Shown here: in pieces, positions 1 to 64,000 of the stretch | Layout of the letters: every line of letters starts with the position of its first letter | How positions within the stretch are numbered: the first letter of the stretch is position 1 | NCBI RefSeq assembly: GCF_050920415.1 | Contig: NZ_CP169309.1 | Origin: Escherichia coli | GTDB taxonomy: Bacteria; Pseudomonadota; Gammaproteobacteria; Enterobacterales; Enterobacteriaceae | DNA: 64,000 bases | Reading direction: 5' to 3' (one strand) | The notes under the pieces: model-generated | The model's database searches: none | Told to the model about the DNA's origin: nothing | Seen by the model: only the letters and a program-made list of their open reading frames with translations | Translations under genes and position numbers: made by a program

Positions 1-416
1 GCACCTGACGGGCCAGCAACACTCAGGCCGTCGTACGCCCGTTGCGCCCGCAGTCTCAGCGAGGTGTCGCTTTCCATCACCGCGTCGGTGGTATCCGTTG
101 CCGGAGTGATAACCAGGCGCTTTGTGTTCATATTGCCTGCGAGGTTGTCCAGGTCTGTCCCGGCGCTGTGGCTTAACATGCAGGCGCGTGCACCCTCATT
201 GACCCGCTGGCGTAACAGCATTTCACGAAACGACATGGTTTGAGCGATAACGTTAAGGGGTTCCGATTCCAGCTCCAGCGCGGCGGAGACGGCTTCACGC
301 TGTTCGGCAGGATAGGACGCAATCATCATGGCCTTTGTGTCAGCCAGAATTGCCTCAAAGTCAGGCTCCGCGATGATGGCGGGTTCCGGTAACTGTGAAA
401 GGTCAACGGCGGGCAT
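1..416 (-). CDS. baseplate assembly protein J, N-terminal part only (gene runs off window start)
   Basis: Minus-strand translation from ATG at 416 gives MPAVDLSQLPEPAIIAEPDFEAILADTKAMM..., closely resembling recalled P2 gpJ N-terminus; start 4 nt upstream of gpW stop. Confidence 0.7.
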   Translation of the reverse strand, partial: MPAVDLSQLPEPAIIAEPDFEAILADTKAMMIASYPAEQREAVSAALELESEPLNVIAQTMSFREMLLRQRVNEGARACMLSHSAGTDLDNLAGNMNTKRLVITPATDTTDAVMESDTSLRLRAQRAYDGLSVAGPSG

Positions 417-419
417 GAT

Positions 420-770
420 TTACTCCCTCAGCGTGATGGTTAATTCAACATTCTGCATGGTCTGCATGACAGTGCCCGACAGCGTCACCCCGGCGCGGCC
501 TCCCGCTTTCCAGACAACGTCGATGGCATCCAGGGCAATGCGGGGTTCCCATCGTGTCAGCGCAATCACGGCAGCACTCATGCATTGCAGACGCGTGGTG
601 TTATTCATGGGTTCGTCAATCAAATCAGGCACAAGGCTGCCATATTCCCGTCGCATAACCCGGCTTGCCAGCGGGGTGGTCAGGATGTCCCTGGCTGACT
701 GTTTCAGGTGCTCCATATCGTTCAGGTTTCCCGTTCCGTCCGGGTTCATTCCTGTGTAGCGGGTTGTCAC
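420..770 (-). CDS. baseplate assembly protein W (gp25-like)
   Basis: 116-aa ORF, size and position (between V and J) match P2 gpW. Confidence 0.75.
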   Translation of the reverse strand: MTTRYTGMNPDGTGNLNDMEHLKQSARDILTTPLASRVMRREYGSLVPDLIDEPMNNTTRLQCMSAAVIALTRWEPRIALDAIDVVWKAGGRAGVTLSGTVMQTMQNVELTITLRE

Positions 771-1348
771 TGCGGGCCTCCTGTCGAATCGCTGCCACCT
801 TTCACGCCACCGTGTTTATGCGTATGCACGGTAATGCCGTTTGAGGTGAAATTGCCGCCGCTGTGCGTGATATTGCCGCTCATCTTTCCCCCTTTTGTGA
901 CGTCAAGCGTCGCCGTTCTCAGAAGGTCTGTGCATTCCACGACGGGCGTGTCCAGTGTCACGCTGACGGATGCCTGTAAAGTGGCCGTTTTCATGCCGCT
1001 GGCGCTCAGTGCGCCTGCGTCCGCGTCGTAGCGGAACACCGCGCCGTCCGGCGCGCTGATCACGATTTCTTTCAGGCTTTTGCCGGGGGCCGGATTGGCA
1101 TCACTCCACAGGCTGCCAATTATCATGGCGGTTTCCGGGTTGCCGCCAATGCAGGCAATTACCACCTGTTCGCCTGGTGATGGCGGCAGCCACACATTGA
1201 AGGCTCCCGCGCGCGTGGTGTTCCAGCGCAGCCAGCCTGTTTCCAGTTCGCCGCTGCGAACGCGCACGCGCCAGGACTTCTCATCAACTTCAGAGATGAT
1301 CCCGGTGCGGATGATATTGCTCAGCAGTCGCATGAGTTCTGCGCTCAC
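767..1348 (-). CDS. baseplate spike/assembly protein V
   Basis: 193-aa ORF upstream of W, overlapping stop/start; P2 gpV-like position. Confidence 0.7.
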   Translation of the reverse strand: MSAELMRLLSNIIRTGIISEVDEKSWRVRVRSGELETGWLRWNTTRAGAFNVWLPPSPGEQVVIACIGGNPETAMIIGSLWSDANPAPGKSLKEIVISAPDGAVFRYDADAGALSASGMKTATLQASVSVTLDTPVVECTDLLRTATLDVTKGGKMSGNITHSGGNFTSNGITVHTHKHGGVKGGSDSTGGPQ

Positions 1349-1989
1349 CGTACAGCCTCCGCAATCCGGCCCAGCACCGTGTTATAAATCAGGCGTTCAT
1401 CTGCCTGACTGATGCCCAACAGCTCACGTACCGGGTAATCGGTGAAAATGCCCGGCGCAACCTGATCGCGCTCACCGAACTGATGAACGCGTGCAATACG
1501 TGCGGCCACGCCGCTGTAACCCACCGTCACACCGGAAGCATCTGCACGGGCTTTCAGGTAGCGGGCGGTGCGCAGTTTTACGAACATGGGGACGCGCTTT
1601 GTGCTGTCCTGGTTGATGCGCCGGGTGCGTATTTCCAGAAAGCGGTCGATGTCATCCCGGTAAAACGTGCGGATGCTGTTTTTATCCTCATCCCACCCGG
1701 TGATGGTTCGCCCGTATTTCCCCGTGTCGTGATGCCAGTTTTTCAGCGTGCGTGCTTCGTTATTCCAGATAAAGCGAATGCGCTCCTGTATCCTGGTTAC
1801 GCGGCGTCTGCGTGGTGTCCATGCAGTCCCGTCCGGCGCTTTCTGTGACCGGATACGTGCCTGCTGGGCGCGACGTAAATCCTGTGCCAGCTTTCTGGCG
1901 ATGTTATTGATGGCCTGCTGATTCAGGCTGTCGCGGATAGCCTCAAAGGTTTCATCCACGCGGGTGAATGCCTTATCCATCGCTTTCAC
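1345..1989 (-). CDS. tail completion / virion morphogenesis protein (gpS-like)
   Basis: 214-aa ORF between R and V in the P2 order; longer than P2 gpS, so assignment is positional. Confidence 0.55.
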   Translation of the reverse strand: MKAMDKAFTRVDETFEAIRDSLNQQAINNIARKLAQDLRRAQQARIRSQKAPDGTAWTPRRRRVTRIQERIRFIWNNEARTLKNWHHDTGKYGRTITGWDEDKNSIRTFYRDDIDRFLEIRTRRINQDSTKRVPMFVKLRTARYLKARADASGVTVGYSGVAARIARVHQFGERDQVAPGIFTDYPVRELLGISQADERLIYNTVLGRIAEAVR

Positions 1990-2440
1990 CCCACGTCACA
2001 TCCTGGAATACATGCGACCAGTCGCCTTCGGAAGAGGGCAGACGGGGTTTTGGCTCCGGCAGGTGTTCTGCCTGCGGTGTCCCCTGACTGCTGCGCGTGA
2101 TGCGAACGCGTTCCCGCAGAGGGAGCGTAAACAGGAGATCGGCGCTGTCATCGTCATTGATAACGGCGGAGAATTTGATGTCCTGATTACGCTCCGGATT
2201 GAGCAACAATTGCGGCTGATTTTCGGATAACCACGCCAGTAGCGGCAGCGTGAGGTCGTCCAGCTCCCCGGCGTAATCCATGACAAACATCACCATCTGA
2301 TAGCGGTAAACAAACGAGGGCGTTTCTCCGGTCGTTTCAATGTTGCCGCTCTCCACGAAAATGGTGAATTTTTCCGGGTTGGCCTGACACCATCGGCATG
2401 AACGGGTCATGGCTTCACGCAGGGAATCAGTTTTCAGCAT
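1973..2440 (-). CDS. tail completion protein R
   Basis: 155-aa ORF, same length as P2 gpR and in the expected position after the lysis cassette. Confidence 0.65.
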   Translation of the reverse strand: MLKTDSLREAMTRSCRWCQANPEKFTIFVESGNIETTGETPSFVYRYQMVMFVMDYAGELDDLTLPLLAWLSENQPQLLLNPERNQDIKFSAVINDDDSADLLFTLPLRERVRITRSSQGTPQAEHLPEPKPRLPSSEGDWSHVFQDVTWGESDG

Positions 2441-2717
2441 GGTTGTTGTCCTCGTTGTTCAGTCGTTGCAGCCTGCGCTGTTCCAGTAATTCAATGGCCC
2501 GTTTATCCGCGTTACAGGTTTCCAGTGCATCCAGAAGGCGGTCGCCCCATATACCGAGATTTCCCCATGTGGGAGGGTCAGGGAAGGGGGGCGGCGTTAC
2601 CGGAATGGTCAGCGTCTGCGGTATAAGCCGGACTGACGGCGCTGGCAGTGGCGCGTTCTGCGTGCCTGCGCAGCCTGTCAGTAAAACGAGCGTCAGGCAA
2701 AGCGTGGGCGCATTCAT
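2427..2717 (-). CDS. o-spanin (LysC/Rz1-like outer-membrane lipoprotein), start taken at internal Met
   Basis: Lipoprotein signal with lipobox LVLLTGCAG, proline-rich mature part; out-of-frame overlap with the i-spanin 3' end. Confidence 0.55.
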   Translation of the reverse strand: MNAPTLCLTLVLLTGCAGTQNAPLPAPSVRLIPQTLTIPVTPPPFPDPPTWGNLGIWGDRLLDALETCNADKRAIELLEQRRLQRLNNEDNNHAEN

Positions 2718-2985
2718 CTTTTGCAATATCGTTGCGTAGCTGTTCACGTCTTACCTCTCCGTCCTGATTGCGTTGCTGATTTTCCACGCGGAGTTGCGCC
2801 AGCACCTGCTGCATATCCTGTACCCCGGCGCTGATGATATTCAGGGTGTCGGCGGTACTTTTCAGGGTGCTGGCCTGCGCTTCGTTTCTGGCGTTCTCCC
2901 GGCCCAGCGACCACGACAGACGCATGGATGTTCCCCATCCGGCAATCAGAAGGAAAGCGACGCCAAGCGTGGGCCAGAGCTTCAT
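2578..2985 (-). CDS. i-spanin (LysB/Rz-like)
   Basis: Start chosen at MKLWPTLGVAFLLIAGW (N-terminal TM helix) followed by charged coiled-coil-like region; ATGA overlap with endolysin stop. Confidence 0.55.
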   Translation of the reverse strand: MKLWPTLGVAFLLIAGWGTSMRLSWSLGRENARNEAQASTLKSTADTLNIISAGVQDMQQVLAQLRVENQQRNQDGEVRREQLRNDIAKDECAHALPDARFTDRLRRHAERATASAVSPAYTADADHSGNAAPLP

Positions 2986-3374
2986 GCCGGATAGGCTCCG
3001 TGTGGTAACTGAAAATGCGGTCCGTCTTTCAGGGTCTTCCAGTCGCCGCCCCATTCCACCGGAATATTCAGCTCCCGGCTGGCCTGTCTGAATGCTGCTG
3101 CGATTTTTTCGTACAGCGGCCATTCCCATGACACCTGGCTGCCGACATAAGCCACAACATCCACGGCATGCCCCGTAAGGTGGCGGCTGTTCATGGTCTG
3201 GCTCTTACCTGTGGCCACAAGTTGCTTCTGGCGGTAACGGCTGCGCAACCCTTCGGTGATACCAAAATCCACTTCCGAGATTTCCAGTGCCCGTCGGGTC
3301 ACTTTCACCAGATCAGGATTTACGCCCTGCAAATTCTTTTCGCTCCGGCTGCTGAATTTAAATGTGTTGCTCAT
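2982..3374 (-). CDS. endolysin, peptidase M15-type (L-alanyl-D-glutamate peptidase family)
   Basis: 130 aa with SRHLTGHAVD zinc-binding motif typical of M15 phage endolysins; sits between holin and spanins. Confidence 0.7.
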   Translation of the reverse strand: MSNTFKFSSRSEKNLQGVNPDLVKVTRRALEISEVDFGITEGLRSRYRQKQLVATGKSQTMNSRHLTGHAVDVVAYVGSQVSWEWPLYEKIAAAFRQASRELNIPVEWGGDWKTLKDGPHFQLPHGAYPA

Positions 3375-3694
3375 TCGTCCTTCTCCTTCACCCTGCGATT
3401 AAAGGCCGCAATAACCTTGTCGCGTGCTTTCTCTGCGCCCATAAAACCGATTGATGCGCCGATAAACGTCACGGCATCTTCAGGAAACCCGAAGAAGCGC
3501 AACGACCCGGCCACGGCCATGGCAAGAACGCCGCACGCCAGCGATCCCGTTACGGTCTGAACCAGTGTTCGTCCGTCATAAAGACTCATCAGCGCGGAAA
3601 TGCTGACTGCCGCGCCTACTGCATACACCGTTGGCAGGTGGTCAAAGAGCCACGCAATAACCTGCTCTGTGATCCCTGTTTGAATGGTGCTCAC
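3371..3694 (-). CDS. holin (GTG start)
   Basis: 107-aa product from GTG at 3694 with hydrophobic helices (AVGAAVSISALMSL, ACGVLAMAVAGSL); longer upstream ORF extension overlaps gene X and is rejected. Confidence 0.6.
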   Translation of the reverse strand: MSTIQTGITEQVIAWLFDHLPTVYAVGAAVSISALMSLYDGRTLVQTVTGSLACGVLAMAVAGSLRFFGFPEDAVTFIGASIGFMGAEKARDKVIAAFNRRVKEKDE

Positions 3695-3696
3695 TG

Positions 3697-3903
3697 CTAC
3701 TCCCCCCACAACTGAATCATTTCTCGTTTCTTCTTCTCCGGCTCCGGCATCTCCACGTCCTGCCCGGCGTCCAGAAATACCTGCTGACAGAGTCCGGGGT
3801 TGGCATCCAGCACCTTTTCGGTGACGCCCTGCGTCGTGCCGTAGTACCGGAAACAGAGCGAATCCACGGTGTCGCCTTCCAGTGCCTTCACTTTCATCAG
3901 CAC
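3697..3903 (-). CDS. tail protein X
   Basis: 68-aa ORF between L and the holin, same size and position as P2 gpX. Confidence 0.7.
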   Translation of the reverse strand: MLMKVKALEGDTVDSLCFRYYGTTQGVTEKVLDANPGLCQQVFLDAGQDVEMPEPEKKKREMIQLWGE

Positions 3904-4400
3904 AGCTCCGCAAAGATTCGCGGGCGGCGCAGAATGTCAGAGATGGCCCAGCTCACATCGCGCCACAAATCCGATGTCTGTATATCCAGTGCGTCCGCGC
4001 GGCGGTCGCCCTTATCCGTTGTGTCCGCATCGCGGTAACGCTCCAGAATCAGGGCGCGTGTGGCGGTATAAACGGCATTGCGCCAGTGCCAGAGATTGAC
4101 GCTTTCTCCGTTAATTACGGGTGCCGGAACATCGGCCAGCGTCTGATGGCCAGCCGCCTGTTGTTCCTGCTGCCACGCTTCCAGCTCGCGGGTAACGTGT
4201 GCCACGGCCCCGGTGGCGGTATGCAGCAGGCGGGAGGTGGTCACACGGCCCGGCAGTCGTATCGCCAGACGCAGCTCACGCAGCACAATATCCGGCCAGA
4301 ATGCGCCCGCTGAAATACGGGTATCACCATCATCGGTATCGGTGATGTCGTCCTCTGCGGGTCCGGGGTTGGTTCTGGCAACCATACTCATGGGGTTCAC
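3897..4400 (-). CDS. head completion/stabilisation protein L
   Basis: 167-aa ORF downstream of terminase M; P2 gpL position. Confidence 0.7.
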   Translation of the reverse strand: MNPMSMVARTNPGPAEDDITDTDDGDTRISAGAFWPDIVLRELRLAIRLPGRVTTSRLLHTATGAVAHVTRELEAWQQEQQAAGHQTLADVPAPVINGESVNLWHWRNAVYTATRALILERYRDADTTDKGDRRADALDIQTSDLWRDVSWAISDILRRPRIFAELC

Positions 4401-4492
4401 TCCTGAAAAAATCGGGCGGTGGGTGCGCGGTGTAAACGGTCACGGAGTCAAACCGGAACACCGCGCACGCCGCCCGCTGACGGGGTCAGTCG

Positions 4493-5293
4493 TTAACCGC
4501 GCTTCGCCTTCTGCGTCGCGGTGGTTTTTCGTGTTGCAGGCTTCCGCGTTGTTTTTTTACTTTTGCTGCTTTCGTCCTGCGTCTGCGGTGTGCTGGCATC
4601 TTCTGGTGCGGCTGCGGAATCAGCTTTCTTCAGGGCGCGGGAAAGGGTTGCAATCTCGCGTTTCACACCTGCGTTCGGGTTCAGGTGCATCGCTTCGCGC
4701 AGCAGCTTCAGTGATGAGGCCATGCTGTCCGCATCACTCAGGCCACGGCGGGCAAAGGCGCACGCCTTGCATAATTTGGCGCGCACTTCGTCCGGCATAT
4801 CCTGGTTGGCGACAATTTCCCAAAGTGTGTCCAGTGGTTCGATAAAGGTGGACAAATCCGCGTCGGCATCCGTCCCGGCCTGCGTCAGTACCGGGTTGCA
4901 GATTTCTTCGGTCAGTACCGTGGCAGCAGTACGGCCAAAGTTATCCGGCATGATGAGGTTGTGACGGACCACATACGCACCAATACGCAGCGCAAGCGGA
5001 AGATCGCCGCAGTCAATCGCCCACACCATCAGCGTGGCAATCACTTCGTCCTGCTGCCCGCCGTCAGCCTCCAGCGTTCCCTCAATCCAGCCGGAAAAAT
5101 CCGGCAACAACTCTTTTTTGATGGCGGCTTTCGCGCTTCTTGCCTGTACGCCCTTAAGCCGGGCCTGTGCCAGACGCAGACGATACAGCACCTCTTCATG
5201 CGCGGTACGCGCGGCGTGGTCCACGCCTTCATTCGCCCGGCCTGCGCGCTGTGCCATCACGTTCTGCCAGTGTTGCTGTGCAGGAGTAATCAT
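4493..5293 (-). CDS. terminase small (endonuclease) subunit M
   Basis: 266-aa ORF with basic Lys/Thr-rich C-terminal tail, between N and L as in P2. Confidence 0.7.
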   Translation of the reverse strand: MITPAQQHWQNVMAQRAGRANEGVDHAARTAHEEVLYRLRLAQARLKGVQARSAKAAIKKELLPDFSGWIEGTLEADGGQQDEVIATLMVWAIDCGDLPLALRIGAYVVRHNLIMPDNFGRTAATVLTEEICNPVLTQAGTDADADLSTFIEPLDTLWEIVANQDMPDEVRAKLCKACAFARRGLSDADSMASSLKLLREAMHLNPNAGVKREIATLSRALKKADSAAAPEDASTPQTQDESSKSKKTTRKPATRKTTATQKAKRG

Positions 5294-5338
5294 TTTTTCT
5301 CTCCGTTACAGGCGGGCATGATGCCCGCCGTGAGTTGA

Positions 5339-6391
5339 TTAGCTGTCGGCGAACTTCAGGCCAGTGACCATCGCGCACTTGCCATAGTCTTCAACGACAT
5401 AAGCGTCATTGATGGACTGGTAGGTGGCGATGCGGTTGTATTCCGGTTCGTCTTTCATCAGACGACGCATTGAACCTTTCTGCCAGTAAATCGACAGGTT
5501 GTTGAACGAGGTGATCAGCATCGTTGAATCCGGGAAGAACGGCGCAAGGAACACGCCCAGCCCGCCAATGGTGCGCGATGACAGAATGAGCTGCCCGGCG
5601 AGTAATTCCGCATTGGGATTCTGGCCGCTGATGCTGTTCAGCACGGGCAGACGCAGCGAGTTAAACAGGTTGCGCCCCATAATCACCACGAGGTCGTCAG
5701 CTTCCTTGTGCCATTCATCCAGCAGGGATGAGCGCGCGTCCTGTACCAGTGCATCAGCGTTCGCATACTTACCCGCGTGCGCCACGGTGTTGTCCATGTT
5801 ACGGGAGGTCAGCGTCACGTCATTCATAACGCGTTCGCTGGCGTCGGTTCTGATGTGCTCCAGCCAGCCCACGTTAACGTCCTGAAGCAACTTGTTGGTG
5901 CTGAAGTTAGACTCATCCGCGTGAGACGTGCCGTTGAAACCGATCATGATGCGGTCAAGTGCCACCTGTCGGGCAATCTGTGCGCTGATGCGGGACTGAA
6001 AATCAGGGTGTGCCGCCCAGGCATCAAGCTGCGGATATGAAATAAACGTGTCGTAGTTCACCTGTTCGCACTGGTATTTGCGGTTTTTCAGATCAACCAC
6101 GTTATTCGGGTTACGGCGTTTTGTGCCGTCATAACTGGTATTCGTGCGCGCAATCGGCCCGGTGGTATCCGGGAGGATTTTTTCGCCTTTCTGGTCGGTC
6201 ACGCCGATCACGTTAATTCTTTTTGTAAATTCGGTGCTTTCCTTTGAGGCGTTTTCAAAACGCTGCTGTACCGAGGGTTCCACGGTAAATCGCGATACCA
6301 GTGCGGAAACCGGGATATTGTTAAGCGACGCCTGCTGCGCCATATAGCAACCCAGCTTGTTGCGGGTAATATCTGACATCACCAGATTCAT
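5339..6391 (-). CDS. major capsid protein N
   Basis: 350-aa ORF between scaffold O and terminase M; P2 gpN-like size. Confidence 0.8.
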   Translation of the reverse strand: MNLVMSDITRNKLGCYMAQQASLNNIPVSALVSRFTVEPSVQQRFENASKESTEFTKRINVIGVTDQKGEKILPDTTGPIARTNTSYDGTKRRNPNNVVDLKNRKYQCEQVNYDTFISYPQLDAWAAHPDFQSRISAQIARQVALDRIMIGFNGTSHADESNFSTNKLLQDVNVGWLEHIRTDASERVMNDVTLTSRNMDNTVAHAGKYANADALVQDARSSLLDEWHKEADDLVVIMGRNLFNSLRLPVLNSISGQNPNAELLAGQLILSSRTIGGLGVFLAPFFPDSTMLITSFNNLSIYWQKGSMRRLMKDEPEYNRIATYQSINDAYVVEDYGKCAMVTGLKFADS

Positions 6392-6414
6392 AAAAAATTT
6401 GCTCCTTTGTCTTA

Positions 6415-7251
6415 TCAGAAGTCAGCCAGCTGGTCGGAGGCTGCGCCCGTTGCGGTGAACCGGTTCTGCGGATCGCCGTCCTGCGTGCGCAGTTTTTCCT
6501 TCAGTGCTGCCAGCTCTGTGGTCAGTGAAGTGATTTTCTGGCTGTCCTGCTGATGGCGGGTTTCCAGTGCATTAAAACGGTCGATAATGTCGGCCTGTGA
6601 CGTTGCGACGCCTTCCACCGCTTCCTGAATGCGGGAGAAACTGGCGTCATCCGCTTTGCGGCCACGGCCAATAATCCCCATTACGCGGTTAAACCACTGG
6701 GTGCCTTCTTCCTGGCGTTGTTCTGCCATTTCGATGATTTCAGACTCGATGGCTTCGGAGATAAGCGGTGCTTCACCCTGGACACTGTTGAACGTCATCA
6801 CCGCCTGACGTTGCTGTGCCGTGAATTTCAGGCGCTCAGTGCCCAGGCTTGCCGGGGTGTCGGTCATCGCCAGCCCGACCAGATAGGCGCGCCCGTTAAC
6901 GGAGAACTGCGGGTGCAGTTCGATACTGGAATAGATTTTCTTGCCGTCAGCGACAAGCTGCTTCATGCGCTCGGTCGGTTCGATTTCTGCATACAGCGCA
7001 GTACGTCCGGCCAGCGGGCCTTCCGTAATATCTTCCGTACTCAGCGCGGTGACATCGCCCATTGCGGAAAATTCGCTTGACGGGCATGGCGAGAGATAGT
7101 GCTCAACGTTCACGCGGGCAGCGTAAACATCCGGGTTGAAGTTCTCGGCGGCTTCACGCAGATGTACCGGACTGATTTCGCGGCCATCAACAGTTGATCC
7201 GGAGACAGCCACGCGAAACTTTTTGCGGGATGTCTTTTTTTCATTAGCCAT
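6415..7251 (-). CDS. capsid scaffolding protein O
   Basis: Start at MANEKKTSRKKFRVAVSG resembles recalled P2 gpO N-terminus; an alternative in-frame ATG lies at 7284. Confidence 0.7.
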   Translation of the reverse strand: MANEKKTSRKKFRVAVSGSTVDGREISPVHLREAAENFNPDVYAARVNVEHYLSPCPSSEFSAMGDVTALSTEDITEGPLAGRTALYAEIEPTERMKQLVADGKKIYSSIELHPQFSVNGRAYLVGLAMTDTPASLGTERLKFTAQQRQAVMTFNSVQGEAPLISEAIESEIIEMAEQRQEEGTQWFNRVMGIIGRGRKADDASFSRIQEAVEGVATSQADIIDRFNALETRHQQDSQKITSLTTELAALKEKLRTQDGDPQNRFTATGAASDQLADF

Positions 7252-7405
7252 AGTTTTTGCCCCTCTGACTGGTTCTTCAGTCATGATGGCAAAGCGTAAC
7301 AGGCTGATACAAAGGGCTTTTGTTGTAAGAAAACGGCCAGAACAGGGGGTTAAGGAGAACGGTTTCGCGCGCGGGTAATCTTCCTGTAATTACTCAGGGG
7401 GAGCA

Positions 7406-9157
7406 ATGATTCAGGACGCTTTTGTGCGCCAGCGTGCGCGGCAACTTTACTGGCAGGGTTATCCGCCCGCAGAAATATCACGTCTGATGGGAATAAACCC
7501 GAACACGATTTATGCGTGGAAAAAACGCGACCAGTGGGATGAAACGCCACCCGTGCAGCGTGTCACGCAGTCCATCGATGCGCGCCTCATCCAGCTCACT
7601 GAAAAACAGAATAAAACAGGTGGTGACTTCAAGGAAATAGACCTGCTGACCCGGCAGCTTAAAAAACTGCATGATGGCCAGCCGGATGCGACGGCCACAG
7701 GAAAGAAAGGCCGGGCGAAAAAGCTTAAAAATCATTTCACGCCGGAACAGATTGCCGCACTGCGGGAAAAAATCATCAGCAGGCTGGAGTGGCATCAGCG
7801 GGGCTGGTTTGACTCCCTGACCCTTTGCAGGGAAGCAGGGATACGTAACAGGATGATCCTGAAATCCCGACAGATTGGGGCGACCTGGTATTTTGCACAG
7901 GAAGCGCTGCTGATGGCGCTGCGTGACGATGTGGCGCAACCTTACCAGCGTAACCAGATTTTTTTGTCTGCGTCGCGTCGTCAGGCGTTCCAGTTTAAAA
8001 GCATTATTCAGAAGGCCGCGGCTGAAGTTGATGTGGAGTTGAAAGGGGGCGATAAAATCATCCTCTCCAACGGCGCAGAGCTGCATTTTCTCGGCACTTC
8101 TGCTGCGTCGGCACAGTCCTATACGGGCAATTTTTATTTTGATGAATTTTTCTGGGTCAGTCGCTTTGCTGAACTGCGCAAGGTGGCTGGCGCTATGGCA
8201 ACCCTCAGCGGACTGCGGCGCACCTACTTCTCCACGCCATCCACCGAAACGCACGAGGCATACGCCTACTGGAACGGCGACCGCTGGAACGAGAAAAAGG
8301 CCACGCATAAACGCCAGCGTTTTTCTGTGGACTGGAAAACGCTGCATAACGGGCTTATCTGCCCTGACCGGACGTGGCGGCAAATTGTCACGCTGGAAGA
8401 TGTGGTTAATCACGGCTGGAAACACACCGATATCGACGAAATTCGTGATGAAAACACCGAAGACGAGTTCCTCAATCTCTATATGTGTGAGTTTGTCCGC
8501 GAAGGGGAATCGGCATTTAACCTGAATATCCTGATTGGCTGCGGTGTTGACGGATACGACGACTGGAAAGACTGGAAACCTTTTGCTCCCCGCCCGATGG
8601 GGAATCGTCCGGTATGGATTGGGTATGACGCAAACGGCAGCAGTGGCAACGGCGACAGCGGCGCTGTGTCCGTGGTGGTTCCTCCGTCTGTTCCTGGTGG
8701 CCGTTTTCGAACGGTGGAGACGCGACGCGCTCAGGGGCTGGAGTTTGAAGAACAGGCCAGAGTCATTGAAGAGTTCACGTGTCGCTACAACGTGGAACAC
8801 ATCGGCATTGATGTGACGGGCGGGAACGGGGAGGCTGTTTATCAGATAGTGAAACGGTTTTTCCCTGCCGCTATTCCGTACACCTTCACGCTGTCATCAA
8901 AACGGTCGCTGGTACTGAAAATGCTGCAAATAATGCGTGCCGGGCGGTGGGAATACGATCGCGCCGAACGCGAGCTGGTCGCGGCCTTTAACGCCGTGCG
9001 TAAGGTGAAAACACCGGGCGGCTTTATCACTTACGAAACGGACCGCGCGAGGGGGATCAGCCACGGCGACCTTGCGTGGGCAACCATGCTTGCTGTCATT
9101 AACGAACCAATTGGCGGCGAAGGAGAAAACGAGCGTTTCACGGTTATGGAGTTCTGA
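7406..9157 (+). CDS. terminase large (ATPase) subunit P
   Basis: 583-aa ORF divergent from O, P2 gpP-like size and position. Confidence 0.8.
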   Translation: MIQDAFVRQRARQLYWQGYPPAEISRLMGINPNTIYAWKKRDQWDETPPVQRVTQSIDARLIQLTEKQNKTGGDFKEIDLLTRQLKKLHDGQPDATATGKKGRAKKLKNHFTPEQIAALREKIISRLEWHQRGWFDSLTLCREAGIRNRMILKSRQIGATWYFAQEALLMALRDDVAQPYQRNQIFLSASRRQAFQFKSIIQKAAAEVDVELKGGDKIILSNGAELHFLGTSAASAQSYTGNFYFDEFFWVSRFAELRKVAGAMATLSGLRRTYFSTPSTETHEAYAYWNGDRWNEKKATHKRQRFSVDWKTLHNGLICPDRTWRQIVTLEDVVNHGWKHTDIDEIRDENTEDEFLNLYMCEFVREGESAFNLNILIGCGVDGYDDWKDWKPFAPRPMGNRPVWIGYDANGSSGNGDSGAVSVVVPPSVPGGRFRTVETRRAQGLEFEEQARVIEEFTCRYNVEHIGIDVTGGNGEAVYQIVKRFFPAAIPYTFTLSSKRSLVLKMLQIMRAGRWEYDRAERELVAAFNAVRKVKTPGGFITYETDRARGISHGDLAWATMLAVINEPIGGEGENERFTVMEF

Positions 9158-10203
9158 TGAGCAGAAAAAATAAAAAAGTGCGCATGAGTTCACGCATTGA
9201 TCTCGCTGATGCGCTCAGGAAAGAATCATCGCTCAGTGCATTCACATTTGATGGTCCTTATCGCCTGACCGGGCATGACCTGCTGGACAATATGTACTGT
9301 GCTGATAACGGGCGGTGGTATGAAACCCCGGTGGACTGGTACGGTCTGGCAAGAGCCGCCCGGCAAACGTCCTGGCATCAGTCTGCGCTTTACTTTAAGC
9401 GCAATGTATTGCTCGGTTGCTACATCCCGCACCCGCTGCTTTCCCGGCAGGATTTCTCGGCGCTGGCGCTGGACTGGTTTGTGTTCGGTAACGCATTCCT
9501 TGAGCTTCGAAGCAATATGCTCGGCGAACCGCTTAAATTACGGCACGCCCTGGCGAAATACATGCGACGCGGAAGCGATCTTGAATCATGGTGGTATGTG
9601 CAGGATGGCAAGGATGCGTTTCAGTTTCGCCCAGGCAAAGTGTGCCACCTGATGAATCCGGACATTAACCAGGAAATCTACGGCATGCCGGAATATCTCG
9701 GCGCATTACTCTCGGCCAGCCTGTCTCATTCGGCGGACATGTTCAGAAAACTGTATTACGACAACGGATCCCACGCCGGGTGCATCATCTACATCGGTGC
9801 AGCGCAGGTAAACCGCGAAAGCATGGACTCCCTGAAAGAAACGCTACAGGGTGCGCGTGGTGGTGGTGCGTTTAAAAACGTGCTCATTCATGCGCCCAAC
9901 GGGGGCAAAGAGGGGGTGCAAATTTTGCCGTTCCAGCAGATCACCGCAAAGGATGAGTTCATGAATGTTAAGGCGGCATCCCGTGATGATGTGCTGGCTG
10001 CGCACCGCGTTCCGCCGCAACTGATGGGGGCGATGCCGGGTGAAAAAAGTGCGTTTGGTGATGTGGAGAAGGCCGCGCGGGTTTACGCAATTAACGAGCT
10101 GATGCCCGTCATGGAGGCCATGAAGCATATCAATGACTGGCTTGGCGAAGAGGTGCTCCGCTTTAACCCTTACGCACTGCTGGACACCCAGCCCACATCC
10201 TGA
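9157..10203 (+). CDS. portal protein Q
   Basis: 348-aa ORF directly downstream of P, start overlapping P stop; P2 gpQ-like size. Confidence 0.8.
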   Translation: MSRKNKKVRMSSRIDLADALRKESSLSAFTFDGPYRLTGHDLLDNMYCADNGRWYETPVDWYGLARAARQTSWHQSALYFKRNVLLGCYIPHPLLSRQDFSALALDWFVFGNAFLELRSNMLGEPLKLRHALAKYMRRGSDLESWWYVQDGKDAFQFRPGKVCHLMNPDINQEIYGMPEYLGALLSASLSHSADMFRKLYYDNGSHAGCIIYIGAAQVNRESMDSLKETLQGARGGGAFKNVLIHAPNGGKEGVQILPFQQITAKDEFMNVKAASRDDVLAAHRVPPQLMGAMPGEKSAFGDVEKAARVYAINELMPVMEAMKHINDWLGEEVLRFNPYALLDTQPTS

Positions 10204-10694
10204 CGCGCTTCGCTTGTCTGCTGCTTCGCCGGGGCATAAAAAATTTATGCCCCGACTCTCCAGCTCCTGTATCAGTCAGATAATTTCACGACGCCTTCCA
10301 GTTTATCGCCACTATCGACAGTCAGACTCTTACGCAATCCCACTGCGCTGACTGCATGTTCTCGCCGCCTCAGTGCGATTTTGACGGCCTTATCTGCCAC
10401 CCCGTCAAATCAAAAGCCCTCACGTCTTTTTCACGCTCAGCGTGAGAAATACAGCCATTCTGTTGTGTCGCTGCGACATCGTTCAGGGGATGCTATTTAC
10501 CCCCTGAAACGCGGGCTGTTCCCCCGTCACCTGCGCGTAGAAAAAGCGCGTTTTTTTGTGCACGCACGGATCCTTGACGGATCCAGCCGCCACGCGGGCC
10601 GGAAGGGCAAAAAGTCGTTCAAAAAAATTGTGCAAATTTGTGCACTATTGTGCATTGAAATAAACGCCCTGGAAGAGGGCGTTTTGGCTCATTT
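10204..10694. other. non-coding region in the position of P2 cos / packaging site
   Basis: About 490 bp without credible ORF between portal Q and the accessory operon; contains three TGTGCA repeats (10631-10659) and a bidirectional hairpin cgccctggaagagggcg with flanking T/A runs. Cohesive-end sequence itself not identified. Confidence 0.35.
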
Positions 10695-10955
10695 CTATAG
10701 CTTTGATGCAGGCTGGGCTAGATGTAAGGGTTGGACATACCAGCCTTTTGATAACCAACTCTCTGCAACATCTTTACTCCTTGTTATTGCTGGTATTCCG
10801 ATGCCGTTATTTACATGCATCCATGCTACTGGCTCTGCTTCCAGCGATGCCAGTGCAATTTCATAAGCACGGCGTTCAATATTGTCTCGAACGTCCAGGC
10901 TGCCGATGCGCTCTTTGATTTCTTTAATCAGTTCTTTGTCGGTGAACGTTGTCAT
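10695..10955 (-). CDS. hypothetical protein (accessory operon, last gene)
   Basis: 86-aa ORF, no recognisable domain. Confidence 0.45.
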   Translation of the reverse strand: MTTFTDKELIKEIKERIGSLDVRDNIERRAYEIALASLEAEPVAWMHVNNGIGIPAITRSKDVAESWLSKGWYVQPLHLAQPASKL

Positions 10956-10965
10956 GTGTTAGTCC

Positions 10966-11229
10966 TTATCCTGCTGTGCTTTCAACTGATGAGGGGAACA
11001 AAATCTTTTCATCAAATCCGGCATTCATATCATGGACAGCAACACACCAATCCATCGACGAACGATTATCAAGAGCCTCCATGATTTCATCCATGCGGCG
11101 TAGGTCATACAGGTAAATGTTTTTATCGCCAATGGTGTAAAAACCAATTTTTTTCGGTGATGGACAGCGATCAAGAACGTCCTGTAATTCGTTCAACCAT
11201 GCCTGTTCTTTTTTTGTCAACGTTGCCAT
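10966..11229 (-). CDS. hypothetical protein (accessory operon)
   Basis: 87-aa product from internal Met MATLTKKEQAW; start trimmed to avoid overlap with upstream gene. Confidence 0.4.
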   Translation of the reverse strand: MATLTKKEQAWLNELQDVLDRCPSPKKIGFYTIGDKNIYLYDLRRMDEIMEALDNRSSMDWCVAVHDMNAGFDEKILFPSSVESTAG

Positions 11230-11230
11230 A

Positions 11231-11449
11231 TCAGTTTTCCTTATACGGATTAATTTTATTGTGCAATGTGTTGAACGACGCCCATACCACGTCGTTATAC
11301 AATTCAATAACTGGCTCAATTATTTTCCCGATTGCCCAGATAAAAATTAGCGGGGATATCGGTATCATCAACACGATAAACAGAATGAGAAACAGAAATT
11401 CTATTGCTCTACTCTTTCGCGGATAGTTTTTCCTGAATAGTGTAGGCAC
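11231..11449 (-). CDS. small membrane protein (accessory operon)
   Basis: 72 aa, GTG start preceded by AAGGAG; hydrophobic core FLFLILFIVLMIPISPLIFIWAIG; AT-rich. Confidence 0.45.
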   Translation of the reverse strand: MPTLFRKNYPRKSRAIEFLFLILFIVLMIPISPLIFIWAIGKIIEPVIELYNDVVWASFNTLHNKINPYKEN

Positions 11450-11450
11450 C

Positions 11451-11645
11451 TCACTCTCCTTTAATGCGAAAGTGGTTTTTCCAGCGGTTTTGCGCCGCGC
11501 TGGGCTTTTTGCAAAAACCGCAATCCATCATCCCGTAATATTTCATCAACCCCATTCGTCGGTTGCTGAGTCTCACCCACTGCCATACGCCTGGATCGTT
11601 TCTGCGAACTAACAGAATCTTTGCTTTACGGTTGTTGGTTGCCAT
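11451..11645 (-). CDS. small basic protein (accessory operon)
   Basis: 64 aa from ATG at 11645, preceded by AAGGGAGG Shine-Dalgarno. Confidence 0.45.
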   Translation of the reverse strand: MATNNRKAKILLVRRNDPGVWQWVRLSNRRMGLMKYYGMMDCGFCKKPSAAQNRWKNHFRIKGE

Positions 11646-11961
11646 ATCCCCCTCCCTTGATACCAATATTTACAACATGGCAAGCCTCTTTGAGCACCCA
11701 GTCAACAGCGTCTTTCCATGCTCCGGTTTCGGCTGGCGGATTCTCACGCTTTACCAGTTCATAGAAACGTACTGCTCTAACCAGTCCATCTGACGGTTTT
11801 GCCTGTAGTGCAGCCTGAGCTATGCGGTATGCCTGGAGTATACGGGCGTCGTTGATATCCATTCCGAACGGAATTTCTGATGATTGTGATTCTGCATCTT
11901 CAAGCCTGGCAATTTCTTTACGTAAGAAGTATTTCAACTCTTGTTTTTGTTTTCTGTTCAT
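11626..11961 (-). CDS. hypothetical protein (accessory operon)
   Basis: 111 aa; ATGA start/stop overlap with upstream zinc-finger gene; AAGGGA Shine-Dalgarno. Confidence 0.5.
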
Positions 11962-12290
11962 GCGTTTTTTCCCTTTTTGTCTGTCACTTCTCTCCTGATA
12001 ATTTCATTGCACAAATCCACGCACTCATTGCAGATGTAAACAGACGGTCCAGCAATCACCTTTGTGACTTCGTACTGGGATTTATTGCAGAAGCTGCAAT
12101 AAATCGTCTCCTCACCTGAAGTCCATGTTTTGCTGGTTTCGCCAGACATCAGTTGTTTGAGGTCTTTTTCACGACGAAGAACTATCTGGCCACATTCAGC
12201 TATTTTTTGGATGTTGACATTTTCTTCTTTCGCCAGCGCTTCCATCCGCTCAATCAGTCGCTGCGCTTTTTCTCTGTCAATGTGTTGCAT
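11958..12290 (-). CDS. small protein with C-terminal ClpX-type C4 zinc-finger domain
   Basis: Segment [40 protein letters not shown] closely matches the recalled N-terminal zinc-binding domain of ClpX ([40 protein letters not shown]); no AAA+ domain follows. AAGGGGGA Shine-Dalgarno. Confidence 0.6.
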
Positions 12291-12353
12291 TGTGTCCCCC
12301 TTGTTTATGCTCCCGGGTTAAAGTCATCAGGGCGGATGCGCCCTGATGTTGTG

Positions 12354-12665
12354 TTATTCGGGAAATAACGCCCGGATATTTCCGGCCATCTGACTGGTTA
12401 TCTGTGCGGCTGATACTGGCTGTGACGCGGGGCGTTCTGTCCTGGGTTGTGTCACTGATAACGCCTCATCATCAGCCCATGCAGCCAGTCGGTAAGCCTC
12501 TGCCGGATTCATTTTCAGTAGTGCCAGCCCGGCCAGAAAAGCCACGCGTTGACCACTTTTGCGGGCTTCTGGTGTAAGGCTGTCCAGCCAGGCGCATGCT
12601 TCGCCTTCGTTCTTGACGGCGGCGGGCTTCAGATAGAAACTTATCCGTCTGGTTGGTGTCGTCAT
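12354..12665 (-). CDS. ParR-like centromere-binding protein (ribbon-helix-helix)
   Basis: 103 aa; RRISFYLKP...WLDSL...FLAGLALL...NIRALFPE resembles recalled plasmid R1 ParR (RRTIAFKLNP...TLDSI...LTAGLALY...ILRSLFPKE); directly downstream of the ParM-like gene with AAGGAG Shine-Dalgarno. Confidence 0.6.
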   Translation of the reverse strand: MTTPTRRISFYLKPAAVKNEGEACAWLDSLTPEARKSGQRVAFLAGLALLKMNPAEAYRLAAWADDEALSVTQPRTERPASQPVSAAQITSQMAGNIRALFPE

Positions 12666-12669
12666 TGGC

Positions 12670-13629
12670 TTACTCCTTGTCCATTGCGTACAGCCCATTA
12701 ACCAGAGCAAACTGTGGCACCCCGTCCGCGATGAAAGTCGCATTAACTCCGCAGGCTTCGCGGATAGCGGGTGCCACAATCTCCGCCCCGCCACCGACAA
12801 CCATCACCCGCCCGTAACCCGAAAAACCCGCCAGCGCGCGGATCACGCGTTGTTTCAGTGTTTCTTCCTTTTCACGAATAACCGCCATCAGGCTGGCGTA
12901 ATGCGCGTCATTGTGGATGTGCTGGCGCAGCCAGGCTTCATCATGGCGATGTTCAATAATGGTATTGGCGATGTGGTGACTGGTGCGCATACCGTTAGTG
13001 GCCATCACCGACAGCACGGCATCGGCCATCAGTGAAACACCTACGTGTGGATCGCAAAACACCTGGCTGATACCTGCCAGTTGTCCCTGAACCTTTGCCA
13101 CATCCAGCGTGGTTCCGCCCAAATCCACAATCAGCAGGGATTCAAACGGACTCATGTCAGCCAGTGCCTTAAAGCCTGCCGGAATGGATTCAGGCATAAC
13201 CCGCACGTTACGGATAGTGAATGCCTCACCGTTCTGGTACTCCACCGGGCGCATAACGTTCGCTTTTTTGCGGTTGATGTTGGCCATGTCCGGCTGTGCG
13301 TTTGTGTCGAAATACTCGCTCAGTGGCAGGGTGACAACCACATCCACCTCCTGTGGCGTGATGCCTGATTTGACCAGCGCGTGATGAATGGCAATGACAT
13401 TCACATCGCTGTATTGGTATTGCGTGTCGGTCGTCTGGACAAAGCGATCGCTGACCGGATCAAAACCATAGCGCACGCCATCAAGCATGTAGTTCGCGGG
13501 CTGCGTGCCACCGAACGGCGCAGACCATTCCGACTTGAAGCTGTTCGGGCTGATGGCGTTGCGGCGTTCGCCGTTCTCAGTCCATGCCAGCTTGATGTTG
13601 GTGGAGCCGTCGTCGATACAAATTTTCAT
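12670..13629 (-). CDS. ParM/StbA-like actin-fold segregation ATPase
   Basis: 319 aa with the ParM nucleotide-binding motifs: MKICIDDGSTNIKLAW (phosphate 1), IVDLGGTTLDV (connect/adenosine), VMVVGGGAEI (phosphate 2). Confidence 0.8.
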   Translation of the reverse strand: MKICIDDGSTNIKLAWTENGERRNAISPNSFKSEWSAPFGGTQPANYMLDGVRYGFDPVSDRFVQTTDTQYQYSDVNVIAIHHALVKSGITPQEVDVVVTLPLSEYFDTNAQPDMANINRKKANVMRPVEYQNGEAFTIRNVRVMPESIPAGFKALADMSPFESLLIVDLGGTTLDVAKVQGQLAGISQVFCDPHVGVSLMADAVLSVMATNGMRTSHHIANTIIEHRHDEAWLRQHIHNDAHYASLMAVIREKEETLKQRVIRALAGFSGYGRVMVVGGGAEIVAPAIREACGVNATFIADGVPQFALVNGLYAMDKE

Positions 13630-13660
13630 GTCGCTTTTCCTTATGTTGATTAATTAATCG

Positions 13661-13760
13661 TTTACGGGATTCTGAAATCCCGTTTTTGCCTGCTTTGTGC
13701 GCGCTTCATATATCACTGCGCGTTTTTTGCTCATTTACGGGATTCGTGAGTCCCGTTTCT
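13661..13760. repeat. two direct copies of a 27-bp hairpin-containing repeat upstream of the ParM-like gene
   Basis: TTTACGGGATTCTGAAATCCCGTTTTT (13661-13687) and TTTACGGGATTCGTGAGTCCCGTTTCT (13734-13760), 22/27 identical, each an ACGGGA/TCCCGT inverted repeat; the second lies inside the 3' end of gene A. Confidence 0.5.
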
Positions 13761-16528
13761 GTCTGTTTTTTGTTTCCGCTGGTCAGGCCACCCCGCAGCA
13801 GGTCTGCTTTGCGGCTGGCGCGTTCAGTGGTTTCACTGATTCTCTGTGCGTGCTCTGCGTCGCGGATGGCGCGCAGCATGTCAGAAAGCACAGTAACGGG
13901 TGTTTTCATGGTGTTCTGGTCCTGCTGAAGTGTGGATGCCAGGCGTGCGGCGGCTTCAGGGTCTGATGCCCCCAGCTGTGCCAGATAGCTGGCGACCGGG
14001 TTATGGCGGATCTCCGTGCTGCTTACGCCATGATTACGGCTCAGGCGCTGCCAGAGCTGCGTGATTCGGCTGTCCGGGCGGGTATCCGGTTTGCGTACAA
14101 TTTCAAATCCCTGCGGTGCAATGATGCTGCCGTCAACGTACAGACTGCCGCCCCGTAACAGGTGCTGCATCTGTTGTTCACCGATATGCAGGCCGAGAGA
14201 TTCAGCAGACTCCCGCCATTCTTTAGCGAGTAATTCGTGGTTATCAGGCAAAGGCCGCTGCTGTTTGCGGCTCTGTGTCCAGCTCTGCATTTCATCACTG
14301 CTGTTTTTTGCCTGTTTGTCACGAAGCGAACGCATCAGCGCCCGGCGTTCGTGCCGTTTCAGTGAGCGCATCCATTCGTTCACTTCAACGCCGTCAGGGA
14401 GCTGCGGCCACGGTGCTGGCCGTTCTTCCGGCTGTTCTGTCCCGTTGTTGTCCGTTTCCTGTGCACGGGGACAGTTATTGCCACGAGTCCAAGGGGCGGC
14501 AGGGCCGCCCTGAAGGTCAAAACCATTTTCGTGGGCGTTGTCTCCCGGTTCTGGTTTACGTCTTACCAGCTTCCAGTTATCCGGATGCGTGCACACACGG
14601 GAGGATTCCCCGATGAGTGGTGACCAGATCCCGTAAATCTGTACGCTCTGTTCGCCGTAATCGTTCAGCTCATCTGCGAGGTCGTAGGCGGTGCGAATCA
14701 GGTAGTCCTTGCGTGGAACAAGCACGCCACCCTGTTTTTCAATGTAGGTGGCAAAACACCCGGCATCGGCGGCAGCGAGTACCGCATCCATTGCATCATC
14801 TTTCAGCCGTTGCGGGCCTTCCGGATTGCGTGCCATCTGGCTGGCAAGGCGGCGCAGTTCACGCCACACCTGACGGGAGGGGATGCCAAAGAACTGGAAC
14901 TGACGGACCCGGTGAAGGCGCGCCCAGCCGATGGCGCGCTCCACGCTCTCGGCCATTGATTTTCCGGTTTCGTGGTCAACGCGTGGCTTGCCCGTTTTCG
15001 GGTCGATGCCATCCACGGCGCGGCTGTCCAGGTTCTTTCCGATGTAGGTGGCGATGTAGCTGGTTGGTGTGCCTTTTGAGCCGTCGACATACTCCGCCTT
15101 AAAACGCGGAGTTATGTCATCGCCCAGCTCGTGGCGGTCCTCCTGAATGGCAATATCGCAGACGTGGGACACGATGGTTTCAATCTCGTCCGGATGTGCA
15201 AAGACCATCATATGCCAGTGCACAGTGCCGTCATGGTGAGGCTCCACCGTGCGGATGCCATACCAGCGCAGGCCGTCGCGGTTCAGTTTTTTGCGGACCG
15301 CCGCAAAAAACGTGTTAACCAGGTAATCGCTGGAGTCGCGCATGGTGGCCCCGTTCCATTTGGGGTTCGGATGACCGTTCTCCGTTGTTGCGTGGTATTT
15401 TGACGGGCAGGTGACGGTCAGAAACACCGCTCTGTCGCCACGGGCTTCGGCCAGAAGTTCCAGTCCCTTCATGGTGGCCATCATTTCTGCCTTACGGTGA
15501 ACCGGGTTACTTACTCCCGCGTAATACACCGTCTCGAGATCAATCGTGAACCCGTCTTCATTTTCCAGCATGAAACTTTTCAGGAAATCGCGTGTTTTCT
15601 CGCGCTGTGCGCGAAACTCGCTTAACGCGTCCTGGCTCAGATAGGGGGATGTTTTTCTGGAAACCAGACAGGCGGCGCGGAGTTGTTCTTCCCGCCACTC
15701 ACAACGTAACAGCCACAGTTTGCGTTTCCACCATTCCGCACAGGTCAAGCGAAGGATTGCGCCCGGCAGCAGCTCCGTGTCCGGTTCGTTCCTCCGGTCT
15801 TTGTCTGTTGTCAGTGCGTCATAATGTGGAGGCATGGCGTGCAGGTGTAACGCCATGCGGGCCAGCATCTGATAAGCCTTCAGGGTTACATCCATGGTCA
15901 GCTCGCCATCAGTCGCGCCAAAGCCATCGCAGAGTTTTTCGAAGGTGCTGCTGAACATCGCCGCCGTCATGGTGGCCAGCGTCTGTATCTGGTGTTTGTT
16001 GAGCTGCGGCAGGTAAAGCAAATCGTCCAGGCGTTCGCGTCCGGCAAGGGAGCGATAACCCGGTGTCAGCCAGCGGTGGTCGGTGCGGTCCAGACGTTCG
16101 AATATTTTGCGCAGGGTTCCGCACGCGTAGCGTTCAGCCTGCCAGCTCTTTTTGCCTTTCCGGCGATCGGCTTCCTGTTTTTTGCGCAGGAAGGAGAGGT
16201 GGCGAATAAGCGGATCGCGCAGATAGGACGGCAGCAGGCGCAGCGAGGCCATGGCTTCATCCACCGCGCCACGTGCCTGTTTTCTGGCGTCTCCTGCCAG
16301 TGTGATGGTTTTGTCCTGTTTTTCCTGTGCGTCCAGGCTTTTATTAATCAGGTTGCCCAGCGGCGTGGCGGAGAACGCCGCATCAGCCATTTCCTGGCGG
16401 CGCTCGTTCTCTGCCCGGTAGGCATCCAGCCAGGAGGAAAGCGCGGATTCAGGAGCGGGGATCCCCGTTCCTTCACGCCCCACTGCGTGGCGCGGTTGTT
16501 GCCAGTCCCTGATGTACTCTGCCGTCAT
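13706..16528 (-). CDS. replication initiation protein A (rolling-circle nicking endonuclease, P2 gpA-like)
   Basis: 940 aa; HUH-type motif region GTVHWHMMVF and tyrosine motif TSYIATYIGK; position between early genes and accessory region. Confidence 0.8.
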   Translation of the reverse strand: MTAEYIRDWQQPRHAVGREGTGIPAPESALSSWLDAYRAENERRQEMADAAFSATPLGNLINKSLDAQEKQDKTITLAGDARKQARGAVDEAMASLRLLPSYLRDPLIRHLSFLRKKQEADRRKGKKSWQAERYACGTLRKIFERLDRTDHRWLTPGYRSLAGRERLDDLLYLPQLNKHQIQTLATMTAAMFSSTFEKLCDGFGATDGELTMDVTLKAYQMLARMALHLHAMPPHYDALTTDKDRRNEPDTELLPGAILRLTCAEWWKRKLWLLRCEWREEQLRAACLVSRKTSPYLSQDALSEFRAQREKTRDFLKSFMLENEDGFTIDLETVYYAGVSNPVHRKAEMMATMKGLELLAEARGDRAVFLTVTCPSKYHATTENGHPNPKWNGATMRDSSDYLVNTFFAAVRKKLNRDGLRWYGIRTVEPHHDGTVHWHMMVFAHPDEIETIVSHVCDIAIQEDRHELGDDITPRFKAEYVDGSKGTPTSYIATYIGKNLDSRAVDGIDPKTGKPRVDHETGKSMAESVERAIGWARLHRVRQFQFFGIPSRQVWRELRRLASQMARNPEGPQRLKDDAMDAVLAAADAGCFATYIEKQGGVLVPRKDYLIRTAYDLADELNDYGEQSVQIYGIWSPLIGESSRVCTHPDNWKLVRRKPEPGDNAHENGFDLQGGPAAPWTRGNNCPRAQETDNNGTEQPEERPAPWPQLPDGVEVNEWMRSLKRHERRALMRSLRDKQAKNSSDEMQSWTQSRKQQRPLPDNHELLAKEWRESAESLGLHIGEQQMQHLLRGGSLYVDGSIIAPQGFEIVRKPDTRPDSRITQLWQRLSRNHGVSSTEIRHNPVASYLAQLGASDPEAAARLASTLQQDQNTMKTPVTVLSDMLRAIRDAEHAQRISETTERASRKADLLRGGLTSGNKKQTETGLTNPVNEQKTRSDI

Positions 16529-16534
16529 AGTGAT

Positions 16535-16900
16535 TTACTTCGTCATGCCATTCAGGGTGTCGCGGCAGACTGTAGCCAGCCGCTGAATTTCCAGCACGGT
16601 GTCTTCTGTGTCGGCATGGCGATGTGTGATGCGGATGCTGTCGGCAATCACATCGACGATTGCAGAGGATGGGCGCTGGTAAATGCCAATAACGGACGGG
16701 GTGCCACCTTCAATGCGGTAAAGCCTGTAATTTCCCTCGTGGCTGTCAATCATGTAGCGACCATCAATAACAATCTTTCCGTCAGCGAGCTGCGGTACAG
16801 GCAGGGATTTCAGGTACATGTCATAACGATCACGCACGCGAGCGGCAAGATCACGTTCTGTGTTGAGCAGGTATTCAAGAAAGTCGTTGGCGAGAATCAT
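16535..16900 (-). CDS. hypothetical early protein
   Basis: 121-aa ORF immediately upstream of A on the same strand. Confidence 0.45.
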   Translation of the reverse strand: MILANDFLEYLLNTERDLAARVRDRYDMYLKSLPVPQLADGKIVIDGRYMIDSHEGNYRLYRIEGGTPSVIGIYQRPSSAIVDVIADSIRITHRHADTEDTVLEIQRLATVCRDTLNGMTK

Positions 16901-17041
16901 TGCGGCAATCCTCTTGTTACAGATGTGCGAAGGCCTCCCGCCGCAAGGTGCAGGAAAGGCCCGGAACAGGAATTAATGGAGTTTGTTTTGCAGCCGGATG
17001 AGCTGCTGAAGCCCGACGTGGTTTCCGGCAGTTGGAGGTGC

Positions 17042-17287
17042 TCATGCTCTGATTTCCCTCAGTAGCTGGTTGAACATCTGGGTTAGTGGGTTGCTACACC
17101 CAAACGGCATCGGGTTTACCTGATAGGAAAAGCGACCGCCTGTTTTGCGCTCTTTTCTTATGACTGAACCGCTGCGCCAGAGACGGCGTAGCTCCGCATT
17201 AATGGTTGTGGTTGGTGTATTCAGTGCTGCGGCGATTTCTCCACCGCTACAACCCGGATTGGCAGCGATGTAGTCCAGAATGGTCAT
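17042..17287 (-). CDS. small putative winged-helix DNA-binding protein
   Basis: 81 aa; pattern ILDYIAANPGCSGGEIAAALN...INAELRRLWRSG suggests a winged helix. Confidence 0.45.
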   Translation of the reverse strand: MTILDYIAANPGCSGGEIAAALNTPTTTINAELRRLWRSGSVIRKERKTGGRFSYQVNPMPFGCSNPLTQMFNQLLREIRA

Positions 17288-17487
17288 CTGCGTGACTCCT
17301 GTACCTGTCTGATAAGATTCACCTGCACCACGTTGGTGGCGCAGAAGTAAGTGCCGTCAGTGAGATAGATGTGATGTGCATCCTTTTCTGAACGGTGTTT
17401 GTCGATTGTGGTAATCAGGCGTTCGTCAACTTCGTATTCACGTCCTCTGGAGGTGAAACGAACGACAGGAAAATGCTTAATTGCCAT
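17284..17487 (-). CDS. hypothetical early protein
   Basis: 67 aa from ATG at 17487 preceded by AAGGAGG; a longer upstream extension to 17538 is possible. Confidence 0.4.
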   Translation of the reverse strand: MAIKHFPVVRFTSRGREYEVDERLITTIDKHRSEKDAHHIYLTDGTYFCATNVVQVNLIRQVQESRR

Positions 17488-17683
17488 TACGCCTCCTTGG
17501 CGTGTGCGAATACCTCCGCGAATGCGGATTGTTTTCACATTTTCTTATTTAACCTGGGGTCTTATTTGCGCGGTTATTCTTCAGTGAAAAAGCGTTCAAT
17601 CTTTTTTACTGAATTAATAATTCGCATAATCCCAATGGCGCAGACCACCGAAATAATCAGAACAAGCCATGAGATAAATATAC

Positions 17684-17929
17684 TCATGCGATATTTCCCA
17701 GCTTATACGGTTCAATATGTTCCCCGCATTCTGCGGCACAGATCAGCTCGGAAAGTTCGTTAAGTGCATCCAGATCATCAGCGTAAAAAGCCACGTCATA
17801 CAGACTTCGGATTGCTCTGGTCAATGAGTCACGGGCCGCACGTTCAGCATGAGTGCCTGATGCACTTAAGCGAAAATAAAAACGCTCAAGTGCTTTGTTA
17901 ATGAGAGTTTTATATTCTTTGCCCATCAC
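17684..17929 (-). CDS. hypothetical early protein
   Basis: 81-aa ORF in the early operon. Confidence 0.4.
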   Translation of the reverse strand: MMGKEYKTLINKALERFYFRLSASGTHAERAARDSLTRAIRSLYDVAFYADDLDALNELSELICAAECGEHIEPYKLGNIA

Positions 17930-17964
17930 AACGCCCTTTAATCTGCTTTCTGTATTTCAGCTTC

Positions 17965-18225
17965 TTAATCCATACAAATAATTTCGATATAGGGTTCATC
18001 GCCATTAACCTGGCGTGCCTTTTCAGCTTCGCTAATGATTTCTCGTACGGTCTGGTACGGAAGTTCCACAAGCAGTCGCGTGCCGTTCAGATAAACGTAA
18101 GTGGCTTCGTCGGCTCCGTTTTTACCCGCCGGAGTCACTCCGTCAATAGCGGATGCACGTAATAACAGTTCACCGCGAAAATCAATAAAACGGATAAATA
18201 CACCTTGTGCATGGTCTTTGGTCAT
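17965..18225 (-). CDS. hypothetical early protein
   Basis: 86 aa from internal Met; longer form would overlap the upstream gene by 104 nt. Confidence 0.4.
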   Translation of the reverse strand: MTKDHAQGVFIRFIDFRGELLLRASAIDGVTPAGKNGADEATYVYLNGTRLLVELPYQTVREIISEAEKARQVNGDEPYIEIICMD

Positions 18226-18235
18226 AAAGCACCTG

Positions 18236-18586
18236 TTATAAATCAGCCTGTTTAATAAAACTTTGCCTGCGAAGCAGACGATCAACCGTGCGAAGTGCTT
18301 CGTATAATGTGAAATCCTGCCCGAACTGATTGTCGCCACAGCTCAATGCAAAAATGCGGTTTCCGGTAAACGGATTGCGTGGGCATTTGTGGACCACGAT
18401 TCCAGCTTTCTCAATCAGCCAGGCATGCTCGCCGATTTGTTTTACAGCGTGGCCATCCGGTGTTGCGTGCGTCTCGTTCAGGTTATAGCGACTGTTACTA
18501 CGTGATGCACTGGTAGTGACGTGGTGTACATGGCGTTCTACGCCATTACGAAATTTGGAGTATGGATTATTAGCGTTTTTTTTCAT
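18236..18586 (-). CDS. hypothetical early protein
   Basis: 116-aa ORF in the early operon. Confidence 0.45.
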   Translation of the reverse strand: MKKNANNPYSKFRNGVERHVHHVTTSASRSNSRYNLNETHATPDGHAVKQIGEHAWLIEKAGIVVHKCPRNPFTGNRIFALSCGDNQFGQDFTLYEALRTVDRLLRRQSFIKQADL

Positions 18587-18607
18587 GATGGTGCTCTGTT
18601 CATTGTT

Positions 18608-18811
18608 TTAGCTGTTAGCCAAAGCGTCTTTTAACATCGCCACAAGGTTTACTTCAGGCTTTTCCATTTTGGCGCGTTTGGGGCGGATAATAATTCGACC
18701 GTCAGCCAACATCTTTTTGCATGTATTAAGAGGGATACCTGTTATCTCTGCATATTTCTGCAGGGATACATAGGGGGCATTCACATTGATATTGATGGTT
18801 ATACCTGACAT
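18608..18811 (-). CDS. Cox/Apl-like small HTH regulator (putative excisionase/lytic-switch protein)
   Basis: 67 aa; YVSLQKYAEITGIPLNTCKKMLADGRI resembles the HTH segment of P2 Cox-type proteins; second gene of the operon divergent from the repressor. Confidence 0.5.
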   Translation of the reverse strand: MSGITININVNAPYVSLQKYAEITGIPLNTCKKMLADGRIIIRPKRAKMEKPEVNLVAMLKDALANS

Positions 18812-18827
18812 CCCACTAGCCTCCTGA

Positions 18828-19034
18828 TCAGGAAGATTTGTTTTGTTCTTTCTGGGTTAGCTCTAGGCCGCGAAGGAAGATCATGCGCGCCATGTTAGAG
18901 GATGAGCGTTGTTCTTTAGCTGCCATTTCATCAATGACGGCTCGCTCCTCGAGGGACAGCCGAAGTGCCAGTCTTGGACCTGTGGCGGTGTTACGCGGAA
19001 TGCGTGATCTGGTATCGTGAAGAACTTGTTTCAT
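18828..19034 (-). CDS. small putative DNA-binding regulator (first gene of early lytic operon)
   Basis: 68 aa, divergent from the CI-like repressor; Cro-like position. Confidence 0.4.
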   Translation of the reverse strand: MKQVLHDTRSRIPRNTATGPRLALRLSLEERAVIDEMAAKEQRSSSNMARMIFLRGLELTQKEQNKSS

Positions 19035-19075
19035 AGTGGTATATTGTGATCATCTAATAGCTCGTGAAATCATTT

Positions 19076-19093
19076 TGGTATCAAAAAAGATAC
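19076..19093. promoter_or_regulatory. putative operator palindrome in the divergent switch region
   Basis: Perfect inverted repeat GGTATC-AAAAAA-GATACC between the divergent repressor and early-operon starts. Confidence 0.4.
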
Positions 19094-19109
19094 CTGTCAA
19101 GGTTTTTGT

Positions 19110-19514
19110 ATGAAAAATGATATTGGTCAGCGGTTGCGTGAGGAAAGGGAAAGATTGGGACTTAGTCAAGTTGCCATGAGCGACATTGGTGGAGTCAAAA
19201 AGCTAACTCAGCTTAGATATGAGAAAGGAGATAGCTTTCCTGATGCTGCGTATTTGGCAGCGCTGTCTCGTTTTGGCCTTGATGTTCAGTATGTTGTGTT
19301 GGGAATTCACTCACCTGAAACTTATAACGATGATGAGCAGGAGTTGATTACTCGCTTTCGAGCAGCTTCGTTAGATGTGAAAAACGCGGTGATTGGGGCT
19401 TTAAAAGGTGCGATCAGTGAAAAGGAAACTCAGCCATCAGGACGTGAGTTAAATATTTCTGGTGGTAATAACCGTATTGCTGGTCGTGACTATAACGAAA
19501 CTAAGGGTAGGTGA
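19110..19514 (+). CDS. CI-like immunity repressor, HTH XRE family
   Basis: 134 aa; N-terminal IGQRLREERERLGLSQVAMSDIGGVKKLTQLRYEKG is a classic XRE helix-turn-helix; transcribed toward the integrase as in 186. Confidence 0.75.
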   Translation: MKNDIGQRLREERERLGLSQVAMSDIGGVKKLTQLRYEKGDSFPDAAYLAALSRFGLDVQYVVLGIHSPETYNDDEQELITRFRAASLDVKNAVIGALKGAISEKETQPSGRELNISGGNNRIAGRDYNETKGR

Positions 19515-19529
19515 TAGTAGGGAGGTGAC

Positions 19530-20180
19530 ATGGCCGTCAACTCAAACGGTTCAAACAATCGCGTTGCTGGGCGTGATTTTCACGAAAAGAATATTCAGAT
19601 AGAGCGATATGATGGTTCTCATACCGTCAATATCGCAATCCCTTCGAATAATGATGATGACGATCGCCCTTTGCTTAAGGCTCAGCGTAAGGAGCTAAAT
19701 AGTTTGGTTGCTGCTATTGCAGAAGCTAGCAATACTGAAGCGTTTATTATTTGGCAAAAAGTACATGCTGAGATTGGTGTAGCTGGTATTGATGATATGA
19801 CAGTAAATCAATATAAAACAGCGGAGAGTTTTCTGCATGCAATGCTTGAGCGATGTAAAGATCATGATGCCTGTAAGGCTCTTGTAAGTTTATTACTACG
19901 TAACAGTGAAGACTGTGGACTTCGACAAAAACTTCTGCGGTATTGCCATATCAATTTCGGTACAGGACGTTTAAACGATCTTACTCGTTCTCAGTTACAG
20001 TCTGCATTGTCGTGGTTAGAGCAACAATCGGCATCAAGCCACACAGAGAGTTCGACCTTACCAGAAGTCCGACTTCGTGCTTCAGAATTAATCCGACTTT
20101 ATCCAAAAGAAATAATATTCTTTATCTGCGTAGGGGGTTTGGTAGGCGGTGTCATTTCTAGGGTGCTTTTTAATTTGTAA
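19530..20180 (+). CDS. cargo protein, C-terminally membrane-anchored, unknown function
   Basis: 216 aa, GGGAGG Shine-Dalgarno; C-terminal TM helix IIFFICVGGLVGGVISRVLF; N-terminus repeats a peptide motif found at the repressor C-terminus. Confidence 0.55.
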   Translation: MAVNSNGSNNRVAGRDFHEKNIQIERYDGSHTVNIAIPSNNDDDDRPLLKAQRKELNSLVAAIAEASNTEAFIIWQKVHAEIGVAGIDDMTVNQYKTAESFLHAMLERCKDHDACKALVSLLLRNSEDCGLRQKLLRYCHINFGTGRLNDLTRSQLQSALSWLEQQSASSHTESSTLPEVRLRASELIRLYPKEIIFFICVGGLVGGVISRVLFNL

Positions 20181-20209
20181 TCTTACTTGAGCTAAATTGA
20201 GGTAATGAT

Positions 20210-20557
20210 ATGAAAGTAAAAAAGGTTCAACTATTAGTTACTTTTTTATCTATGTTTTCTTTTTCCGCCGTCGCAATGCCTTTTAAAACTATTGAACGTG
20301 AGAGTTTCAATGGGGTATGGCCATTTAATACTGATGAGGTTCAATTACAGTGTCTTGATGGTAATCCTTATGTGATGAATTTTGACGATAATAAGTTATA
20401 TGCACTTACAGGTTTGGCTCGAATAAAAGGTAAAACATTTGGTGCGTTACCGTTAGATAACAATAATCCATTTTGGCTAGATAATGATGCCGCCCCAGGG
20501 TTAAAAAAGAGTCTGGGGGATGTCACTAAGGCTGCATTTGATTTATGTGATAAGTAA
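20210..20557 (+). CDS. cargo protein, secreted/periplasmic, unknown function
   Basis: 115 aa with signal peptide MKVKKVQLLVTFLSMFSFSAVA, no lipobox, two Cys in mature part; strongly AT-rich coding sequence. Confidence 0.6.
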   Translation: MKVKKVQLLVTFLSMFSFSAVAMPFKTIERESFNGVWPFNTDEVQLQCLDGNPYVMNFDDNKLYALTGLARIKGKTFGALPLDNNNPFWLDNDAAPGLKKSLGDVTKAAFDLCDK

Positions 20558-20562
20558 CTAAA

Positions 20563-21564
20563 ATGTCGGTTCGTAAGATTCCATCAGGTAAATGGCTTTG
20601 CGAATGTTATCCCTACGGGGCATCGGGAAAACGCATTCGTAAACAGTTTGCGACAAAAAGTGAGGCGCTCTCTTATGAGCGCCGTTTAATGAATAGTAGA
20701 GTTGGAGACGAGTTTCAAGATGGTTCTGGTCCTCGTCTTTCTGAGTTGATTGCTCGTTGGTTTGAGATGTACGGTAAAACCTTGTCCTCTGGTGCAGAGC
20801 GCAAAGTCAAACTTGAGGCGATTTGTTCCAGGCTGGGAGATCCATTTGCTTCTCAGTTTGACAAAAATATGTTTGCTACTTATCGGGAAAGAAGGCTATC
20901 AGGAGAATGGAATCCCAAGGGGAAGAAAAAACTTAGTGAAGCAACCGTTAATCGCGAGCAGTCATATCTACATGCTGTTTTTGCCGAACTGAAGCGCCTT
21001 GGGGAGTGGTCTGGTGAAAACCCCCTGACTGGTATTCGCAAGTTTCGTGAGGAAGAAAAGGAACTGGCGTTTCTGTATGTAGATGAGATTGAACGCCTTC
21101 TGATTGCGTGTGATGAGTCACGGAATAAAGATTTGGGGGTTGTTGTCCGTATTGGGCTTGCGACTGGTGCTCGGTGGAGTGAAGCAGAAGGATTAAAGCA
21201 ATCTCAAGTACTGCCCGGTCGAATCACATTTGTTAAAACTAAAGGAAAGAAGAACCGCACTGTACCGATTTCACCTCAATTGCAGGCTATGCTTCCTAAA
21301 AAACGAGGAGCGCTATTTTCACCATGTTATGAGGCTTTTGACGCTGCAATTAAGAGAGCGAAGATCGAGCTTCCTGATGGGCAATTAACTCATGTGCTAC
21401 GTCACACGTTTGCCAGTCATTTTATGATGCGGGGCGGAAATATTCTTGTGTTGCAAAAAATACTGGGGCATAGCGATATAAAAATGACTATGCGTTATGC
21501 GCATTTTGCTCCAGGTCATTTAGAGGCTGCTGTTGAATTGAACCCTTTTGACAATAGAGGGTAA
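20563..21564 (+). CDS. int: prophage integrase (tyrosine recombinase)
   Basis: 333 aa; catalytic motifs HVLRHTFASHF and TMRYAH; last prophage gene before the tRNA fragment. Confidence 0.85.
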   Translation: MSVRKIPSGKWLCECYPYGASGKRIRKQFATKSEALSYERRLMNSRVGDEFQDGSGPRLSELIARWFEMYGKTLSSGAERKVKLEAICSRLGDPFASQFDKNMFATYRERRLSGEWNPKGKKKLSEATVNREQSYLHAVFAELKRLGEWSGENPLTGIRKFREEEKELAFLYVDEIERLLIACDESRNKDLGVVVRIGLATGARWSEAEGLKQSQVLPGRITFVKTKGKKNRTVPISPQLQAMLPKKRGALFSPCYEAFDAAIKRAKIELPDGQLTHVLRHTFASHFMMRGGNILVLQKILGHSDIKMTMRYAHFAPGHLEAAVELNPFDNRG

Positions 21565-21670
21565 AAAGTGGCGATAAAAAGTGACAATAGATTCAAATGG
21601 CGTTGTATAGAGCCATTTTCAAAGTTAATAAAATCATAAGGTTATGATTTATAAATGGTGGTTGATAGTT

Positions 21671-21725
21671 TTTAAAATCCCTCGGCGTTCGCGCTGTGCG
21701 GGTTCAAGTCCCGCTCCGGGTACCA
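21671..21725 (+). other. leuZ: att junction: 3' 55 nt of tRNA-Leu(UAA) (leuZ-like) ending in CCA; partial gene only
   Basis: TTTAAAATCCCTCGGCGTTCGCGCTGTGCGGGTTCAAGTCCCGCTCCGGGTACCA matches the anticodon loop to 3' end of leuZ as recalled; the 5' half is replaced by phage DNA with only degenerate similarity. Confidence 0.7.
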
Positions 21726-21768
21726 TGGGAAAGATAAGAATAAAATCAAAGCAATAAGCAGTGTCGTG

Positions 21769-21792
21769 AAACCACCTTCGGGTGGTTTTTTT
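21769..21792 (+). terminator. rho-independent terminator downstream of the tRNA 3' end
   Basis: Hairpin ACCACCTTCGGGTGGT followed by a run of seven T. Confidence 0.65.
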
Positions 21793-21920
21793 GTACCTGC
21801 AACTTGTCGTTACACCCTCCTTAATTTTTAATCACCGGCAAAGCCACTCAAAAAGTATCTCTGATACGGACCGACATGTAAGATAGGTGTTGGCGAGTTG
21901 AGATCCACAAGGAAAAGCGT

Positions 21921-22586
21921 ATGAAAACGGGACCGTTAAACGAAAGTGAGTTGGAATGGCTGGACGATATTCTGACCAAATACAACACTGACCACGCCAT
22001 TCTTGATGTGGCGGAGCTGGACGGTTTATTGACGGCGGTGTTGAGTTCTCCGCAAGAGATTGAACCGGCACAGTGGCTGGTTGCCGTATGGGGTGGGGCT
22101 GACTATGTGCCACGCTGGGCGTCAGAGAAAGAGATGACGCGCTTTATGAACCTGGCTTTTCAGCATATGGCCGATACCGCAGAGCGTCTGAACGAATTCC
22201 CGGAGCAGTTTGAGCCGTTATTCGGCTTGCGAGAAGTCGATGGCAGCGAGCTGACGATTGTTGAGGAGTGGTGCTTTGGCTATATGCGGGGCGTGGCACT
22301 TTCTGACTGGTCAACGTTGCCCGATTCGTTAAAACCGGCGCTGGAGGCGATTGCGCTGCACGGTACTGAGGAAAACTTCGAGCGGGTAGAGAAGATGTCG
22401 CCAGAAGCGTTTGAAGAGAGCGTAGATGCCATTCGACTGGCGGCGCTTGATTTACATGCATACTGGATGGCGCATCCGCAGGAAAAAGCTGTTCAGCAAC
22501 CGATCAAAGCAGAAGAGAAACCGGGTCGTAACGATCCTTGTCCGTGCGGCAGTGGTAAGAAATTTAAGCAGTGCTGCCTGCATTAA
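21921..22586 (+). CDS. yecA: YecA, UPF0149 protein with C-terminal SEC-C metal-binding motif
   Basis: 221 aa ending [13 protein letters not shown]; K-12 gene order next to leuZ. Confidence 0.85.
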
Positions 22587-22635
22587 GAGGTCAAATTGGG
22601 TGTCAGCGTTAATTCTGGCACCCAATAAGATCTAA

Positions 22636-23847
22636 TCATCCCACTTCTGGTAACAAGCCTGCCGCAATCAAAAATTGCACGCCAATCACAGCAATACCAC
22701 AGAGAAACACCACCACCAGCGCTGGACGACCACCTTTCACCCGGTAACCCGCCTGAGGATTGTGCTTTCTGCTTTGCCAGGTCAACAGCGAAGGGATAAT
22801 CAATGCCAGTACCGCCAGCGCCACACCGGCGTAACCCAGCGCCATTACAAATCCTCGTGGATAAAACAGTGCAAACGCTAACGGCGGCAGAAAGGTAATT
22901 GCACCAGTTTGCAATCGTCCACCAACGGTATTTGAACGCTGAAACAAATCTGCCAGATAATCAAATAAACCTAACGCAACGCCGAGGAATGACGTGGCGA
23001 GGGCTAAATCAGCAAATAAATGCACCGCCAGCTCAACATGCGGAGAGGCCACCATTTCGCGTAACGCCTGTAACAGCCCGTTTAATCCGGCATGATTAGC
23101 CAGCAATCCCATAAAGGTTGTTGAATCAATGCTGCCAAGCGTCGCCAGCTGCCAGAAAATATATGCCACCAGGGGGATCGCACTACCGGTTATAAACACC
23201 CAGCGTAGCTTACGAATATTGCCATCCATATAACTGACAATGCTCGGCACGCTACCGTGAAAACCAAACGACGTAAAAATCACTGGGATTGCAGACAGTG
23301 CCAGCCCCTGTTGCAACGGCAGGGTTAAAAGATTCACCTTATGAATATGCGGAAGTAGCAGTACCAGCATCACCACCAGAAAAATAATTTTGGCGCTGAA
23401 CAGAAAACGGTTAAATAAATCGACCAGCGAAGTTCCGACACAAACCACGCCACCGGCAACAAAAGTGAACAACAGCACGCCAGCGGTTGCCGACATTGAA
23501 ATACCTGTCCAGTCGCTGATGCTGGAAGCCAACAATTCACCAGCACCACTGATGTATGCCGCAGTCAGAGCATACATTAAGAACATCATACTGAAGCCCG
23601 TCAGCCACTGACCGTAGCGTCCCAGATAGCGTTTTGCCAGCGTGCCCAGACCGGTATCTGCCGGGACATGCTGGTACACCTCCAGTAGTAATAGCGCCGT
23701 GTAGCACATCAACGCCCAAAGCCCAATCAACAAGATTAACGTGACGCTAAAACCAACACCTGCCGCAGCCAGCGGCATTGCCAGCATGCCTGCGCCAATT
23801 GTGGTTCCCGCCACGATAAAAACACTTCCCAGAGTTCTGTTTTTCAC
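22636..23847 (-). CDS. tyrP: tyrosine-specific transport protein
   Basis: 403-aa polytopic membrane protein, recognised as TyrP. Confidence 0.9.
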
Positions 23848-24036
23848 GCTTTCTTCTGTCCTGACGATCTTTATGAGTGATATCTGCGGCGCAGGTTAAG
23901 GCATAACGGCGGATTCGTCAAACCGGCGTTACATATGGTGTAAATATAAATGTACAATAAAATGCGTTCAGTCCTGCGCTGGCGCAAAGTCTTGGTAAGC
24001 GGCAATCGCTACGCTAGCCTTTTTTGAGGAGGAACG

Positions 24037-24276
24037 ATGGACTCTATTCACGGTCATGAAGTGTTAAATATGATGATTGAATCAGGCGAGCAATATACGC
24101 ATGCCAGTCTGGAAGCAGCGATTAAAGCGCGTTTTGGTGAACAGGCACATTTTCACACCTGCTCGGCAGAAGGGATGACAGCGGGAGAGCTGGTAGCGTT
24201 TCTGGCAGCAAAAGGCAAATTTATACCTTCGGAAGACGGTTTTTCAACCGATCAGAGTAAGATTTGCCGTCACTGA
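24037..24276 (+). CDS. yecH: DUF2492 small protein YecH
   Basis: 79-aa ORF in conserved position between tyrP and ftnA. Confidence 0.75.
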   Translation: MDSIHGHEVLNMMIESGEQYTHASLEAAIKARFGEQAHFHTCSAEGMTAGELVAFLAAKGKFIPSEDGFSTDQSKICRH

Positions 24277-24283
24277 TTTGAAA

Positions 24284-24306
24284 CGGCGGCAGTAAACCTG
24301 CCGCCG
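24284..24306. terminator. hairpin between convergent yecH and ftnA
   Basis: CGGCGGCAG-TAAAC-CTGCCGCCG perfect 9-bp stem; no strong T-run. Confidence 0.4.
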
Positions 24307-24313
24307 GAGAACA

Positions 24314-24811
24314 TTAGTTTTGTGTGTCGAGGGTGGAGAGTTCTTTGTCGATAAAATACAAACCTTCGCCGCTTTTGCCTGCCAGGCTTAATTTATCAAT
24401 AATCGATTTGAACAGCTTCTCTTCTTCATGCTGCTCAGAAACATACCATTGCAGGAAATTAAATGTTGGGTAGTCCTGATTGGTCATTGCAGCATGAGCC
24501 AGTTCGTTAATTTTCTGCGTGATTAATTGTTCGTGTTTATAGGTTTCCTGGAATAATTCATCAAGTGAAGAATATTCAGCAAACGGAGATTCAACGGTAT
24601 TAATACGCGGTAAGTTGCCGGTATCAGTCAGATAATCAAACAGACGCTGCATATGCGTCATCTCTTCCTGGGCGTGACGGCGCAGGAACGCGGCAGCACC
24701 TTCGAAGGTATGATAGCTGCACCAGGCGCTCATTTGCTGATAAAGCAGTGAAGAGTACAGTTCCAGGTTCATCTGCTCATTAAGTTTTTCAATCATTTCT
24801 GGTTTCAGCAT
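24314..24811 (-). CDS. ftnA: ferritin FtnA
   Basis: 165-aa product starting [21 protein letters not shown] (internal Met of the 170-aa ORF). Confidence 0.9.
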
Positions 24812-24982
24812 GATAGTGCTCCACAAAGGTTATATTTGTTGCAGTGGCGTCACTATAATTTGTTATTTTATTATTTGCAAAAGGTAAAATATAAACTTCA
24901 TTTATTAAAAATACGAATGGGAATAAAACGCATTACTGATATTTATTTAATCAGCGAAGATCCCCCTCGCTGATTAAAACAT

Positions 24983-25306
24983 TTAGAGAAAGACAGGGAA
25001 GGCGGAATGATGGCACTGATATGACAAAGTGAATTCCGTATTCAAACATAAGGAACCCGCAAAGAGGCTACAGTTGCCTACTGGCTGACCAAAGGGGATA
25101 GCGTGGGTATAGCCTTCCTGCTGGCATGCGCGATCGGCGATCCCGCGACTGATATAACGATCGGTACGGGCATGCTGCAAAAAAGCCTGATCATAAACCA
25201 ACCGAACAATACCTGTTGCCGCGTCAACTTCGCCCACATGAGCCTGGCGAGTAACTGTGCACCCCGCCAGCGTTATTAATGAAAGAGTCAGAATCAGAAG
25301 TCTCAT
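24983..25306 (-). CDS. yecR: lipoprotein YecR
   Basis: 107 aa with lipobox LTLAGCTV. Confidence 0.7.
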   Translation of the reverse strand: MRLLILTLSLITLAGCTVTRQAHVGEVDAATGIVRLVYDQAFLQHARTDRYISRGIADRACQQEGYTHAIPFGQPVGNCSLFAGSLCLNTEFTLSYQCHHSAFPVFL

Positions 25307-25568
25307 GGTCCAGCCAGAAGAGTAAAAGAAAGCAGTATTTTACGCGTTACAGCGCTGCGACAATGGCCGGAAAAGACGCCTGGCAGGCGCTATTTCTCGC
25401 CATCTGTATGTGTCAGAAATGGGGGGGCTGCTTTTTGATTATCATTTTTATAACATTAAAGGGGTATTTATGTGATTTGCATCACATAAAGATTGATTTT
25501 TGTGATGATTGTCATATTATAAGTGCAAAGACAATAACACCTGCATAACAAATAGTCGGAGTGCCGCG

Positions 25569-25655
25569 ATGAAACTGCGCAAGATCCTGAAAAGTATGTT
25601 CAATAACTATTGCAAGACGTTCAAAGACGTACCGCCAGGGAATATGTTCCGATAA
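25569..25655 (+). CDS. azuC: small protein AzuC (28 aa)
   Basis: Translation MKLRKILKSMFNNYCKTFKDVPPGNMFR; below the ORF-track size cutoff. Confidence 0.7.
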   Translation: MKLRKILKSMFNNYCKTFKDVPPGNMFR

Positions 25656-25769
25656 CAAAAAACCTGCTCCGGCAGGTTTTTTTGTGTCCTGATGACGGTG
25701 GTTGTGACTATCGCTGAAGAAGTGAAGCCGCTACTATAACGGCTTTCAAAATGCTATCAGGAGTTTACG

Positions 25770-26021
25770 ATGTCCCAGCCGCTGAATGCCGATCAGGAAC
25801 TGGTTTCTGACGTGGTTGCTTGCCAGTTGGTTATCAAACAAATTCTGGATGTTCTCGATGTGATCGCACCCGTTGAAGTTCGCGAAAAAATGTCCAGCCA
25901 GCTGAAGAATATCGACTTTACTCACCATCCCGCCGCCGCAGACCCGGTCACCATGCGGGCAATCCAAAAAGCTATCGCGCTGATTGACCTCAAGTTTACC
26001 CCACAAGGCGAATCCCATTAA
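25770..26021 (+). CDS. yecJ: small protein YecJ (DUF2766)
   Basis: 83-aa ORF in conserved position. Confidence 0.7.
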
Positions 26022-26098
26022 AAAACCGCTGCTTCAAAAAGATGAGGCAGCGGTTTCTCAAAAACTTCATCGGCGCAATGCATTAGCGCCGATGATGA

Positions 26099-26602
26099 TC
26101 AATGCAGCTGATGCGACACGACATTCAGAACATGTTGGTCGGTCTGCACAGGGCACATACCAGCAAGTTTCGCACTGCGCACTTCATCAAGAATGGTTTG
26201 CAGCAACAGGCCATCATGCTGCTGCTCTTTTTCCAGATCGCGCAGGAAATTGACGGTTGAATCATCATTCAGTTCTTTAGCTTCATCGGCTAACTGTGCC
26301 AGCGTGCTTGAACGTTGCTCGTATTCTTCCATCGTTTTTTGGAAAAGTTCTTCCAGTGAGTTCAGTTTTTCACCGGGAACATCAATGGCTTTAACGATGG
26401 GAGTAGCGCCGACACTCTTCATAAAGTTAAACATGCGCATCATTTGGGTCACGTTACTCTGTGCCTGGGCGCGAAGGAAAGTGGCGGTGCCGTTCAGACT
26501 CTGTTCAGAACACCAGTTACTCAGGTGAAGGTAGAGATTGGATGCGTAAAACTCGCGGTTCATTTGAGAGTTGAGTTTGAGAAGCATTCCAGCGGTTGCC
26601 AT
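26099..26602 (-). CDS. ftnB: ferritin-like protein FtnB
   Basis: 167-aa ferritin-like ORF, paralog of ftnA. Confidence 0.85.
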
Positions 26603-27099
26603 ACCTAATATCCTTATATCCAGAAGTGGAGAGGTGCAAGATAAATCAAAACACCATAATTACTGTTTGCAGAATAATTCCTTTCTGCCGGTCCGAAATG
26701 TGATCGTGGAGTCAATTCTGACGATGATCTGAAATAAGAATAACGTCTGAACGGGTATAAGAAAATGCTTAAATCATCAAGTTTATATATTTTTACATTT
26801 CATTGATGAAATCAATGTAACTGCAATGAATTTTAATGATGATGCTTTTTGTATCTTGTTGATATTAATAGGGGGATTTGAATTCATGATGAAGCAATGA
26901 TTTTTTAAAACGTTTTTTCATTTTTGCGATAAGGCTCTCAGTATACGTGTTCTGTTAATTAATGAGCACGGTGATAATTAATGGCGAAATGAATGACGCT
27001 CATTTTCCACATCTTTGAATTGCGGTTATTACACCATTTCAAAAGCTCAACGCCAGGTAATGTGGCCAATTGACTGGTTAAAAAGAAGACGTTCCGTAT

Positions 27100-27398
27100 G
27101 AGTACAAAACACAACAAGGATTTCCAGGCTAATCTTATGGATTAATCTGCTGTGTACTCGATGATTTGTCTGACAAATAAGCCTTTCTCTATGTCTTTTC
27201 CCGCTAAATTTATGCACGTTCTCACTGTAATTCTGCGATGTGATATTGCTCTCCTATGGAGAATTAATTTCTCGCTAAAACTATGTCAACACAGTTACTT
27301 ATCTTTTAGTTAAAAGGTAATGCTTTGTTTTCCGATTAAATTAACGAGAGTTATTCGTTTTTGCCCTACACAAAACGACACTAAAGCTGGAGAGAACC
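27100..27398 (+). promoter_or_regulatory. araFGH promoter/regulatory region (AraC/CRP-dependent), boundaries approximate
   Basis: Long AT-rich intergenic segment upstream of araF; regulator sites known from K-12, not individually mapped here. Confidence 0.35.
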
Positions 27399-28388
27399 AT
27401 GCACAAATTTACTAAAGCCCTGGCAGCCATTGGTCTGGCAGCCGTTATGTCACAATCCGCTATGGCGGAGAACCTGAAGCTCGGTTTCCTGGTGAAGCAA
27501 CCGGAAGAGCCGTGGTTCCAGACCGAATGGAAGTTTGCCGATAAAGCCGGGAAGGATTTAGGGTTTGAAGTTATTAAGATTGCCGTGCCGGATGGCGAAA
27601 AAACATTGAACGCGATCGACAGCCTGGCTGCCAGTGGCGCGAAAGGTTTCGTTATTTGTACTCCGGACCCGAAACTCGGCTCTGCCATCGTGGCGAAAGC
27701 GCGTGGCTACGATATGAAAGTCATTGCCGTGGATGACCAGTTTGTTAACGCCAAAGGCAAGCCAATGGATACCGTTCCGCTGGTGATGATGGCAGCGACC
27801 AAAATTGGCGAACGTCAGGGCCAGGAACTGTATAAAGAGATGCAGAAACGTGGCTGGGATGTCAAAGAAAGCGCGGTGATGGCGATTACCGCCAACGAAC
27901 TGGATACGGCTCGTCGCCGTACTACGGGTTCTATGGATGCGCTGAAAGCTGCAGGATTCCCGGAAAAACAAATTTATCAGGTACCTACCAAATCTAACGA
28001 CATCCCGGGGGCATTTGACGCTGCCAACTCAATGCTGGTTCAACATCCGGAAGTTAAACATTGGCTGATCGTCGGTATGAACGACAGCACCGTGCTGGGC
28101 GGCGTACGCGCGACGGAAGGTCAGGGCTTTAAAGCGGCCGATATTATCGGTATCGGTATTAACGGTGTGGATGCGGTGAGCGAACTGTCTAAGGCACAGG
28201 CAACCGGCTTCTACGGATCACTGCTGCCAAGCCCGGATGTACATGGTTATAAGTCCAGCGAAATGCTTTACAACTGGGTCGCAAAAGGTGTCGAACCGAC
28301 CAAATTCACCGAAGTTACCGACGTGGTGCTGATCACGCGTGACAACTTTAAAGAAGAACTGGAGAAAAAAGGTTTAGGCGGTAAGTAA
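27399..28388 (+). CDS. araF: L-arabinose ABC transporter periplasmic binding protein
   Basis: 329 aa with signal peptide MHKFTKALAAIGLAAVMSQSAMA. Confidence 0.9.
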   Translation: MHKFTKALAAIGLAAVMSQSAMAENLKLGFLVKQPEEPWFQTEWKFADKAGKDLGFEVIKIAVPDGEKTLNAIDSLAASGAKGFVICTPDPKLGSAIVAKARGYDMKVIAVDDQFVNAKGKPMDTVPLVMMAATKIGERQGQELYKEMQKRGWDVKESAVMAITANELDTARRRTTGSMDALKAAGFPEKQIYQVPTKSNDIPGAFDAANSMLVQHPEVKHWLIVGMNDSTVLGGVRATEGQGFKAADIIGIGINGVDAVSELSKAQATGFYGSLLPSPDVHGYKSSEMLYNWVAKGVEPTKFTEVTDVVLITRDNFKEELEKKGLGGK

Positions 28389-28457
28389 TCTGCCGAAAAA
28401 ATTCCCCTCTGCATGATGCAGAGGGGGTGTGAACGACCAGTGATTCACGGAGACGTT

Positions 28458-29972
28458 ATGCAACAGTCTACCCCGTATCTCTCATTTCGCGGCATCGGTA
28501 AAACGTTTCCCGGCGTTAAGGCGCTGACGGATATTAGTTTTGACTGCTATGCCGGTCAGGTTCATGCGTTGATGGGTGAAAATGGCGCAGGAAAATCAAC
28601 TCTCTTAAAAATCCTCAGCGGCAACTATGCGCCAACCACGGGTTCTGTAGTGATTAATGGGCAGGAAATGTCCTTTTCCGACACAACCGCAGCACTTAAC
28701 GCGGGTGTGGCGATTATTTATCAGGAACTGCATCTCGTGCCGGAAATGACCGTCGCGGAAAACATCTATCTCGGCCAGCTTCCTCATAAAGGCGGCATTG
28801 TGAATCGCTCATTGCTGAATTATGAGGCGGGTTTACAACTTAAGCATCTTGGTATGGATATTGACCCGGACACGCCGCTGAAATATCTCTCCATTGGTCA
28901 GTGGCAGATGGTTGAAATTGCCAAAGCGCTGGCGCGTAACGCCAAAATTATCGCCTTTGATGAGCCAACCAGCTCCCTCTCTGCCCGTGAAATCGACAAT
29001 CTTTTCCGCGTTATTCGTGAACTGCGAAAAGAGGGGCGGGTGATCTTATACGTTTCTCACCGTATGGAAGAAATATTTGCCCTCAGCGATGCCATCACCG
29101 TCTTTAAAGATGGGCGTTATGTCAAAACCTTTACTGATATGCAGCAGGTTGACCACGACGCCCTGGTGCAGGCGATGGTCGGGCGCGACATCGGAGATAT
29201 CTACGGTTGGCAACCGCGTAGTTATGGCGAGGAGCGGCTGCGTCTTGATGCTGTGAAAGCACCAGGCGTGCGTACGCCAATAAGTCTGGCGGTTCGCAGT
29301 GGAGAAATTGTCGGTCTGTTTGGTCTGGTCGGGGCAGGGCGTAGCGAATTAATGAAAGGCATGTTTGGCGGTACGCAAATCACCGCCGGTCAGGTTTATA
29401 TCGACCAACGGCCGATTGATATTCGTAAACCGAGCCACGCTATTGCCGCAGGCATGATGCTCTGCCCGGAAGATCGCAAAGCGGAAGGCATTATTCCTGT
29501 GCACTCCGTTCGCGACAATATCAACATCAGTGCCAGACGCAAACATGTGCTCGGCGGTTGTGTAATCAACAACGGTTGGGAAGAAAACAATGCCGATCAC
29601 CACATTCGTTCGCTCAACATCAAAACGCCGGGCGCAGAGCAACTGATCATGAATCTTTCAGGCGGAAATCAGCAAAAAGCCATTCTGGGCCGCTGGTTAT
29701 CGGAAGAGATGAAGGTCATTTTGCTGGATGAACCTACGCGCGGCATTGATGTTGGTGCTAAGCATGAAATTTACAACGTGATTTATGCGCTGGCAGCGCA
29801 GGGCGTGGCGGTGCTGTTTGCCTCCAGCGACTTACCTGAAGTCCTCGGCGTTGCCGACCGGATTGTGGTGATGCGCGAAGGCGAAATCGCCGGTGAATTG
29901 TTACACGAGCAGGCAGATGAGCGTCAGGCATTAAGCCTTGCAATGCCTAAAGTCAGCCAGGCAGTTGCCTGA
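28458..29972 (+). CDS. araG: L-arabinose ABC transporter ATP-binding protein (duplicated ABC domains)
   Basis: 504 aa starting [10 protein letters not shown]; two Walker A motifs GENGAGKST and GLVGAGRSE. Confidence 0.9.
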
Positions 29973-29983
29973 GTAAGGAGAGT

Positions 29984-33339
<3,356 letters not shown>

Positions 33340-33345
33340 GTGCGG

Positions 33346-33774
33346 TTAATCTCCCGTAAGTGGAACTAACAGCACATCGACCTCACTTGAGGCAATCACT
33401 CTTTTCGCCGAGCAGGATGCTCGCGAAAAGAAACTGTGATTGTGATTACCGCAAATCACCAAATCGAAATGATGTTTGCGACAAACCTCCAGAATATGTT
33501 CGCTTAACTCACCGTAGGCAATAAACGTCTCGTCAACGGGATACCCCGCATCCTGAATTAACTTATCAAGAAAGCTTTGCGTTTCTTCCTGCATCACGCT
33601 GCGTAAATCTTCAAGCATCGGCGCGGCTAATTGATTGTACATTTCCGGGTCGGAAGCGAGAGTAATTAAACTGATGTGTCCCTTTACTGGCCTGGTGATA
33701 GATACCGCTTTTGCTAGCAGTTGCTGACTTTCCGGTGTAACCGCAACGGCGACAAGAATATTGCTATAGCTCAT
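33346..33774 (-). CDS. uspC: universal stress protein C
   Basis: 142-aa Usp-fold ORF, divergent from flhDC. Confidence 0.85.
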   Translation of the reverse strand: MSYSNILVAVAVTPESQQLLAKAVSITRPVKGHISLITLASDPEMYNQLAAPMLEDLRSVMQEETQSFLDKLIQDAGYPVDETFIAYGELSEHILEVCRKHHFDLVICGNHNHSFFSRASCSAKRVIASSEVDVLLVPLTGD

Positions 33775-34555
33775 AACCTGTTCCTTATTCTGTGAACTTC
33801 AGGTGACATTAAAGCTTTACTCCTAATGGAGAATCGACGCAATCCCAACTCAGTCAAACAGGTAAATATTAGTGTGATTATTAGTAAATACAATTAATCA
33901 ATGACGCCCAGCAATCATATAATTTCAATTGTTATTATAAGGAAAAAATGTACTAATTCCCCTTATTAAACAAATGGGTAATATATATAAAACATTTTGT
34001 TAACATTAAGTGGGTTGTTGCCTGTCTTTGCCTTAAATCAGTTTATTGTGTTGTAAGTGCCTGTTTGTAAATAGATTAACTGATTTTGCATTTGACCAAT
34101 TATTTATAGCAGATGATTATTTACGGTGAGTTATTTTAACTGTGCGAAACATCTCATTTCGATTATTACGGTTTCACTTTTGCTTACCATCGGTGTGAAA
34201 AACTTTTTAACAGATTGAAATACACCCAAAACAAAAGTATGACTTATACATTTATGTTAAGTAATTGAGTATTTTATGTGATCTGCATCACACATTATTG
34301 AAAATCGCAGTACCCCTCCGTTGTATGTGCGTGTAGTGACGAGTACAGTTGCGTCGATTTAGGAAAAATCTTAGATAAGTGTAAAGTACCCCCTCTATTT
34401 GTAAGGACCTATTAAACCCAATAAGGTGGGGCTGTTTTATTGCAGCTTATCGCAACTATTCTAATGCTAATTACTTTTTACCGGGGCTTCCCGGCGACAT
34501 CACGGGGTGCGGTGATACCGCATAAAAATAAAGTTGGTTATTCTGGGTGGGAATA
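33775..34555 (+). promoter_or_regulatory. flhDC promoter and long 5' UTR; no insertion sequence present
   Basis: About 780-bp AT-rich non-coding region between divergent uspC and flhD; known hub for transcription factors and sRNA targeting. Confidence 0.7.
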
Positions 34556-34906
34556 ATGCATACCTCCGAGTTGCTGAAACACATTTATGACATCAACTTG
34601 TCATATTTACTACTTGCACAGCGTCTGATTGTTCAGGACAAAGCGTCCGCAATGTTTCGTCTCGGCATAAATGAAGAAATGGCGACAACGTTAGCGGCAC
34701 TGACTCTTCCGCAAATGGTTAAGCTGGCAGAAACCAATCAACTGGTTTGTCACTTTCGTTTTGACAGCCACCAGACGATTACTCAGTTGACGCAAGATTC
34801 CCGCGTTGACGATCTCCAGCAAATTCATACCGGCATCATGCTCTCAACACGCTTGCTGAATGATGTTAATCAGCCTGAAGAAGCGCTGCGCAAGAAAAGG
34901 GCGTGA
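34556..34906 (+). CDS. flhD: flagellar master regulator subunit FlhD
   Basis: 116 aa starting [19 protein letters not shown]. Confidence 0.9.
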
Positions 34907-34908
34907 TC

Positions 34909-35487
34909 ATGAGTGAAAAAAGCATTGTTCAGGAAGCGCGGGATATTCAGCTGGCAATGGAATTGATCACACTGGGCGCTCGTTTGCAGATGCTGGAAAG
35001 CGAAACACAGTTAAGTCGCGGACGCCTGATAAAACTCTATAAAGAACTGCGCGGAAGCCCACCGCCGAAAGGCATGCTGCCATTCTCAACCGACTGGTTT
35101 ATGACCTGGGAACAAAACGTTCATGCTTCGATGTTCTGTAACGCATGGCAGTTTTTACTGAAAACCGGCTTGTGTAATGGCGTCGATGCGGTAATCAAAG
35201 CCTACCGTTTATACCTTGAACAGTGCCCGCAAGCAGAAGAAGGACCGCTACTGGCATTAACCCGTGCCTGGACATTGGTACGGTTTGTTGAAAGTGGATT
35301 ACTGCAACTTTCCAGCTGCAACTGCTGCAGCGGCAATTTTATTACCCACGCTCACCAGCCTGTTGGCAGCTTTGCCTGCAGCTTATGTCAGCCGCCATCC
35401 CGGGCAGTAAAAAGACGTAAACTTTCCCAGAATCCTGCCGATATTATCCCACAACTGCTGGATGAACAGAGAGTACAGGCTGTTTAA
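34909..35487 (+). CDS. flhC: flagellar master regulator subunit FlhC (zinc-binding)
   Basis: 192 aa starting [10 protein letters not shown]; Cys cluster CNCCSGNF...CSLC. Confidence 0.9.
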
Positions 35488-35612
35488 CTGATACGGTGTG
35501 GCGAAACATTCCAGCAGCGGTAACGACGTACCGCTGCTTTTTTTGCCTCAATCGCGCGTTAACGTCTGACGACTGAACATCCTGTCATGGTCAACAGTGG
35601 AAGGATGATGTC

Positions 35613-36496
35613 GTGCTTATCTTATTAGGTTACCTGGTTGTTCTCGGTACAGTTTTCGGCGGTTATCTGATGACCGGTGGAAGCCTTGGAGCACTCTATC
35701 AACCCGCTGAACTGGTGATTATTGCCGGTGCAGGGATTGGGTCGTTTATCGTCGGCAATAATGGCAAAGCGATTAAAGGCACGCTGAAGGCGCTGCCGTT
35801 ACTATTTCGTCGCTCCAAATATACCAAAGCAATGTATATGGATCTGCTGGCTCTGCTTTATCGGTTGATGGCGAAATCGCGGCAGATGGGGATGTTTTCG
35901 CTGGAACGCGATATTGAAAATCCCCGTGAGAGCGAGATCTTCGCCAGCTACCCACGCATCCTTGCGGATAGCGTCATGCTTGATTTTATCGTCGATTATC
36001 TGCGCCTGATTATCAGCGGTCACATGAATACCTTCGAAATTGAAGCCCTGATGGATGAAGAGATTGAGACGCACGAAAGCGAAGCAGAAGTCCCGGCGAA
36101 CAGTCTGGCATTGGTCGGGGACTCACTTCCGGCGTTTGGTATTGTCGCGGCTGTGATGGGGGTCGTTCACGCGTTAGGTTCAGCCGATCGTCCTGCCGCC
36201 GAGCTGGGGGCGCTTATCGCACATGCGATGGTGGGGACTTTCCTCGGTATTTTATTGGCTTACGGATTTATTTCCCCATTAGCGAGTGTTTTACGTCAGA
36301 AAAGCGCCGAAACCAGCAAAATGATGCAATGCGTCAAAGTCACACTGCTTTCTAATCTGAACGGTTACGCACCGCCTATCGCCGTTGAGTTTGGTCGCAA
36401 AACGCTCTATTCCAGCGAACGTCCGTCGTTTATTGAACTGGAAGAGCATGTGCGTGCGGTGAAAAATCCGCAACAACAGACGACAACCGAGGAAGC

Positions 36497-36500
<4 letters not shown>
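35613..36500 (+). CDS. motA: flagellar motor stator protein MotA
   Basis: 295 aa, GTG start, four TM helices. Confidence 0.9.
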
Positions 36501-39392
<2,892 letters not shown>

Positions 39393-39412
39393 ATGAGTAA
39401 AAAGGTAACAAT

Positions 39413-39916
39413 ATGACCGGTATGACGAATGTAACAAAGCTGGCCAGCGAGCCGTCAGGCCAGGAATTTCTGGTATTTACCCTTGGTGATGAAGAGTACG
39501 GTATTGATATTCTGAAAGTGCAGGAGATCCGTGGCTATGATCAGGTAACACGGATTGCGAACACGCCAGCGTTTATCAAAGGCGTCACGAATCTGCGCGG
39601 TGTTATTGTGCCGATTGTCGACTTACGAATTAAGTTCAGCCAGGTGGATGTGGACTATAACGACAACACGGTAGTTATCGTCCTGAATCTCGGACAGCGG
39701 GTGGTCGGCATCGTGGTTGACGGCGTCTCAGATGTGCTTTCATTGACGGCGGAGCAAATTCGTCCGGCACCGGAATTTGCCGTGACGCTTTCAACAGAAT
39801 ATCTCACTGGACTGGGCGCACTGGGTGACCGCATGTTGATTCTGGTGAACATCGAAAAACTGCTGAACAGTGAAGAGATGGCGCTGTTAGATAGCGCGGC
39901 GTCAGAAGTGGCGTAA
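39413..39916 (+). CDS. cheW: chemotaxis coupling protein CheW
   Basis: 167 aa, recognised. Confidence 0.9.
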
Positions 39917-40060
39917 TTATCCCGATTTCCTCAATTGCAATGAACCCGATGATCTGCGCATCGGGTTTTTTATGTCAATTTTGCGGTGGATGGCATCATT
40001 AATAAAGTTTCCCTCCTTCTTGCCGATAACGAGATCAACTTGTTTTCAGGAAGGTGCCTT

Positions 40061-41722
40061 ATGATTAACCGTATCCGCGTAGTCACGCTGTTGGTAATGG
40101 TGCTGGGGGTATTCGCACTGTTACAACTTATTTCCGGCAGTCTGTTTTTTTCCTCCCTTCACCATAGCCAGAAGAGCTTTGTGGTTTCCAATCAATTACG
40201 GGAACAGCAGGGCGAGCTGACGTCAACCTGGGATTTAATGCTGCAAACGCGCATTAACCTGAGTCGATCAGCGGTGCGGATGATGATGGATTCCTCCAAT
40301 CAACAAAGTAACGCCAAAGTTGAATTGCTTGATAGCGCCAGGAAAACATTGGCCCAGGCCGCGACTCATTATAAAAAATTCAAAAGCATGGCACCGTTAC
40401 CTGAAATGGTCGCTACCAGTCGTAATATTGATGAAAAATATAAAAACTATCACACAGCGTTAACTGAACTGATTGATTATCTTGATTATGGCAATACTGG
40501 AGCTTATTTCGCTCAGCCAACCCAGGGAATGCAAAATGCAATGGGCGAAGCGTTTGCTCAGTACGCCCTCAGCAGTGAAAAACTGTATCGCGATATCGTC
40601 ACTGACAACGCAGATGATTATCGATTTGCCCAGTGGCAACTGGCGGTTATCGCGCTGGTGGTGGTAATGATTCTGCTGGTGGCGTGGTACGGCATTCGCC
40701 GTATGTTGCTTACACCCCTGGCAAAAATTATTGCTCATATTCGCGAAATCGCCGGTGGTAACCTGGCGAATACCCTGACCATTGATGGGCGCAGTGAAAT
40801 GGGCGATCTGGCGCAGAGCGTCTCACATATGCAACGCTCTTTGACTGACACCGTCACTCATGTGCGCGAAGGCTCTGATGCCATCTATGCTGGCACCCGT
40901 GAAATTGCGGCGGGCAATACCGATCTTTCTTCCCGTACTGAACAGCAAGCATCCGCGCTGGAAGAAACTGCCGCCAGCATGGAGCAACTCACCGCGACGG
41001 TGAAGCAAAATGCCGATAACGCCCGCCAGGCCTCGCAACTGGCGCAAAGTGCCTCCGACACCGCCCAGCATGGCGGCAAAGTAGTGGATGGCGTAGTGAA
41101 AACGATGCATGAGATCGCCGATAGTTCGAAGAAAATTGCCGACATTATCAGCGTTATCGACGGTATTGCCTTCCAGACTAATATCCTCGCGCTGAATGCC
41201 GCGGTTGAAGCCGCGCGAGCGGGTGAACAAGGCCGTGGTTTTGCCGTGGTGGCGGGCGAAGTGCGTAATCTTGCCAGTCGCAGCGCCCAGGCGGCAAAAG
41301 AGATCAAAGCCCTCATTGAAGACTCCGTCTCGCGCGTTGATACCGGTTCGGTGCTGGTCGAAAGCGCCGGGGAAACAATGAACAATATCGTCAATGCTGT
41401 CACTCGCGTGACTGACATTATGGGCGAGATTGCATCGGCATCGGATGAACAGAGCCGTGGCATCGATCAAGTCGCATTGGCGGTTTCGGAAATGGATCGC
41501 GTCACGCAACAGAACGCATCGCTGGTGCAGGAATCAGCTGCCGCCGCCGCTGCGCTGGAAGAACAGGCCAGTCGTTTAACGCAAGCGGTTTCCGCGTTCC
41601 GTCTGGCAGCCAGCCCACTCACCAATAAACCGCAAACACCATCCCGTCCTGCCAGTGAGCAACCACTGGCACAGCCACGACTGCGAATTGCAGAACAAGA
41701 TCCAAACTGGGAAACATTTTGA
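40061..41722 (+). CDS. tar: methyl-accepting chemotaxis protein II (aspartate/maltose receptor)
   Basis: 553 aa starting [11 protein letters not shown]; C-terminal NWETF pentapeptide. Confidence 0.9.
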
Positions 41723-41767
41723 CGAGTATTGACTAACGCGGTCATTGCCGCCTGATGGGGAGCGTTG

Positions 41768-43369
41768 ATGTTTAATCGTATTCGAATTTCGACCACGCTG
41801 TTTTTAATTTTGATTCTCTGCGGGATCTTGCAGATTGGCAGTAACGGCATGTCTTTTTGGGCATTTCGCGATGATTTGCAACGATTGAATCAGGTCGAGC
41901 AGAGCAATCAGCAACGTGCGGCATTAGCGCAAACTCGGGCGGTGATGTTACAGGCCAGCACCGCGCTGAATAAAGCGGGCACTCTGACGGCGCTTAGCTA
42001 TCCGGCAGAGGACATTAAAACGTTGATGACGACGGCGCGCGCCAGTCTGACGCAATCCTCTACGTTATTTAAAAGTTTTATGGCGATGACTGCGGGCAAC
42101 GAGCACGTCAGGGCGTTGCAAAAAGAGACGGAGAAAAGTTTTGCCCGTTGGCACAACGATCTCGAACATCAGGCGACCTGGCTTGAAAGTAATCAACTTT
42201 CGGATTTCCTCACTGCGCCGGTGCAGGAATCACAGAATGCGTTTGACGTTAACTTTGAGGCCTGGCAGCAGGAGATCAACCATGTGCTGGAAGCCGCCAG
42301 TGCGCAAAGCCAGCGTAACTATCAGATTTCGGCGCTAGTGTTTATCAGCATGATTATTGTTGCAGCGCTCTACATCAGCAGTGCGCTGTGGTGGACGCGC
42401 AAGATGATTGTTCAACCACTGGCCATTATCGGTAGCCATTTTGACAGCATTGCTGCGGGTAATCTGGCGCGTCCGATTGCGGTGTATGGTCGCAATGAGA
42501 TCACCGCCATTTTTGCCAGCCTGAAGACCATGCAGCAGGCTTTACGTGGGACGGTGAGTGATGTGCGTAAGGGAAGCCAGGAGATGCACATTGGTATCGC
42601 GGAGATTGTCGCAGGCAATAACGATCTCTCAAGTCGTACCGAACAGCAGGCGGCATCGCTGGCACAAACGGCCGCCAGTATGGAGCAATTAACCGCCACG
42701 GTAGGGCAAAACGCCGATAACGCACGACAGGCGTCGGAACTGGCAAAAAATGCCGCAACAACGGCGCAGTCGGGCGGTGTTCAGGTCAGTACCATGACTC
42801 ACACCATGCAGGAGATCGCCACCAGCTCGCAAAAAATTGGCGACATTATTAGCGTTATCGACGGCATTGCTTTCCAGACCAATATTCTGGCCCTGAATGC
42901 GGCAGTGGAAGCGGCTCGCGCCGGAGAGCAGGGGCGTGGTTTTGCGGTAGTGGCAGGTGAAGTGCGCAATCTTGCCAGCCGTAGCGCCCAGGCAGCAAAA
43001 GAGATCAAAGGGCTGATCGAAGAGTCAGTCAATCGTGTCCAGCAGGGTTCGAAACTGGTGAATAACGCCGCCGGGACCATGACCGATATTGTCAGTTCGG
43101 TGACCCGCGTGAACGACATTATGGGAGAAATTGCCTCGGCGTCGGAAGAACAACGGCGGGGAATTGAGCAGGTTGCACAGGCTGTCAGCCAGATGGATCA
43201 GGTGACTCAGCAGAACGCCTCCCTGGTAGAAGAAGCGGCGGTGGCAACGGAACAACTGGCGAACCAGGCTGACCATCTTTCGTCGCGTGTGGCGGTATTT
43301 ACCCTTGAAGAACATGAAGTAGCACGACATGAGTCGGCGCAGTTACAGATTGCGCCAGTGGTATCCTGA
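41768..43369 (+). CDS. tap: methyl-accepting chemotaxis protein IV (dipeptide receptor)
   Basis: 533 aa starting MFNRIRISTTLF; signalling domain nearly identical to tar. Confidence 0.9.
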   Translation: MFNRIRISTTLFLILILCGILQIGSNGMSFWAFRDDLQRLNQVEQSNQQRAALAQTRAVMLQASTALNKAGTLTALSYPAEDIKTLMTTARASLTQSSTLFKSFMAMTAGNEHVRALQKETEKSFARWHNDLEHQATWLESNQLSDFLTAPVQESQNAFDVNFEAWQQEINHVLEAASAQSQRNYQISALVFISMIIVAALYISSALWWTRKMIVQPLAIIGSHFDSIAAGNLARPIAVYGRNEITAIFASLKTMQQALRGTVSDVRKGSQEMHIGIAEIVAGNNDLSSRTEQQAASLAQTAASMEQLTATVGQNADNARQASELAKNAATTAQSGGVQVSTMTHTMQEIATSSQKIGDIISVIDGIAFQTNILALNAAVEAARAGEQGRGFAVVAGEVRNLASRSAQAAKEIKGLIEESVNRVQQGSKLVNNAAGTMTDIVSSVTRVNDIMGEIASASEEQRRGIEQVAQAVSQMDQVTQQNASLVEEAAVATEQLANQADHLSSRVAVFTLEEHEVARHESAQLQIAPVVS

Positions 43370-43387
43370 AGTGATTGAGAAGGCGCT

Positions 43388-44248
43388 ATGACTTCATCTC
43401 TGCCCTGTGGGCAAACGTCTTTATTGTTACAGATGACCGAGCACCTGGCGCTTTCCGACGCGCATTTTCGGCGGATAAGTCAATTGATCTATCAACGAGC
43501 CGGGATCGTCCTGGCCGACCATAAACGCGACATGGTTTACAACCGACTGGTTCGTCGTTTGCGTTCGCTGGGACTGACGGATTTCGGCCATTACTTGAAC
43601 TTGCTGGAATCTAATCAGCACAGCGGTGAGTGGCAGGCATTTATCAATTCGCTGACCACGAATCTGACAGCATTTTTCCGTGAGGCACACCATTTTCCTC
43701 TGCTCGCGGATCATGCCCGGCGTCGTTCTGGCGAGTATCGTGTATGGAGCGCGGCGGCTTCGACCGGCGAAGAACCGTACAGCATTGCGATGACACTGGC
43801 TGACACATTGGGCACCGCGCCCGGACGCTGGAAAGTGTTTGCCAGCGACATTGACACCGAAGTGCTGGAAAAAGCCAGAAGCGGTATTTATCGCCATGAA
43901 GAGTTGAAAAACCTGACGCCGCAGCAACTGCAGCGGTACTTCATGCGGGGGACGGGACCGCATGAAGGATTGGTGCGTGTGCGTCAGGAGCTGGCGAACT
44001 ATGTTGATTTTGCCCCGCTGAATTTACTGGCGAAACAATACACCGTGCCGGGGCCGTTTGATGCAATCTTCTGTCGTAACGTCATGATCTACTTCGATCA
44101 AACTACCCAGCAGGAGATTTTGCGTCGCTTTGTTCCGCTCCTTAAACCCGACGGATTGCTGTTTGCGGGTCACTCTGAAAACTTTAGCCACCTTGAGCGC
44201 CGCTTCACGCTGCGTGGTCAGACGGTGTATGCGCTAAGTAAGGATTAA
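43388..44248 (+). CDS. cheR: chemotaxis methyltransferase CheR
   Basis: 286 aa, recognised. Confidence 0.9.
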
Positions 44249-44250
44249 CG

Positions 44251-45704
<1,454 letters not shown>

Positions 45705-45714
45705 GGATGCGACT

Positions 45715-46359
45715 ATGATGCAACCATCAATCAAACCTGCTGACGAGCATTCAGCTGGCGATATCATTGCGCGCATCGGCAGCCTGACGCGTATGTTGCG
45801 CGACAGTTTGCGCGAGCTGGGGCTGGATCAGGCAATTGCCGAAGCGGCGGAAGCCATCCCCGATGCCCGCGATCGTTTGTACTATGTTGTGCAGATGACT
45901 GCCCAGGCTGCAGAGCGGGCGCTGAACAGTGTTGAAGCGTCACAACCACATCAGGATCAAATGGAGAAATCAGCAAAAGCATTAACCCAACGTTGGGATG
46001 ACTGGTTTGCCGATCCGATTGACCTTACCGATGCCCGTGAACTGGTGACAGATACGCGGCAATTTCTGGCAGATGTCCCCGCGCATACCAGCTTTACTAA
46101 CGCGCAACTACTGGAAATCATGATGGCGCAGGATTTTCAGGACCTCACTGGACAGGTCATTAAGCGGATGATGGATGTCATTCAGGAGATCGAACGTCAA
46201 TTGCTGATGGTGCTGTTGGAAAACATCCCGGAACAGGAGTCGCGTCCAAAACGTGAAAACCAGAGTTTGCTTAATGGACCTCAGGTTGATACCAGCAAAG
46301 CCGGTGTGGTAGCCAGTCAGGATCAGGTGGACGATTTGTTGGATAGTCTTGGATTTTGA
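45715..46359 (+). CDS. cheZ: CheY-P phosphatase CheZ
   Basis: 214 aa starting [16 protein letters not shown]. Confidence 0.9.
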
Positions 46360-46367
46360 TTTGTATT

Positions 46368-46425
46368 GCCTGATGTGGCGTAACCGCGTCATATCAGGCG
46401 ATGACGCCGCATCCGACAAACGCAC
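46368..46425. repeat. REP-like palindromic element downstream of cheZ
   Basis: GCCTGATGTGGCG...ATCAGGCG and GACGCCGCATCCGACA resemble REP units. Confidence 0.4.
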
Positions 46426-46546
46426 ACCATGCTTGATGTGTGCAGCAAAAGCCCTAAATCCCCCCTGTTTTGCCCCTTACTCAGACCATTGAACGCTTTG
46501 CGCTCTGGCATCATTCACGCTTAATACTCTTTCCAGGATTGGCGAC

Positions 46547-47695
46547 GTGTCTGACGAGAGCGACGACAAAACAGAAGCCCCCACACCCCACCGACTTGAA
46601 AAAGCGCGGGAGGAGGGGCAGATCCCGCGTTCCCGTGAACTGACCTCACTGCTGATTTTGTTGGTGGGCGTCTGTGTTATCTGGTTTGGCGGTGTGTCGC
46701 TGGCCCGTCGATTGTCGGGCATGCTCTCCGCTGGGCTGCATTTTGATCACAGTATTATCAATGACCCGAATCTGATCCTCGGGCAGATTATTCTGCTGAT
46801 CAGAGAAGCCATGTTGGCGCTGCTGCCGCTGATTAGCGGCGTGGTGCTGGTGGCGCTCATTTCTCCGGTCATGCTGGGAGGGCTGGTATTTAGCGGAAAA
46901 TCCTTGCAGCCGAAGTTTTCCAAACTCAACCCGCTACCGGGGATTAAACGGATGTTCTCGGCACAGACTGGCGCGGAGTTGCTTAAAGCGATTTTGAAAA
47001 CCATCCTGGTTGGCAGCGTGACGGGGTTTTATCTCTGGCATCACTGGCCGCAGATGATGCGCTTAATGGCTGAGTCTCCGATTACCGCCATGGGTAATGC
47101 GATGGATCTGGTAGGGCTATGCGCGCTGCTGGTGGTACTTGGTGTTATTCCGATGGTGGGATTTGACGTCTTTTTCCAAATCTTCAGCCACCTGAAAAAG
47201 CTGCGAATGTCGCGGCAGGATATTCGTGATGAGTTCAAACAAAGCGAAGGCGATCCTCATGTTAAAGGGCGGATCCGTCAGATGCAGCGAGCTGCCGCGC
47301 GGCGTCGGATGATGGCCGATGTGCCGAAAGCGGATGTCATTGTCAATAACCCGACCCACTATTCGGTAGCGTTGCAGTATGACGAAAACAAAATGAGCGC
47401 ACCGAAAGTGGTCGCTAAAGGTGCAGGGCTGGTCGCACTGCGCATTCGTGAAATTGGCGCTGAAAATAACGTCCCGACGCTTGAAGCGCCGCCGCTGGCG
47501 CGAGCTCTGTATCGACATGCGGAGATCGGTCAACAAATCCCAGGCCAACTGTACGCCGCGGTGGCGGAGGTGCTGGCCTGGGTCTGGCAACTGAAACGCT
47601 GGCGTCTGGCTGGCGGACAGCGCCCTGTTCAACCTACTCATCTTCCGGTGCCGGAAGCCCTGGATTTTATTAACGAGAAACCGACCCATGAGTAA
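46547..47695 (+). CDS. flhB: flagellar type III export apparatus protein FlhB
   Basis: 382 aa, GTG start; autocleavage NPTH motif in VNNPTHY. Confidence 0.9.
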   Translation: MSDESDDKTEAPTPHRLEKAREEGQIPRSRELTSLLILLVGVCVIWFGGVSLARRLSGMLSAGLHFDHSIINDPNLILGQIILLIREAMLALLPLISGVVLVALISPVMLGGLVFSGKSLQPKFSKLNPLPGIKRMFSAQTGAELLKAILKTILVGSVTGFYLWHHWPQMMRLMAESPITAMGNAMDLVGLCALLVVLGVIPMVGFDVFFQIFSHLKKLRMSRQDIRDEFKQSEGDPHVKGRIRQMQRAAARRRMMADVPKADVIVNNPTHYSVALQYDENKMSAPKVVAKGAGLVALRIREIGAENNVPTLEAPPLARALYRHAEIGQQIPGQLYAAVAEVLAWVWQLKRWRLAGGQRPVQPTHLPVPEALDFINEKPTHE

Positions 47696-49766
47696 TCTGG
47701 CCGCGATGCTGCGCCTGCCCGCAAACCTGAAATCGACACAATGGCAGATCCTTGCCGGACCGATTTTGATCCTGTTGATCTTGTCGATGATGGTGCTGCC
47801 ACTGCCCGCATTCATACTCGACCTGCTGTTCACCTTCAATATTGCCTTGTCGATCATGGTGTTGCTGGTCGCGATGTTTACCCAGCGCACGCTCGAGTTT
47901 GCTGCGTTTCCGACCATTCTGTTGTTTACCACCCTGTTACGTCTGGCACTTAACGTGGCTTCAACCCGTATCATTTTGATGGAAGGGCATACTGGCGCGG
48001 CGGCGGCAGGGAAGGTGGTCGAAGCGTTCGGTCACTTCCTCGTTGGTGGCAATTTCGCTATCGGTATCGTGGTGTTCGTCATTCTCGTGATCATCAACTT
48101 TATGGTTATTACCAAAGGTGCCGGGCGTATCGCAGAAGTAGGCGCGCGCTTTGTTCTCGATGGTATGCCAGGAAAGCAGATGGCGATTGATGCCGACCTT
48201 AACGCCGGATTGATTGGTGAAGATGAGGCGAAAAAACGCCGCAGTGAAGTCACTCAGGAAGCCGATTTTTACGGCTCAATGGACGGGGCAAGTAAGTTTG
48301 TTCGCGGCGATGCCATCGCCGGGATCCTCATCATGGTCATTAACGTTGTCGGCGGATTGCTGGTCGGTGTGCTGCAACATGGCATGAGCATGGGACATGC
48401 GGCGGAAAGTTATACGCTATTGACCATTGGTGACGGTCTGGTAGCACAAATTCCGGCGCTGGTGATTTCTACCGCCGCGGGGGTTATCGTTACGCGCGTC
48501 AGCACTGATCAGGATGTTGGCGAACAGATGGTGAATCAGCTTTTCAGTAACCCGAGCGTTATGTTGTTAAGCGCCGCCGTGCTCGGTTTACTCGGCCTGG
48601 TGCCTGGAATGCCGAACCTGGTATTTTTGCTGTTCACTGCCGGATTGCTGGGGCTGGCCTGGTGGATCCGCGGACGCGAACAAAAAGCGCCTGCCGAACC
48701 AAAACCGGTAAAAATGGCAGAGAATAATGCCGTTGTCGAAGCAACGTGGAACGATGTTCAACTGGAAGATTCTCTGGGAATGGAAGTGGGTTATCGACTG
48801 ATCCCGATGGTCGATTTTCAGCAGGATGGTGAACTACTGGGTCGTATTCGCAGTATTCGCAAGAAATTTGCTCAGGAAATGGGCTTTCTGCCGCCGGTAG
48901 TACACATTCGCGACAATATGGATCTGCAACCTGCCCGCTACCGTATTTTGATGAAAGGCGTGGAGATAGGCAGTGGTGATGCATATCCGGGGCGCTGGTT
49001 GGCAATAAACCCAGGTACCGCAGCTGGAACGTTACCTGGAGAGGCGACCGTCGATCCGGCATTTGGTCTGAATGCTATCTGGATTGAAAGTGCGCTAAAA
49101 GAACAGGCGCAGATTCAAGGGTATACCGTGGTTGAGGCCAGCACGGTGGTGGCTACGCATCTTAACCACCTCATAAGCCAGCATGCCGCAGAGCTGTTTG
49201 GTCGTCAGGAGGCGCAACAGCTGCTGGATCGTGTCGCTCAGGAGATGCCAAAGCTGACGGAAGATCTCGTTCCTGGCGTCGTCACGCTCACCACACTGCA
49301 TAAAGTGCTGCAAAATCTCCTCGATGAAAAAGTCCCGATTCGCGATATGCGCACTATTCTCGAAACGCTGGCGGAACATGCGCCCATCCAAAGCGATCCA
49401 CATGAATTAACCGCCGTCGTGCGCGTGGCGTTAGGACGGGCTATAACCCAGCAGTGGTTTCCTGGCAAAGATGAAGTCCATGTTATTGGCCTCGATACAC
49501 CGCTGGAACGTTTGTTACTACAGGCCTTGCAGGGTGGGGGCGGACTGGAGCCTGGGCTGGCGGATCGTTTACTGGCACAAACTCAGGAAGCGCTATCCCG
49601 TCAGGAGATGCTGGGTGCGCCGCCAGTATTATTGGTGAACCACGCGCTGCGACCATTATTGTCTCGCTTCCTGCGTCGCAGCCTGCCGCAGTTAGTGGTG
49701 CTGTCGAATCTGGAACTATCAGATAACCGACATATCCGTATGACGGCGACGATTGGCGGCAAATAA
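47688..49766 (+). CDS. flhA: flagellar type III export apparatus protein FlhA
   Basis: 692 aa, overlaps flhB stop. Confidence 0.9.
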   Translation: MSNLAAMLRLPANLKSTQWQILAGPILILLILSMMVLPLPAFILDLLFTFNIALSIMVLLVAMFTQRTLEFAAFPTILLFTTLLRLALNVASTRIILMEGHTGAAAAGKVVEAFGHFLVGGNFAIGIVVFVILVIINFMVITKGAGRIAEVGARFVLDGMPGKQMAIDADLNAGLIGEDEAKKRRSEVTQEADFYGSMDGASKFVRGDAIAGILIMVINVVGGLLVGVLQHGMSMGHAAESYTLLTIGDGLVAQIPALVISTAAGVIVTRVSTDQDVGEQMVNQLFSNPSVMLLSAAVLGLLGLVPGMPNLVFLLFTAGLLGLAWWIRGREQKAPAEPKPVKMAENNAVVEATWNDVQLEDSLGMEVGYRLIPMVDFQQDGELLGRIRSIRKKFAQEMGFLPPVVHIRDNMDLQPARYRILMKGVEIGSGDAYPGRWLAINPGTAAGTLPGEATVDPAFGLNAIWIESALKEQAQIQGYTVVEASTVVATHLNHLISQHAAELFGRQEAQQLLDRVAQEMPKLTEDLVPGVVTLTTLHKVLQNLLDEKVPIRDMRTILETLAEHAPIQSDPHELTAVVRVALGRAITQQWFPGKDEVHVIGLDTPLERLLLQALQGGGGLEPGLADRLLAQTQEALSRQEMLGAPPVLLVNHALRPLLSRFLRRSLPQLVVLSNLELSDNRHIRMTATIGGK

Positions 49767-50158
49767 TGAGAGCCTTATTAGCAATATTATTGTTTCCGCT
49801 GCTGGCGCAAGCCGCCGGGGAGGGGATGTGGCAGGCGAGCAGTGTGGGCGTTACGTTGAATCACCGTGGTGAATCGATGTCGTCAGCGCCTCTTTCTTCG
49901 CGACAACCTGCATCAGGATTGATGACGCTGGTTGCGTGGCGTTATCAGCTTATCGGCCCAACTCCCGTAGGGCTGCGGGTTCGCTTGTGTTCACAATCTC
50001 GTTGTGTCGAATTAGAGGGGCAGAGCGGAACCACCGTGGCCTTTTCCGGTATACCGGCGGCAGAACCGTTGCGATTTATCTGGGAAGTGCCTGGCGGCGG
50101 GCGGTTAATTCCGCCGCTAAAAGTACAACGTAATGAAGTGATTGTGAATTATCGCTGA
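49766..50158 (+). CDS. flhE: flagellar protein FlhE
   Basis: 130 aa with signal peptide, directly after flhA. Confidence 0.85.
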   Translation: MRALLAILLFPLLAQAAGEGMWQASSVGVTLNHRGESMSSAPLSSRQPASGLMTLVAWRYQLIGPTPVGLRVRLCSQSRCVELEGQSGTTVAFSGIPAAEPLRFIWEVPGGGRLIPPLKVQRNEVIVNYR

Positions 50159-50278
50159 AGGACAAATAAAAATTACGCGCTCGCGGCATGTTTAATAACT
50201 CAGTGAAAAAGGCTCGATGTTTTATTGCAATTATTTATCAGGAATAGCTTGCAACAAAACATGCCAAAAATATGTGAA

Positions 50279-50788
50279 TTATCCTCTTGTCAAAGGGCTT
50301 GGATAAAAATCTTCAGAGTTACGGTATAACTGCAACTGGCGAGTTCGCGTATTGGTCTGTATGATCATACATGAGAGCCATTCTGATTCAGAATAAGGGT
50401 CACTTAAATCCTGAACGTCTTCATTTGAAAGGATTAATTCACATTCTTTGTCCCTAAAATCCAGCCAGGCTCGTTGTGATTTTTTAAGCAAGTTAAGTTG
50501 TTCGGTATCAGGTTTTTTGGCACCTGTGCGTGGTACTTGTTCTATATAACGATAAGCTTCACCATAAGCTTTATTTAATTGCGCATCGACGAGATTGTAT
50601 TCTTGTCGCAGGCATGATTTGATCACGTTAATGTCAGTATCATCATCTGAATTTTTTTGCCAACAATCTTTGATGGCTGAAATGTCATGGTCATTGACTA
50701 TAACCGTATCTTCTGCGTAAGCCTGGCAAGAGATAATGCCTAATGTTAATACAAGAAATTTAAACACTGCGGTATTCCTTAAATTCAA
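50279..50788 (-). CDS. yecT: uncharacterised periplasmic protein YecT
   Basis: 169-aa ORF with N-terminal signal-like segment, AT-rich; conserved position between flhE and argS; start uncertain. Confidence 0.6.
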   Translation of the reverse strand: MNLRNTAVFKFLVLTLGIISCQAYAEDTVIVNDHDISAIKDCWQKNSDDDTDINVIKSCLRQEYNLVDAQLNKAYGEAYRYIEQVPRTGAKKPDTEQLNLLKKSQRAWLDFRDKECELILSNEDVQDLSDPYSESEWLSCMIIQTNTRTRQLQLYRNSEDFYPSPLTRG

Positions 50789-50943
50789 CCGTTATCGTTT
50801 CCCTGGGGCCGGATATTACGCTTCTGGCCTCTTATCCAACAGTGAGAAAACAGTGGCATGTCCATTTTCAGAATACATTTAGATGGCAATAAAAAAGCCT
50901 GATCAGGTAACCCTGATCAGGCTTCACTCTCACGAAAAATCGA

Positions 50944-52677
50944 TTACATACGCTCTACTGTCTCAATACCCAGCGTATCCAGGCCCAGCTTCAGCGTCTT
51001 CGCCGTCAGTTGTGCCAGTTTCAGACGACTGTTACGCACTTCTTCGTTTTCTGCGCTGAGGATCGGGCAGTGCTCGTAGAAGCCAGAGAACAGACCGGCC
51101 AGATCGTACAGGTAAGCACACATCACGTGCGGCGTGCCTTCACGGGCAACCACAGTGAGGGTTTCTTCAAACTGCAGCAGGCGAGCTGCCAGTTGCGCTT
51201 CACGATCTTCACGGATGATTACCGGAGCTGCAGCCAGTTGCTCTTCGTCAATTTCTGCTTTACGGAACACGGACAATACACGCGTGTAAGCATACTGCAT
51301 GTATGGCGCGGTATTACCCTCAAACGCCAGCATGTTGTCCCAGTCGAAGATGTAGTCAGTGGTACGGTTTTTGGAGAGATCTGCGTATTTAACCGCACCA
51401 ATACCAACCGCATTAGCCAGTTTTTCCAGCTCATCGGCTGGCATATCCGGGTTCTTCTCTGCCACCAGACGGCGTGCGCGTTCCAGGGCTTCATCCAGCA
51501 GATCGGCCAGTTTCACCGTACCGCCAGCACGCGTTTTGAACGGTTTGCCGTCTTTGCCCAGCATCATGCCGAACATATGGTGTTCCAGCGGTACGGATTC
51601 CGGCACATAGCCTGCTTTACGGACGATCGCCCACGCCTGCATCAGGTGTTGATGCTGACGGGAGTCGATGTAATACAGCACGCGATCGGCATGCAATGTT
51701 TCATAACGATATTTCGCACAGGCGATATCAGTGGTGGTGTAGAGATAGCCACCATCTTTCTTCTGAATGATCACGCCCATCGGTTCGCCTTCCTTGTTTT
51801 TGAACTCATCAAGGAATACGACGGTTGCGCCTTCGCTTTCTACAGCCAGACCTTTGGCTTTGAGATCAGCCACGATACCCGGCAGCATCGGGTTGTACAG
51901 GCTTTCGCCCATCACGTCATCACGAGTCAGCGTCACGTTCAGACGATCGTAGGTGATCTGGTTCTGCGTCATGGTGATGTCGACCAGTTTGCGCCACATC
52001 TCACGGAAGTATTCGTCACCGCTTTGCAGTTTTACCACGTAGTTACGTGCACGCTCAGCGAACGCTTCATCTTCATCGTAATGCTTTTTCGCATCGCGGT
52101 AGAAACCTTCAAGATCAGCCAGCTCCATTTCACCGGCATTTTCCTGCTGCTGCTTTTCCAGCCATGCAATCAGCATACCGAACTGAGTGCCCCAGTCGCC
52201 GACGTGGTTTGCGCGAATCACTTTGTGACCGAGGAACTCCAGAGTACGCACTGTTGCGTCGCCAATAATGGTAGAGCGCAGGTGACCGACGTGCATCTCT
52301 TTCGCCACGTTTGGCGCAGAGTAGTCAACTACAATGGTCTGTTTTTCTGGCGTAGCAACACCGAGACGATCGGACGCCAGCGCCTGCTGAACATGTTCAG
52401 CCAGGAATGCCGGATCAAGGAAAATGTTGATAAAGCCTGGTCCGGCGATCTCAACCTTGCTGGCGATACCGTTAAGATCCAGATGAGTCAGCACCTGCTC
52501 TGCTAATTGTCGCGGTGCCATACCCAGTTTTTTAGCAACTGCCATCATGCCGTTAGCCTGATAGTCGCCGAACTGAACTTTTGCTGACTGACGAACCTGC
52601 GGTTCGCAATCCGCAGGCGCGCCTGCCGCAATCATGGCCTGACGGACTTTTTCTGAGAGAAGAGCCTGAATATTCAC
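50944..52677 (-). CDS. argS: arginine--tRNA ligase
   Basis: 577 aa; class I HIGH motif as HVGH. Confidence 0.9.
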
Positions 52678-52892
52678 CGGAATACCTTACATTGATGAAG
52701 CGAGCAAAAATTGCCCGCACCAGTTAAAGAAATTAGGGCGGGAGTATACTGCAAATGGCTGTTTTCGTCAGCAACGTGCGCGTGGCGTATTGCCGTTTTC
52801 ACCATTGCATCAGAAGCGGCGTGAAATCAGCGGTTGGTTGGCGCAGGGCAACAGGGTAAATTAACGCTTTTACTGAAAGACGAAGAGTGATT

Positions 52893-53459
52893 ATGGCGAA
52901 CTGGCAATCTATCGACGAGCTGCAGGATATTGCATTGGATTTACCGCGATTTACCCACGCATTAGATGAACTTTCTCGCCGTCTTGGGCTGGATATCACT
53001 CCGCTGACTGCCGATCACATTTCTTTGCGTTGCCATCAAAACGTTACCGCTGAACGCTGGCGTCATGGGTTTGAACAGTGCGGCGAGCTTTTGTCAGAAA
53101 ATATGATCAAGGGCAGGCCGATTTGTCTGTTTAAATTGCATGAACCGGTACAGGTGGCTCACTGGCAGTTTTCAATTGTAGAGCTACCGTGGCCTGGGGA
53201 AAAACGTTACCCGCACGAAGGTTGGGAACATATTGAAATCGTTCTGCCAGGTGATCCTGAAACGTTGAATGCCCGTGCGCTGGCATTGCTTTCTGATAAA
53301 GGACTCAGCCTTCCGGGGATCTCGGTTAAAACCAGTTCGCCAAAAGGTGAGCATGAGCGATTACCGAATCCGACGCTGGCGGTCACCGATGGCAAAACGA
53401 CCATTAAATTTCATCCGTGGTCCATTGAAGAGATCGTTGCCAGCGAGCAGTCGGCGTAA
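52893..53459 (+). CDS. yecM: VOC-family protein YecM
   Basis: 188 aa starting MANWQSIDELQD, divergent from argS. Confidence 0.8.
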   Translation: MANWQSIDELQDIALDLPRFTHALDELSRRLGLDITPLTADHISLRCHQNVTAERWRHGFEQCGELLSENMIKGRPICLFKLHEPVQVAHWQFSIVELPWPGEKRYPHEGWEHIEIVLPGDPETLNARALALLSDKGLSLPGISVKTSSPKGEHERLPNPTLAVTDGKTTIKFHPWSIEEIVASEQSA

Positions 53460-53463
53460 TTAA

Positions 53464-54219
<756 letters not shown>

Positions 54220-54265
54220 TTTTTACCGTTGCATCATGTCGCCCAATATGATGCTTGCTCGTACC

Positions 54266-54299
54266 AGGCCCCTGCAATTTCAACAGGGGCCTTTTTTTA
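54266..54299 (+). terminator. rho-independent terminator after cutC
   Basis: Perfect 9-bp stem AGGCCCCTG/CAGGGGCCT with 9-nt loop followed by TTTTTTT. Confidence 0.65.
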
Positions 54300-54604
54300 T
54301 CCCCGAAAAGTATAAAAAACGAACGATTTCTGTGATCAGTTGAGCGCGTGACAGTGCGCATAGCGTTGTGCTAAAAATTTTTATATATTCATATTAATTA
54401 TGTAATTTAAATTACTAAAACTGACAAATATATATTCTAAATAACAACTGGGTTATTCCTTAGCAATTAATGATTACATTGTAATAAATCATATTCTTTA
54501 TCGATTATTTCAGGCAGTGTTGTGCCGAATTATGCAAGCGGTCAATTCGTTGTATATTTAATTATACAATGTTTTCGGTGTTCTGGAATTAATTAGAGGA
54601 ATCT

Positions 54605-55705
54605 ATGCGAGGGAAAAAACGCATTGGGTTATTATTTTTGCTGATAACGGTTGTGGTTGGTGGCGGCGGGTTATTACTGGCGCAAAAAGCCTTACATAAA
54701 ACGTCGGATACCGCATTTTGCCTTTCCTGCCACTCGATGAGTAAACCTTTTGAGGAATATCAGGGAACTGTCCACTTTTCTAACCAGAAAGGGATACGTG
54801 CGGAATGTGCCGATTGCCATATTCCAAAGTCAGGGGCGGATTATTTATTTGCTAAATTAAAAGCTTCTAAAGATATTTATCATGAATTTGTTAGTGGCAA
54901 AATAGACAGTGACGATAAGTTCGAAGCGCATCGTCAGGAAATGGCCGAAACAGTATGGAAAGAATTAAAAGCAACTGATTCTGCAACGTGTCGTAGTTGC
55001 CATTCTTTTGATGCCATGGATATTGCCTCGCAAAGTGAATCTGCGCAGAAAATGCATAACAAAGCGCAAAAGGACGGCGAAACCTGTATCGATTGTCATA
55101 AAGGCATTGCCCATTTTCCACCACAAATAAAAATGGATGACAACGCGGCGCATGAGCTGGAAAGTCAGGCCGCTACTTCAGTTACCAATGGCGCACATAT
55201 TTATCCTTTCAAAACTTCTCGCATAGGCGAGCTGGCTACCGTGAATCCTGGTACCGATCTCACCGTCGTTGATGCCAGTGGCAAACAGCCGATCGTTCTG
55301 TTGCAGGGTTATCAAATGCAGGGCAGTGAAAACACGCTCTACCTGGCGGCAGGTCAACGGCTGGCGCTAGCCACATTAAGTGAAGAAGGTATCAAGGCGT
55401 TAACGGTAAACGGGGAATGGCAGGCTGACGAATACGGCAATCAATGGCGTCAGGCGTCTTTACAGGGTGTGCTTACCGATCCCGCATTAGCGGACCGTAA
55501 ACCGCTATGGCAATACGCTGAAAAACTTGACGATACCTATTGCGCTGGTTGCCATGCCCCTATTGCCTCCGACCATTACACCGTCAATGCATGGCCGTCC
55601 ATTGCCAAAGGAATGGGTGCGCGAACCAGCATGAGCGAAAACGAACTGGACATTTTGACGCGGTACTTCCAGTACAACGCCAAAGATATTACCGAGAAAC
55701 AGTGA
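54605..55705 (+). CDS. torY: membrane-anchored pentahaem c-type cytochrome TorY
   Basis: 366 aa; N-terminal anchor and five CxxCH motifs (CLSCH, CADCH, CRSCH, CIDCH, CAGCH). Confidence 0.85.
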
Positions 55706-55729
55706 TCCTCGTTGATCAGGGAGGAAGTT

Positions 55730-58159
55730 ATGACATTAACAAGACGTGAATTTATTAAACACAGCGGTATTGCCGCTGGGGCGCTGGTGGTGACATCGGC
55801 TGCACCGTTACCTGCATGGGCAGAAGAGAAGGGCGGCAAAATCCTCACCGCAGGCCGTTGGGGAGCGATGAACGTAGAAGTGAAGGACGGCAAGATTGTT
55901 TCTTCGACAGGCGCGCTGGCGAAAACCATACCGAACTCCTTACAGTCTACGGCGGCTGATCAGGTACATACAACGGCGCGTATTCAGCATCCGATGGTGA
56001 GAAAAAGCTATCTCGATAATCCACTACAACCGGCGAAAGGTCGTGGCGAAGATACTTATGTACAGGTGAGCTGGGAACAAGCATTAAAACTTATTCATGA
56101 TCAACACGATCGCATTCGCAAAGCTAACGGACCATCGGCCATTTTTGCCGGATCTTACGGCTGGCGCTCTTCTGGCGTGTTACATAAAGCGCAAACCTTA
56201 CTGCAACGTTATATGAATCTTGCGGGCGGTTATTCAGGGCATAGCGGCGATTATTCAACCGGGGCGGCACAGGTGATCATGCCGCATGTGGTGGGTTCCG
56301 TGGAGGTGTATGAACAGCAGACCTCCTGGCCGCTGATTCTGGAAAACAGCCAGGTTGTGGTGCTGTGGGGGATGAACCCGCTGAATACCTTAAAAATTGC
56401 CTGGAGCAGTACCGATGAGCAAGGGCTGGAATACTTCCATCAGCTGAAAAAATCTGGCAAACCAGTGATTGCCATTGATCCTATCCGCTCCGAAACCATC
56501 GAATTCTTTGGCAATAATGCCACCTGGATCGCGCCGAATATGGGCACCGACGTGGCACTGATGTTAGGGATTGCACATACCCTGATGACACTAGGCAAAC
56601 ACGATAAAGTGTTCCTTGAAAAATACACCACCGGGTATCCGCAGTTTGAAGAGTATCTGACAGGTAAGAGCGATAAAACGCCGAAGAGCGCGGCCTGGGC
56701 GGCGGAAATTACTGGCGTAGCGGAAGCGCAGATAGTCAAACTCGCTGAACTGATGGCGGCAAATCGCACAATGCTGATGGCAGGCTGGGGAATTCAGCGC
56801 CAGCAATATGGTGAACAGAAACACTGGATGCTGGTGACGCTGGCGGCGATGTTAGGGCAGATTGGTACACCGGGCGGCGGGTTTGGTTTCTCTTATCATT
56901 ACTCAAACGGTGGCAACCCGACGCGTGTTGGCGGAGTGCTGCCGGAAATGTCTGCGGCGATTGCCGGACAGGCCAGCGAGGCCGCTGATGATGGCGGAAT
57001 GACGGCGATTCCTGTTGCCCGTATCGTCGATGCGCTGGAAAATCCTGGCGGCAAATATCAGCATAACGGTAAAGAACAAACGTATCCGAATATCAAAATG
57101 ATCTGGTGGGCGGGTGGCGGTAACTTTACCCATCACCAGGATACTAATCGTCTGATTAAAGCATGGCAGAAACCGGAGATGATCGTCGTTTCTGAATGCT
57201 ACTGGACCGCAGCTGCTAAACATGCAGATATCGTATTACCGATCACCACATCGTTTGAGCGCAATGACTTGACGATGACCGGTGATTACAGCAACCAGCA
57301 TATTGTACCGATGAAGCAGGCTGTCGCTGCGCAATTTGAAGCGCGTAACGATTTTGATGTGTTTGCCGATCTTGCTGAATTACTCAAACCTGGCGGAAAA
57401 GAGATCTATACCGAAGGTAGAGATGAAATGGCGTGGCTGAAATTTTTCTATGATGCCGCTCAGAAAGGTGCGCGTGCGCAACGCGTGACTATGCCGATGT
57501 TTAATGCTTTCTGGCAGCAAAATAAACTGATCGAAATGCGCCGCAGCGAGAAGAACGAACAGTACGTTCGTTATGCTGATTTCCGCGCCGATCCGGTGAA
57601 AAATGCGCTGGGTACGCCAAGCGGCAAAATTGAGATTTACTCCAAAACGCTGGAAAAATTTGGCTATAAGGATTGCCCGGCACACCCAACCTGGCTTGCG
57701 CCTGATGAGTGGAAAGGTTCCGCCGACGAGAAGCAGTTGCAGCTTCTGACCGCACATCCGGCACACCGTTTACACAGTCAGCTTAACTATGCGGAACTGC
57801 GTAAAAAATATGCGGTTGCCGATCGTGAACCGATCACTATTCACACCGAAGATGCTGCTCGCTTTGGTATTGCGAATGGCGATCTGGTGCGTGTCTGGAA
57901 CAAACGTGGTCAGATTCTGACAGGCGCGGTGGTGACTGACGGGATCAAAAAAGGCGTGGTATGCGTGCATGAAGGTGCATGGCCAGATCTGGAAAATGGC
58001 TTGTGTAAAAACGGCAGTGCGAACGTGTTAACGGCGGATATCCCCAGCTCTCAGCTGGCAAATGCCTGTGCCGGTAACTCTGCGCTGGTGTATATCGAAA
58101 AATATACGGGCAATGCACCGAAGTTAACGGCGTTTGATCAGCCAGCTGTTCAGGCATAA
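55730..58159 (+). CDS. torZ: TMAO/N-oxide reductase catalytic subunit TorZ (molybdopterin enzyme)
   Basis: 809 aa with twin-arginine signal [19 protein letters not shown]. Confidence 0.85.
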
Positions 58160-58210
58160 GACGTGAAAAGCGCCCGGAAACGGGCGCTGAGGTTATGCAA
58201 ACGTAAAACT

Positions 58211-58310
58211 GCCTGATGCGCTATGCTTATCAGACCTACATAGTCCCTGCAACATATTGAATTAAAAAGGCTTTGTAGGCCGGATAAGGCGTTCACGCCG
58301 CATCCGGCAG
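58211..58310. repeat. REP/BIME elements between torZ and cmoB
   Basis: GCCTGATGCGCTATGCTTATCAGACCTACA and TGTAGGCCGGATAAGGCGTTCACGCCGCATCCGGCA are canonical REP units in inverted orientation. Confidence 0.6.
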
Positions 58311-58323
58311 TAATACCAGACCT

Positions 58324-60471
<2,148 letters not shown>

Positions 60472-60523
60472 ACAAACTCCCTTTAAAATGGCCGATGGCA
60501 CCTGTCTATGATAGGTGGCAAAT

Positions 60524-61249
60524 TCAGAAAAGAGAAGATTGCTGTGGAATAGCCGGAACTGCTCCGATCTCTGGAAGTGTTTTACGTAAGCCTTCCCACA
60601 GGGTATGTACCAGTTCCGGTGCCTGGGCAATATCTGGCGTATGTAAAAAAAGATAAGGCGTAGTGGTCTGATGCCACTGCGCTAATTTTTGTAACCAAAC
60701 CTGAAACAACTCTCGGTTTTGCGTCATATCATCACTACCGATAAAACGGATCAGCGGATTTGTCGCCGTCAGCACAGCATGTACGGGAACTTTAGGTTTT
60801 TTCCGTTGAGCGTCGCGAATAGCTTCACTGTGTGGGCGTGCTGCATGAACCGGGCGGCTGTCTAAAATCACCCGATTAACGCCGCGCTGATGTAAACCGC
60901 GATTAAGTGTTTGTTCCTCTTCCCCTTTGGCGAAAAACTGTGGATGGCGGACTTCCACACCATAATTAAACTCGCCGGGAAGAGAGTCGAGAAAATGCCA
61001 AAGCGCAGGCAGATCCCGTGGGCCAAATGTGGCAGGCAGTTGCAGCCAGTATTGCCCAATGCGCGGCGCTAACGGTGACAAGCGAGTCAAAAATTCAGTT
61101 ACTAAATCATCGCAATGCCGTAATGCTGCCTGATGCGAAATGGTCGCCGGAAACTTAAAACAGAAGCGAAAATTATCTGTGGTCTGCTCACGCCAGCGCA
61201 GGACAACCTCGGATTTCGGCAGGGCGTAAAGCGTGGTGTTGCCCTCCAC
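60524..61249 (-). pseudogene. yecE: yecE (DUF72) lacking its native 5' end; interrupted by prophage insertion
   Basis: Reading frame stays open and yecE-like upstream of the GTG at 61249 (..LAFNTRHVNCVEGNTTLYALPK) until it runs into the integrase 3' end around 61260-61300; N-terminal about 30 codons and promoter are not present here. Confidence 0.55.
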
Positions 61250-61275
61250 ACAGTTAACATGACGGGTATTAAAGG

Positions 61276-62589
61276 CTAACTTACTGATTTTAATAGGCCT
61301 CTTGTGTCACTTTGGTGACTATGGGACATCATTGGGACATAATCTGCCAGCTTCTGATTCAGCATGGCGATCTGTTCTGCATTGCTGTCAGTCATCCATG
61401 CTCCGTATACATTGAACACCATCTGGGCACTTGCATGGCCCATCTGGCTGGCAATGAAGCTTGGATTTGCTCCGGCAGATAATGACCAGCACGCATAAGT
61501 GTGTCGTGACTGGTATGCCTTTCGATGCCTGATGCCTGCATGCTTAATGGCTGTTTCCCATGAGTCGCCAATGGAATCTACTTTGTAGATAAAACCTACC
61601 TGTTTGCTTTTTCTAACCACCTGGGGGTTAAATACGAAAGTACATTCATGATTCACTGAACGTCCATATTCACGTAGTTGAACCTTGATGTGGTGCTGCT
61701 TACCCAGTCTTGTCATTTCAGCCTGATTTTTCAGGACACTGATAGCGGGCTGGATAAGATGCACAACCCTGTTTGTACTTGCCTCAGTTTTAGGTAGAGT
61801 GAACTCGCCGAGTTTCGTATAATTACGCCTGATAGTAATTGTTCCTGCTTTCAGATCGATATCTTCCCATGCCAGGGAGACCAGTTCACCGTGACGCATT
61901 CCTGTGTACACAGCCAATGACCACAGGTTTTTCGTCTGCTGATGTCGGCAGGCATCTATCAGGCGAATAAATTCGTCACGAGTTAGCGGATCTGGTTCTG
62001 CCCTGGCTCTTTTAAGAGGCTTAATTCCCTCGAAGGGATTTGCTTCTAAGTAACCGTGATCTGCAGCAAACTGAAACATTCCAGCGATTGTCGTCATGTA
62101 ATAATTTACAGTAACGACGCTCCGTCCTTTTAGTGCTGCTTTGTTTTTCGTTGAATTCTGATACCCGGTCAGCAAATCTTTCCTGATATACAGCAATTCC
62201 TCTTTGGTTACCGATGACACCAGTCTGCTGCCTCCAATTTTCGGAACCATCGTTCTTGCAACGGATTCATAGCGATTGAATGCATTTGCAGAGATTTCCA
62301 TTCGTTTCAGATCCAGCCACTTTTCTTCAAGTTCTTTCACCGTAATTTCTTTTTTACTTACCCCAAAAGCCTGAAGGTTAGGGGAGTCAGGGAACTGTGC
62401 AGCATAATCAAAGCTTCCTGTGCGGATGGCAAAACATACCGATGTCCGCAGTTCCCCGGCGATCTTCCTGTTCTTGGCAGTGTCAGGGACACCAAGATTT
62501 TCCCTGACACGTTTACCTTTAAAATTAAACCAGATGCGTAATGTGCCGCCGTGGTTTTCGACGCCTGTTGGATATTTGACTTTATCCAT
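61276..62589 (-). CDS. int: lambdoid prophage integrase (tyrosine recombinase)
   Basis: 437 aa; motifs SRHTYACW and VYGAWM at C-terminus; N-terminal arm-binding-like domain. Confidence 0.85.
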   Translation of the reverse strand: MDKVKYPTGVENHGGTLRIWFNFKGKRVRENLGVPDTAKNRKIAGELRTSVCFAIRTGSFDYAAQFPDSPNLQAFGVSKKEITVKELEEKWLDLKRMEISANAFNRYESVARTMVPKIGGSRLVSSVTKEELLYIRKDLLTGYQNSTKNKAALKGRSVVTVNYYMTTIAGMFQFAADHGYLEANPFEGIKPLKRARAEPDPLTRDEFIRLIDACRHQQTKNLWSLAVYTGMRHGELVSLAWEDIDLKAGTITIRRNYTKLGEFTLPKTEASTNRVVHLIQPAISVLKNQAEMTRLGKQHHIKVQLREYGRSVNHECTFVFNPQVVRKSKQVGFIYKVDSIGDSWETAIKHAGIRHRKAYQSRHTYACWSLSAGANPSFIASQMGHASAQMVFNVYGAWMTDSNAEQIAMLNQKLADYVPMMSHSHQSDTRGLLKSVS

Positions 62590-62644
62590 CGATACCTCCA
62601 GACGCCCAAGAGCGATACGAGCTTACATATTTCATGATATTAAA

Positions 62645-62881
62645 TCACCTGGGTTGTTTGTTTTTCATTGAGGCGACCCAGGCATCTATTGCTTTTCTGT
62701 TATACATACATTCACTGGAAGGCTTTGGATTACCGTCTGGTGATACGTGAATATACTCTCTTCCAACCATCCAGCATTCTTTCCGGGCCCGAAGAATTGT
62801 GCCTGGTTTGAGCCCGGTAATTGCGATTAGAACGCTTTCACAAACCCATTCATTGGGAGCCAGTTGAATCACATTGCCCAT
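62645..62881 (-). CDS. xis: excisionase (Xis-like)
   Basis: 78 aa directly upstream of int; EWV..TGLKPGTILRARKECWMVGREYIH resembles the lambda Xis winged-helix pattern. Confidence 0.6.
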   Translation of the reverse strand: MGNVIQLAPNEWVCESVLIAITGLKPGTILRARKECWMVGREYIHVSPDGNPKPSSECMYNRKAIDAWVASMKNKQPR

Positions 62882-63039
62882 GCATTACCTCACACAACAC
62901 TCAGCCCACGGCAGTGGCACCACACTTCAAACATTCGTTTCACAATTTCACGACAGTAGAAACCGTCAACATCTCGCGTCAGGTCATAGCGATTGCCGTA
63001 ACGCTGGCGCACCCATAGCTCAAACGCTTTATTCATTCT

Positions 63040-63282
63040 TTACTTCCTTTTCATGGCACGTAATTTTTTCAGATGAGCTTCCTGTTCTGTTTCTGCCAGA
63101 ATTTGTCGGTATTCCAGGTGATCGAGTCGTTCAAACATTTCATTAAAATCGTTTATTTTTACCGACTGTATTCGCCCATCCATTCTTCTGTACAACACGA
63201 TGTTATTTATGCAGCGAATAATTTTTACCGGGTAACCGGCACTGTTGGTATACAGTTGTCCCTGATTAATCAAAGCAAACAT
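63040..63282 (-). CDS. hypothetical prophage protein
   Basis: 80 aa from internal Met; longer form overlaps the upstream ORF by 92 nt. Confidence 0.35.
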   Translation of the reverse strand: MFALINQGQLYTNSAGYPVKIIRCINNIVLYRRMDGRIQSVKINDFNEMFERLDHLEYRQILAETEQEAHLKKLRAMKRK

Positions 63283-63313
63283 TTTTTCTCCTGCTCTCTG
63301 AATAGTGAGAACT

Positions 63314-63694
63314 TCAGAGCCGTATGTTTGTAGCGGGTTCAATACTGATAATTTCTGCTGAGATAAGCATCCCGGCAAGCCAGAGCTCTCCGGACAGGTC
63401 TTCATCCTGGCATGTCAGTTCGCCAATATTAATGGTAGCCATGATATCTGTTTCCCCTGTACGCTCATCCTCGACTTCTTCATAAGGCAGCGTTGCGTAC
63501 AGGCTTTCAATAGCGCAACTGATAACATCCAGTCCGGTCAGATTGCCGCCGACAGTAACTTCGAATGTTTCGCGGTATTTCCATAGCCCGAAAGTTAATC
63601 GAATGGTTTGTTTTGCCATGCGTCCGCATAACGTCAGATTTGGGTCATAGTTCATAACTTCAGATGAGATACATTGTGTCTCGATGCTATTCAT
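63314..63694 (-). CDS. hypothetical prophage protein
   Basis: 126-aa acidic ORF in the early-left region. Confidence 0.4.
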   Translation of the reverse strand: MNSIETQCISSEVMNYDPNLTLCGRMAKQTIRLTFGLWKYRETFEVTVGGNLTGLDVISCAIESLYATLPYEEVEDERTGETDIMATINIGELTCQDEDLSGELWLAGMLISAEIISIEPATNIRL

Positions 63695-63972
63695 TTTGTT
63701 ACTCCTGATTTTTTTCGGATTACCTTTTTCAATTTTTTACCGTTATTCACGTTACAGTAAATTTCGGCAAGTTCGCGTGATAACATTATTTCTCCGCTAT
63801 TTTTATCTATAGCAATGTGATCGGGATTATCACGAATAAACTTCTTTATCATTGGCATTGCCATAAACTCTTCTGGCGTATAGATGCGTGTATGGCGGCG
63901 AACGTGTTTTATCACAGGTATTTTATGTTTTGATTCAACCTGAAATACATTAATTTTATTTTGATTTGCCAT
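63691..63972 (-). CDS. hypothetical prophage protein
   Basis: 93-aa ORF, ATGA overlap with downstream gene. Confidence 0.4.
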   Translation of the reverse strand: MANQNKINVFQVESKHKIPVIKHVRRHTRIYTPEEFMAMPMIKKFIRDNPDHIAIDKNSGEIMLSRELAEIYCNVNNGKKLKKVIRKKSGVTK

Positions 63973-64000
63973 GTGTAATATTTAATGTGTTACTGGCGCT

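Follow-up and report, generated by a model that had tools for sequence, protein, structure and literature searches.

Architecture and mosaic ancestry of a 940-residue gene A replication initiator in a P88-like prophage of Escherichia coli

The locus raises the question of why a P2-type replication protein should be so much longer than its counterpart in P2, and of what the additional residues are. In the window, i.e. the whole 64,000-nucleotide stretch of Escherichia coli DNA analysed here, gene A is an open reading frame of 940 codons plus a stop codon. The original prediction gave P2 A a length of roughly 760 aa, took the excess to be about 180 residues, and placed it in a low-complexity, charged C-terminal region that overlaps a hairpin repeat and might be an added interaction domain. 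The lengths are borne out: P2 gpA has 761 aa in AF063097 (2,286 nt), and the measured excess is 179 aa; the 186 A protein has 694 aa. The account of the anatomy and evolution of gene A given below, its inferred steps excluded, is in our estimate correct with a probability of about 0.75.

Identity of gene A and the source of its extra length

Judged by its sequence relationships, the reading frame is an intact HUH-type two-tyrosine rolling-circle initiator of an integrated P88-like (Xuanwuvirus, Peduoviridae) prophage, and the gene is already known and correctly annotated, with a length that is normal for the genus. The features of its body are as follows.

13706..16528, minus strand: gene A, P2-family rolling-circle replication initiator ("replication endonuclease"), 940 codons plus stop
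16301..16471, minus strand: N-terminal insertion, residues 20-76, a gap in the P2 and 186 alignment and a predicted helical hairpin
15020..15994, minus strand: Phage_GPA catalytic domain (PF05840), residues 179-503, pLDDT 85-95
15212..15220, minus strand: HUH motif H437-W-H439, in the sequence HHDGTVHWHMM
15044..15058, minus strand: paired active-site tyrosines Y491 and Y495 (YIATY)

Over residues 1-940 the product shares 98.7% identity with the replication protein of phage P88 (AIZ95124.1). The product matches PF05840 with 431.9 bits (cut-off 31.4; E=1.7e-129), residues 179-503 covering profile positions 1-321 of 321, and it matches PHROG 91, "nicking at origin of replication", with E=1.7e-273. 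H437, W438 and H439 are invariant across 15 sequences, including those of P2 and 186, as are the two tyrosines in the same alignments; in BLASTP Y491 and Y495, spaced as Y-x-x-x-Y, pair with P2 Y450 and Y454, the catalytic tyrosines of P2 gpA. The PDB holds no sequence relative of the gene A product. When the catalytic-domain model was compared with solved folds using Foldseek, the best matches were to HUH nucleases, but these were weak, none reaching E<=0.001; the top ones were to the Helitron transposase 7lcc (E=0.03, probability 0.92), AAV Rep and NS1.

Of 5,426 complete E. coli genomes, 1,370 contain the DNA encoding the tail of gene A, the gene being always annotated as "replication endonuclease", and the P88-like element is chromosomally integrated in 1,531 of 1,533 places. 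Among phage records the tail is restricted to 14 P88-like ones, with at least 93% identity. These numbers bear on the trivial explanation, that the length is spurious, two reading frames having been merged by a frameshifting sequencing error or a misassigned start. An A6 run near the 3' end does yield length variants, and database clusters of 910-916 aa stem from alternative start calls; however, the same 940-aa frame is annotated in phage P88, clusters of 940-946 aa contain thousands of member sequences, and some 1,300 complete genomes contain the tail DNA with an identity of 95% or more. Independent assemblies hence refute an artefact, the chance of which is practically nil. With regard to the tail and the par cassette, the P88 genome paper and the phiSM paper go no further than annotation, and a literature search returned nothing on a long gpA tail or on parMR in P88-like phages.

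With respect to where the excess lies, the original prediction held in part. Counted from the NNC motif encoded by the origin, the post-origin part comprises 254 aa in the window protein and 135 aa in P2 (+119), whereas the pre-origin part comprises 686 and 626 aa, respectively (+60). Because BLASTP pairs query residues 687-800 with P2 residues 627-740 at equal length, the +119 is a single contiguous terminal extension; pairwise alignment thus assigns two thirds of the excess to one discrete C-terminal block rather than to scattered small insertions. The +60 divides into a net gain of approximately 35 residues at the N terminus (the insertion at residues 20-76 minus 20 extra N-terminal residues that P2 has of its own) and approximately 25 in small scattered indels. 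The N-terminal insertion, which the earlier reading had missed, is predicted to form helices at residues 28-54 and 56-85 (AF2, pLDDT ~73), and is also present in shorter relatives, e.g. the Salmonella 761-aa type. The protein is longer than P2 gpA for three reasons, i.e. an N-terminal helical insertion that many relatives share, small indels and, mainly, a longer post-origin C-terminal region.

The description of that region as low-complexity and charged does not survive measurement. The Shannon entropy of residues 801-940 is 3.96 bits, compared with 3.83-3.93 in other segments of similar size, and the mean entropy of 20-aa windows is 3.33, compared with 3.36 for the whole protein; charged residues make up 25.7%, compared with 28.3% overall. 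Across the family the post-origin region ranges from 76 to 254 aa, and total length is a poor guide among gpA proteins. The 761-aa Salmonella relative has the length of P2 gpA with another build, having approximately 60 residues more before the origin and 59 fewer after it.

The origin within gene A and the tail that follows it

The division of the protein into a body and a tail rests on a replication origin that lies within the gene, as in phiX174, where the origin is inside the initiator gene.

14471..14493, minus strand: origin core CTTGGACTCGTGGCAATAACTGT, in alignment with the nick sites annotated in P2 (29892) and 186 (28576)
14494..14510, minus strand: GC-rich inverted repeat GGGCGGC-CCT-GCCGCCC, directly 5' of the nick motif
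14408..14548, minus strand: linker, residues 661-707, predicted to be disordered and encoded by the origin region, pLDDT 25-43
14084..14407, minus strand: residues 708-815, post-origin region common to P2, from BLASTP to P2 up to query residue 800
13772..14083, minus strand: residues 816-919, helical extension past the P2 gpA end, from alignment and models

The core, ...GGAsTyyTGkCAATAACTGT, is conserved in P2, 186 and the window, and the counterpart of the P2 nick (29892) falls at about 14490. Homology with P2 and 186 suggests that the gene A protein nicks this origin within its own coding sequence, so priming rolling-circle replication. Codons 661-700 have a dS of 0.16, compared with 1.0-2.7 elsewhere, and a dN/dS of ~0.9; on these substitution rates, the origin is constrained at the DNA level. 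The predicted disordered linker, which joins the post-origin region to the catalytic body, is no more than the translation of origin DNA. Folding of the GC-rich repeat as DNA yields a 7-bp hairpin (-9.4 kcal/mol). In P2, 186 and two further lineages (L010 and L011) corresponding stems of other sequence are present, such that five of six lineages have a hairpin 5' of the nick; the comparison was by separate folds, with stem lengths that differ and so preclude a formal covariation count. In a recombinant locus, L004, in which a window-type tail is joined to a 186-like early region, the hairpin is disrupted at the junction, which places in doubt either the necessity of the hairpin or the viability of the L004 element.

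Beyond the linker, residues 708-815 comprise a basic helix (716-755) with an RHERRAL motif and a small alpha/beta module (764-815), with L731 and G779 nearly invariant; pLDDT values are 78-90 in a model of the tail and ~80 in the full model, and dN/dS is 0.17-0.34. The extension that follows is predicted to form helices at residues 820-833, 844-855, 857-870 and 877-913. Residues 816-865 are common to several gpA lineages, including distant ones (P0127, P0133 and P0136; 28-32% identity), whereas residues 866-916 are found only in P88-type and Hafnia-type proteins. Compared with a 62%-identical Hafnia ortholog, residues 816-916 have no frame break or stop codon at a dS of 1.0-2.1, and a dN/dS of 0.25, rising to 0.43 in residues 866-916. 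Being predicted helical and under purifying selection, residues ~816-919 behave as real protein, and, as far as codon comparisons can tell, purifying selection acts on residues 708-916 as a whole; the rise to 0.43 suggests that part of the extension may be weakly constrained.

It might be argued that everything past the P2 gpA end (~816-940) is functionless, a tolerated read-through of DNA that stays open. In keeping with this, the last 21 residues are frame-variable, tail lengths vary over the full family range, dN/dS is highest in residues 866-916, no known domain or fold is matched, and the full-length model is least confident here (pLDDT only 46-65 for residues 816-913). However, the tail-only model has helices with pLDDT up to 87, the frame has been retained across the synonymous divergence from Hafnia with a dN/dS that stays at 0.25-0.43, and residues 816-865 recur in the distant lineages; we therefore regard lack of function as improbable. 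Queried against Pfam, PHROGs and NCBIfam, the tail matched only phage families that cover the whole protein, its residues matched no solved fold, and an exhaustive search of 1.84 billion representatives recovered only gpA tails. Matches to three repetitive proteins (P0123, P0138 and P0128), with many matched stretches, were rejected as spurious, these being cadherin/Ig-repeat or junk-repeat proteins.

Another explanation is that the long protein came from fusion of gene A to a once independent gene on its downstream side, for example P2 orf91 or one of the 143-151-aa frames that in relatives overlap the A terminus. In its favour, small reading frames do overlap the A stop codon in short-tailed relatives, and in P2 orf91 occupies that position; however, these small frames are mutually unrelated, the tail compares with P2 Orf91 at E=6, and its best match to any frame of the DNA beyond A in L006, L008, L010, L011, P2 and 186 has E=0.82. 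The absence of similarity effectively refutes a fusion at the sequence level, and its probability is very slight indeed. Homologs of P2 gpB and Orf91 were not found in the window by tblastn.

An interaction role for residues 816-919, which the original prediction had raised, is plausible. It is possible, at somewhat less than even odds, that the residues are an accessory module that is unneeded for catalysis and acts via a partner that is either DNA or of the host. No partner encoded by the phage varies together with the tail, which in L004 is joined to a 186-like early region and in L041 is missing beside the par cassette. Since tails of only 76-77 aa are sufficient elsewhere in the gpA family, the extension may add little.

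The 3' end of gene A and the partition cassette

The last codons of gene A run into a plasmid-type partition cassette.

13709..13771, minus strand: residues 920-940, frame-variable read-through into the par cassette, including the A6 run at 13766-13771
13737..13756, no strand assigned: palindrome O1, ACGGGATTCGTGAGTCCCGT (plus strand), within the last codons of A
13664..13683, no strand assigned: palindrome O2, ACGGGATTCTGAAATCCCGT, between A and parM, 73 nt away from O1
12670..13629, minus strand: parM, actin-like partition ATPase (Pfam StbA_N 1.8e-82, ParM_N 1.3e-68)
12354..12665, minus strand: stbB/parR-type plasmid stability gene (Pfam PF10784, Plasmid_stab_B, 4.9e-24)

Immediately before the stop codon the window protein reads GNKKQTETGLTNPVNEQKTRSDI, that of L004 reads GNKNRQKRDSQIP, and that of the Hafnia locus (L005) reads GTNNKQKRDS, over underlying DNA that is conserved; there are at least 10 alternative endings among 80 close relatives. 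In another locus, L041, a different reading frame uses the same terminal peptide, homology to the window resuming at 13770. Because the reading frame varies between relatives while the DNA stays conserved, residues 920-940 are read-through and not a domain.

The hairpin repeat that was said to overlap the C-terminal region consists of two 42-nt units (13731-13772 and 13658-13699), and the overlap is confined to the first, over the last ~14-22 codons of A, the second lying in the A-parM gap. Each unit contains a palindrome; the pattern GGGAyT-N4-AryCCC has two matches in the window, compared with 0.29 expected by chance. The pair lies at the left edge of the parM/parR cassette, its 73-nt spacing is the same in Hafnia, and O1 in Hafnia is a perfect palindrome (GGGATTCA/TGAATCCC). 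Intrinsic terminators were considered and rejected, in that a terminator scan calls only the plus strand, antisense to all local genes; folding of the palindromes as RNA is modest (-9 to -11.6 kcal/mol). Since compensatory changes are missing from the conserved arms, which in Hafnia form perfect palindromes, protein-binding sites are likelier than terminators. The chance that the palindromes bind ParR is, in our view, about even, and the palindromic stretch is a candidate parC-like upstream element of the cassette. A search for a sigma-70-like promoter between the palindromes found none, and plasmid par loci do not share the palindromes. Import of the tail DNA together with a plasmid par cassette was likewise rejected, since plasmids match just the first ~50 nt of parM, the exceptions being six plasmid records that carry the P88-like element itself.

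The juxtaposition suggests a further explanation for the terminal helix (866-916), namely that it is functionally part of the partition cassette, either as DNA (a centromere or promoter) or as a peptide that contacts ParR or ParM and would thereby couple the initiator on its DNA to segregation. Tail and ParM are both present in the same 14 phage records and both absent from ~370 other gpA records, the 186-like recombinant and the Hafnia locus carry the helix together with parM/parR, and four short-tailed lineages have neither; moreover, DNA identity to Hafnia climbs over the last ~60 codons toward the 85-93% of the cassette, with a lower dS there (1.04). The 14 records, however, belong to one genus and so are not independent, and no DNA encoding the helix precedes the parM genes of plasmids. 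L041, which has the complete cassette and both palindromes behind its different reading frame and lacks the helix, is a counterexample to strict linkage. We consider a partition role for the helix highly improbable. More broadly, roughly one in four complete E. coli genomes carries a plasmid-type parMR with its own palindromic element, housed in a prophage that is integrated in almost every case.

Exchange at the origin and relation to known systems

Comparison with four relatives locates changes in similarity at nt 2031, 2058, 2062 and ~2056 of the gene, the origin core occupying nt 2036-2058. That similarity switches within ~5 nt of the core in all four implies that body and tail have separate ancestries. 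Compared with the window, L004 has a body at which dS is saturated and a tail with a dS of 0.03-0.14, whereas a par-less relative, L006, has a body that is 95-99% identical at the protein level and a tail that is 25-50% identical. The block structure in blastn agrees with the change points. Homology to L006 resumes at 12359, which marks the right end of the exchangeable module. As these alignments have it, everything downstream of the origin core has been exchanged between lineages.

How the exchange occurred is a separate matter. Nick-site recombination hot spots are known in geminiviruses, M13 and rolling-circle plasmids, and a literature search gave nothing on exchange at the origin in P2-like phages. 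The junctions can be positioned no more finely than the 23-nt invariant core, so that ordinary homologous recombination within this conserved stretch explains them as well as initiator-mediated exchange does. That the initiator's own cleavage-joining activity helped the exchange is thus a conjecture that we rate as doubtful, and we are similarly hesitant about the wider proposal that the in-gene origin of P2-like phages is a site-specific point of module exchange via HUH cleavage-joining at the nick site. Under that proposal, when related phages or prophages replicate together, the catalytic body of one lineage would become joined to the tail and accessory genes of another (here parMR), and the disordered, origin-encoded linker would keep such chimeras functional. 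If correct, it would constitute a replication-coupled route to phage mosaicism, like the nick-site hot spots of geminiviruses and rolling-circle plasmids. The sharp boundary at the origin, together with the disordered linker, makes the locus a concrete case of module swapping in rolling-circle phages.

With respect to known systems, nothing of substance distinguishes gene A from that of phage P88 (AIZ95124.1; Xuanwuvirus), which is the same gene in the same neighbourhood, preceded by a 121-aa reading frame and followed by parM, stbB and a ClpX-zinc-finger gene. P2 gpA and 186 A, at 30-35% identity, have in common with the window protein the Phage_GPA catalytic domain, the HUH motif, the paired tyrosines and the in-gene origin, and in P2 gpA the basic helix and small alpha/beta module likewise follow the origin. 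P2-type initiators are further characterised by nicking at a specific site, covalent 5' attachment and a preference for acting in cis. P2 gpA and 186 A differ in lacking the ~57-aa N-terminal helical insertion, in the C-terminal extension (+119 aa in the window protein compared with P2, +177 aa compared with 186), and in that the 3' end of the window gene enters a par cassette, which P2 and 186 do not have. HUH and tyrosine chemistry is shared more widely, with the phiX174 A protein, AAV Rep, parvovirus NS1, Helitron, rolling-circle plasmid Reps and geminivirus Rep, although the window protein is much larger than these initiators and has extended regions at both termini. In the cassette, the Pfam families ParM and StbB/ParR are those of R1/R100 parMRC (= stbAB) and of phage D6 StbA/StbB. 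As in type II par loci, where parC lies directly upstream of parM, the window has repeated elements in that position; however, these are two palindromes of 16-20 bp, 73 nt apart, that are unrelated in sequence to plasmid parC regions, whereas plasmid parC consists of arrays of short direct iterons.

Gene A, its genus and its length relative to P2

Gene A is a real ORF and a known, correctly annotated gene, preceded by a small ORF on the same strand:

13706-16528, minus strand: gene A, 940 codons plus stop
16535-16900, minus strand: 121-aa ORF, ending 7 nt before the gene A start codon

The gene A product matches PF05840 (Phage_GPA) over residues 179-503 (431.9 bits versus a cut-off of 31.4) and PHROG 91, 'nicking at origin of replication' (E=1.7e-273). 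Full-length comparison gives 98.7% identity with the replication protein of Escherichia phage P88 (Xuanwuvirus, Peduoviridae), which has the same gene neighbours. Both the HUH motif (H437-W-H439) and a tyrosine pair (Y491 and Y495, aligned with Y450 and Y454 of P2) are invariant in an alignment including P2 and 186. The 121-aa ORF has no Pfam match; its position is conserved across P88-type relatives, and its Hafnia phage counterpart gives a weak DUF5405 match.

A P88/520873-like prophage makes up the initial ~22.6 kb of the window, homology to the P88-like phage stopping near 22.6 kb. Many records of Stx-converting and lambdoid phages were likewise among the broad megablast matches; the searched part of the window, or its vicinity, may therefore contain a second prophage. 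No tRNA genes were found anywhere in the 64,000-nt window.

A length of 940 aa is normal for the genus Xuanwuvirus. That it is an artefact can be dismissed, given the P88 protein, 'replication endonuclease' clusters of 940-946 aa with thousands of member sequences, and the occurrence of the DNA for the gene A tail (the post-origin part) in 1,370 of 5,426 complete E. coli genomes, where 1,531 of its 1,533 places are chromosomal. As first stated, the finding concerns an already known gene and is of little interest; of its by-products, the most interesting is an abrupt exchange junction at the origin, along with a disordered linker that the origin encodes.

The original prediction, that the product exceeds P2 gpA by ~180 residues, was right about the P2 length: the reference record gives 761 aa, an excess of 179 residues (186 A has 694 aa). 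To locate the excess, lengths were measured from the NNC of an origin-encoded peptide common to all family members (AAPWTRGNNC, residues 677-686 here).

Lengths before and after the origin-encoded peptide
Pre-origin: gene A product, 686 aa; P2 gpA, 626 aa; 186 A, 617 aa
Post-origin: gene A product, 254 aa; P2 gpA, 135 aa; 186 A, 77 aa

The pre-origin excess of 60 comprises about 35 net N-terminal residues and about 25 in small indels; an N-terminal insertion (residues 20-76, a predicted helical hairpin) is partly offset by 20 extra N-terminal residues of P2. Beyond the origin, residues 687-800 align by BLASTP at equal length with P2 627-740, after which 21 residues remain in P2 gpA versus 140 in the gene A product, so the other 119 form a single contiguous C-terminal extension rather than scattered small insertions. 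The description of this region as low-complexity and charged is not supported: in both entropy and charged fraction, residues 801-940 are ordinary for the gene A product.

The origin as linker and module boundary

The annotated P2 and 186 nick sites lie in a conserved DNA core, whose counterpart within the gene is flanked by a hairpin:

14471-14493: origin core CTTGGACTCGTGGCAATAACTGT, counterpart of the P2/186 nick-site core (equivalent of the P2 nick at ~14490)
14494-14510: GC-rich hairpin directly 5' of the core

P2, 186 and two further lineages have equivalent stems of differing sequence. In L004, a 186-like recombinant phage, the hairpin is disrupted (L004:6016-6060; -2.1 kcal/mol versus -6 to -9.9 in five other lineages), which leaves two readings, a dispensable hairpin or a replication-defective L004 element. 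Relative to the Hafnia phage ortholog (62% protein identity), dS collapses to 0.16 in codons 661-700, versus 1.0-2.7 elsewhere, indicating constrained silent sites, as expected of a cis-acting DNA site. In the full-length AlphaFold model (mean pLDDT 73; 85-95 in the catalytic body), residues 661-707 (window 14408-14548) are predicted to be disordered (pLDDT 25-43). Here the amino-acid sequence is set by the origin DNA, and the segment, on the basis of the model, is a flexible linker joining catalytic body to tail.

The post-origin region is the variable part of the family (76 to 254 aa). The body of L004, which has CI, CII, Fil and Dam upstream, shows ~51-55% protein identity to the gene A product with saturated dS, whereas its tail is 98-100% identical (dS 0.03-0.14). 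The relatives L006 and L008 show the reverse, with bodies 95-99% identical and tails unrelated or only 25-50% identical. Similarity changes at gene nt 2031, 2058, 2062 and ~2056, the origin core being nt 2036-2058; the block replaced relative to L006 runs from just past the origin to 12359, immediately beyond parR. The five- to ten-fold dS differences across the junction are inexplicable by relaxed protein constraint and hence require recombination. To judge from these comparisons, body and tail have separate ancestries, with the origin as the boundary between two modules. The recombination may have been of the ordinary homologous kind, within the conserved island, or an initiator-catalysed exchange at the nick.

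Aligned with window 14471-14510, L004, L006, L008 and a further relative, L011, all switch similarity within ~5 nt of the 23-nt core, in both directions; both switch types (same body with different tail, and different body with same tail) occur among relatives. A search of the literature library found nothing on exchange at the origin, or on the origin as module boundary, for P2-like phages.

Anatomy and possible role of the tail

Features of the tail of the gene A product
Residues 716-755: basic helix with RHERRAL-type motif, in almost all lineages
Residues 764-815: small alpha/beta module (pLDDT ~80-90, dN/dS 0.17), common to P2, whose protein stops shortly after
Residues 816-865: helices, recurrent in several distant gpA lineages
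Residues 866-916: long helix, only in P88-type and Hafnia-type proteins
Residues 920-940: not conserved as protein

Homology with P2 suggests that the catalytic body nicks the in-gene origin to start rolling-circle replication, with the tail tethered via the origin-encoded linker. The tail is probably not needed for chemistry, because 76-77 post-origin residues suffice in 186 and in a Salmonella lineage. An interaction domain in the tail, as originally proposed, is a plausible candidate reading; specifically, residues 816-919 may be an accessory helical module acting via a host factor or DNA, to which we assign a probability of about 0.4. No co-variation of neighbouring phage genes with residues 816-919 was seen. 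That the extension is functionless and tolerated is unlikely; purifying selection acts on residues 816-916 (dN/dS 0.25 and 0.43). Residues 816-916 matched no known family or fold and, among 1.84 billion representative proteins, match only other gpA tails. Gene fusion as the origin of the long protein is highly improbable and was rejected on sequence comparison with P2 Orf91 and with the DNA downstream of A in six relatives.

Read-through into the par cassette

The 'hairpin repeat' overlapping the end of gene A consists of two 42-nt units, 73 nt apart, each with a palindrome GGGAyT-N4-AryCCC, directly upstream of parM and stbB/parR:

13737-13756: palindrome O1
13664-13683: palindrome O2
13766-13771: A6 run at the left edge of the par cassette

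A one-base difference at the A6 run makes the ORFs of L004 and the Hafnia phage end in different frames. Close relatives have A5, A6 or A7 here, so that the final ~20 codons of gene A change frame; proteins end 247-279 codons past the origin core, with at least 10 different endings among 80 close relatives. An IMG/VR contig variant (L041:839-4957, IMGVR_UViG_2547132279_000014) has a different A tail, then a 151-aa ORF, then the par cassette; this ORF reads into O1, gaining the same terminal peptide ...TGFTNPVNEQKTRSDI, and the contig is homologous to the window again from 13770. The par cassette therefore starts at ~13770, residues 920-940 being read-through into it. The same contig is an exception to what is otherwise a striking joint occurrence of the 866-916 helix and the par cassette, and a functional link between tail and cassette is doubtful, less probable still than a functionless extension.

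Window 12354-13770 carries plasmid-type parM and stbB/parR genes, with two upstream palindromes; the P2-like prophage around them is integrated in nearly all cases. The cassette is 85-93% identical in DNA to that of the Hafnia phage, versus 50-75% for the replication gene. The same replication-protein tail is present in a 34,461-bp sequence from an E. coli from a cat (NZ_CP148288.1), which has the size of a P88-like genome and is deposited as a non-mobilizable plasmid. This sequence may represent an excised or episomal phage, which would agree with the presence of the par cassette. Just downstream of the cassette, and kept in par-less relatives (L006), lies a further gene:

11958-12290, minus strand: 110-aa protein, essentially a ClpX-type C4 zinc finger without ATPase domain (Pfam zf-C4_ClpX, 8e-18)

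This protein might mimic ClpX or compete with it.

The palindrome matches exactly twice in the window, versus 0.29 expected by chance. In the Hafnia phage both palindromes are perfect, with spacing identical to that in the window; the arms are unchanged and the centres variable, which points to O1 and O2 as putative protein-binding sites rather than RNA stems. An IncL/M plasmid and phage D6 have repeated elements at the equivalent position, upstream of parM-type genes.

Follow-up and report, generated by a model that had tools for sequence, protein, structure and literature searches.

The window analysed here is a 64,000-nt stretch of Escherichia coli DNA, and its first 21.6 kb are one end of a P2-like (Peduoviridae) prophage adjoining yecA. 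Leftward early genes and a presumed rightward lysogenic operon (Table 1) are separated by only 75 bp, 19035-19109, counted from the minus-strand start at 19034 to the plus-strand start at 19110, in agreement with the initial annotation. Since the integrase end directly abuts yecA, no tRNA attachment site is used here by the P2-like element; a search for tRNA genes in all 64,000 nt of the window found none. Large ORFs, assumed to be prophage late genes, run down to about position 770 at the left end of the window, and the element therefore probably extends past that end. Escherichia phage 520873 (Xuanwuvirus, NC_049344) matches the region 18600-19530 with 98.6% identity. Prophages of this type are present in 523 of 5426 complete E. 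coli genomes (~10%), with O157:H7 EDL933 and O121, O145, O103 and O111 strains among the carriers.

Table 1. Genes and control elements at the switch of the prophage, in window coordinates; promoters, ribosome-binding site and operator are predictions.
Feature	Position	Strand	Basis or remark
gpA replication protein	13706-16528	-	ORFs and Pfam
DUF4761 protein	between gpA and the Cox-like gene	-	
67-aa Cox-like excisionase/repressor, second early gene	18608-18811	-	PHROG 575, E = 1.2e-27
68-aa Arc-like ribbon-helix-helix protein, first early gene	18828-19034	-	PHROG 3431 'Arc-like repressor', E = 9.8e-29, full length
Rightward maintenance promoter (Pc-like), inferred; extended -10 TGgTATATT	19037-19045	+	conserved block
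Leftward early promoter, -10 CAAAAT	19072-19077	-	promoter scan
Inverted repeat GGTATC-AAAAAA-GATACC, proposed single operator	19077-19094		sequence and relatives
Leftward early promoter (Pe-like), -35 TTGACA, directly abutting the repeat	19095-19100	-	promoter scan
Likely repressor ribosome-binding site AAGG, overlapping the -35 of the opposite promoter	19099-19102	+	7 nt before the ATG at 19110
134-aa helix-turn-helix immunity repressor	19110-19514	+	PHROG 8, AlphaFold, Foldseek
Rest of the presumed lysogenic operon: 216-aa membrane-anchored ORF, DUF2511 protein, P2-type integrase	19530-21564	+	Pfam; PHROG 5825, 2950
P2-type integrase	20563-21564	+	

In the RefSeq annotations of EDL933, SW071611 and M8, a 45-aa plus-strand 'hypothetical protein' is placed at about 18883-19020 and the minus-strand Arc-like gene is omitted. 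The Arc-like ORF is kept at 40% identity in the prophage of E. coli FDAARGOS_943 (locus L004), and the RefSeq call lying over it is probably wrong; with that call, the switch region seems to measure about 300 bp. A scan for intrinsic terminators found none.

The protein encoded to the right of the gap matches helix-turn-helix (HTH) families of Pfam below their curated cutoffs (HTH_31, 23.2 bits with a cutoff of 27; HTH_3, 19.1 bits with a cutoff of 23) and PHROG 8, 'transcriptional regulator', with E = 2.5e-14. Its AlphaFold model, with pLDDT > 90 over residues 11-60, comprises a five-helix HTH domain (residues 5-64; helices 5-15, 20-27, 31-39, 46-53 and 59-64), a pair of additional helices (74-103), possibly a dimerisation element, and a disordered tail (106-134). 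The best Foldseek matches were to the DNA-binding domain of P22 c2 on its operator (3jxb and 2r1j; TM 0.80-0.82, rmsd 1.6 A over 63 residues); SinR, controller proteins (C.BclI) and the 434 repressor were also matched, and P2 C ranked lower. Sequence comparison with the PDB gave as best match a P22 c2/434-type N-terminal domain (E = 0.011, identity ~27%). No S24 peptidase domain was matched by Pfam in the 134-aa protein, which ends in the disordered tail.

This tail is closed by a motif, (I/V)x(V/G)xGxxN(R/K)(I/V/T)AGRD(Y/F)xE (window 19470-19508), and the next ORF, coding for the 216-aa protein with a C-terminal membrane helix, opens with the same motif (19557-19590). The tail motif is also found in L002, L003, L004, L009, L010 and L025, and its pairing between proteins recurs in Arsenophonus (3 copies), Pseudomonas toyotomiensis and P. 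carbonaria (4 copies, distributed over three adjacent proteins). One possibility is that the motif common to the repressor tail and the membrane-anchored protein couples the repressor to a membrane partner, with induction by a route other than SOS.

The gap between the divergent genes had been noted for a perfect 18-bp palindrome. The sequence in question, GGTATCAAAAAAGATACC, is indeed present at 19077-19094, but only its 6-bp arms are symmetric: the A6 spacer is not self-complementary, and the element is therefore an interrupted inverted repeat and not a perfect palindrome. The exact GGTATC-N6-GATACC pattern has one copy in the 64 kb. Judged by its bare sequence, the repeat is unremarkable and no rarer than chance: with arms of at least 6 bp and a spacer of 2-8 nt as the criterion, a comparable inverted repeat occurred in 502 of 5000 dinucleotide shuffles of the 75 bp (~10%) and in 97 of the 853 75-bp tiles of the window (11%).

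When two mismatches to GGTATC-N6-GATACC were allowed, 6 matches in total were obtained, compared with 1.23 expected from dinucleotide shuffles. One of them, at 18722-18739 inside the Cox-like gene, was considered as a second operator and rejected: it is altered in L002, which has the same repressor, and identical in L003, which has a different one, and thus tracks the Cox-like gene, not the repressor. Four more lie in host DNA (30452, 40757, 51862 and 61512). GGT-ATC and GAT-ACC are favoured codon pairs in E. coli and are absent from the dinucleotide-shuffle model; these four matches probably reflect chance or codon usage rather than extra operators. Shorter elements related to the repeat were also considered. 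Copies of TGGTAT(C/A) occur at 19010-19016 and 19038-19044, and TCATnnTGGTAT forms a direct repeat at 19031 and 19070; these direct copies are not conserved along with the repressor. The copy at 19010 was rejected as an operator, reading GGTGTC in L002 despite the same repressor, and the copy at 19038 was rejected as a specificity site, being part of a block that is kept in all immunity types and that we read as a promoter. The second TCAT copy is absent from L003.

The leftward TTGACA-N17-CAAAAT, with 10 of 12 consensus matches, was the only sigma-70 promoter match of our scan in 18500-19700, and the repeat fills its 17-nt spacer, the outermost base of the repeat being the first base of the -10. 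Relatives have cAnAAT-like hexamers (CACAAT, TAAAGT, CATAAT) at the equivalent position, 17-18 nt from the -35. Leftward transcription would begin near 19065. For the opposite direction, a CATA(G/A)TG(G/A/T)TATATTGTGATC block is kept in E. coli, Kosakonia, Yersinia and Arsenophonus variants whatever their immunity type, and we infer that the extended -10 at 19037-19045 is the repressor's own promoter; it shows no recognisable -35, and the -35/-10 scan of 18500-19700 returned no rightward match. Placing the rightward start near 19052 gives a predicted overlap of about 14 nt between the opposing transcripts, the kind of layout annotated for Pe/Pc of P2 and pR/pL of 186. The description of the region as a divergent switch is thus apt for the genes, whereas the promoters appear to lie face to face, with overlapping transcripts, and not back to back. 

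The arrangement of the repressor's likely ribosome-binding site is found again before the GTG start of the type-3 variant. In the type-2 variant (L003 1745-1775; L026-L030, Yersinia), the early-promoter -35 TTGACA overlaps the repressor start codon (ATGTCAA) and the left repeat arm (AGGGAA or AGGAA) is at the same time the only Shine-Dalgarno-like sequence, so that signals for repressor binding and for translation initiation are superimposed. Control of the switch by SOS was considered and rejected when a search for LexA boxes near the switch was negative; two weak CTGT-N8-ACAG matches elsewhere are no more than expected by chance. Sites of the Arc-like or Cox-like protein would most plausibly lie in the conserved block that covers the rightward promoter, and a search of this block at 19031-19056 for a site of the Arc-like protein gave no convincing symmetric or helically phased repeat.

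Natural swaps among E. coli prophages allowed us to follow the repeat separately from its neighbours (identities are given relative to the window proteins and DNA). At L003 (E. coli M8), the Arc-like and Cox-like proteins are 94% and 98.5% identical, the repressor is 48% identical, and the repeat reads tAGGGAAC-AAAA-cTTCCTA, adjoining TGTCAA. Two further loci, L106 and L109, combine an Arc-like protein of 94-97% identity with a third repressor type and with GAGATC-AATA-GATCTC inside TTGACT-18-CATAAT. The converse is found in L002, L110 and L113, where the Arc-like protein has drifted to 88-91% and the flanks are altered, and where a window-type repressor is accompanied by a repeat identical to that of the window. 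At L004, with an Arc-like protein at 40% and a repressor at 57%, the repeat is GGTGTG-gaaaaa-CACACC, changed in both arms, and the recognition helix reads VKKWTQIKYEKG as opposed to VKKLTQLRYEKG in the window. Taken together, the swaps and the converse loci indicate that inheritance of the repeat follows the repressor, independently of the Arc-like and Cox-like proteins. Three repeat types are found at the same place beside Arc-like proteins that are 94-100% identical, both arms change together in heteroimmune variants, and among E. coli prophages at least four repeats can be told apart, each paired with its own repressor type.

The sliding identity between L003 and the window shows how far the exchanged DNA extends: up to about 19050 it is 94-100%, it falls to about 45% over 19100-19450, and it returns to 74-94% after 19450. 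The cassette starts just left of the repeat and spans the DNA-binding and helical region of the repressor; the exchanged unit therefore consists of the repeat and the DNA-binding part of the repressor. The motif in the repressor tail marks the right boundary of the exchanged immunity cassette.

These swaps bear directly on two other candidates for the protein bound at the repeat. Ribbon-helix-helix proteins such as P22 Arc bind symmetric operators overlapping promoters, and the Arc-like gene is the first one downstream of the early promoter, so the repeat could be imagined as a site of the Arc-like (or Cox-like) protein, either autoregulating the early promoter or acting as a Cro equivalent. 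Such a site is hard to reconcile with three repeats accompanying nearly the same Arc-like (94-100%) and Cox-like (98.5%) proteins, with the persistence of one repeat beside Arc-like proteins diverged to 88-91%, or with the repeat-plus-TGTCAA layout being kept next to a Ner/Cro-like partner in Pseudomonas, Acinetobacter and Thiothrix, and we regard it as highly unlikely. A host DNA-binding protein (nucleoid-associated or a global regulator) was considered, since IHF of the host is employed at P2-like switches and attachment sites (P2 annotation). Its site should be constant within one host, whereas the repeats of E. coli prophages, at least four in number, are matched to the repressors; we give this proposal next to no weight.

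Two variants found among these prophages deserve mention. Among about 40 loci of type 1, the type of the window, an arm base change was seen in a single one, L081 (IMGVR_UViG_2529292728_000034), whose right arm reads GATATC for GATACC; it could be an operator mutation or a sequencing error. In L106 (IMGVR_UViG_2778261154_000006), two repressor genes stand in tandem some 500 bp upstream of the Arc-like gene (1501-1704), on the strand opposite to it; the first is of type 3, and the second is a near-complete gene of type 1. The type-3 gene has its own palindrome at the early promoter, and the type-1 gene is preceded by the right half only of the type-1 operator (AAGATACC-TGTCAAGG), a half-operator that, on the predicted operator limits, places the recombination joint inside the operator. 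The tandem repressors may give double immunity.

Beyond E. coli, a scan with one genome per species yielded 60 loci encoding relatives of the repressor. For the symmetry analysis we took 21 distinct gamma- and beta-proteobacterial loci in which the conserved IGxRLREER motif is preceded by an exact TGTCAA. Of the 9 pairs in the 18-mer adjoining this TGTCAA, a mean of 6.1 are symmetric in these loci, compared with 3.0 +/- 0.25 in shuffles, and at least 6 symmetric pairs are present in 14 of the 21, compared with 3.6% of 83 control TGTCAA sites. The repeats themselves differ from genus to genus: GGTATTC-gttt-GAATACC in Kosakonia, GGTAAC-aaattt-GTTACC in Thiothrix, GGTACGG-atat-CCGTACC and GGTCCCA-ataa-TGGGACC in Pseudomonas, and GGTGCAGA-aa-TCTGCACC in Achromobacter. 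Several of the homologous sites are full palindromes with 2-nt centres. 

The frequency of equal repeats in shuffles (~10%) and in 75-bp tiles (11%) would, taken alone, be compatible with a chance inverted repeat in A+T-rich intergenic DNA that serves as a mere promoter spacer. Three observations speak strongly enough to the contrary for us to hold it extremely improbable: the repeat stays the same to the base where its flanks have changed, a sequence that is different yet again symmetric takes its place in heteroimmune relatives, and symmetry is strongly enriched beside TGTCAA in the 21 distinct loci.

The half-sites also co-vary with the part of the repressor expected to read them. The helix TTKKSQIDYE is paired with the half-site (A/G)GTAAC in both Acinetobacter and Thiothrix, and the helix S(K/R)RS.I.WEKG with GTGCAG. 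Distances between half-sites correlate with distances between recognition helices (Mantel r = 0.32, p = 0.0004), also when the rest of the domain is controlled for (partial r = 0.29, p = 0.0006), with the caveat that the loci are related, so that these permutation p-values are optimistic and overstate independence; the rest of the domain alone gave r = 0.135.

An RNA element has to be weighed at this point as well. If the rightward promoter lies at 19037-19045, the repeat would be transcribed into the repressor's 5' leader, where its arms could pair as a 6-bp hairpin that affects translation or stability of the mRNA. It lies 5 nt upstream of the AAGG ribosome-binding site, the hairpin is present in the minimum-energy fold of the leader, and compensatory arm changes would be expected of an RNA stem too. 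The leader, however, folds no better than shuffles (z = -1.14; 24 of 200 do equally well), and its centroid fold lacks the hairpin. A correlation of the arms with the recognition helix across distant genera is not predicted by an RNA stem, and in the swaps the element and the DNA-binding domain move as one unit. Palindromes with 2-nt centres, typical of dimer sites, also count against a hairpin, albeit weakly, as one pair can open to give a 4-nt loop. On balance, we find a role as RNA very unlikely.

The divergent neighbour of the repressor gene varies in the wider family. It is a Ner/Cro-like protein in the Pseudomonas, Acinetobacter and Thiothrix loci, in which the repeat-plus-TGTCAA layout is kept, and an Arc-like protein in Kosakonia; such neighbours would fit a repressor/anti-repressor switch. 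Four loci, L029, L031, L039 and L041 (Acinetobacter, Halomonas and Gemmobacter), encode longer relatives of the repressor, 217-255 aa, with C-terminal regions that, read by eye, are putative LexA/CI-type S24 peptidase domains. The symmetric repeat adjoining TGTCAA is kept in L029 and L039 and is weak in L031 and L041. If that reading of the C-terminal regions is true, the same DNA-binding module occurs in SOS-cleavable and non-cleavable repressors.

The initial annotation had proposed the repeat as a candidate operator through which a CI-like repressor controls the lysis-lysogeny decision. This proposal gains support from the position of the repeat in the promoter, its co-inheritance with the repressor, the paired changes of its arms and the correlation between half-site and recognition helix. 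We therefore predict, with a probability of roughly 80%, that GGTATCAAAAAAGATACC is the single operator of a P22-c2-like HTH immunity repressor that blocks the early promoter. A repressor dimer would bind both 6-bp half-sites, which are spaced 12 bp from centre to centre. Because the site fills the spacer between the -35 and -10 of the strong leftward early promoter, the bound repressor would shut out RNA polymerase and so silence the Arc-like and Cox-like genes and the replication operon. The repressor's own weak promoter, the extended -10 element, would fire rightward toward the early promoter, and closing of the latter would relieve the repressor/integrase operon of interference from head-on transcription. 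The operator would also lie at about +25 to +42 of the repressor leader, where its occupation could damp repressor synthesis at high concentration.

In the literature searched, we met neither the operator sequence nor any work on this switch or on the CP-933T repressor. The repeat is thus very probably a new, uncharacterised example of a very familiar phage switch element, a repressor acting on a promoter, and as a textbook case of that kind it should not surprise a specialist. The same early genes occur in combination with at least three or four circulating heteroimmune cassettes, which offers a ready-made immunity typing of these prophages, and the matched repressor/operator pairs could be used as orthogonal genetic parts.

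Among characterised repressors, P22 c2 and 434 cI are the closest in the fold of the DNA-binding domain, and they share with the system proposed here a two-fold symmetric operator. The P22 c2 operator is two-fold symmetric, with outer half-sites that are contacted and a central spacer. Identity is only ~27%, however, and the window protein is without the S24 autocleavage domain; one operator is found here, in contrast to the tripartite OR/OL arrays of these phages.

With P2, the prophage shares its gene order: integrase and repressor, followed by an early operon that diverges from them and includes a Cox-like gene and gpA. The layout of the control region appears to be shared too: the P2 annotation (Pe, O1, Pc) has an early -35 adjoining the repressor start codon, an operator in the promoter core and a maintenance promoter adjoining the first early gene. 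Two converging promoters are the rule for P2-like switches (PMC1904263). Similarity between P2 C and the window repressor is weak and restricted to the HTH (33% over 46 residues, pairwise BLASTP E = 5e-5). P2-type C proteins are about 100 aa long and bind a pair of direct repeats (PMC1904263; PMC2995052). The window repressor, in contrast, has 134 aa where P2 C has 99, with extra helices and a tail, and its proposed site is a single inverted repeat; the gap is 75 bp here and 114 bp in P2, and an extra Arc-like gene precedes the Cox-like gene. BLASTP found no similarity of the Cox-like protein to P2 Cox or 186 Apl.

As predicted here, phage 186 has face-to-face lytic and lysogenic promoters and a repressor acting on inverted repeats at the lytic promoter (annotation; PMC1904263). 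Its CI protein differs in length (192 aa) and shows no BLASTP similarity to the window repressor in the HTH region. It uses three pR sites together with the distal FL and FR sites, as compared with a single perfect site in our 64 kb, and a non-exhaustive look at the early operon of the window identified no CII-like gene. More generally, the characterised switches of P2, 186 and lambda have two or more sites, and one was found here. Phage 520873 shares the three switch genes, which its record labels transcriptional regulator, Arc-like repressor and Cox-like excisionase; it is represented by an automatically annotated sequence record, and we found no functional study of its switch.

Two classes of P2-like switches are recognised, P2 C with direct repeats and 186 CI, and other heterogeneous regulatory regions have been noted (PMC3448106). 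By the comparisons above, the switch of the window appears to belong to neither of these two classes. It is a tentative and rather doubtful suggestion that it represents a third class of P2-like immunity switch, defined by a single inverted-repeat operator and three small regulators (the HTH repressor, the Arc-like protein in the role of Cro, and the Cox-like excisionase as a separate protein), with immunity specificity exchanged as a cassette of about 380 bp, which would be bounded by the operator on the left and the disordered-tail motif NNRIAGRDYNE on the right. A third class of this kind would extend the classification of P2-like switches beyond the C/Cox and CI/Apl types (PMC3448106).

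Follow-up and report, generated by a model that had tools for sequence, protein, structure and literature searches.

A prophage repressor and the predicted tail-anchored Flk_N-domain protein encoded beside it carry matched, co-varying terminal motifs

The gene directly downstream of the immunity repressor in a P2-like prophage of Escherichia coli encodes a 216-residue protein (ORF216) whose disordered N-terminus repeats the disordered C-terminal tail of the repressor (NNRVAGRDFHE vs. NNRIAGRDYNE, respectively). Judged from gene order and sequence in related prophages, ORF216 is a fixed part of a two-gene immunity cassette with the repressor rather than inserted cargo, because it is kept with the repressor across genera and two phage families while its neighbours vary. 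The gene that follows (ORF115) is swappable cargo lying just upstream of int. We put the chances at about even that ORF216 is a repressor-binding immunity partner and ORF115 an envelope factor in a swappable slot. The shared, co-evolving end motif points to what would be an undescribed way of controlling lysogeny. The repressor-ORF216 cassette is itself apparently undescribed within the limited literature that we searched, in which we found nothing on Flk and prophages or on a tail-anchored protein paired with a repressor.

The window, by which we mean the whole 64-kb stretch of DNA analysed, is prophage from about position 1 to 21,700 and chromosome over the remainder. The features that surround the lysogeny switch are as follows:

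18608..18811, minus strand: Cox-like excisionase/repressor, second gene of the divergent lytic operon (phrog_575, E 1.2e-27)
18828..19034, minus strand: Arc-like ribbon-helix-helix protein, first gene of the lytic operon and Cro/Apl counterpart (phrog_3431, E 9.8e-29)
19072..19100, minus strand: promoter-like site toward the lytic operon, TTGACA, 17 nt, CAAAAT (consensus scan only)
19110..19514, plus strand: repressor, XRE-type HTH immunity repressor of 134 aa, first gene of the lysogeny operon (Pfam HTH_31/HTH_3, phrog_8/phrog_4)
19452..19499, plus strand: C-terminal tail motif of the repressor, NISGGNNRIAGRDYNE, residues 115-130 (from the sequence; kept in homologous repressors)
19530..20180, plus strand: ORF216, 216 aa, predicted tail-anchored, cytoplasm-facing Flk_N-domain protein (phrog_5825, PF27202 on homologues, structure model)
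19539..19586, plus strand: N-terminal head motif of ORF216, NSNGSNNRVAGRDFHE, residues 4-19 (S5, G7, N10, R11, D16 and E19 invariant)
19665..20054, plus strand: all-helical Flk_N domain of ORF216, residues 46-175 (pLDDT ~97; Flk profile match)
20103..20174, plus strand: predicted transmembrane tail anchor of ORF216, residues 192-215 (model helix; hydrophobic C-terminus family-wide)
20210..20557, plus strand: ORF115, 115 aa, predicted periplasmic YebY/DUF2511-family protein in the variable slot (Pfam DUF2511, E 2.9e-6)
20210..20275, plus strand: signal peptide of ORF115, MKVKKVQLLVTFLSMFSFSAVA before MP, residues 1-22, cleavage between AVA and M (read from the sequence)
20563..21564, plus strand: P2-family tyrosine integrase, last gene of the lysogeny operon (phrog_1, E 1.4e-76)

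The four plus-strand genes follow one another in the order repressor, ORF216, ORF115, integrase, with gaps of 15, 29 and 5 nt. Ribosome-binding sites GGAGG and GAGG lie upstream of ORF216 and ORF115, respectively, and no terminator-like site was found on the plus strand between the four genes. A first-pass annotation had placed two ORFs at 19530-20557 between repressor and integrase, co-oriented with the repressor; the ORF list returns exactly these positions, and the common strand and uninterrupted operon agree with it. The same annotation described the two genes as an AT-rich segment. The GC contents of repressor, ORF216, ORF115 and integrase are 0.437, 0.412, 0.353 and 0.449, respectively, vs. 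0.526 for the prophage part of the window, and the entire lysogeny operon is therefore AT-rich. The description thus holds for the operon as a whole, and the sole outlier within it is ORF115, only 0.7% of prophage windows of the same size having so low a GC content.

This layout, in which a repressor-integrase operon faces a Cox/Apl operon, is the same as that of the switches of 186 and P2. In 186, cI directly abuts int, as the annotation had stated, and there is no partner gene between them; both ORF216 and ORF115 are missing from 186 and P2. P2 and 186 are the textbook models of the lysogeny switch, and we know of no membrane-bound partner for either of their repressors. The counterpart of the Arc-like gene in Escherichia phage 520873 is annotated as an Arc-like repressor.

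The repressor itself had been called CI-like. Its Pfam matches are to HTH_31, HTH_19 and HTH_3 only, and it is no homologue of either 186 CI (PF07022) or P2 C. We rejected an assignment to the 186 type of CI, which has ~190 aa with an oligomerisation domain, because there is no PF07022 match and the protein has only 134 aa. The body of the repressor is helical to about residue 106 in a structure model of a repressor-ORF216 fusion and then gives way to the disordered tail. The tail motif is followed by a basic end, TKGR, so that the C-terminus reads LNISGGNNRIAGRDYNETKGR directly before three stop codons, and the tails of repressor homologues show the same range of motifs, each with a short basic end. 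ORF216 begins fifteen bases after the repressor with the sequence MAVNSNGSNNRVAGRDFHEKNIQI.

Neither ORF216 nor ORF115 had been recognised in the first-pass annotation, and both have identifiable relatives. ORF216 matches phrog_5825 from end to end (E 2e-102) and, through its residues 37-166, the N-terminal region of Flk (NCBIfam, residues 20-149; E 8e-16). PF27202 (Flk_N) is precomputed on nearly all ORF216 homologues, which places ORF216 in that family. We rejected the possibility that it is Flk proper (NF007987), since it scores 58 bits vs. a cutoff of 353, has 216 aa vs. ~333 and carries the extra N-terminal motif. The family is small, with 91 members at E <=0.001 among 1.84 billion representative proteins searched. 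The structure modelled from 55 sequences, with a mean pLDDT of 86.5, has a disordered N-terminus (residues 1-44) ahead of the helical Flk_N domain. The predicted C-terminal anchor and cytoplasmic body would give ORF216 the topology of Flk (Fluke/RflH) of Salmonella and E. coli, which has a homologous N-terminal helical domain, a C-terminal anchor and a cytoplasmic bulk. Flk differs from ORF216 in being ~333 aa long, chromosomal and linked to the flagellum, and in having no N-terminal motif. A sequence search of solved structures with Flk_N gave no significant match, matches of ORF216 in AFDB and a viral structure library were confined to family members, Flk and weak small helical modules, and a Pfam scan of 55 family members returned only weak GemA and other chance-level matches.

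The head motif is among the best conserved parts of ORF216 despite its predicted disorder (pLDDT 47-63). It is present in nearly all phage-type members of the family and absent from chromosomal Flk proteins. For the pair in the window, local alignment of repressor tail and ORF216 head scores 62, compared to 20.6 +/- 3.8 for shuffles. All pairs examined score between 33 and 79, whereas shuffled tails score about 20 +/- 4; for no pair did more than 11 of 2,000 shuffles do as well as the real tail. In a six-frame translation of the 64-kb window, the core motif occurs twice, in the repressor tail and in the ORF216 head.

Other origins of the match were considered and rejected. The two coding stretches are ~72% identical by hand count, with many synonymous differences, and selection therefore acts on the protein. 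This level of identity also argues against an origin of the shared motif in gene conversion or a recent duplication of DNA, as does a Ralstonia pair encoded on opposite strands. A fusion of repressor and ORF216 by read-through or frameshift is countered by the three consecutive stop codons and by a relative reading frame that varies among loci. None of the 91 family representatives is a fused, single-chain repressor-Flk_N ancestor.

Six classes of motif were found among the related loci, and each tail best matches the head of its own partner:

Class 1, the window and most P2-like loci: tail NRxAGRD[YF], head NRxAGRD[YF]
Class 2, Mu-like, locus L022: tail VGQYIEGSVNQAG, head VGQVAEGDINNFG
Class 3, Mu-like, locus L026: tail HGDVLGNVIKGDVTM, head NGDVGNVVSGDVTI
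Class 4, Mu-like, Pectobacterium, locus L029: tail QIFNGDISGQFAGNQIIN, head QEFNGTAQGQFSSRDIIN
Class 5, Mu-like, Gilliamella, locus L031: tail GQIAGGNIY, head EQIAGRDIY
Class 6, Ralstonia phage, locus L038: tail GGSNNVQIGSV, head DGNGNVQIGKV

The cognate pairing of the six classes gives the top total score of all 720 permutations; inside the main class, cognate pairs score no better than non-cognate ones. Class 1 and class 4 both occur in Pectobacterium, where each is represented by a cognate pair of its own, which makes it unlikely that a single host factor reads all of the motifs.

The company kept by the repressor was compared in related prophages. A Flk_N gene directly follows a repressor of the same type (~127-140 aa) in every related locus that was readable, and the next gene varies. 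P2-like prophages with the pair occur at two attachment sites and include E. coli variants and those of Klebsiella, Izhakiella, Mixta, Citrobacter, Enterobacter and others. In Mu-like transposable prophages, among them ones of Pectobacterium and Gilliamella, the pair likewise occupies the repressor position. The exception is the Ralstonia phage, in an unverified record, where the repressor and partner genes are convergent and the partner ORF has no obvious membrane anchor. Since these genes converge, the motif match is independent of adjacency in one operon. The occupants of the third slot, after the Flk_N gene, are the following:

DUF2511/YebY: the window, L016, L019, L033
DUF8087: L002, L007, L013, L018
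288-aa protein with a BRCT-like start: L003, L017
244-aa membrane protein: L014
VasI: L023
Lipoproteins: L022, L025, L031

Prophages at one Klebsiella attachment site differ in whether the slot contains YebY or the 288-aa gene, the Flk_N gene being constant. The first-pass annotation had proposed a cargo of two genes and a comparison of repressor-int spacing in related prophages as the way to check it. Such a comparison upholds the proposal for ORF115, whose slot is swapped in relatives, and overturns it for ORF216, which stays beside the repressor in every related locus examined. This corrects the definition of cargo at the site, where only the gene adjacent to int is swappable, a distinction of use when prophages are mined for exclusion or defence genes.

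ORF115 matches phrog_2950 (E 9e-40) and, more distantly, the solved YebY structure 7n0j (E 0.0027). In the alignment with YebY, its Trp37 falls on the conserved Trp, and its Cys48 and Cys113 fall on the Cys48 and Cys113 that form the disulfide; its signal peptide has no lipobox cysteine. The profile match, signal peptide, Trp and two Cys together place it in the YebY/DUF2511 family (PF10709). ORF115 shares the DUF2511 signature with YebY of the E. coli AZY operon and with MlbQ, which serves in lantibiotic self-resistance. It is only ~25% identical to YebY, and its gene lies outside the AZY (yobA-yebZ-yebY) copper-operon context, flanked by the Flk_N gene and the phage integrase. Close relatives form a small group of 18 clusters in Enterobacterales and occupy the same prophage slot where the context is readable. 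That Enterobacteriaceae have YebY homologues flanked by a recombinase and a phage CI repressor has already been reported (PMC8689200), and the context of ORF115 is therefore not new. The only relatives to have been studied are YebY, which binds copper weakly, and MlbQ, proposed to bind lantibiotics (PMC8689200). Lysogens probably produce ORF115 as a factor of the envelope. Its most likely role, though no more than a reasonable guess, would be superinfection exclusion or the defence of the envelope against some agent acting there.

The first-pass annotation had seen both proteins as envelope-localised factors for superinfection exclusion or receptor masking. An envelope location is predicted for both, from the terminal helix of ORF216 (residues 192-215) and the signal peptide of ORF115. 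Receptor masking by ORF216 is nonetheless ruled out by its predicted orientation toward the cytoplasm, and an N-terminus that copies the repressor tail ties it to the immunity switch and not to the cell surface. We consider it unlikely that the two proteins are both accessory cargo made by the lysogen to exclude superinfecting phages, one at the inner membrane and one in the periplasm. Such a role would be in keeping with the predicted destination of both products, with the operon that they share with the repressor, with the frequency at which the gene after Flk_N encodes a lipoprotein, secreted or membrane protein in related loci, and with the membrane-protein moron label of phrog_6521, a weak match of ORF216. 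There is also a precedent in the Vibrio phage K139 (cI - orf2 - glo - int), likewise of the P2 family, whose repressor and integrase genes are separated by two additional genes; the product of the second, Glo, is annotated in GenBank as a periplasmic protein with a role in phage exclusion (PMC4870250). Glo and ORF115 have the same position and are both small and periplasmic (by prediction for ORF115), but their sequences are dissimilar (no homology by BLASTP, E 7.5). The K139 orf2 product is a BRCT-domain protein, in contrast to the Flk_N protein ORF216, and we found no terminal motif common to cI and orf2. No PADLOC defence-system model matches either ORF216 or ORF115. Moreover, ORF216 is nearly all cytoplasmic by prediction and is kept with the repressor across genera and phage families in a manner unlike cargo, and exclusion would explain neither why ORF216 shares a motif with the repressor nor why that motif co-varies.

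In the reading that we prefer, the repressor tail and the ORF216 head would bind each other directly, as their matched motifs suggest. Through such a contact, part of the repressor pool, or a signal that acts on the repressor, would be coupled to the cytoplasmic membrane on its inner side. Less certainly, it might tune the lysogeny switch by titrating, inactivating or stabilising the repressor on a signal. A point against this reading is that making a repressor together with a protein that sequesters it looks wasteful unless the latter is a buffer or a sensor. ORF216 may serve either as a buffer of active repressor or in the response to a signal sensed at the membrane. If this is true, maintenance and induction of the prophage would be linked to the cell membrane by a route that is undescribed. 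Control of a soluble repressor through its binding to a membrane protein on the cytoplasmic side is known from Mlc, which is held by PtsG. Unlike repressor and ORF216, Mlc and PtsG have no matched terminal motifs and belong to host sugar sensing, outside phage switches. In the structure model of the fusion (30-residue linker, 15-row alignment, one copy per chain), both motifs are disordered (pLDDT ~30) and no ordered complex is formed. The model therefore lends no support to a defined 1:1 complex, and does not disprove one either.

A further, improbable, explanation of the matched motifs is that they form a common cross-beta structure, as in amyloid-like signalling, the state of one protein templating that of the other. 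The outcome would be either an all-or-none inactivation of the repressor or the conversion of the membrane protein to a cell-killing effector. Neighbouring genes of known amyloid-signalling pairs have the same layout of C-terminal and N-terminal motifs. In Bab/Agp (BASS11) and HET-S/NWD2, a C-terminal motif matches the N-terminus of the neighbour and one partner is at the membrane, as for repressor and ORF216; Bab/Agp acts in anti-phage defence from E. coli prophage hotspots (bioRxiv 10.1101/2024.11.07.622273). G, N, V and I are over-represented in the tails and heads taken together and L, K and P under-represented, a bias that is also that of published bacterial amyloid motifs. The core of the Ralstonia class, NVQIG, resembles the RHIM/BASS3 signature G-phi-Q-phi-G, and both motifs are disordered in models of the monomers. 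However, the motifs show no enrichment in Q, those of the main class are strongly charged (R, R, D, E), and disordered linkers rich in G, N and S have a similar composition. The repressor and ORF216 have the terminal-motif layout of BASS/FASS pairs without the association of an NLR sensor with a Bell/HeLo effector. The domains of Bab/Agp and HET-S/NWD2 are a pore-former and an NLR- or TPR-type sensor, and the HTH and Flk_N domains found here, with their more charged motif, are unlike any known amyloid-signalling pair. Irreversible aggregation would also be risky for a repressor that has to be active over generations. Were templating to occur, which we likewise think doubtful, a change of state in the membrane protein (upon envelope damage or phage attack, for example) might spread to the repressor and lead to induction or death, and the motif class could provide immunity between co-resident prophages with a second level of specificity.

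It is quite unlikely, in our estimation, that the motifs are tags that make no contact with each other and are both read by a third factor, such as a phage antirepressor or protease adaptor that evolves along with them. Co-variation by lineage is as compatible with a reader encoded by the phage as with direct binding, the fusion model has no contact between the motifs, and some related prophages encode a derepression-family protein. Against this, the P2-like and Mu-like loci have no such third gene in common, there is no third copy of the core motif in the window, and more assumptions are needed than for direct pairing. Very unlikely is an action like that of Flk, in which ORF216 would bind the flagellar export gate and alter flagellar secretion in lysogens: the homologous Flk_N domain and tail-anchored topology speak for it, as does the inhibition of the flagellar secretion specificity switch by Flk (PMC13344023), but the N-domain is all that the two have in common (hence the bit score far below the Flk cutoff), Flk has neither head motif nor repressor link, and the family also occurs in phages of hosts without any flagellar connection to it.

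The prophage that carries this pair is common. Region 19000-21700 of the window is 99.7% identical to a stretch found in many E. coli chromosomes and is present, at >=80% coverage, in 515 of 5,426 complete E. coli genomes, i.e. about one in ten, including O157:H7 EDL933 and O26:H11 11368. RefSeq annotation shows the region to be one end of a P2-like prophage bordering on yecA-tyrP. Neither Rfam nor tRNA scanning of the region gave a match. Among 50,697 phage records, close copies of both ORF216 and ORF115 occur only in Escherichia phage 520873 (genus Xuanwuvirus), where both are frameshifted and left unannotated in the record. The same records hold distant relatives of ORF216 (32-35% identity) in three Ralstonia phages, and relatives of the cassette are known from Klebsiella, Salmonella, Yersinia, Pectobacterium, Gilliamella and Ralstonia. 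One more locus has the same gene layout as the repressor-Flk_N pair, with a repressor gene that had been missed by annotation.

The gene directly 3′ of Flk_N, which in the window is that of the YebY/DUF2511 protein ORF115, has an envelope-type product (lipoprotein, secreted protein or membrane protein) in most lineages, and these products belong to unrelated families from one lineage to another. The post-Flk_N slot seems to have a preference for envelope proteins. The following related loci carry such a gene right after Flk_N:

L022 (Mu-like), 4138-4665
L025, 3591-4064
L031 (Gilliamella), 3999-4373
L019, 4140-4505
L023, 4278-4922
L014, 4653-5387

In Klebsiella and Enterobacter prophages, the slot encodes a 288-aa protein (L003 5647-6510) with a BRCT-like N-terminal segment. 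This segment resembles the BRCT-like segment of Orf2 of the Vibrio phage K139 (L011 2194-3099; E 5e-4), indicating that, among P2-family phages, genes for BRCT-type proteins lie repeatedly between those of the repressor and the integrase. A distantly related locus of metagenomic origin shows a further arrangement:

L021, 707-1362

Here, Flk_N is followed by a gene for a 98-aa membrane protein and then by one for a BamE-like lipoprotein. The membrane protein bears a further G/N-rich motif at its N-terminus, VVGDNNITASGDLNIG, and could be a third motif-bearing partner, alongside the repressor and the Flk_N protein.

The genome of phage 520873 is the only phage record with close copies of ORF216 (the window's Flk_N gene) and ORF115:

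L037 (NC_049344), 3015-4055, copies of ORF216 and ORF115, frameshifted and unannotated

Both copies contain frameshifts, each gene being recovered as three BLAST pieces, and the integrase of this phage is likewise in two parts; the frameshifts and the split integrase are probably sequencing errors. In Ralstonia phage YO077_2 (L038 2399-3935; record marked 'unverified'), the repressor and Flk_N genes are convergent rather than in tandem, yet their products have an NVQIG-containing motif in common even so. In this phage, the Flk_N ORF has no obvious membrane anchor and is overlapped on the opposite strand by a zinc-ribbon/TM ORF. The GemA family of phage Mu was hit weakly by 7 of the 55 Flk_N family members (alignment A2; best E 0.015), and these hits may reflect either chance or a remote tie to Mu early-region proteins.

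No tRNA gene was found in the whole window, neither at its start nor at 21565-21920. The prophage continues beyond the left edge of the window, and its second attachment site and tail genes therefore lie outside. The prophage also carries plasmid partition genes, which are unusual in an integrating P2-type phage:

12354-13629, minus strand, ParM-like and ParR-like genes (phrog_691, phrog_2515)

These genes hint at a plasmid-like state of the prophage. At the start of the lytic operon, two genes are called on opposite strands:

18883-19020, plus strand, 45-aa hypothetical protein (RefSeq annotation)
18828-19034, minus strand, 68-aa Arc-like ribbon-helix-helix protein (phrog_3431, E 1e-28)

The RefSeq ORF is probably on the wrong strand, a call that hides the Arc-like first gene of the lytic operon.

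Follow-up and report, generated by a model that had tools for sequence, protein, structure and literature searches.

The locus examined here raises the question of what a piece of tRNA-Leu sequence between a phage integrase gene and the E. coli gene yecA represents, how far the duplicated DNA to which it belongs extends, and what its presence could mean for the tRNA operon concerned. The analysis was carried out on a stretch of 64,000 nt of the E. coli contig NZ_CP169309.1 (assembly GCF_050920415.1), hereafter the window, in which the region around this piece comprises the following features:

1–21670: right approximately 21.7 kb of a P88-like (Xuanwuvirus, P2-family) prophage, assigned by collinearity with the prophage of E. 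coli FORC_069
20563–21564, plus strand: tyrosine integrase of 333 aa, transcribed toward the att site (phrog_1, E = 1.4e-76; Pfam Int_N, 8.7e-32, and Phage_integrase)
21565–21670, plus strand: phage arm P of attR/attP, identical in the attP of an IMG/VR contig (L016)
21671–21795, plus strand: common core O of the att sites, 125 bp, common to attB, attP, attL and attR in a four-way alignment
21671–21725, plus strand: truncated leuZ, the 3′ 55 nt from anticodon loop to CCA (sequence identity; no tRNA by ARAGORN or Rfam)
21726–21792, plus strand: second 3′ETS-leuZ copy with its Rho-independent terminator, hairpin 21769–21788 and T-run to 21792 (identity to b4759; fold)
21769–21792: hairpin and T-run, that is, the terminator within the duplicated block
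21796–22586, plus strand: host flank B′ with yecA (21921–22586), continuous with the empty-site strains N3, A10 and 2013C-4282 and with K-12

Specifically, positions 21671–21725 (TTTAAAATCCCTCGGCGTTCGCGCTGTGCGGGTTCAAGTCCCGCTCCGGGTACCA) match exactly, over 55 of 55 bases, nucleotides 33–87 of the 87-nt leuZ gene for tRNA-Leu(UAA), as annotated in E. coli FORC_069 and K-12. The match starts 106 nt after the end of the integrase ORF, at base 1 of the anticodon loop (7 nt, TTTAAAA, with TAA as the anticodon). From there it continues through the 3′ strand of the anticodon stem and the variable and T arms to the terminal ACCA; the first 32 nt of leuZ are missing. This arrangement, with only the part of tRNA-Leu from anticodon loop to CCA beside int, followed by a terminator and yecA, is the one that the original prediction had described. 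ARAGORN detected no tRNA gene in the entire 64-kb window, and Rfam gave no tRNA match at gathering threshold in the window and none at E ≤ 10 in 21400–21950. Therefore the leuZ piece is a fragment rather than a gene: its cloverleaf is incomplete and it is not a functional tRNA gene.

A lone leuZ fragment in 64 kb that hold no tRNA might also be a dead pseudogene, left behind when an insertion or deletion cut leuZ, with no intact copy at the distal end of the prophage. The four forms of the attachment site bear directly on this possibility. For attP, sequences were searched with a pattern joining the phage arm on the left of the block to the arm on its right, and one IMG/VR contig was found, UViG_2548876853_000002 (locus L016, 3797–3943), in which int is followed without interruption by the 106-nt arm, the 125-bp block and the other arm, and which carries downstream of attP minus-strand ORFs sized like ogr (86 aa) and D (413 aa). 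The empty site, attB, in which leuZ leads directly to yecA through a single block, was found in E. coli N3, A10 and 2013C-4282, K-12 being likewise of the empty type. An empty leuZ site in related strains had been proposed as a check of the junction, and it is present in the sequences of these three strains, which also share the rare A that the window carries at 21795. As for attL, it was examined in two related lysogens. FORC_069 (locus L001) shows the order pgsA-glyW-cysT-leuZ, a 36.3-kb P2-like prophage, int and yecA, with the block at both prophage ends, and O145 RM8988-C1 has the same intact glyW-cysT-leuZ at the far prophage end; in both lysogens the intact operon lies about 36 kb away and bears the matching repeat. 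To the right of the block at attL lies the phage arm P′ (TTTGTATTTTGTGCAATGGCGG). A four-way alignment of the N3 attB, the L016 attP, the lysogen attL and the attR of the window gave the forms BOB′, POP′, BOP′ and POB′, with O equal to 125 bp.

A simple truncation is difficult to reconcile with these data, as attP has the same block and leuZ is intact at attL in both related lysogens examined. In addition, 5424 of the 5426 complete E. coli genomes contain the block at least once, and the best copies listed overlap an annotated tRNA-Leu in every case. UUA codons in E. coli are read by tRNA-Leu(UAA), which is encoded by one gene copy, and its loss would not be tolerated. A pseudogene without an intact partner is thus extremely improbable. 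We conclude, with high confidence, that 21565–21795 is the attR (POB′) of a P88-like P2-family prophage inserted in leuZ by a tyrosine integrase. The predicted prophage junction at leuZ agrees with all four att forms, the reading of the fragment beside int as the displaced 3′ part of the tRNA is supported, and the right end of the prophage lies at 21670/21671. By analogy with the related lysogens, an intact glyW-cysT-leuZ cluster would be expected at the far prophage end of this strain.

The duplicated DNA proved to be longer than the 55-bp tRNA 3′ duplicate that had been proposed. The longest exact match of the window to the FORC_069 attL spans 21671–21795, that is, 125 bp, and the same exact repeat is obtained against attP; a repeat finder run on FORC_069 returned this block as a repeat pair whose members are 36,318 bp apart. 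The additional 70 bp begin immediately after CCA and end just beyond the T-run of the terminator, and within them positions 21726–21792 are identical to 3′ETS-leuZ (b4759), a 67-nt ncRNA annotated right after leuZ in K-12. The likeness between the two copies is one of sequence: in K-12 the RNA follows leuZ and the promoter of the tRNA operon, whereas the window copy is preceded by the phage int gene and the tRNA fragment, the tRNA operon being absent upstream of it within the window. Since the block spans 3′ETS-leuZ and the terminator, both prophage ends carry the "native terminator", which had been assigned to the host flank and is in fact inside the duplicate. 3′ETS-leuZ is an RNA cut by RNase E from the glyW-cysT-leuZ transcript, and it binds Hfq and acts as a sponge by pairing with the sRNAs RyhB and RybB (PMC6191717; bioRxiv 10.1101/2021.04.25.441314).

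Rfam contains no family for 3′ETS-leuZ; weak Rfam matches to sroD and STnc130, in 21400–21950 and in the window, were set aside as terminator look-alikes. The RNA fold of the whole block is no more stable than those of shuffled sequences (z = −0.86), and the only meaningful folds within it are the local T-arm and terminator hairpins.

Compared with K-12, the block measures 124 bp, position 21795 being A in the window and G in K-12 and FORC_069. The A occurs in 33 of 4426 genomes and is a rare host polymorphism, the three A-bearing genomes examined (N3, A10 and 2013C-4282) being empty sites; the core is therefore 124 bp in most hosts. A phage origin of this A, with the crossover at the right block edge, was also considered and rejected on the basis of the same three empty sites. 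The block is otherwise nearly invariant, with a copy of at least 99% identity in 5419 of the 5424 E. coli genomes that gave a match. Altogether 7103 copies were counted in those 5424 genomes, which leaves about 1,700 extra ones, and an extra copy is present in at most 31% of the complete E. coli genomes.

The junction itself is of an ordinary and already known kind, namely the attR of a prophage of the P2 family that occupies leuZ. The succession of int, block and yecA was found in 522 of 5426 complete E. coli genomes, with up to 99.8% identity, and leuZ has been described as a site of prophages or islands in STEC O121:H19 and O145:H28 (PMC8767318, PMC7067040). In the literature searched, no paper links the leuZ att core with a duplication of 3′ETS-leuZ, and the duplication of this sRNA by the att core is, as far as searched, a small new point. 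For annotation, it means that the tRNA-like piece should be recorded as a fragment, and that the left end of such a prophage is to be sought with the 125-bp block and not with 55 bp.

The phage and host versions of the block do not differ at any base, so the sequences compared do not reveal where this integrase makes its crossover. Strand exchange at the left edge of the block, in or near the anticodon loop, is nevertheless suggested by other elements that target leuZ. Five independent leuZ-targeting modules share the base at which their identity with leuZ begins, or begin 2 nt earlier: those of the window phage, of the vB_EcoM-705R4 type, of the lambdoid phages mEp390 and Fostie, of Pectobacterium phage ZF40 and of a 19-kb island of O145. 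The start at the same base is thus a feature that the window phage shares with mEp390, for which attP is annotated, Fostie, ZF40, the 705R4 type and the O145:H28 element, while the integrases and arms of these elements are unrelated to its own. In strain 2017.04.02CC, the intact leuZ beside an island has element-type bases from the T stem onward, with several changes in the spacer and a compensated change of a C-G to a T-A pair in the T stem, as in mEp390. These element-type bases show that, for that element, the rebuilt 3′ part of leuZ is element-supplied, and they place its exchange within the first approximately 29 nt of the block. O145 has the block in triplicate; there the island arm remains linked to a SNP in the terminator loop (TCCG), and the leuZ and yecA copies read TTCG. 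What counts against the left edge is that the left flank of attP, GATAGTT, is unlike the 5′ anticodon stem AAGGGA, so that the symmetry of attB is absent from the attP core.

Integrases that target tRNA genes are known to use an anticodon-loop sublocation (bioRxiv 10.1101/2020.11.02.365908), and the element restores the split target, the displaced fragment marking the element end (Islander, PMC4383910). If the crossover does take place in the anticodon loop, the copy on the yecA side would be derived from the host and the copy in the intact leuZ from the phage, which is the reverse of the attP-derived copy beside int initially envisaged. With the tyrosine-integrase elements described in those studies (PMC4383910; bioRxiv 10.1101/2020.11.02.365908), the window prophage has in common the split and restored target, the displaced 3′ fragment and the identity from the anticodon loop on. 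It differs from them in that its block extends 70 bp beyond CCA to the end of the terminator, restoring and duplicating an sRNA. An att identity of comparable length, reaching downstream sequence of a tRNA operon, is that of phage HP1 of Haemophilus.

The other leuZ-targeting elements offer further comparisons. mEp390, Fostie, ZF40 and the O145 island also carry, on their own arm, a 3′ETS-like spacer and a terminator. In mEp390, Fostie and ZF40 int lies on the opposite side from that of the window phage. The spacer of mEp390 has diverged, the identity over the block being 88%, and the compensatory T-stem change from C-G to T-A is shared by mEp390, Fostie and the 2017.04.02CC island. The attP sites of mEp390 (L004, 2499–2619), Fostie (L005) and ZF40 (L006, 378–433) contain the 3′ half of leuZ with spacer- and terminator-like sequence, in which the blocks AGAATAAAATCAA and ATAAGCAGTGTCGT are conserved; the terminator differs in its loop in mEp390 and Fostie and has a compensated stem pair in ZF40.

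Two strains show leuZ occupancy of other kinds. O145 RM8988-C1 has a tandem arrangement, with a 19-kb island between the P2-like prophage and yecA (L020, 2330–21285; L021) that encodes type I restriction-modification, DUF262, a DNA polymerase and integrase fragments; the terminator-loop SNP mentioned above is that of the middle one of its three blocks. In 2017.04.02CC (L026, 2969–3140) the sole copy of the block, 94.4% identical, follows the intact leuZ beside the island integrase, so that the compensated T-stem change is in the live tRNA and 3′ETS-leuZ is an element-supplied sequence variant.

A further question concerns the phage arm between int and the core, for which a degenerate tRNA-like segment resembling the D arm had been claimed. 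The short sequences located in this arm are as follows:

21567–21575: AGTGGCGAT, in the P arm directly after the int stop codon
21580–21588: AGTGACAAT, a degenerate copy of AGTGGCGAT
21655–21668: ATGGTGGTTGATAG, in the P arm, the string named in the original prediction

Also in this arm, at 21631–21650, is a perfect 9-bp palindrome, AAATCATAA GG TTATGATTT.

The resemblance of ATGGTGGTTGATAG to leuZ would be explained if it were the decayed relic of the leuZ D arm, attP having once held more of the tRNA. Indeed, its ATGGTGG corresponds to leuZ nucleotides 7–13, its TTGATAG is loosely like TCGGTAG if a gap is allowed, the two follow in the right order near the core, and a 7-mer match to the 5′ part of leuZ has a P of about 0.03 in mononucleotide shuffles. 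This 7-mer is, however, the only one that ATGGTGGTTGATAG shares with the 5′ part of leuZ, and real prophage DNA is less favourable than shuffled sequence: a word of at least 7 shared with the leuZ 5′ part occurs in 6.7% of real prophage 60-mers, and 27% of them reach an equal local alignment score, for which the shuffles themselves give P = 0.16. In register, only 6 of 32 bases of the P arm are identical to the 5′ part of leuZ, which is about chance, and the P-arm segment is 10 nt too short to accommodate it. Furthermore, the 7-mer is broken in phage 520873, the closest one in the database, which has ATTGTGG for ATGGTGG, and a D-arm similarity was found in none of four attP or att flanks of other leuZ-targeting elements. 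Like motifs occur elsewhere in the phage arms, namely AAATGGCGTTGTATAG (21595–21610) and TGGCGGTTGAG (P′ arm), so that a phage-internal repeat suits equally well; the resemblances of these two to the 5′ part of leuZ are no more significant than that of ATGGTGGTTGATAG. Nor are attP-derived copies known to carry remnants of a D arm as a regular property. The claimed mimic thus reduces to one shared 7-mer, out of register and at chance level, and a relic origin appears very unlikely. As a protein-binding site of the P arm, AGTGGCGAT, which occurs twice in tandem in the P′ arm, is a better candidate than ATGGTGGTTGATAG, and it might bind Int.

The integrase reads toward the att site as the last gene of an apparent lysogenic operon of four, which lies next to a divergent early region. 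The genes upstream of int are the following:

18608–18811, minus strand: Cox-like excisionase/repressor (PHROG phrog_575, E = 1.2e-27)
18828–19034, minus strand: Arc-like repressor (PHROG phrog_3431, E = 9.8e-29)
19110–19514, plus strand: HTH repressor (PHROG match; RefSeq name in FORC_069)
19530–20180, plus strand: membrane protein of 216 aa (PHROG match; RefSeq name in FORC_069)
20210–20557, plus strand: DUF2511 protein of 115 aa (PHROG match; RefSeq name in FORC_069)

The two minus-strand genes (18608–19034) are the start of the early operon. The genes for the repressor, the membrane protein, the DUF2511 protein and the integrase are on the same strand, with gaps of 5–29 nt between their ORFs. 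The two extra genes between repressor and int (19530–20557) have a GC content of about 41% and could be lysogenic-conversion or exclusion genes. PADLOC gave no matches on these operon morons (19530–20557) nor on the ORFs of a variable region at 10200–12670. The latter is a low-GC (43%) region between the portal and partition genes that differs from FORC_069, and its ORFs have an unknown PHROG family or none. Cargo is often found at this position in P2-family phages.

The prophage as a whole is collinear with that of FORC_069 at 95–97.5% identity, and the best megablast match of window positions 1–22000 among the 5426 complete E. coli genomes is 97.4%. The structural, lysis and replication genes are of the P2 type in both set and order, as judged from Pfam families in related loci and from the RefSeq names of FORC_069. 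Two of the tail proteins are widespread, with exact matches in 3847 and 2209 blocks, the contigs being 96.7–98.2% identical to the window. The start of the window cuts the baseplate genes, and approximately 13–15 kb more of the prophage should lie upstream. A 1.9-kb gene with DUF6645/SASA domains, present in FORC_069 and several relatives between the lysis genes and gpR, is missing at window positions ~2392–2492. A ParM-like gene and a partition-protein gene at 12354–13629 on the minus strand (phrog_691, 1.8e-90; phrog_2515, 1.9e-57) form a plasmid-type segregation module inside this P2-family phage.

Two phages are the closest points of reference. Phage P88 (NC_026014) shares 97.1% identity over 1–18538, including the structural, lysis, replication and ParM genes in P2-type order, but has no match to 18539–21670; it possesses a different immunity, integrase and att module, and the leuZ site is not shared. 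Phage 520873 (Xuanwuvirus xv520873, NC_049344), in contrast, has the same immunity-int-att module and the same attR-yecA junction, with 98% identity over 19000–21795, and a backbone of 96% identity over 92% of 1–21670. Its record is that of an excised prophage including yecA, its integrase, annotated there as two fragments, has 96% protein identity, and, unlike the window, it lacks 1 nt of the T-arm portion of the block. In the phage database, the module at 18539–21670 is common only to the window and 520873, and the integrase is 56% identical to the next phage integrases after that of 520873 and about 39% to those of Peduovirus. The prophage is modular, a P88-like backbone (1–18538) being combined with a non-P88 module for immunity, integrase and att.

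Beyond the prophage, the sRNA MicL (53991–54298, plus strand; 365.8 bits) and C0465 RNA (39936–40013, minus strand; 77.6 bits) were detected by Rfam at gathering threshold. Given MicL, C0465, yecA and tyrP, the remaining part of the window is an E. coli-type chromosomal region.

Taken together, these comparisons suggest the following course of integration. The target of the tyrosine integrase is leuZ, the final gene of the glyW-cysT-leuZ operon, and the phage is inserted there by way of an attP that carries the 3′ end of this operon as a block of 124–125 bp, which begins with base 1 of the anticodon loop and stops where the T-run of the terminator ends. The block would in this way cover what integration severs, that is, the 3′ half of the tRNA, the sponge and the terminator. 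Following strand exchange at the left block edge, in or near the anticodon loop, leuZ, 3′ETS and terminator would be rebuilt at attL from phage-supplied DNA, and the original 3′ segment of the host would be moved to attR, where it would stand promoterless and truncated at its 5′ end, 106 nt past int and before yecA. attR and attL together constitute the excision substrate. A simple and insensitive scan, which also missed the leuZ terminator, found no terminator in the interval from int to the block; hence the captured leuZ terminator, the first recognisable one after int in both phage and prophage, probably ends the repressor-int transcript. Assuming read-through into the block, this transcript would end with a truncated tRNA and an intact 3′ETS-leuZ.

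Such a transcript opens the possibility that the attR copy is more than a displaced fragment, and that it provides the lysogen with a specific second source of 3′ETS-leuZ, which would titrate RyhB and RybB. At 100% identity, the copy matches the annotated sRNA throughout, with its A/G-rich single-stranded stretch and its terminator. It follows int by 106 nt on the strand of that gene, and int belongs to an operon of four genes led by a repressor that a lysogen must express; the scan mentioned above revealed no other terminator on the way. As to its release, the native RNA is freed by an RNase E cut after the tRNA (PMC6191717; bioRxiv 10.1101/2021.04.25.441314), and the attR copy would have to be processed without the folded 5′ half of the tRNA. 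Moreover, transcription from repressor to int is expected to be far below that of the tRNA operon, so that the added dose may be negligible, and promoter-like sites show no excess (3 found against 7.0 expected) that would signal a dedicated promoter of the attR copy. On balance, a titrating second source in lysogens seems unlikely; detectable expression of the attR copy is given about the same modest chance, and a physiological effect a smaller one.

Beyond its role as a prophage boundary, the locus has an att core that takes in a functional sRNA, so that lysogens hold two copies of 3′ETS-leuZ. In more general terms, it can be proposed that leuZ-targeting elements carry their own sponge, that in lysogens the sponge of the tRNA operon is supplied by the element and the attR copy is made from the repressor-int transcript, and that leuZ occupancy could thereby alter the buffering of RyhB and RybB. 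This proposal is improbable, more so than the expression of the attR copy taken by itself. With mEp390-type phages, and with islands like that of 2017.04.02CC, the sponge supplied would differ in sequence, and with such diverged elements the copy on the live tRNA operon would be the variant. If an extra or variant copy is expressed, carriage of a leuZ prophage would constitute a natural perturbation of the RyhB/RybB sponge circuit.

Follow-up and report, generated by a model that had tools for sequence, protein, structure and literature searches.

The control region of flhDC, the flagellar master operon, raises the question of whether a region that is free of insertion sequences (IS) is thereby also an ordinary one. 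In the stretch of Escherichia coli DNA analysed here (the window, 64 kb), the region is IS-free, and its central 572 bp are probably a recombinational replacement by a rare divergent allele, with function predicted to be largely kept.

The window has the gene order otsBA-uspC / flhDC-motAB-cheA, which is the order of MG1655 in reverse. The region under study lies between the divergent uspC and flhD genes, upstream of an intact flhD-flhC pair, as is characteristic of the class I flagellar promoter (Table 1). An earlier note on this DNA described the region as long and uninterrupted, and its extent is indeed 781 bp, with limits at exactly 33775 and 34555 and no large deletion. The IS-free K-12 region, from which those of MG1655 and W3110 descend, is 779 bp (e.g., strain J53), and the alignment assigns this gap in length to two 1-bp insertions, both in the leader. 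The start of flhD (34556-34680) has 2 nucleotide differences compared to MG1655.

Table 1. Features of the flhDC locus in the window. Positions are those of the window; promoter positions are relative to the K-12-homologous start site; differences are counted against the sister allele.
Feature	Positions	Strand	Relative to start site	Differences	Remarks
otsB-otsA		+			in the window, ahead of uspC
uspC (universal stress protein C)	33346-33774	-			142-aa ORF, divergent from flhD; annotated uspC in MG1655 and all fetched relatives
uspC-flhD intergenic region	33775-34555				781 bp; non-coding, complete, IS-free; collinear with IS-free K-12
Divergent block, putatively replaced	33903-34474		-453 to +119		572 bp; rare divergent allele
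Block segment	33903-33987		-453 to -369	19	
Block segment	33999-34096		-357 to -260	22	
Promoter-like TTGACC-17 bp-GATTAT (candidate)	34092-34120	+			allele-specific, toward flhD; from consensus scan
50-bp island	34097-34146		-259 to -210	0	compared with R32_14_1F; covers published PapX-site position
Block segment	34147-34196		-209 to -160	11	
73-bp island	34197-34269		-159 to -87	0	holds the K-12 IS1H and IS5 sites
Block segment	34270-34276		-86 to -80	3	immediately upstream of CRP site
cAMP-CRP site TGTGATCTGCATCACA	34277-34292	+	centred -71.5		read from the sequence; both half sites equal the consensus
Block segment	34311-34346		-45 to -10	4	window has the majority E. coli state at -26 and -10
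Core sigma-70 promoter	34321-34349	+			-35 TTGTAT (34321-34326), 17-bp spacer, -10 TACAGT (34344-34349); placed by spacing to homologous start site
flhD 5' leader	34356-34555	+			200 nt here, 198 nt in K-12
RcsAB-box-like TAGGAAAAATCTTA	34360-34373	+	+5 to +18		same as K-12
GGA motifs	34362-34364, 34405-34407	+			both same as K-12
Block segment	34387-34437		+32 to +82	16	leader
Leader hairpin (predicted)	stem arms ~34387-34393, ~34425-34437	+			variable arms
Single site	34474		+119	1	
flhD	34556-34906 (ATG at 34556)	+			116 aa, intact
flhC, motA, motB, cheA		+			after flhD; flhC, motA and motB are intact ORFs

The K-12 reference strains carry IS elements in this region, while the window does not. 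MG1655 aligns as two collinear pieces that abut at 34249-34256, the site of IS1H (768 bp, with the duplicated target CATTTATG on either side), and W3110 has a 1.19-kb IS5 at the TTAA of 34257-34260; the window is collinear with IS-free K-12 and has neither an IS remnant nor a large deletion. A BLAST search detected no IS1 or IS5 homology in the whole 64-kb window, and a repeat search of the region found no IS-like terminal repeats and a single 12-nt imperfect inverted repeat. Among ORFs of at least 40 aa, only a 40-aa frame (33771-33893) touches the region, and none extends past 33893. The earlier note, which had reported the region to be free of IS-like sequence and of transposase ORFs, is thus correct on both points. 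An Rfam scan of 33000-35800 (E <= 1) returned no match, and a consensus scan of the region returned no terminator. Relative to IS-free K-12 there is no insertion that would place the region among the IS-activated alleles. Because no IS element is present, the IS-mediated de-repression of flhDC described for the MG1655 and W3110 type is not applicable here.

The uninterrupted flhDC upstream region is the default wild-type state, and the absence of an IS is itself routine. The region is matched by 5,421 of 5,426 complete E. coli genomes and covered to at least 80% in one place by 5,271 of the 5,426. Extra 'places' that point to splits by large inserts number 118 only, a count that misses IS1-sized inserts since these are joined by the search tool. 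The sequence of the region, by contrast, is rare. Nearly all E. coli match the K-12 allele at 94.7-100% identity, whereas the divergent allele is carried by five of the 5,426 genomes: N96, MFDS1022581, 2017-02-2CC, 2013C-4282 and WL297. Identity over the region reaches 99% or more in N96 and MFDS1022581 only, is 97-98% in the other three carriers, and is at most 91.3% in non-carriers among the matches listed. In the core of the region (33880-34230), the five carriers are more than 94% identical, compared to 86.6% for the next best genome. The carriers originate from a Tibetan pig, from Korean food of animal origin and from humans in Vietnam, the USA and China, and all have one flanking haplotype. 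The window is an exact match to neither N96 nor MFDS1022581: it is 100% identical to N96 (NZ_CM169999.1) in the intergenic region and 99.9% in both 781-bp flanks, while MFDS1022581 (NZ_CP169399.1) is 100% identical in the flanks and 99.9% in the region (C vs A at 34286).

The divergence of the region was compared to that of its surroundings. Equal-length queries from the flanks (uspC/otsA and flhDC) are at least 95-99% identical in every matching genome, and 100-bp bins aligned to MG1655 are 92-100% identical through the genes and 77-81% at 33900-34100. Among typical strains, the mean pairwise difference is 3.4% in the intergenic region versus 5.3% at fourfold-degenerate sites of the flanking genes. 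When fixed differences are counted against seven typical strains, the window differs at 12 of 550 fourfold sites (2.2%), 51 of 777 positions of the whole region (6.6%) and 42 of 351 positions of the core (12.0%). The corresponding counts for L012, the representative of a sister species, are 109 of 550, 59 of 774 and 36 of 349, a pattern distinct from that of the window (Fisher P = 4e-10 for the region and 2e-11 for the core). Thus, the core is as far from typical E. coli as is the core of a species that is nine times more diverged at silent sites. The intergenic flhD region also has the highest share of fixed differences among 22 local features. A whole lineage that is simply divergent was considered and rejected, as the flanks diverge at 5-9% of fourfold sites, a usual value for E. 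coli; the existence of sister strains with the same flanks also contradicts it.

Two other intergenic regions of the window have raised divergence. The cheW-tar spacer (39917-40060; 144 bp), second to the flhD region in its share of fixed differences (9/144; 6.2%), shows up to 6.9% divergence within the lineage. The ftnB-araF intergenic region (26603-27398) has a patchy divergent allele, with 26 fixed differences in 793 positions relative to six typical strains, and at 27000-27499 the window and MFDS1022581 differ at 18-27 sites even from the closely related 2017-02-2CC, 2013C-4282, WL297 and Z0117EC0005. Mosaic intergenic alleles are, thus, not unique to flhDC.

Four sister strains (R32_14_1F, 2020CK-00188, AF39 and Z0117EC0005) combine the flanking haplotype of the window with the typical allele and delimit the divergent block. 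Compared to R32_14_1F, and also to 2020CK-00188 and AF39, the block differs at 72 of 571 aligned sites (12.6%; 87.4% identity), while the left flank (33000-33902) differs at 3 of 903 and the right flank (34475-37000) at 9 of 2526; the flanks together have 12 differences in 3,429 bp (99.6-99.7% identity), and the excess in the block is highly significant (Fisher P 5e-50). The left edge falls somewhere in 33697-33903 and the right edge in 34474-34516. Most of the changes reside in the distal zone from -160 to -453, where the core has a G+C content of 29% in both alleles. Two islands in the block are unchanged and are also nearly invariant among 12 E. coli strains: in the 50-bp island only MG1655 varies (at 34138), and in the 73-bp island only two B2-type strains vary (at 34203). 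The 50-bp island covers the reported position of a PapX site, with its centre about 220 bp ahead of the start site (PMC6246914).

The carriers themselves are mosaic. In 2013C-4282 and WL297, the sequence is typical at 33903-33987 and divergent from 33999 on, while in 2017-02-2CC the divergent block is accompanied by a further patch (33832-33889), which holds the L012 state at 7 of 9 changed sites, 4 of these being found in no typical strain of the panel. The sharp edges, the block-wise mosaics and the unchanged flanks argue for homologous recombination rather than substitution in place. This mechanism, and with it a divergent donor, we infer from a block whose boundaries, rarity and collinearity are directly observed. 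The exchange may have been an import into the carrier lineage or a reversion in the sister strains, both being compatible with the data.

A donor was sought among E. coli, other Escherichia and metagenomes. None was found in the 5,426 complete E. coli genomes outside the carrier lineage. An FlhD-based scan of one genome per species retrieved L012, L013, E. albertii and E. whittamii as its only Escherichia-like loci, all of them distant from the block; the E. coli type genome was not recognised among the retrieved loci, and neither were E. fergusonii, E. marmotae and E. ruysiae, unless L012 or L013 belongs to one of these three species. Identity to the block is 87-88% in the L012 clade, including two more loci retrieved by exact-protein look-up with the L012 FlhD (87.5-88.3%), and over the region it is about 68-76% in L013, E. 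albertii and E. whittamii. All of these are no nearer to the divergent allele than is typical E. coli. Two allele-specific 21-22-mers had zero matches in metagenome contigs. L012 (NZ_JAATUR010000018.1, strain SCPM-O-B-8794) and L013 (CP089930.1, strain E69) are both deposited as E. coli and lie far outside the species at the flhD locus, with divergence from E. coli of 24% and 29-31% at fourfold sites and of 7% and 9% in coding sequence, respectively; the two deposits probably represent different species of Escherichia, or cryptic clades.

A neighbour-joining tree of 33832-34474 places the divergent allele on a deep branch of its own, the third besides those of the typical alleles and the L012 clade, in a three-way split of unsettled order. 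Such a tree could also be produced by an allele of old standing within E. coli, polymorphic for a long time and moved among the lineages of the species by recombination. The divergent allele does not nest in a foreign clade and joins the typical alleles in 103 of 300 bootstraps; a foreign donor was not found in the searches of species loci, the L012 clade and metagenome k-mers; and the region is known to vary sufficiently for use as a strain marker (PMC5007776). An allele present in 5 of 5,426 genomes (~0.1%) on a single flanking haplotype is, however, unlike a balanced polymorphism spread by recombination. The typical alleles all coalesce well inside the divergent one (monophyletic in 300 of 300 bootstraps), and the patch of 2017-02-2CC holds states that are otherwise found only in the L012 species. 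An old allele of the species is, thus, an improbable source of the block.

Accelerated local substitution, through relaxed constraint, positive selection or local hypermutation, would account for the block without any exchange. The 44 strictly fixed differences speak to this alternative in both directions. L012 has the typical E. coli state at 27 of these sites, and at 15 of the 27 the deeper outgroups have that state as well; these 15 states of the window are unique to the divergent allele and indicate a long branch, as change in place would generate. At 16 of the 44, by contrast, L012 has the state of the window, which is not expected of a block that arose in place. Local acceleration would also have to place 72 changes in 571 bp with sharp edges next to 12 in 3,429 bp of flank on the same haplotype. 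The mosaics of 2013C-4282/WL297 and 2017-02-2CC differ block by block, and intermediates with whole sub-blocks only, contrary to origin in place, are thus already seen. The unchanged 50- and 73-bp islands and the preserved leader hairpin argue against lost constraint, and the G+C content is unaltered; an origin in place is accordingly very improbable. An assembly or sequencing artefact is hardly credible, being refuted by five independent complete assemblies (from three Asian countries and the USA) that have the divergent allele, with consistent internal variation and collinear with the normal region. Replacement by recombination with a divergent donor, therefore, is the preferred explanation of the block.

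The elements proximal to flhD are largely those of K-12. By alignment, the K-12 flhD start site (1,978,395) maps to 34356, a position based on homology. The -35 and -10 hexamers are the same as in K-12, and by homology the predicted leader corresponds to the ~198 nt of K-12. Binding of CAP has been reported at 72 nt upstream of the flhD start site (PMC9600491), and TGTGATCTGCATCACA is found at about this distance. The CRP site is unchanged compared to the sister allele and differs from MG1655 only at 34292. MG1655 is alone among 16 aligned sequences (12 E. coli and 4 outgroups) in having G at this position (TCACG vs the consensus TCACA).

In the leader, the ribosome-binding region with the Shine-Dalgarno/ATG is the same as in K-12. 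The RcsAB-box and CsrA GGA-motif assignments are ones we take to be established. Single-sequence minimum-energy folding predicts, for each of the seven E. coli alleles folded, a hairpin that bears AAGGAC close to the tip, the stems differing among alleles. The 16 leader substitutions sit in both arms of this hairpin and appear compatible with structure-preserving substitution, as judged from the predicted folds. The hairpin was missing from a consensus RNA fold of the leader, as indels shift the stem arms out of register.

The distal part of the region is the part most changed. LrhA, OmpR, H-NS, IHF, Fur, YjjQ and MatA are listed as binding the flhDC region (PMC5493358); the distal repressor zone is 16% diverged from K-12, its G+C content still 29%. 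One candidate element of the divergent allele is the promoter-like TTGACC-17-GATTAT, which could act as an extra upstream promoter. Its TTGACC is created by four allele-specific substitutions at 34092-34096, where K-12 has GAAAGT. The consensus scan found 2 promoter-like sites versus 4.5 expected by chance, which is not significant; since such matches are no commoner here than in shuffled sequence, the site is considered a lead only.

Taken together, a mechanism can be proposed in which a sigma-70 promoter would fire at ~34356, activated by cAMP-CRP at -71.5, to transcribe a 200-nt leader predicted to bear Rcs, CsrA and small-RNA control elements. The AT-rich stretch upstream (29% G+C) would be the zone that receives activating IS insertions in K-12. 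The sequence from 33903 to 34474 would have entered by homologous recombination from an unsampled donor, whose locus may be about as old as the split of E. coli and its sister Escherichia species. The exchange would have spared both flanking genes and retained the elements common to all alleles. The operon is, thus, most likely still conditionally expressed and CRP-dependent, unlike the constitutive de-repression of IS-bearing K-12 stocks; conditional, non-constitutive expression is expected because IS-mediated de-repression is absent. The earlier note had further concluded that motility control here relies on the native regulatory inputs. This is well founded in that no IS is present and the conserved cis elements are intact, but needs qualification in that the central 572 bp are a rare, apparently replaced allele. 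The changes in the distal zone and the leader stem could make silencing or post-transcriptional control stronger or weaker. A bolder reading takes the block for a regulatory cassette acquired from an Escherichia lineage not yet described, a cassette that rewires the silencing of the flagellar master operon and leaves the coding sequence untouched; in one version, TTGACC-17-GATTAT would serve as an additional upstream promoter. This reading is conceivable but doubtful; if true, it would provide a natural, IS-independent route to altered motility control.

The locus provides a clean, sharply bounded replacement of regulatory DNA alone at a promoter that ranks among the most heavily regulated in E. 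coli. R32_14_1F, 2020CK-00188, AF39 and Z0117EC0005 are natural near-isogenic partners with the ordinary allele; carrier/sister pairs offer a comparison for how much sequence change is tolerated in the distal zone upstream of flhDC, and could test allelic replacement, besides IS insertion, as a tuner of natural motility. Since recombination can uncouple the marker from the strain background, caution is advised in SNP typing based on uspC-flhDC. Loss of motility often maps to coding mutations of flhDC rather than to the promoter. Among the loci compared, flhC is annotated as frameshifted in WP4-S18-ESBL-07 (locus L007, 9029-9605), an otherwise typical strain, and in two B2-type loci (L008 and L010) tap is a fragment next to tar.

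Compared to known systems, the region is closest in layout to that of IS-free K-12, with which it shares the uspC-flhD position, the promoter hexamers, the RcsAB-like box, the GGA motifs, the Shine-Dalgarno/ATG and the IS5 target TTAA, as well as a CRP site equally far from the start site. It differs from K-12 at 9.8% of sites in the region as a whole and at 16% of those in the core, in the two 1-bp leader insertions, and in the right half of the CRP site (TCACA here, TCACG in MG1655). In K-12, IS insertions between -96 and -476, selected on motility agar, are reported to stimulate flhDC, with an IS5 hot spot at -99 to -96 (PMC5100188), the site occupied in W3110. The IS-activated alleles of MG1655 (IS1H) and of W3110 and MC1000 (IS5) alter the same stretch, as the divergent -160 to -453 zone lies within -96 to -476. 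Unlike these alleles, the window has a base-for-base homologous replacement of the same length and G+C content, with no insertion. The same locus is strain-variable in other E. coli, where uspC-IS30-flhDC is a marker of wastewater-adapted strains and uspC-flhDC SNPs are used for source tracking (PMC5007776); by contrast, the window has no IS30, and its variation is a replaced block of 572 bp and not a scatter of SNPs.

The nearest parallel in kind is provided by the 'switched' intergenic regions, also termed horizontal regulatory transfer, in E. coli, credited to Oren et al. 2014 in the Piggy paper (PMC5890482). These are likewise divergent intergenic alleles between conserved flanking genes, discordant with the flanking haplotype. 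At flhDC, the block is 87.4% identical versus 99.6-99.7% for the flanks and the allele is incongruent with the flanking haplotype, a discordant distribution that points to recombination limited to regulatory DNA. The alleles here are still clearly homologous, whereas cases in the Piggy paper are described as without sequence similarity. The flhDC promoter is well studied, and, by sequence criteria, its divergent block fits a switched intergenic region, with the whole region (~90.5% identical) at the borderline of the below-90% cut-off given there.

Follow-up and report, generated by a model that had tools for sequence, protein, structure and literature searches.

The cytoplasmic domain of chemoreceptors consists of methylation helices and a hairpin tip that contacts CheA and CheW and forms trimers of dimers, and in high-abundance receptors the pentapeptide NWETF serves as the tether for CheR and CheB. 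Duplicated bacterial genes can be held together by concerted evolution, as are tufA and tufB, which are nearly identical at synonymous sites. Laboratory Tar-Tap hybrid transducers were reportedly obtained by Slocum, Halden and Parkinson in 1987 via spontaneous deletion between homologous 3′ regions, and further Tar-Tap hybrids are said to have been engineered by Weerasuriya et al. in 1998. Both studies (Slocum 1987; Weerasuriya 1998) are cited for chimeric receptors in PMC2229510. The loss of tap in phylogroup B2 or uropathogenic E. coli is reported by Lane et al. 2006 and Borziak et al. 2013, according to PMC3559539 and PMC12623472.

The closest described system is the tar-tap pair of E. coli K-12 (b1886/b1885). 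It matches the window, i.e., the whole 64,000-nucleotide stretch of E. coli DNA that was analysed, in gene content and order, in gene length (1662 and 1602 nt), in the 45-nt spacer and in having cheW and cheR as flanks. The Tar and Tap proteins of the two strains are 98–100% identical, with a nucleotide divergence of about 2–3%. The similarity of tar and tap in their DNA and their duplication are already known and are ordinary biology, and the locus is the textbook pair, intact and ordinary, and the results matter little for the window itself. The explanation favoured here, to which we assign a probability of roughly 0.9 as a whole, is that tar and tap are old paralogues whose similarity is driven by the protein, that they show no concerted evolution, and that they are rarely fused by exchange between short tracts of identity.

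The locus and the extent of DNA identity

All features described lie on the plus strand of the window. An intrinsic-terminator-like hairpin with a T run at 39942–39975, 3′ of cheW, was found by a terminator scan and in the sequence itself and probably marks where the preceding motAB-cheAW transcription unit ends. The letters at 40003–40029, 5′ of tar, read TAAAGTTT-N11-GCCGATAA, a putative promoter that we take, from the consensus of class 3 flagellar promoters, to be of the sigma-28 (FliA) type. The tar gene (40061–41722) encodes methyl-accepting chemotaxis protein II, a protein of 553 amino acids with TarH (PF02203), HAMP (PF00672) and MCPsignal (PF00015) domains in Pfam that scores 1195.3 bits against the NCBIfam equivalog NF011622 (cut-off 900) and whose translation ends in ...EQDPNWETF, with the NWETF pentapeptide at the C-terminus. 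The tap gene (41768–43369) encodes methyl-accepting chemotaxis protein IV (533 amino acids), which scores 1177.2 bits against NF007309 (cut-off 903) with Pfam domains in agreement, ends in ...QIAPVVS without NWETF, and is encoded between tar and cheR. Both identities agree with the RefSeq annotation on identical DNA, and the coordinates given for the two genes in the earlier note on this DNA are exact. The 99–100% protein identity to K-12 Tar suggests that the Tar of the window senses aspartate and maltose. A terminator scan of the 45-nt tar-tap spacer returned no terminator, and the two genes, which are paralogues in tandem on the same strand, very probably belong to a single sigma-28-driven operon, tar-tap-cheRBYZ, a reading that is included in the joint figure given above.

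The alignment of tar with tap contains a single in-register, in-frame diagonal in the same orientation, with an offset of 1701 nt (3 × 567), and the repeat search places two blocks on it at this spacing. Block 1, in the region coding for the N-terminal methylation helix, pairs 40901–41076 of tar with 42602–42777 of tap (176 nt, 75% identity), and block 2, in the region coding for the hairpin tip and highly conserved signalling region, pairs 41102–41401 with 42803–43102 (300 nt, 77%). The core of block 2 is the best 200-nt segment, 41130–41330 against 42831–43031, which reaches 82.6% identity with about 35 mismatches in 201 nt, and the best 50-nt segments reach 86–88%. This similarity is far above the chance level: identity at 1400 other offsets averages 25% and never exceeds 39%. 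The longest perfect tract in the window is 16 nt (41294–41309, with its partner at 42995–43010) and the second longest is 14 nt (41150–41163), and the mismatches in the printed alignment fall mostly at third codon positions. The signalling domains, which the earlier note had described as near-identical or almost identical in their DNA, are about 70–83% identical, a description that fails on a best 200 nt of only about 83% and a longest perfect run of 16 nt. The stretch of tar that it singled out, 41130–41330, is the best 200-nt segment, and the partner that it assigned, 42810–43010, should be 42831–43031; read literally, its pairing (offset 1680) reaches 35% identity, no more than background.

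Divergence of the two copies

Tar and Tap share 91% of their amino acids in the hairpin and 100% at Tar residues 366–410, with only 40–43% identical codons in the latter stretch. Synonymous divergence (dS, NG86) between tar and tap is saturated, at 1.30 for the hairpin and 1.79 for the cytoplasmic domain, and is to be compared with 1.03–1.29 between tar and tsr and 0.06–0.11 between the window and K-12 orthologues. In the cytoplasmic domain, tar has a nucleotide identity of 0.686 to tap, 0.762 to tsr and 0.690 to trg, and the fraction of identical codons at conserved residues of the hairpin is 0.55, 0.58 and 0.57, respectively. Similarity confined to the protein level, which the earlier note had named as the outcome that would speak against its claim, is largely what these values describe, with a tar-tap third-position difference of 0.56 and an identical-codon fraction like those of tar-tsr and tar-trg.

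The number of identical codons exceeds the expectation from codon usage by z ~3 in tar-tap, tar-tsr and tar-trg alike, and in the cytoplasmic domain by z of 3.3, 4.8 and 4.1, respectively, with no excess in the periplasmic half (z ~0). The tar-tap excess is modest (z 2.6–3.3), and protein constraint alone does not account for it. Because it is also found in unlinked paralogues, it does not point to conversion specific to the tandem pair. All MCP genes could share a form of selection on nucleotides or codons, acting for instance through position-specific codon preference or mRNA features, that adds to protein constraint and would fit an excess present in the cytoplasmic domains and absent from the periplasmic half, but the same pattern is expected from incomplete saturation since common ancestry and the excess is weaker for tap-tsr, tap-trg and tsr-trg (z 1.3–2.3), and such a contribution appears rather unlikely.

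A different proposal, made in the earlier note, is that ongoing or recent gene conversion homogenises the signalling-domain DNA of the tandem copies. The direct tandem orientation and in-register diagonal are compatible with it, as are the excess of identical codons and a 60-nt segment (40961–41020) in which identity is slightly higher within the genome than across species (0.82 vs 0.73), but the tar-tap dS of 1.3–1.8 is not below that of tar-tsr and is far from that of orthologues, tar is nearer to the unlinked tsr (76%) than to the adjacent tap (69%), the longest perfect tract is short and unlinked pairs have the same codon excess. The identity of tar to tap in the cytoplasmic domain is also equivalent within the genome (0.686) and across species (0.668–0.688), with no outlying segment overall in a segment-by-segment comparison, and at the sites where the window and K-12 alleles differ no tract or run matches the paralogue. 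Orthologues cluster in NJ trees of four enterobacterial lineages (E. coli and three other enterobacterial loci, each with a tandem tar-tap-cheR), in which the three non-E. coli tap genes are frameshifted and one aligns poorly: all positions and positions 1+2 recover a tar clade, whose sister is tsr, and a separate tap clade, and third positions keep the tap clade without separating tar from tsr. The frameshifted loci were used because a protein search with the ligand-binding half of Tap returned nearly all matches as truncated or partial; this choice biases the sample, and the frameshifts should not be read as a sign that tap is usually defective elsewhere. Recent or ongoing conversion is therefore highly improbable, and conversion may have occurred very long ago or over very short stretches.

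The tar and tap copies evolve independently, with no concerted evolution. They resemble tufA and tufB in being paralogues of one genome with a conserved protein, and they are unlike them in their dS and in clustering by orthology. The tandem duplication invoked in the earlier note is plausible but ancient, with a split older than that between tar and tsr and than the divergence of Escherichia and Enterobacter. Taken together, the saturated dS, the affinity of tar to tsr, the cross-species identities and the orthologue trees indicate an ancient duplication, and the DNA of the 3′ halves is similar mainly because the protein is conserved and not through mutual correction of the copies. According to this preferred explanation, purifying selection on the cytoplasmic domain of two ancient tandem paralogues would keep their 3′ halves alike as a by-product, and short perfect tracts would remain on the one in-frame diagonal even though the copies are independent and their synonymous sites saturated.

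Natural fusions of tar and tap

The suggestion that the repeat provides a substrate for homologous recombination is borne out in strains other than that of the window. A chimeric probe identified three of the 5426 complete E. coli genomes (ETEC4088, ET474 and PEC389) in which the flanks have moved together by exactly 1701 nt, through an in-register deletion that joins tar to tap. The three are wild isolates, obtained from pigs and a frog. Each of the three carries one intact 1608-nt ORF between cheW and cheR, and the junctions are clean, with 797–798 of the 799 informative sites fitting a single switch. Two of the fusion loci are identical (4429/4429 nt) and the third differs from both at 65 sites, so the fusions stem from two independent events. 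The junctions fall in tracts of 24 nt and 18 nt, lengths that were inferred by substituting K-12 for the parental sequences, and tar and tap of the K-12 type share no longer identity tracts than these two. The crossover of ET474 and PEC389 maps to 41140–41163 of the window, where a synonymous T at nt 1083 of tap (42850) reduces the 24-nt tract to 14 nt, and the crossover of ETEC4088 maps to 41005–41022, where a synonymous T at nt 951 of tar (41011) reduces the 18-nt tract to 11 nt; in these two SNPs, which break the longest tracts, the window differs from K-12.

The fusions would be spurious if they had arisen in assembly or annotation, an explanation that could draw on the fact that assemblies can collapse repeats and that PGAP labels the hybrids plain ‘tar’. 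The tar and tap copies, at about 70–83% identity, are however too diverged for collapse, all three genomes are complete and their junctions clean, and identical hybrid proteins recur in many assemblies (28 and 71 contigs), with cheW upstream and cheR downstream in every contig read. Artefacts are thus highly improbable, and the hybrids are taken as genuine. They share with the laboratory hybrids, as these are reported, the architecture of a Tar N-terminus and Tap C-terminus created by in-register deletion, and they are unlike them in coming from wild isolates and in that their junctions could be placed in the 24-nt and 18-nt tracts.

In the explanation favoured here, rare unequal exchange between short perfect tracts would delete exactly 1701 nt and leave a single in-frame hybrid receptor gene with the N-terminus of Tar and the C-terminus of Tap, by either RecA-dependent crossing-over or RecA-independent slipped misalignment. 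The positions of the junctions suggest that exchange depends on the length of the homology tract. Efficient RecA-dependent exchange is usually quoted as needing a perfect tract of ~20–30 nt. K-12-type sequence offers 24 nt and the window at most 16 nt, which is below this range, and the window strain would therefore be a poorer substrate than K-12-type strains. A tar-specific 400-nt segment occurs at 5386 places in 5384 records among the 5426 genomes, which indirectly indicates that extra tar copies, as expected of the reciprocal tap-tar duplication, are very rare at most.

A separate type of tap loss affects the same locus. Most of tap is missing in about one fifth of complete E. coli genomes. 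The B2-type deletion removes ~1.37 kb (about 41887–43260 in window coordinates) at an imperfect 8-nt match, GAATCAGG/GAACCAGG. As it lies wholly inside tap, recombination between tar and tap is ruled out as its cause, and it differs in this respect from the fusions; tap is intact in the window strain.

Implications for the chemoreceptor repertoire

These results correct the view of tar and tap as copies kept alike by exchange, in that their similarity is old and protein-driven, with no concerted evolution, and the tracts of the window strain are too short for a good recombination substrate. The natural fusions illustrate, on a small scale, how tract length bears on exchange between diverged repeats, and the finding of two independent fusions labelled plain ‘tar’ could possibly help those who catalogue chemoreceptor repertoires. 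A more speculative reading, which we regard as doubtful, is that fusion alleles would form repeatedly in wild E. coli, each time at one of the two longest tracts, would be maintained in circulating lineages hidden as ‘tar’, and might reflect adaptive remodelling and not neutral loss, in which case synonymous SNPs like those of the window would modulate how prone a strain is to the rearrangement. If true, these lineages would have gained an aspartate/maltose sensor with a Tap tail of the low-abundance type, lacking NWETF, together with the loss of dipeptide and pyrimidine taxis.

The tar-tap locus and its DNA repeat

On the plus strand of the window, cheA and cheW are followed by ORFs of 553 and 533 aa and then by cheR, cheB, cheY and cheZ. 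The two ORFs are tar (40061-41722, +; methyl-accepting chemotaxis protein II) and tap (41768-43369, +; methyl-accepting chemotaxis protein IV), identified from the reading frames, their domains, NCBIfam models and RefSeq annotation of identical DNA; the gene coordinates in an earlier note on this DNA are exact. Both proteins carry TarH, HAMP and MCPsignal domains and pass the NCBIfam equivalog cut-offs (Tar as protein II, 1195 bits vs 900; Tap as protein IV, 1177 bits vs 903), and the C-terminal NWETF is present in Tar and absent from Tap. A sequence scan places a terminator-like hairpin 3′ of cheW (39942-39975, +), and the perfect sigma-28-type motif TAAAGTTT-N11-GCCGATAA, read from the sequence, is a candidate promoter 5′ of tar (40003-40029, +). 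Its -10 octamer GCCGATAA (40022-40029) recurs at 41013-41020 and 42714-42721, inside an 18-nt tar/tap identity tract where it codes for part of QNADNA, and this match is probably a coincidence. The tar-tap-cheRBYZ genes are known to form a single operon, and the 45-nt tar-tap spacer, scanned for terminators with none found, is consistent with this arrangement. Everything on the window's own tar-tap locus is textbook and already known.

One RefSeq E. coli chromosome, NZ_CP169399.1, matches the region 39986-43369 at 100% identity and has it annotated as tar and tap; in nearly all other complete E. coli genomes the identity is 95-99%. As only one complete genome reaches at least 99% identity over this region, with the next best at 98.1% and most at about 97.5%, the tar-tap allele of the window is uncommon. 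NZ_CP169399.1 is absent from the top matches for window 1-25000. Annotation of the best-matching records places P2-family prophage genes (for capsid, portal, terminase, replication endonuclease and tail proteins) beside tyrP in this region, of which at least 80% is covered in only 223 of 5426 genomes.

A repeat search returns two blocks on a single diagonal, 1701 nt apart, namely 41102-41401 vs 42803-43102 (77% identity) and 40901-41076 vs 42602-42777 (75%). The best 200-nt window is tar 41130-41330 with its partner at 42831-43031 (82.6%), and the literal pairing of 41130-41330 with 42810-43010 in the earlier note gives 35%. Other offsets average 25% and never exceed 39%, so the similarity is not due to chance. 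The repeat described in the earlier note is therefore real and in register, with an identity of only 70-83% and the second interval misplaced by 21 nt. Its description as almost identical DNA does not hold, as identity peaks at 86-88% in the best 50-nt windows and the two longest uninterrupted matches in the window are 16 and 14 nt; in the printed alignment, mismatches fall mainly at third codon positions.

Age and independence of the two copies

Over tar aa 366-410 the Tar and Tap proteins are 100% identical, with only 40-43% identical codons. In the hairpin, the conserved signalling tip of the cytoplasmic domain (aa 349-425), they share 91% amino acid and 81% nucleotide identity, with an identical-codon fraction of 0.55 at conserved residues. 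The NG86 dS between tar and tap is 1.30 for the hairpin and 1.79 for the whole cytoplasmic domain and is saturated, compared with 0.06-0.11 for orthologues of the window strain and K-12. For tar, the orthologue dS is 0.11 over the cytoplasmic domain and 0 over aa 440-500, a mosaic typical of allelic recombination between lineages. Tandem adjacency contributes nothing to the tar-tap similarity. At the nucleotide level, the cytoplasmic domains have identities of 0.686 (tar-tap), 0.690 (tar-trg) and 0.762 (tar-tsr), tsr being unlinked, and hairpin identical-codon fractions are 0.58 for tar-tsr and 0.57 for tar-trg. Identical codons in tar-tap exceed codon-usage expectation by about 3 sd; the excess is equally present in tar-tsr and tar-trg, and so characterises MCP signalling domains in general and is not specific to the tandem pair. 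No such excess was found in the periplasmic half.

With the Tap ligand-binding half as query, a protein search led to non-E. coli loci on an Enterobacter ludwigii contig and two more enterobacterial contigs (L008 4001-5672, L009 4001-5622, L010 4001-5623), each carrying tar-like and tap-like genes and cheR in tandem. The tap frame is broken by a frameshift in each, which probably reflects sampling bias, since the search returned mainly truncated proteins. In L009, an SDF-family transporter gene sits between cheW and tar. NJ trees of a 765-nt cytoplasmic segment place tsr as sister to a tar clade, with the tap clade apart, for all positions and for positions 1+2; the tap clade persists in the third-position tree, which does not resolve tar from tsr. 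Tar-tap identity within the genome (0.686) equals that across species (0.668-0.688), and a scan of 60-nt windows for excess within-genome identity gave none that was convincing. Within the homologous region, tar of the window and tar of K-12 differ at 19 sites, with the paralogue matched by the window at 5, by K-12 at 6 and by neither at 7; the corresponding counts for 15 tap sites are 3, 3 and 8. Paralogue-matching alleles are thus equally common in both strains, and they form no tract among these differences.

Taken together, the tar/tap split predates both the tar/tsr split and these genera, and the two copies evolve independently. Gene conversion, as put forward in the earlier note, is supported by no test run and is opposed by the saturated dS, the orthologue clades and the equal within- and cross-species identity. 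In PMC4742279, a single orthologous group holds Tsr, Tar and Tap, and Salmonella is described as being without tap.

Loss of tap and natural tar-tap fusions

Of the 5425 genomes matched by the tar-tap query, 4321 align with at least 80% of its length, and in about one fifth of complete genomes the match covers only some 60%. One genome of the latter class, an O6:K2:H1 strain (L001), has tar intact, with only a remnant of tap left by a deletion of about 1.37 kb internal to tap (window ~41887-43260; junction L001 3399-3410). As the deletion lies at an imperfect 8-nt match inside tap, GAATCAGG/GAACCAGG, it is unrelated to tar/tap homology, which rules out a tar/tap exchange as its origin. It is the tap loss already known from B2 and uropathogenic strains (PMC3559539, PMC12623472).

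Fusions were sought with an 800-nt chimeric probe joining tar-specific 40500-40899 to 43230-43629, which covers the end of tap and the beginning of cheR; in normal genomes the two halves are too distant to be joined. In 3 of 5426 genomes the halves lie exactly 1701 nt closer, spanning 1429 nt, which bears out a recombination substrate, albeit a weak one. These are ETEC4088 (pig, Belgium; L005 1062-2669), ET474 (frog, China) and PEC389 (pig, Korea; with ET474, L006/L007 1062-2669), whose loci correspond to window 40061-43369 less 1701 nt. Each of these complete E. coli genomes has a single intact in-frame 1608-nt ORF between cheW and cheR, annotated 'tar' in all three, and the ET474-type hybrid, the one scanned, is called Tar by NCBIfam (1049 bits vs 900). 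When compared with tar and tap of K-12, the hybrids fit one switch from tar-type to tap-type at 797-798 of 799 informative sites. The switch lies within an 18-nt identity tract in ETEC4088 (tar nt 945-962, window 41005-41022) and within a 24-nt tract in ET474 and PEC389 (tar nt 1080-1103, window 41140-41163), the two longest perfect tar/tap tracts of K-12-type sequence. The two tracts cover 42 nt of the 765 compared, and as two random junctions would both fall inside them with a chance of about 0.3% by simple arithmetic, the placement of the observed junctions points to exchange that depends on tract length. Two independent events are indicated, since ETEC4088 differs at 65 sites from ET474 and PEC389, which show no difference from each other over 4429 nt.

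The hybrids are real inherited alleles; an artefactual origin is rejected, since the two hybrid proteins are recorded from 28 and 71 contigs and every contig read has the order cheW-hybrid-cheR. Slocum, Halden and Parkinson (1987) reportedly obtained spontaneous laboratory deletions fusing tar to tap via recombination in homologous segments. The window's own sequence is a poorer recombination substrate, as synonymous SNPs, one in tar (41011) and one in tap (42850), shorten the 18- and 24-nt tracts to 11 and 14 nt. The 1987 study is cited for chimeric receptors in PMC2229510. Of the interpretation in the earlier note, the tandem paralogues stand, as products of an ancient duplication, as does the recombination substrate, proven though weak, and gene conversion does not. 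The natural tar-tap fusions are a small by-product of the analysis.

Follow-up and report, generated by a model that had tools for sequence, protein, structure and literature searches.

The gene yecE is known as the integration site of the Stx2e phage phiP27 (Recktenwald & Schmidt 2002, as cited in PMC8065619). It also hosts Stx1a, Stx2a and Stx2d phages (PMC8112680), and both Stx and non-Stx phages occupy it (PMC8112680; PMC8065619; PMC8705337). The phiP27 record (GenBank AJ298298 / NC_003356) annotates 11-bp attL and attR sequences at both ends, TTAACTGCGTG in yecE sense, and the core used here was taken from it. Between Q and the holins, phiP27 carries stx2e, ileZ/argO tRNA genes and a DNA methylase; its morphogenesis genes encode a contractile tail with sheath and baseplate. 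The yecE prophages of STEC O145:H28 comprise stx-positive and stx-negative members at the same site (Nakamura et al. 2021, PMC8112680), including Stx1_14040, Stx2_12E129_yecE and the stx-negative PPyecE_EH1910. For these, a 21-bp att was reported, in contrast to the 11 bp of phiP27 (PMC8112680). The non-Stx lambdoid phage PhiR49_2 (PV340570; host recorded as ECOR13) has cI/cro, O/DnaC/helicase, Q, S-R-Rz, a J-type tail, Lom and a side tail fibre, and its annotation contains no stx gene. Of 5425 complete E. coli genomes, 4903 have an unbroken yecE attB region; in the others, about 9.6%, it is split.

The window, a 64,000-nucleotide stretch of E. coli DNA, contains two prophages, in agreement with the original prediction. 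Positions 1-21670 are a separate P2-family prophage that ends inside a tRNA-Leu adjoining yecA. ARAGORN detected no tRNA in the window because only the last 55 nt of this tRNA-Leu are left, at 21671-21725. Positions 61247-64000 are, with high confidence, the integrase-proximal end of a toxin-free lambdoid prophage of about 46 kb that Int inserted in yecE. The minus strand carries cmoB, cmoA, yecN, the 3' part of yecE, an att core copy, the integrase, the excisionase and four small open reading frames (ORFs) in this order (Table 1). Of the lambdoid gene set, only int-xis and the early-left ORFs are within the window. The junction features are 96-100% identical to annotated records, so their identification does not rest on chance similarity.

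Table 1. Positions, strand and supporting evidence of the features around the yecE-prophage junction.
Feature	Position in the window	Strand	Evidence
cmoB	58324-59295	-	
cmoA	59292-60035	-	
yecN (MAPEG family), chromosomal, downstream of yecE	60076..60471	-	PGAP of near-identical record; gene order as in K-12
yecE 3' part (DUF72), codons 32-272 of 272	60524..61249	-	K-12 YecE alignment; NF007637
att core copy, integrase side, TTAACTGTGTG in yecE sense	61247..61257	-	phiP27 11-bp attL/attR; unoccupied strain 7/2
Phage-derived DNA fused to yecE by PGAP	61258..61294	-	PGAP; no longer ORF in the ORF list
Tyrosine integrase, phiP27 type, 437 aa	61276..62589	-	phrog_1; Arm-DNA-bind_2 and Phage_integrase
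Two candidate arm-type Int sites within the int 3' end: ATGTCCCAT (61321-61329) and ATGTCCCAA (61332-61340)	61321..61340	-	
Excisionase, 78 aa	62645..62881	-	DUF1233 / phrog_539
Four small early-left prophage ORFs	62890..63972	-	PGAP of near-identical record; PHROG
First of the four, 48-aa hypothetical	within 62890..63972	-	
DUF4222 ORF, early-left	63040-63282	-	
DUF5406 ORF, early-left	63314-63694	-	
93-aa hypothetical, early-left	63691-63972	-	

The predicted integration in yecE, with the 3' end of the integrase against a truncated gene that lacks its 5' end and promoter, was confirmed in place. The 241-aa translation of the remaining ORF aligns with K-12 YecE residues 32-272 of 272. Together with 15 phage-derived residues, it scores 489.6 bits with the YecE equivalog model NF007637 (cut-off 412 bits; profile positions 19-272 of 272). 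The window has neither codons 1-31 nor yecD nor the promoter region upstream. As the start codon of yecE overlaps the stop codon of yecD in K-12, the native sequence upstream of yecE is gone as well. The first in-frame canonical start of the remaining part is Val32 (GTG), inside the att core. The insertion has very likely inactivated yecE.

The 437-aa protein is predicted to be a tyrosine recombinase of the phage integrase family, as it has both an N-terminal arm-binding domain (PF12167 Arm-DNA-bind_2, residues 7-70, E 2.4e-23) and the catalytic domain (PF00589 Phage_integrase, residues 202-395, E 1e-17). It matches phrog_1 at E 1.6e-86, and box-like motifs (TGMRHGEL, SRHTYA and GH...VY) are readable in the translation. 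The excisionase matches its PHROG family at E 5e-40. Both genes have the lengths of phiP27 L01 and L02 (1314 and 237 bp). The int-xis end shares 96.6% nucleotide identity with phiP27 over 2409 bp (int, xis and two more ORFs), and the shared early-left DNA extends to window position 63655. The identity to PhiR49_2 is 96.3%, but this similarity ends after about 1.9 kb. The O145:H28 yecE prophages have the same target and int/xis at the junction, yet the integrases of the Stx phages among them share only 73-79% DNA identity with the int-xis end. By the orthology of int and xis and the insertion at the yecE core, the integration module is of the phiP27 type. The identical Int protein is present in at least 68 assembly blocks and adjoins the yecE 3' part in all six places listed. 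An integrase of this type lies beside yecE in 137 genomes.

The term 'lambdoid integrase' of the original prediction is loose. The prophage is lambdoid in its organisation, but the integrase is no close relative of lambda Int: it belongs to the Arm-DNA-bind_2 (PF12167) subfamily, and its PDB matches at E ≤ 0.001 include no lambda Int chain. As in lambda, a heterobivalent tyrosine integrase that has its arm-binding domain at the N-terminus is accompanied by a small excisionase encoded directly upstream; the core is short, and both arms have repeated motifs, here as candidates. Target and core sequence are not those of lambda, and the int coding sequence contains the proximal arm.

The region beyond position 64000 was read from a proxy, E. 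coli MFDS1022581 (NZ_CP169399.1). Among the assemblies read, it alone shared the backbone on which the junction lies; the others had about 97% identity there. The comparison covered window positions 21671-50000 and 51276-64000. There were 5 mismatches in 21671-50000 and 1 in 59127-64000; the whole of 51276-64000 had 1 mismatch in 12,725 bp. The proxy is without the P2-family prophage at leuZ (window 1-21670) and is thus a close relative but a different isolate. At that junction, the best-matching genomes reach 99.2% identity.

The proxy prophage is 46.3 kb long and occupies NZ_CP169399.1 2110120-2156427. It runs between the integrase-side core and a second core, beyond which lie a 31-codon yecE 5' fragment, yecD and aspS. 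Its gene order is lambdoid according to the PGAP table of the proxy and PHROG calls (Q-like, CII-like, Ant, RusA and Lom). It starts with int, xis and the early-left ORFs, continues with a CII-like gene, cI (S24 peptidase type) and a cro-like gene, and then encodes Ant, Lar and Ash, a DnaC-like loader and a DnaB-type helicase. RusA and a Q-like antiterminator (DUF1133, phrog_753) precede an HTH protein, an IS66 element, TerB/TciB-like genes, IraM and a 105-codon nanS-p stump. The late genes encode holin, lysozyme and Rz, a lambda-type terminase, portal, S49 protease, decoration and capsid proteins, tail proteins up to J, and finally Lom and a tail fibre. An unannotated 1-kb gap in this late region (23890-24926 of the 50-kb proxy locus, L001) has no ORF of more than 79 aa.

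The positions of phiP27 common to the proxy are limited to 1-2409, 3663-5778, 9468-13795 and the last 189 bp. Identity is 92-95% in the replication module and 89% in the distal att arm, and both elements use the same site and the same core TTAACTGCGTG. Unlike phiP27, the proxy prophage has a lambda-like head and tail instead of the contractile-tail set, a different immunity region and IS66, TerB and IraM in the Q-to-lysis interval; stx2e, the ileZ/argO tRNA genes and the DNA methylase of phiP27 are all absent from it. Lambda-like phages such as mEp332 match about 80% of the length of its late region at 87% identity. From PhiR49_2 it differs in Q type, terminase, portal and capsid (HK97-like in that phage versus lambda-like with S49 protease and decoration protein in the proxy). 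The element therefore looks like a mosaic in which phiP27-family int-xis and early and replication modules are combined with lambda-like genes for lysis, head and tail. We infer that the source strain carries the same prophage as the proxy. The unseen 43.5 kb could differ, because lambdoid late regions recombine readily.

At the integrase side, 18 bp separate the integrase stop codon from the core copy, and the junction reads ...CCCGTCATG/TTAACTGTGTG/GAGGGC (core at 61247-61257). The far junction, seen in the proxy only, reads ...CGCCACT/TTAACTGCATG/ACAGGAC. K-12 attB is CACTTTAACTGCGTGGAGGGC. The integrase-side copy has T8/G9 and the far copy C8/A9. The unoccupied yecE of strain 7/2 has exactly TTAACTGTGTG together with a linked downstream GAAATCC variant, and five further assemblies, which have the identical Int protein but different backbones, carry C at core position 8. 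The T at position 8 thus goes with the chromosomal backbone and not with the phage. Together, these observations suggest that positions 8-11 at the integrase side are chromosomal and that C8/A9 at the far side is phage-derived. From this natural variation, we infer that strand exchange took place inside the shared 7-bp TTAACTG (core positions 1-7). The A9 of the far copy may have arisen by later mutation and not be the phage allele, because the PhiR49_2 record omits this base: it starts and ends at prophage-style coordinates and does not contain the far core. For the same reason, attP could not be read directly from PhiR49_2.

In the proposed mechanism, the phage entered yecE by Int-mediated site-specific recombination. 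Recombination of attP with the yecE attB within TTAACTG (yecE codons 28-30) would split yecE after codon 31. The 241-codon 3' part would be left beside int in the same orientation, and the 31-codon 5' part beside yecD, at the distal end beyond the window. For excision, Int and the adjacent Xis would be required.

Both att arms contain a repeated motif, ATGYCCCAW. Besides the two sites in the int 3' end, the distal arm of the proxy (L001 48241-48290) has three exact and several degenerate copies. The 50-kb locus has no exact matches besides these five, which share one strand and are no more than about 190 bp away from the two cores. The motif is also conserved in phiP27. As the integrase has an arm-binding domain, these copies are plausible candidates for arm-type Int sites. 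The motif was picked after inspection of the arms and is a lead, not a test.

The original prediction held that the unseen remainder may carry virulence cargo, and it proposed a screen for stx, Q antiterminator and lysis modules. Run on the proxy, this screen detected the Q-like antiterminator and the lysis cassette, but no toxin genes. A tblastn search with Stx2e A/B and Stx1 A/B found no stx1 or stx2 in the 50-kb proxy locus (best E = 0.96) and no stx in the window (best E = 0.36); cross-type positive controls in the control phages gave E values of about 1e-109. Shiga-toxin-converting phages have stxA and stxB downstream of Q. In the proxy genome, these genes are absent, and the interval from Q to nanS-p holds the HTH gene, IS66, the TerB/TciB-like genes and IraM; the stx-positive O145:H28 members have stx where the proxy has these other genes. 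The Q-to-lysis region matches the yecE Stx1a phages and PPyecE_EH1910 only in patches around the toxin position, with 83-94% similarity in the region of holin, endolysin, Rz, TerB and nanS-p.

The accessory genes Lom, TerB/TciB-like, IraM and Lar are ordinary, common lambdoid morons; the other accessory items are the truncated nanS-p and the IS66 element. The annotation of the proxy prophage has no type III effector, and PGAP annotated no gene in the 250 bp from the last tail-fibre-associated gene to the far core. PADLOC detected no defence system among ten accessory and hypothetical proxy proteins. A weak JetC-like match (E 3e-4) was dismissed, as it falls in a coiled-coil tail fibre. A full prophage without toxin or other cargo was what the original prediction had named as evidence against it. 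The near-identical proxy has such a prophage, and the cargo claim is not supported in the proxy.

Could the prophage of the source strain nevertheless be Stx-converting, with the same integrase end and stx in the late regulatory region? The site itself would fit. That yecE is a recognised Stx phage site, as the original prediction stated, is published, with Stx1a, Stx2a, Stx2d and Stx2e phages reported there (PMC8112680, PMC8705337), and the closeness of the integrase module to that of an Stx2e phage adds to this. The truncated nanS-p and TerB in the Q-to-lysis region of the proxy are remnants typical of Stx phage backbones. The toxin searches of the nearly identical proxy and of the window were negative, however, and of five examined elements that have an integrase of this type, phiP27 is the sole carrier of stx; MFDS1022581, the porcine JP538, the bovine OkiPb01701 and phage PhiR49_2 are stx-negative. 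A toxin-converting source prophage is therefore very unlikely. Even less credible is an intact yecE next to an integrase from an unrelated neighbouring insertion. Its one support is the PGAP annotation of the near-identical record, a 256-aa 'yecE' CDS that has no pseudogene flag. This CDS is chimeric and overlaps the integrase 3' end; its start codon is a non-canonical ATT in the phage part, and native codons 1-31 are missing from it. Expression of this CDS is doubtful because the phage-derived 61258-61294 contains no ATG, GTG or TTG start. The missing codons are located at the other end of the proxy prophage, 46.3 kb off and beside yecD (L001 48412-48513). The empty site rebuilt from both ends is 99.5% identical to unoccupied yecE genes and identical across the core. 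This reading is refuted by the far-end codons and the rebuilt site.

A toxin-free prophage inserted in yecE is hence the preferred explanation, and its present state is a separate matter. The element may be decaying instead of being a functional phage, because nine CDSs of the proxy prophage are frameshifted or partial, including cI, Rz, tail U, the tape measure and J. Compared with JP538, a 1-bp deletion breaks the cI-like repressor in two; IS66 is inserted, and nanS-p has lost about 1.85 kb. In 50 kb of flanking proxy chromosome, the only frameshifted CDS is the IS2-interrupted fliC. The two att cores also differ at positions 8-9, but these differences fall outside the inferred 7-bp overlap. 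A cryptic prophage that is unable to make phage and possibly unable to excise is a serious possibility, if a little less likely than its opposite. It has to be weighed against the intact int, xis and all other prophage ORFs in the window, and against the wide occurrence of the identical Int. An intact 229-aa repressor is encoded in four other assemblies, and OkiPb01701 has intact lysis genes. The damage in this one assembly suggests either real decay or assembly errors, such as polishing errors, confined to repeated lambdoid DNA.

The insertion separates the yecE 3' part, yecN, cmoA and cmoB from the yecD-side upstream region. These genes are co-oriented with int. In a promoter and terminator scan of 59900-63100, the counts did not exceed those expected from shuffled sequence, and there was no terminator-like site between int and the yecE 3' part. 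An Rfam scan of 58000-64000 gave only sub-threshold REP-like matches at 58232-58322 and none in the yecE/int region. Because of the co-orientation, the lack of a terminator-like site in the scan and the loss of the upstream region, expression of yecN and of cmoA/cmoB (tRNA cmo5U modification) might depend partly on read-through from int and the early-left genes of the prophage. We consider this unlikely; cmoA may well have its own promoter. If true, a tRNA modification pathway would be tied to the state of the prophage wherever the yecE site is occupied, in roughly 10% of E. coli genomes.

The element is of a known kind at a known site and is already present and annotated in RefSeq. The evidence for exchange in TTAACTG and the candidate ATGYCCCAW arm sites are small additions. 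For the mapping of Stx phage att sites, they point to the 7-bp TTAACTG as the exchange region and not to the whole annotated 11-bp core. In genomes of this type, the 256-aa 'yecE' CDS of PGAP is a chimeric call that masks a broken gene. The presence of a phiP27-type integrase at yecE is not predictive of a Shiga toxin phage. As four of the five elements, the prophage of the near-identical reference among them, are without stx, STEC potential should not be flagged from integrase or insertion-site typing alone.

The window starts within a P2-family prophage, which encodes a replication endonuclease, ParM, Ogr/Delta and a P2-type capsid and terminase, and which ends within tRNA-Leu (leuZ). ARAGORN called no tRNA in the window because leuZ is reduced to its last 55 nt. 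The otherwise near-identical strain MFDS1022581 is without this prophage and has an intact glyW-cysT-leuZ at the site. In the torZ-cmoB intergenic region (window 58232-58322), Rfam gave sub-threshold matches to the REP-derived sRNA families naRNA4 and ES036, with 39.7 bits for naRNA4 against a gathering score of 59.5. The region is probably an ordinary REP element.

Coordinates of the leuZ and yecE insertion features in the window
Feature	Coordinates	Remark
P2-family prophage plus leuZ remnant	1-21725	start of window
Integrase of P2-family prophage	20563-21564	
leuZ (tRNA-Leu) remnant	21671-21725	last 55 nt only
PGAP call on disrupted yecE	60524-61294	256-aa 'DUF72 domain-containing protein'

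The complete yecE prophage of MFDS1022581 (NZ_CP169399.1; locus L001 in its own coordinates) shows signs of damage. A 1-bp deletion splits the gene of the cI-like repressor (L001 7368-8056), and an IS66 element (L001 16263-18851) is inserted upstream of a TerB-like gene. Nine CDSs of this prophage are flagged as frameshifted or partial; in the adjacent 50 kb of the chromosome, no CDS is so flagged except the IS2-interrupted fliC. Over the 12.7 kb compared around the yecE-integrase junction, the sole mismatch between the two genomes is at window 61275, a G in the window versus an A in NZ_CP169399.1. The position lies in the proximal att arm, directly 3' of the integrase stop codon.

In one assembly that has the identical 437-aa tyrosine integrase, GCA_017750545.1 (AAZTNA010000021.1, L011 11296-13318), the 3' part of yecE is shortened once more, to 148 aa. 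Next to it lie the gene of a large serine recombinase (507 aa) and tail genes from a different phage. The leftover yecE fragment thus appears to have received a second insertion, independent of the first.

The PGAP call on the disrupted yecE begins at an ATT codon in phage-derived sequence and shares 19 bp with the integrase gene. The same 256-aa call was seen again in many RefSeq genomes. The apparently intact annotation in such lysogens masks the disruption of yecE.
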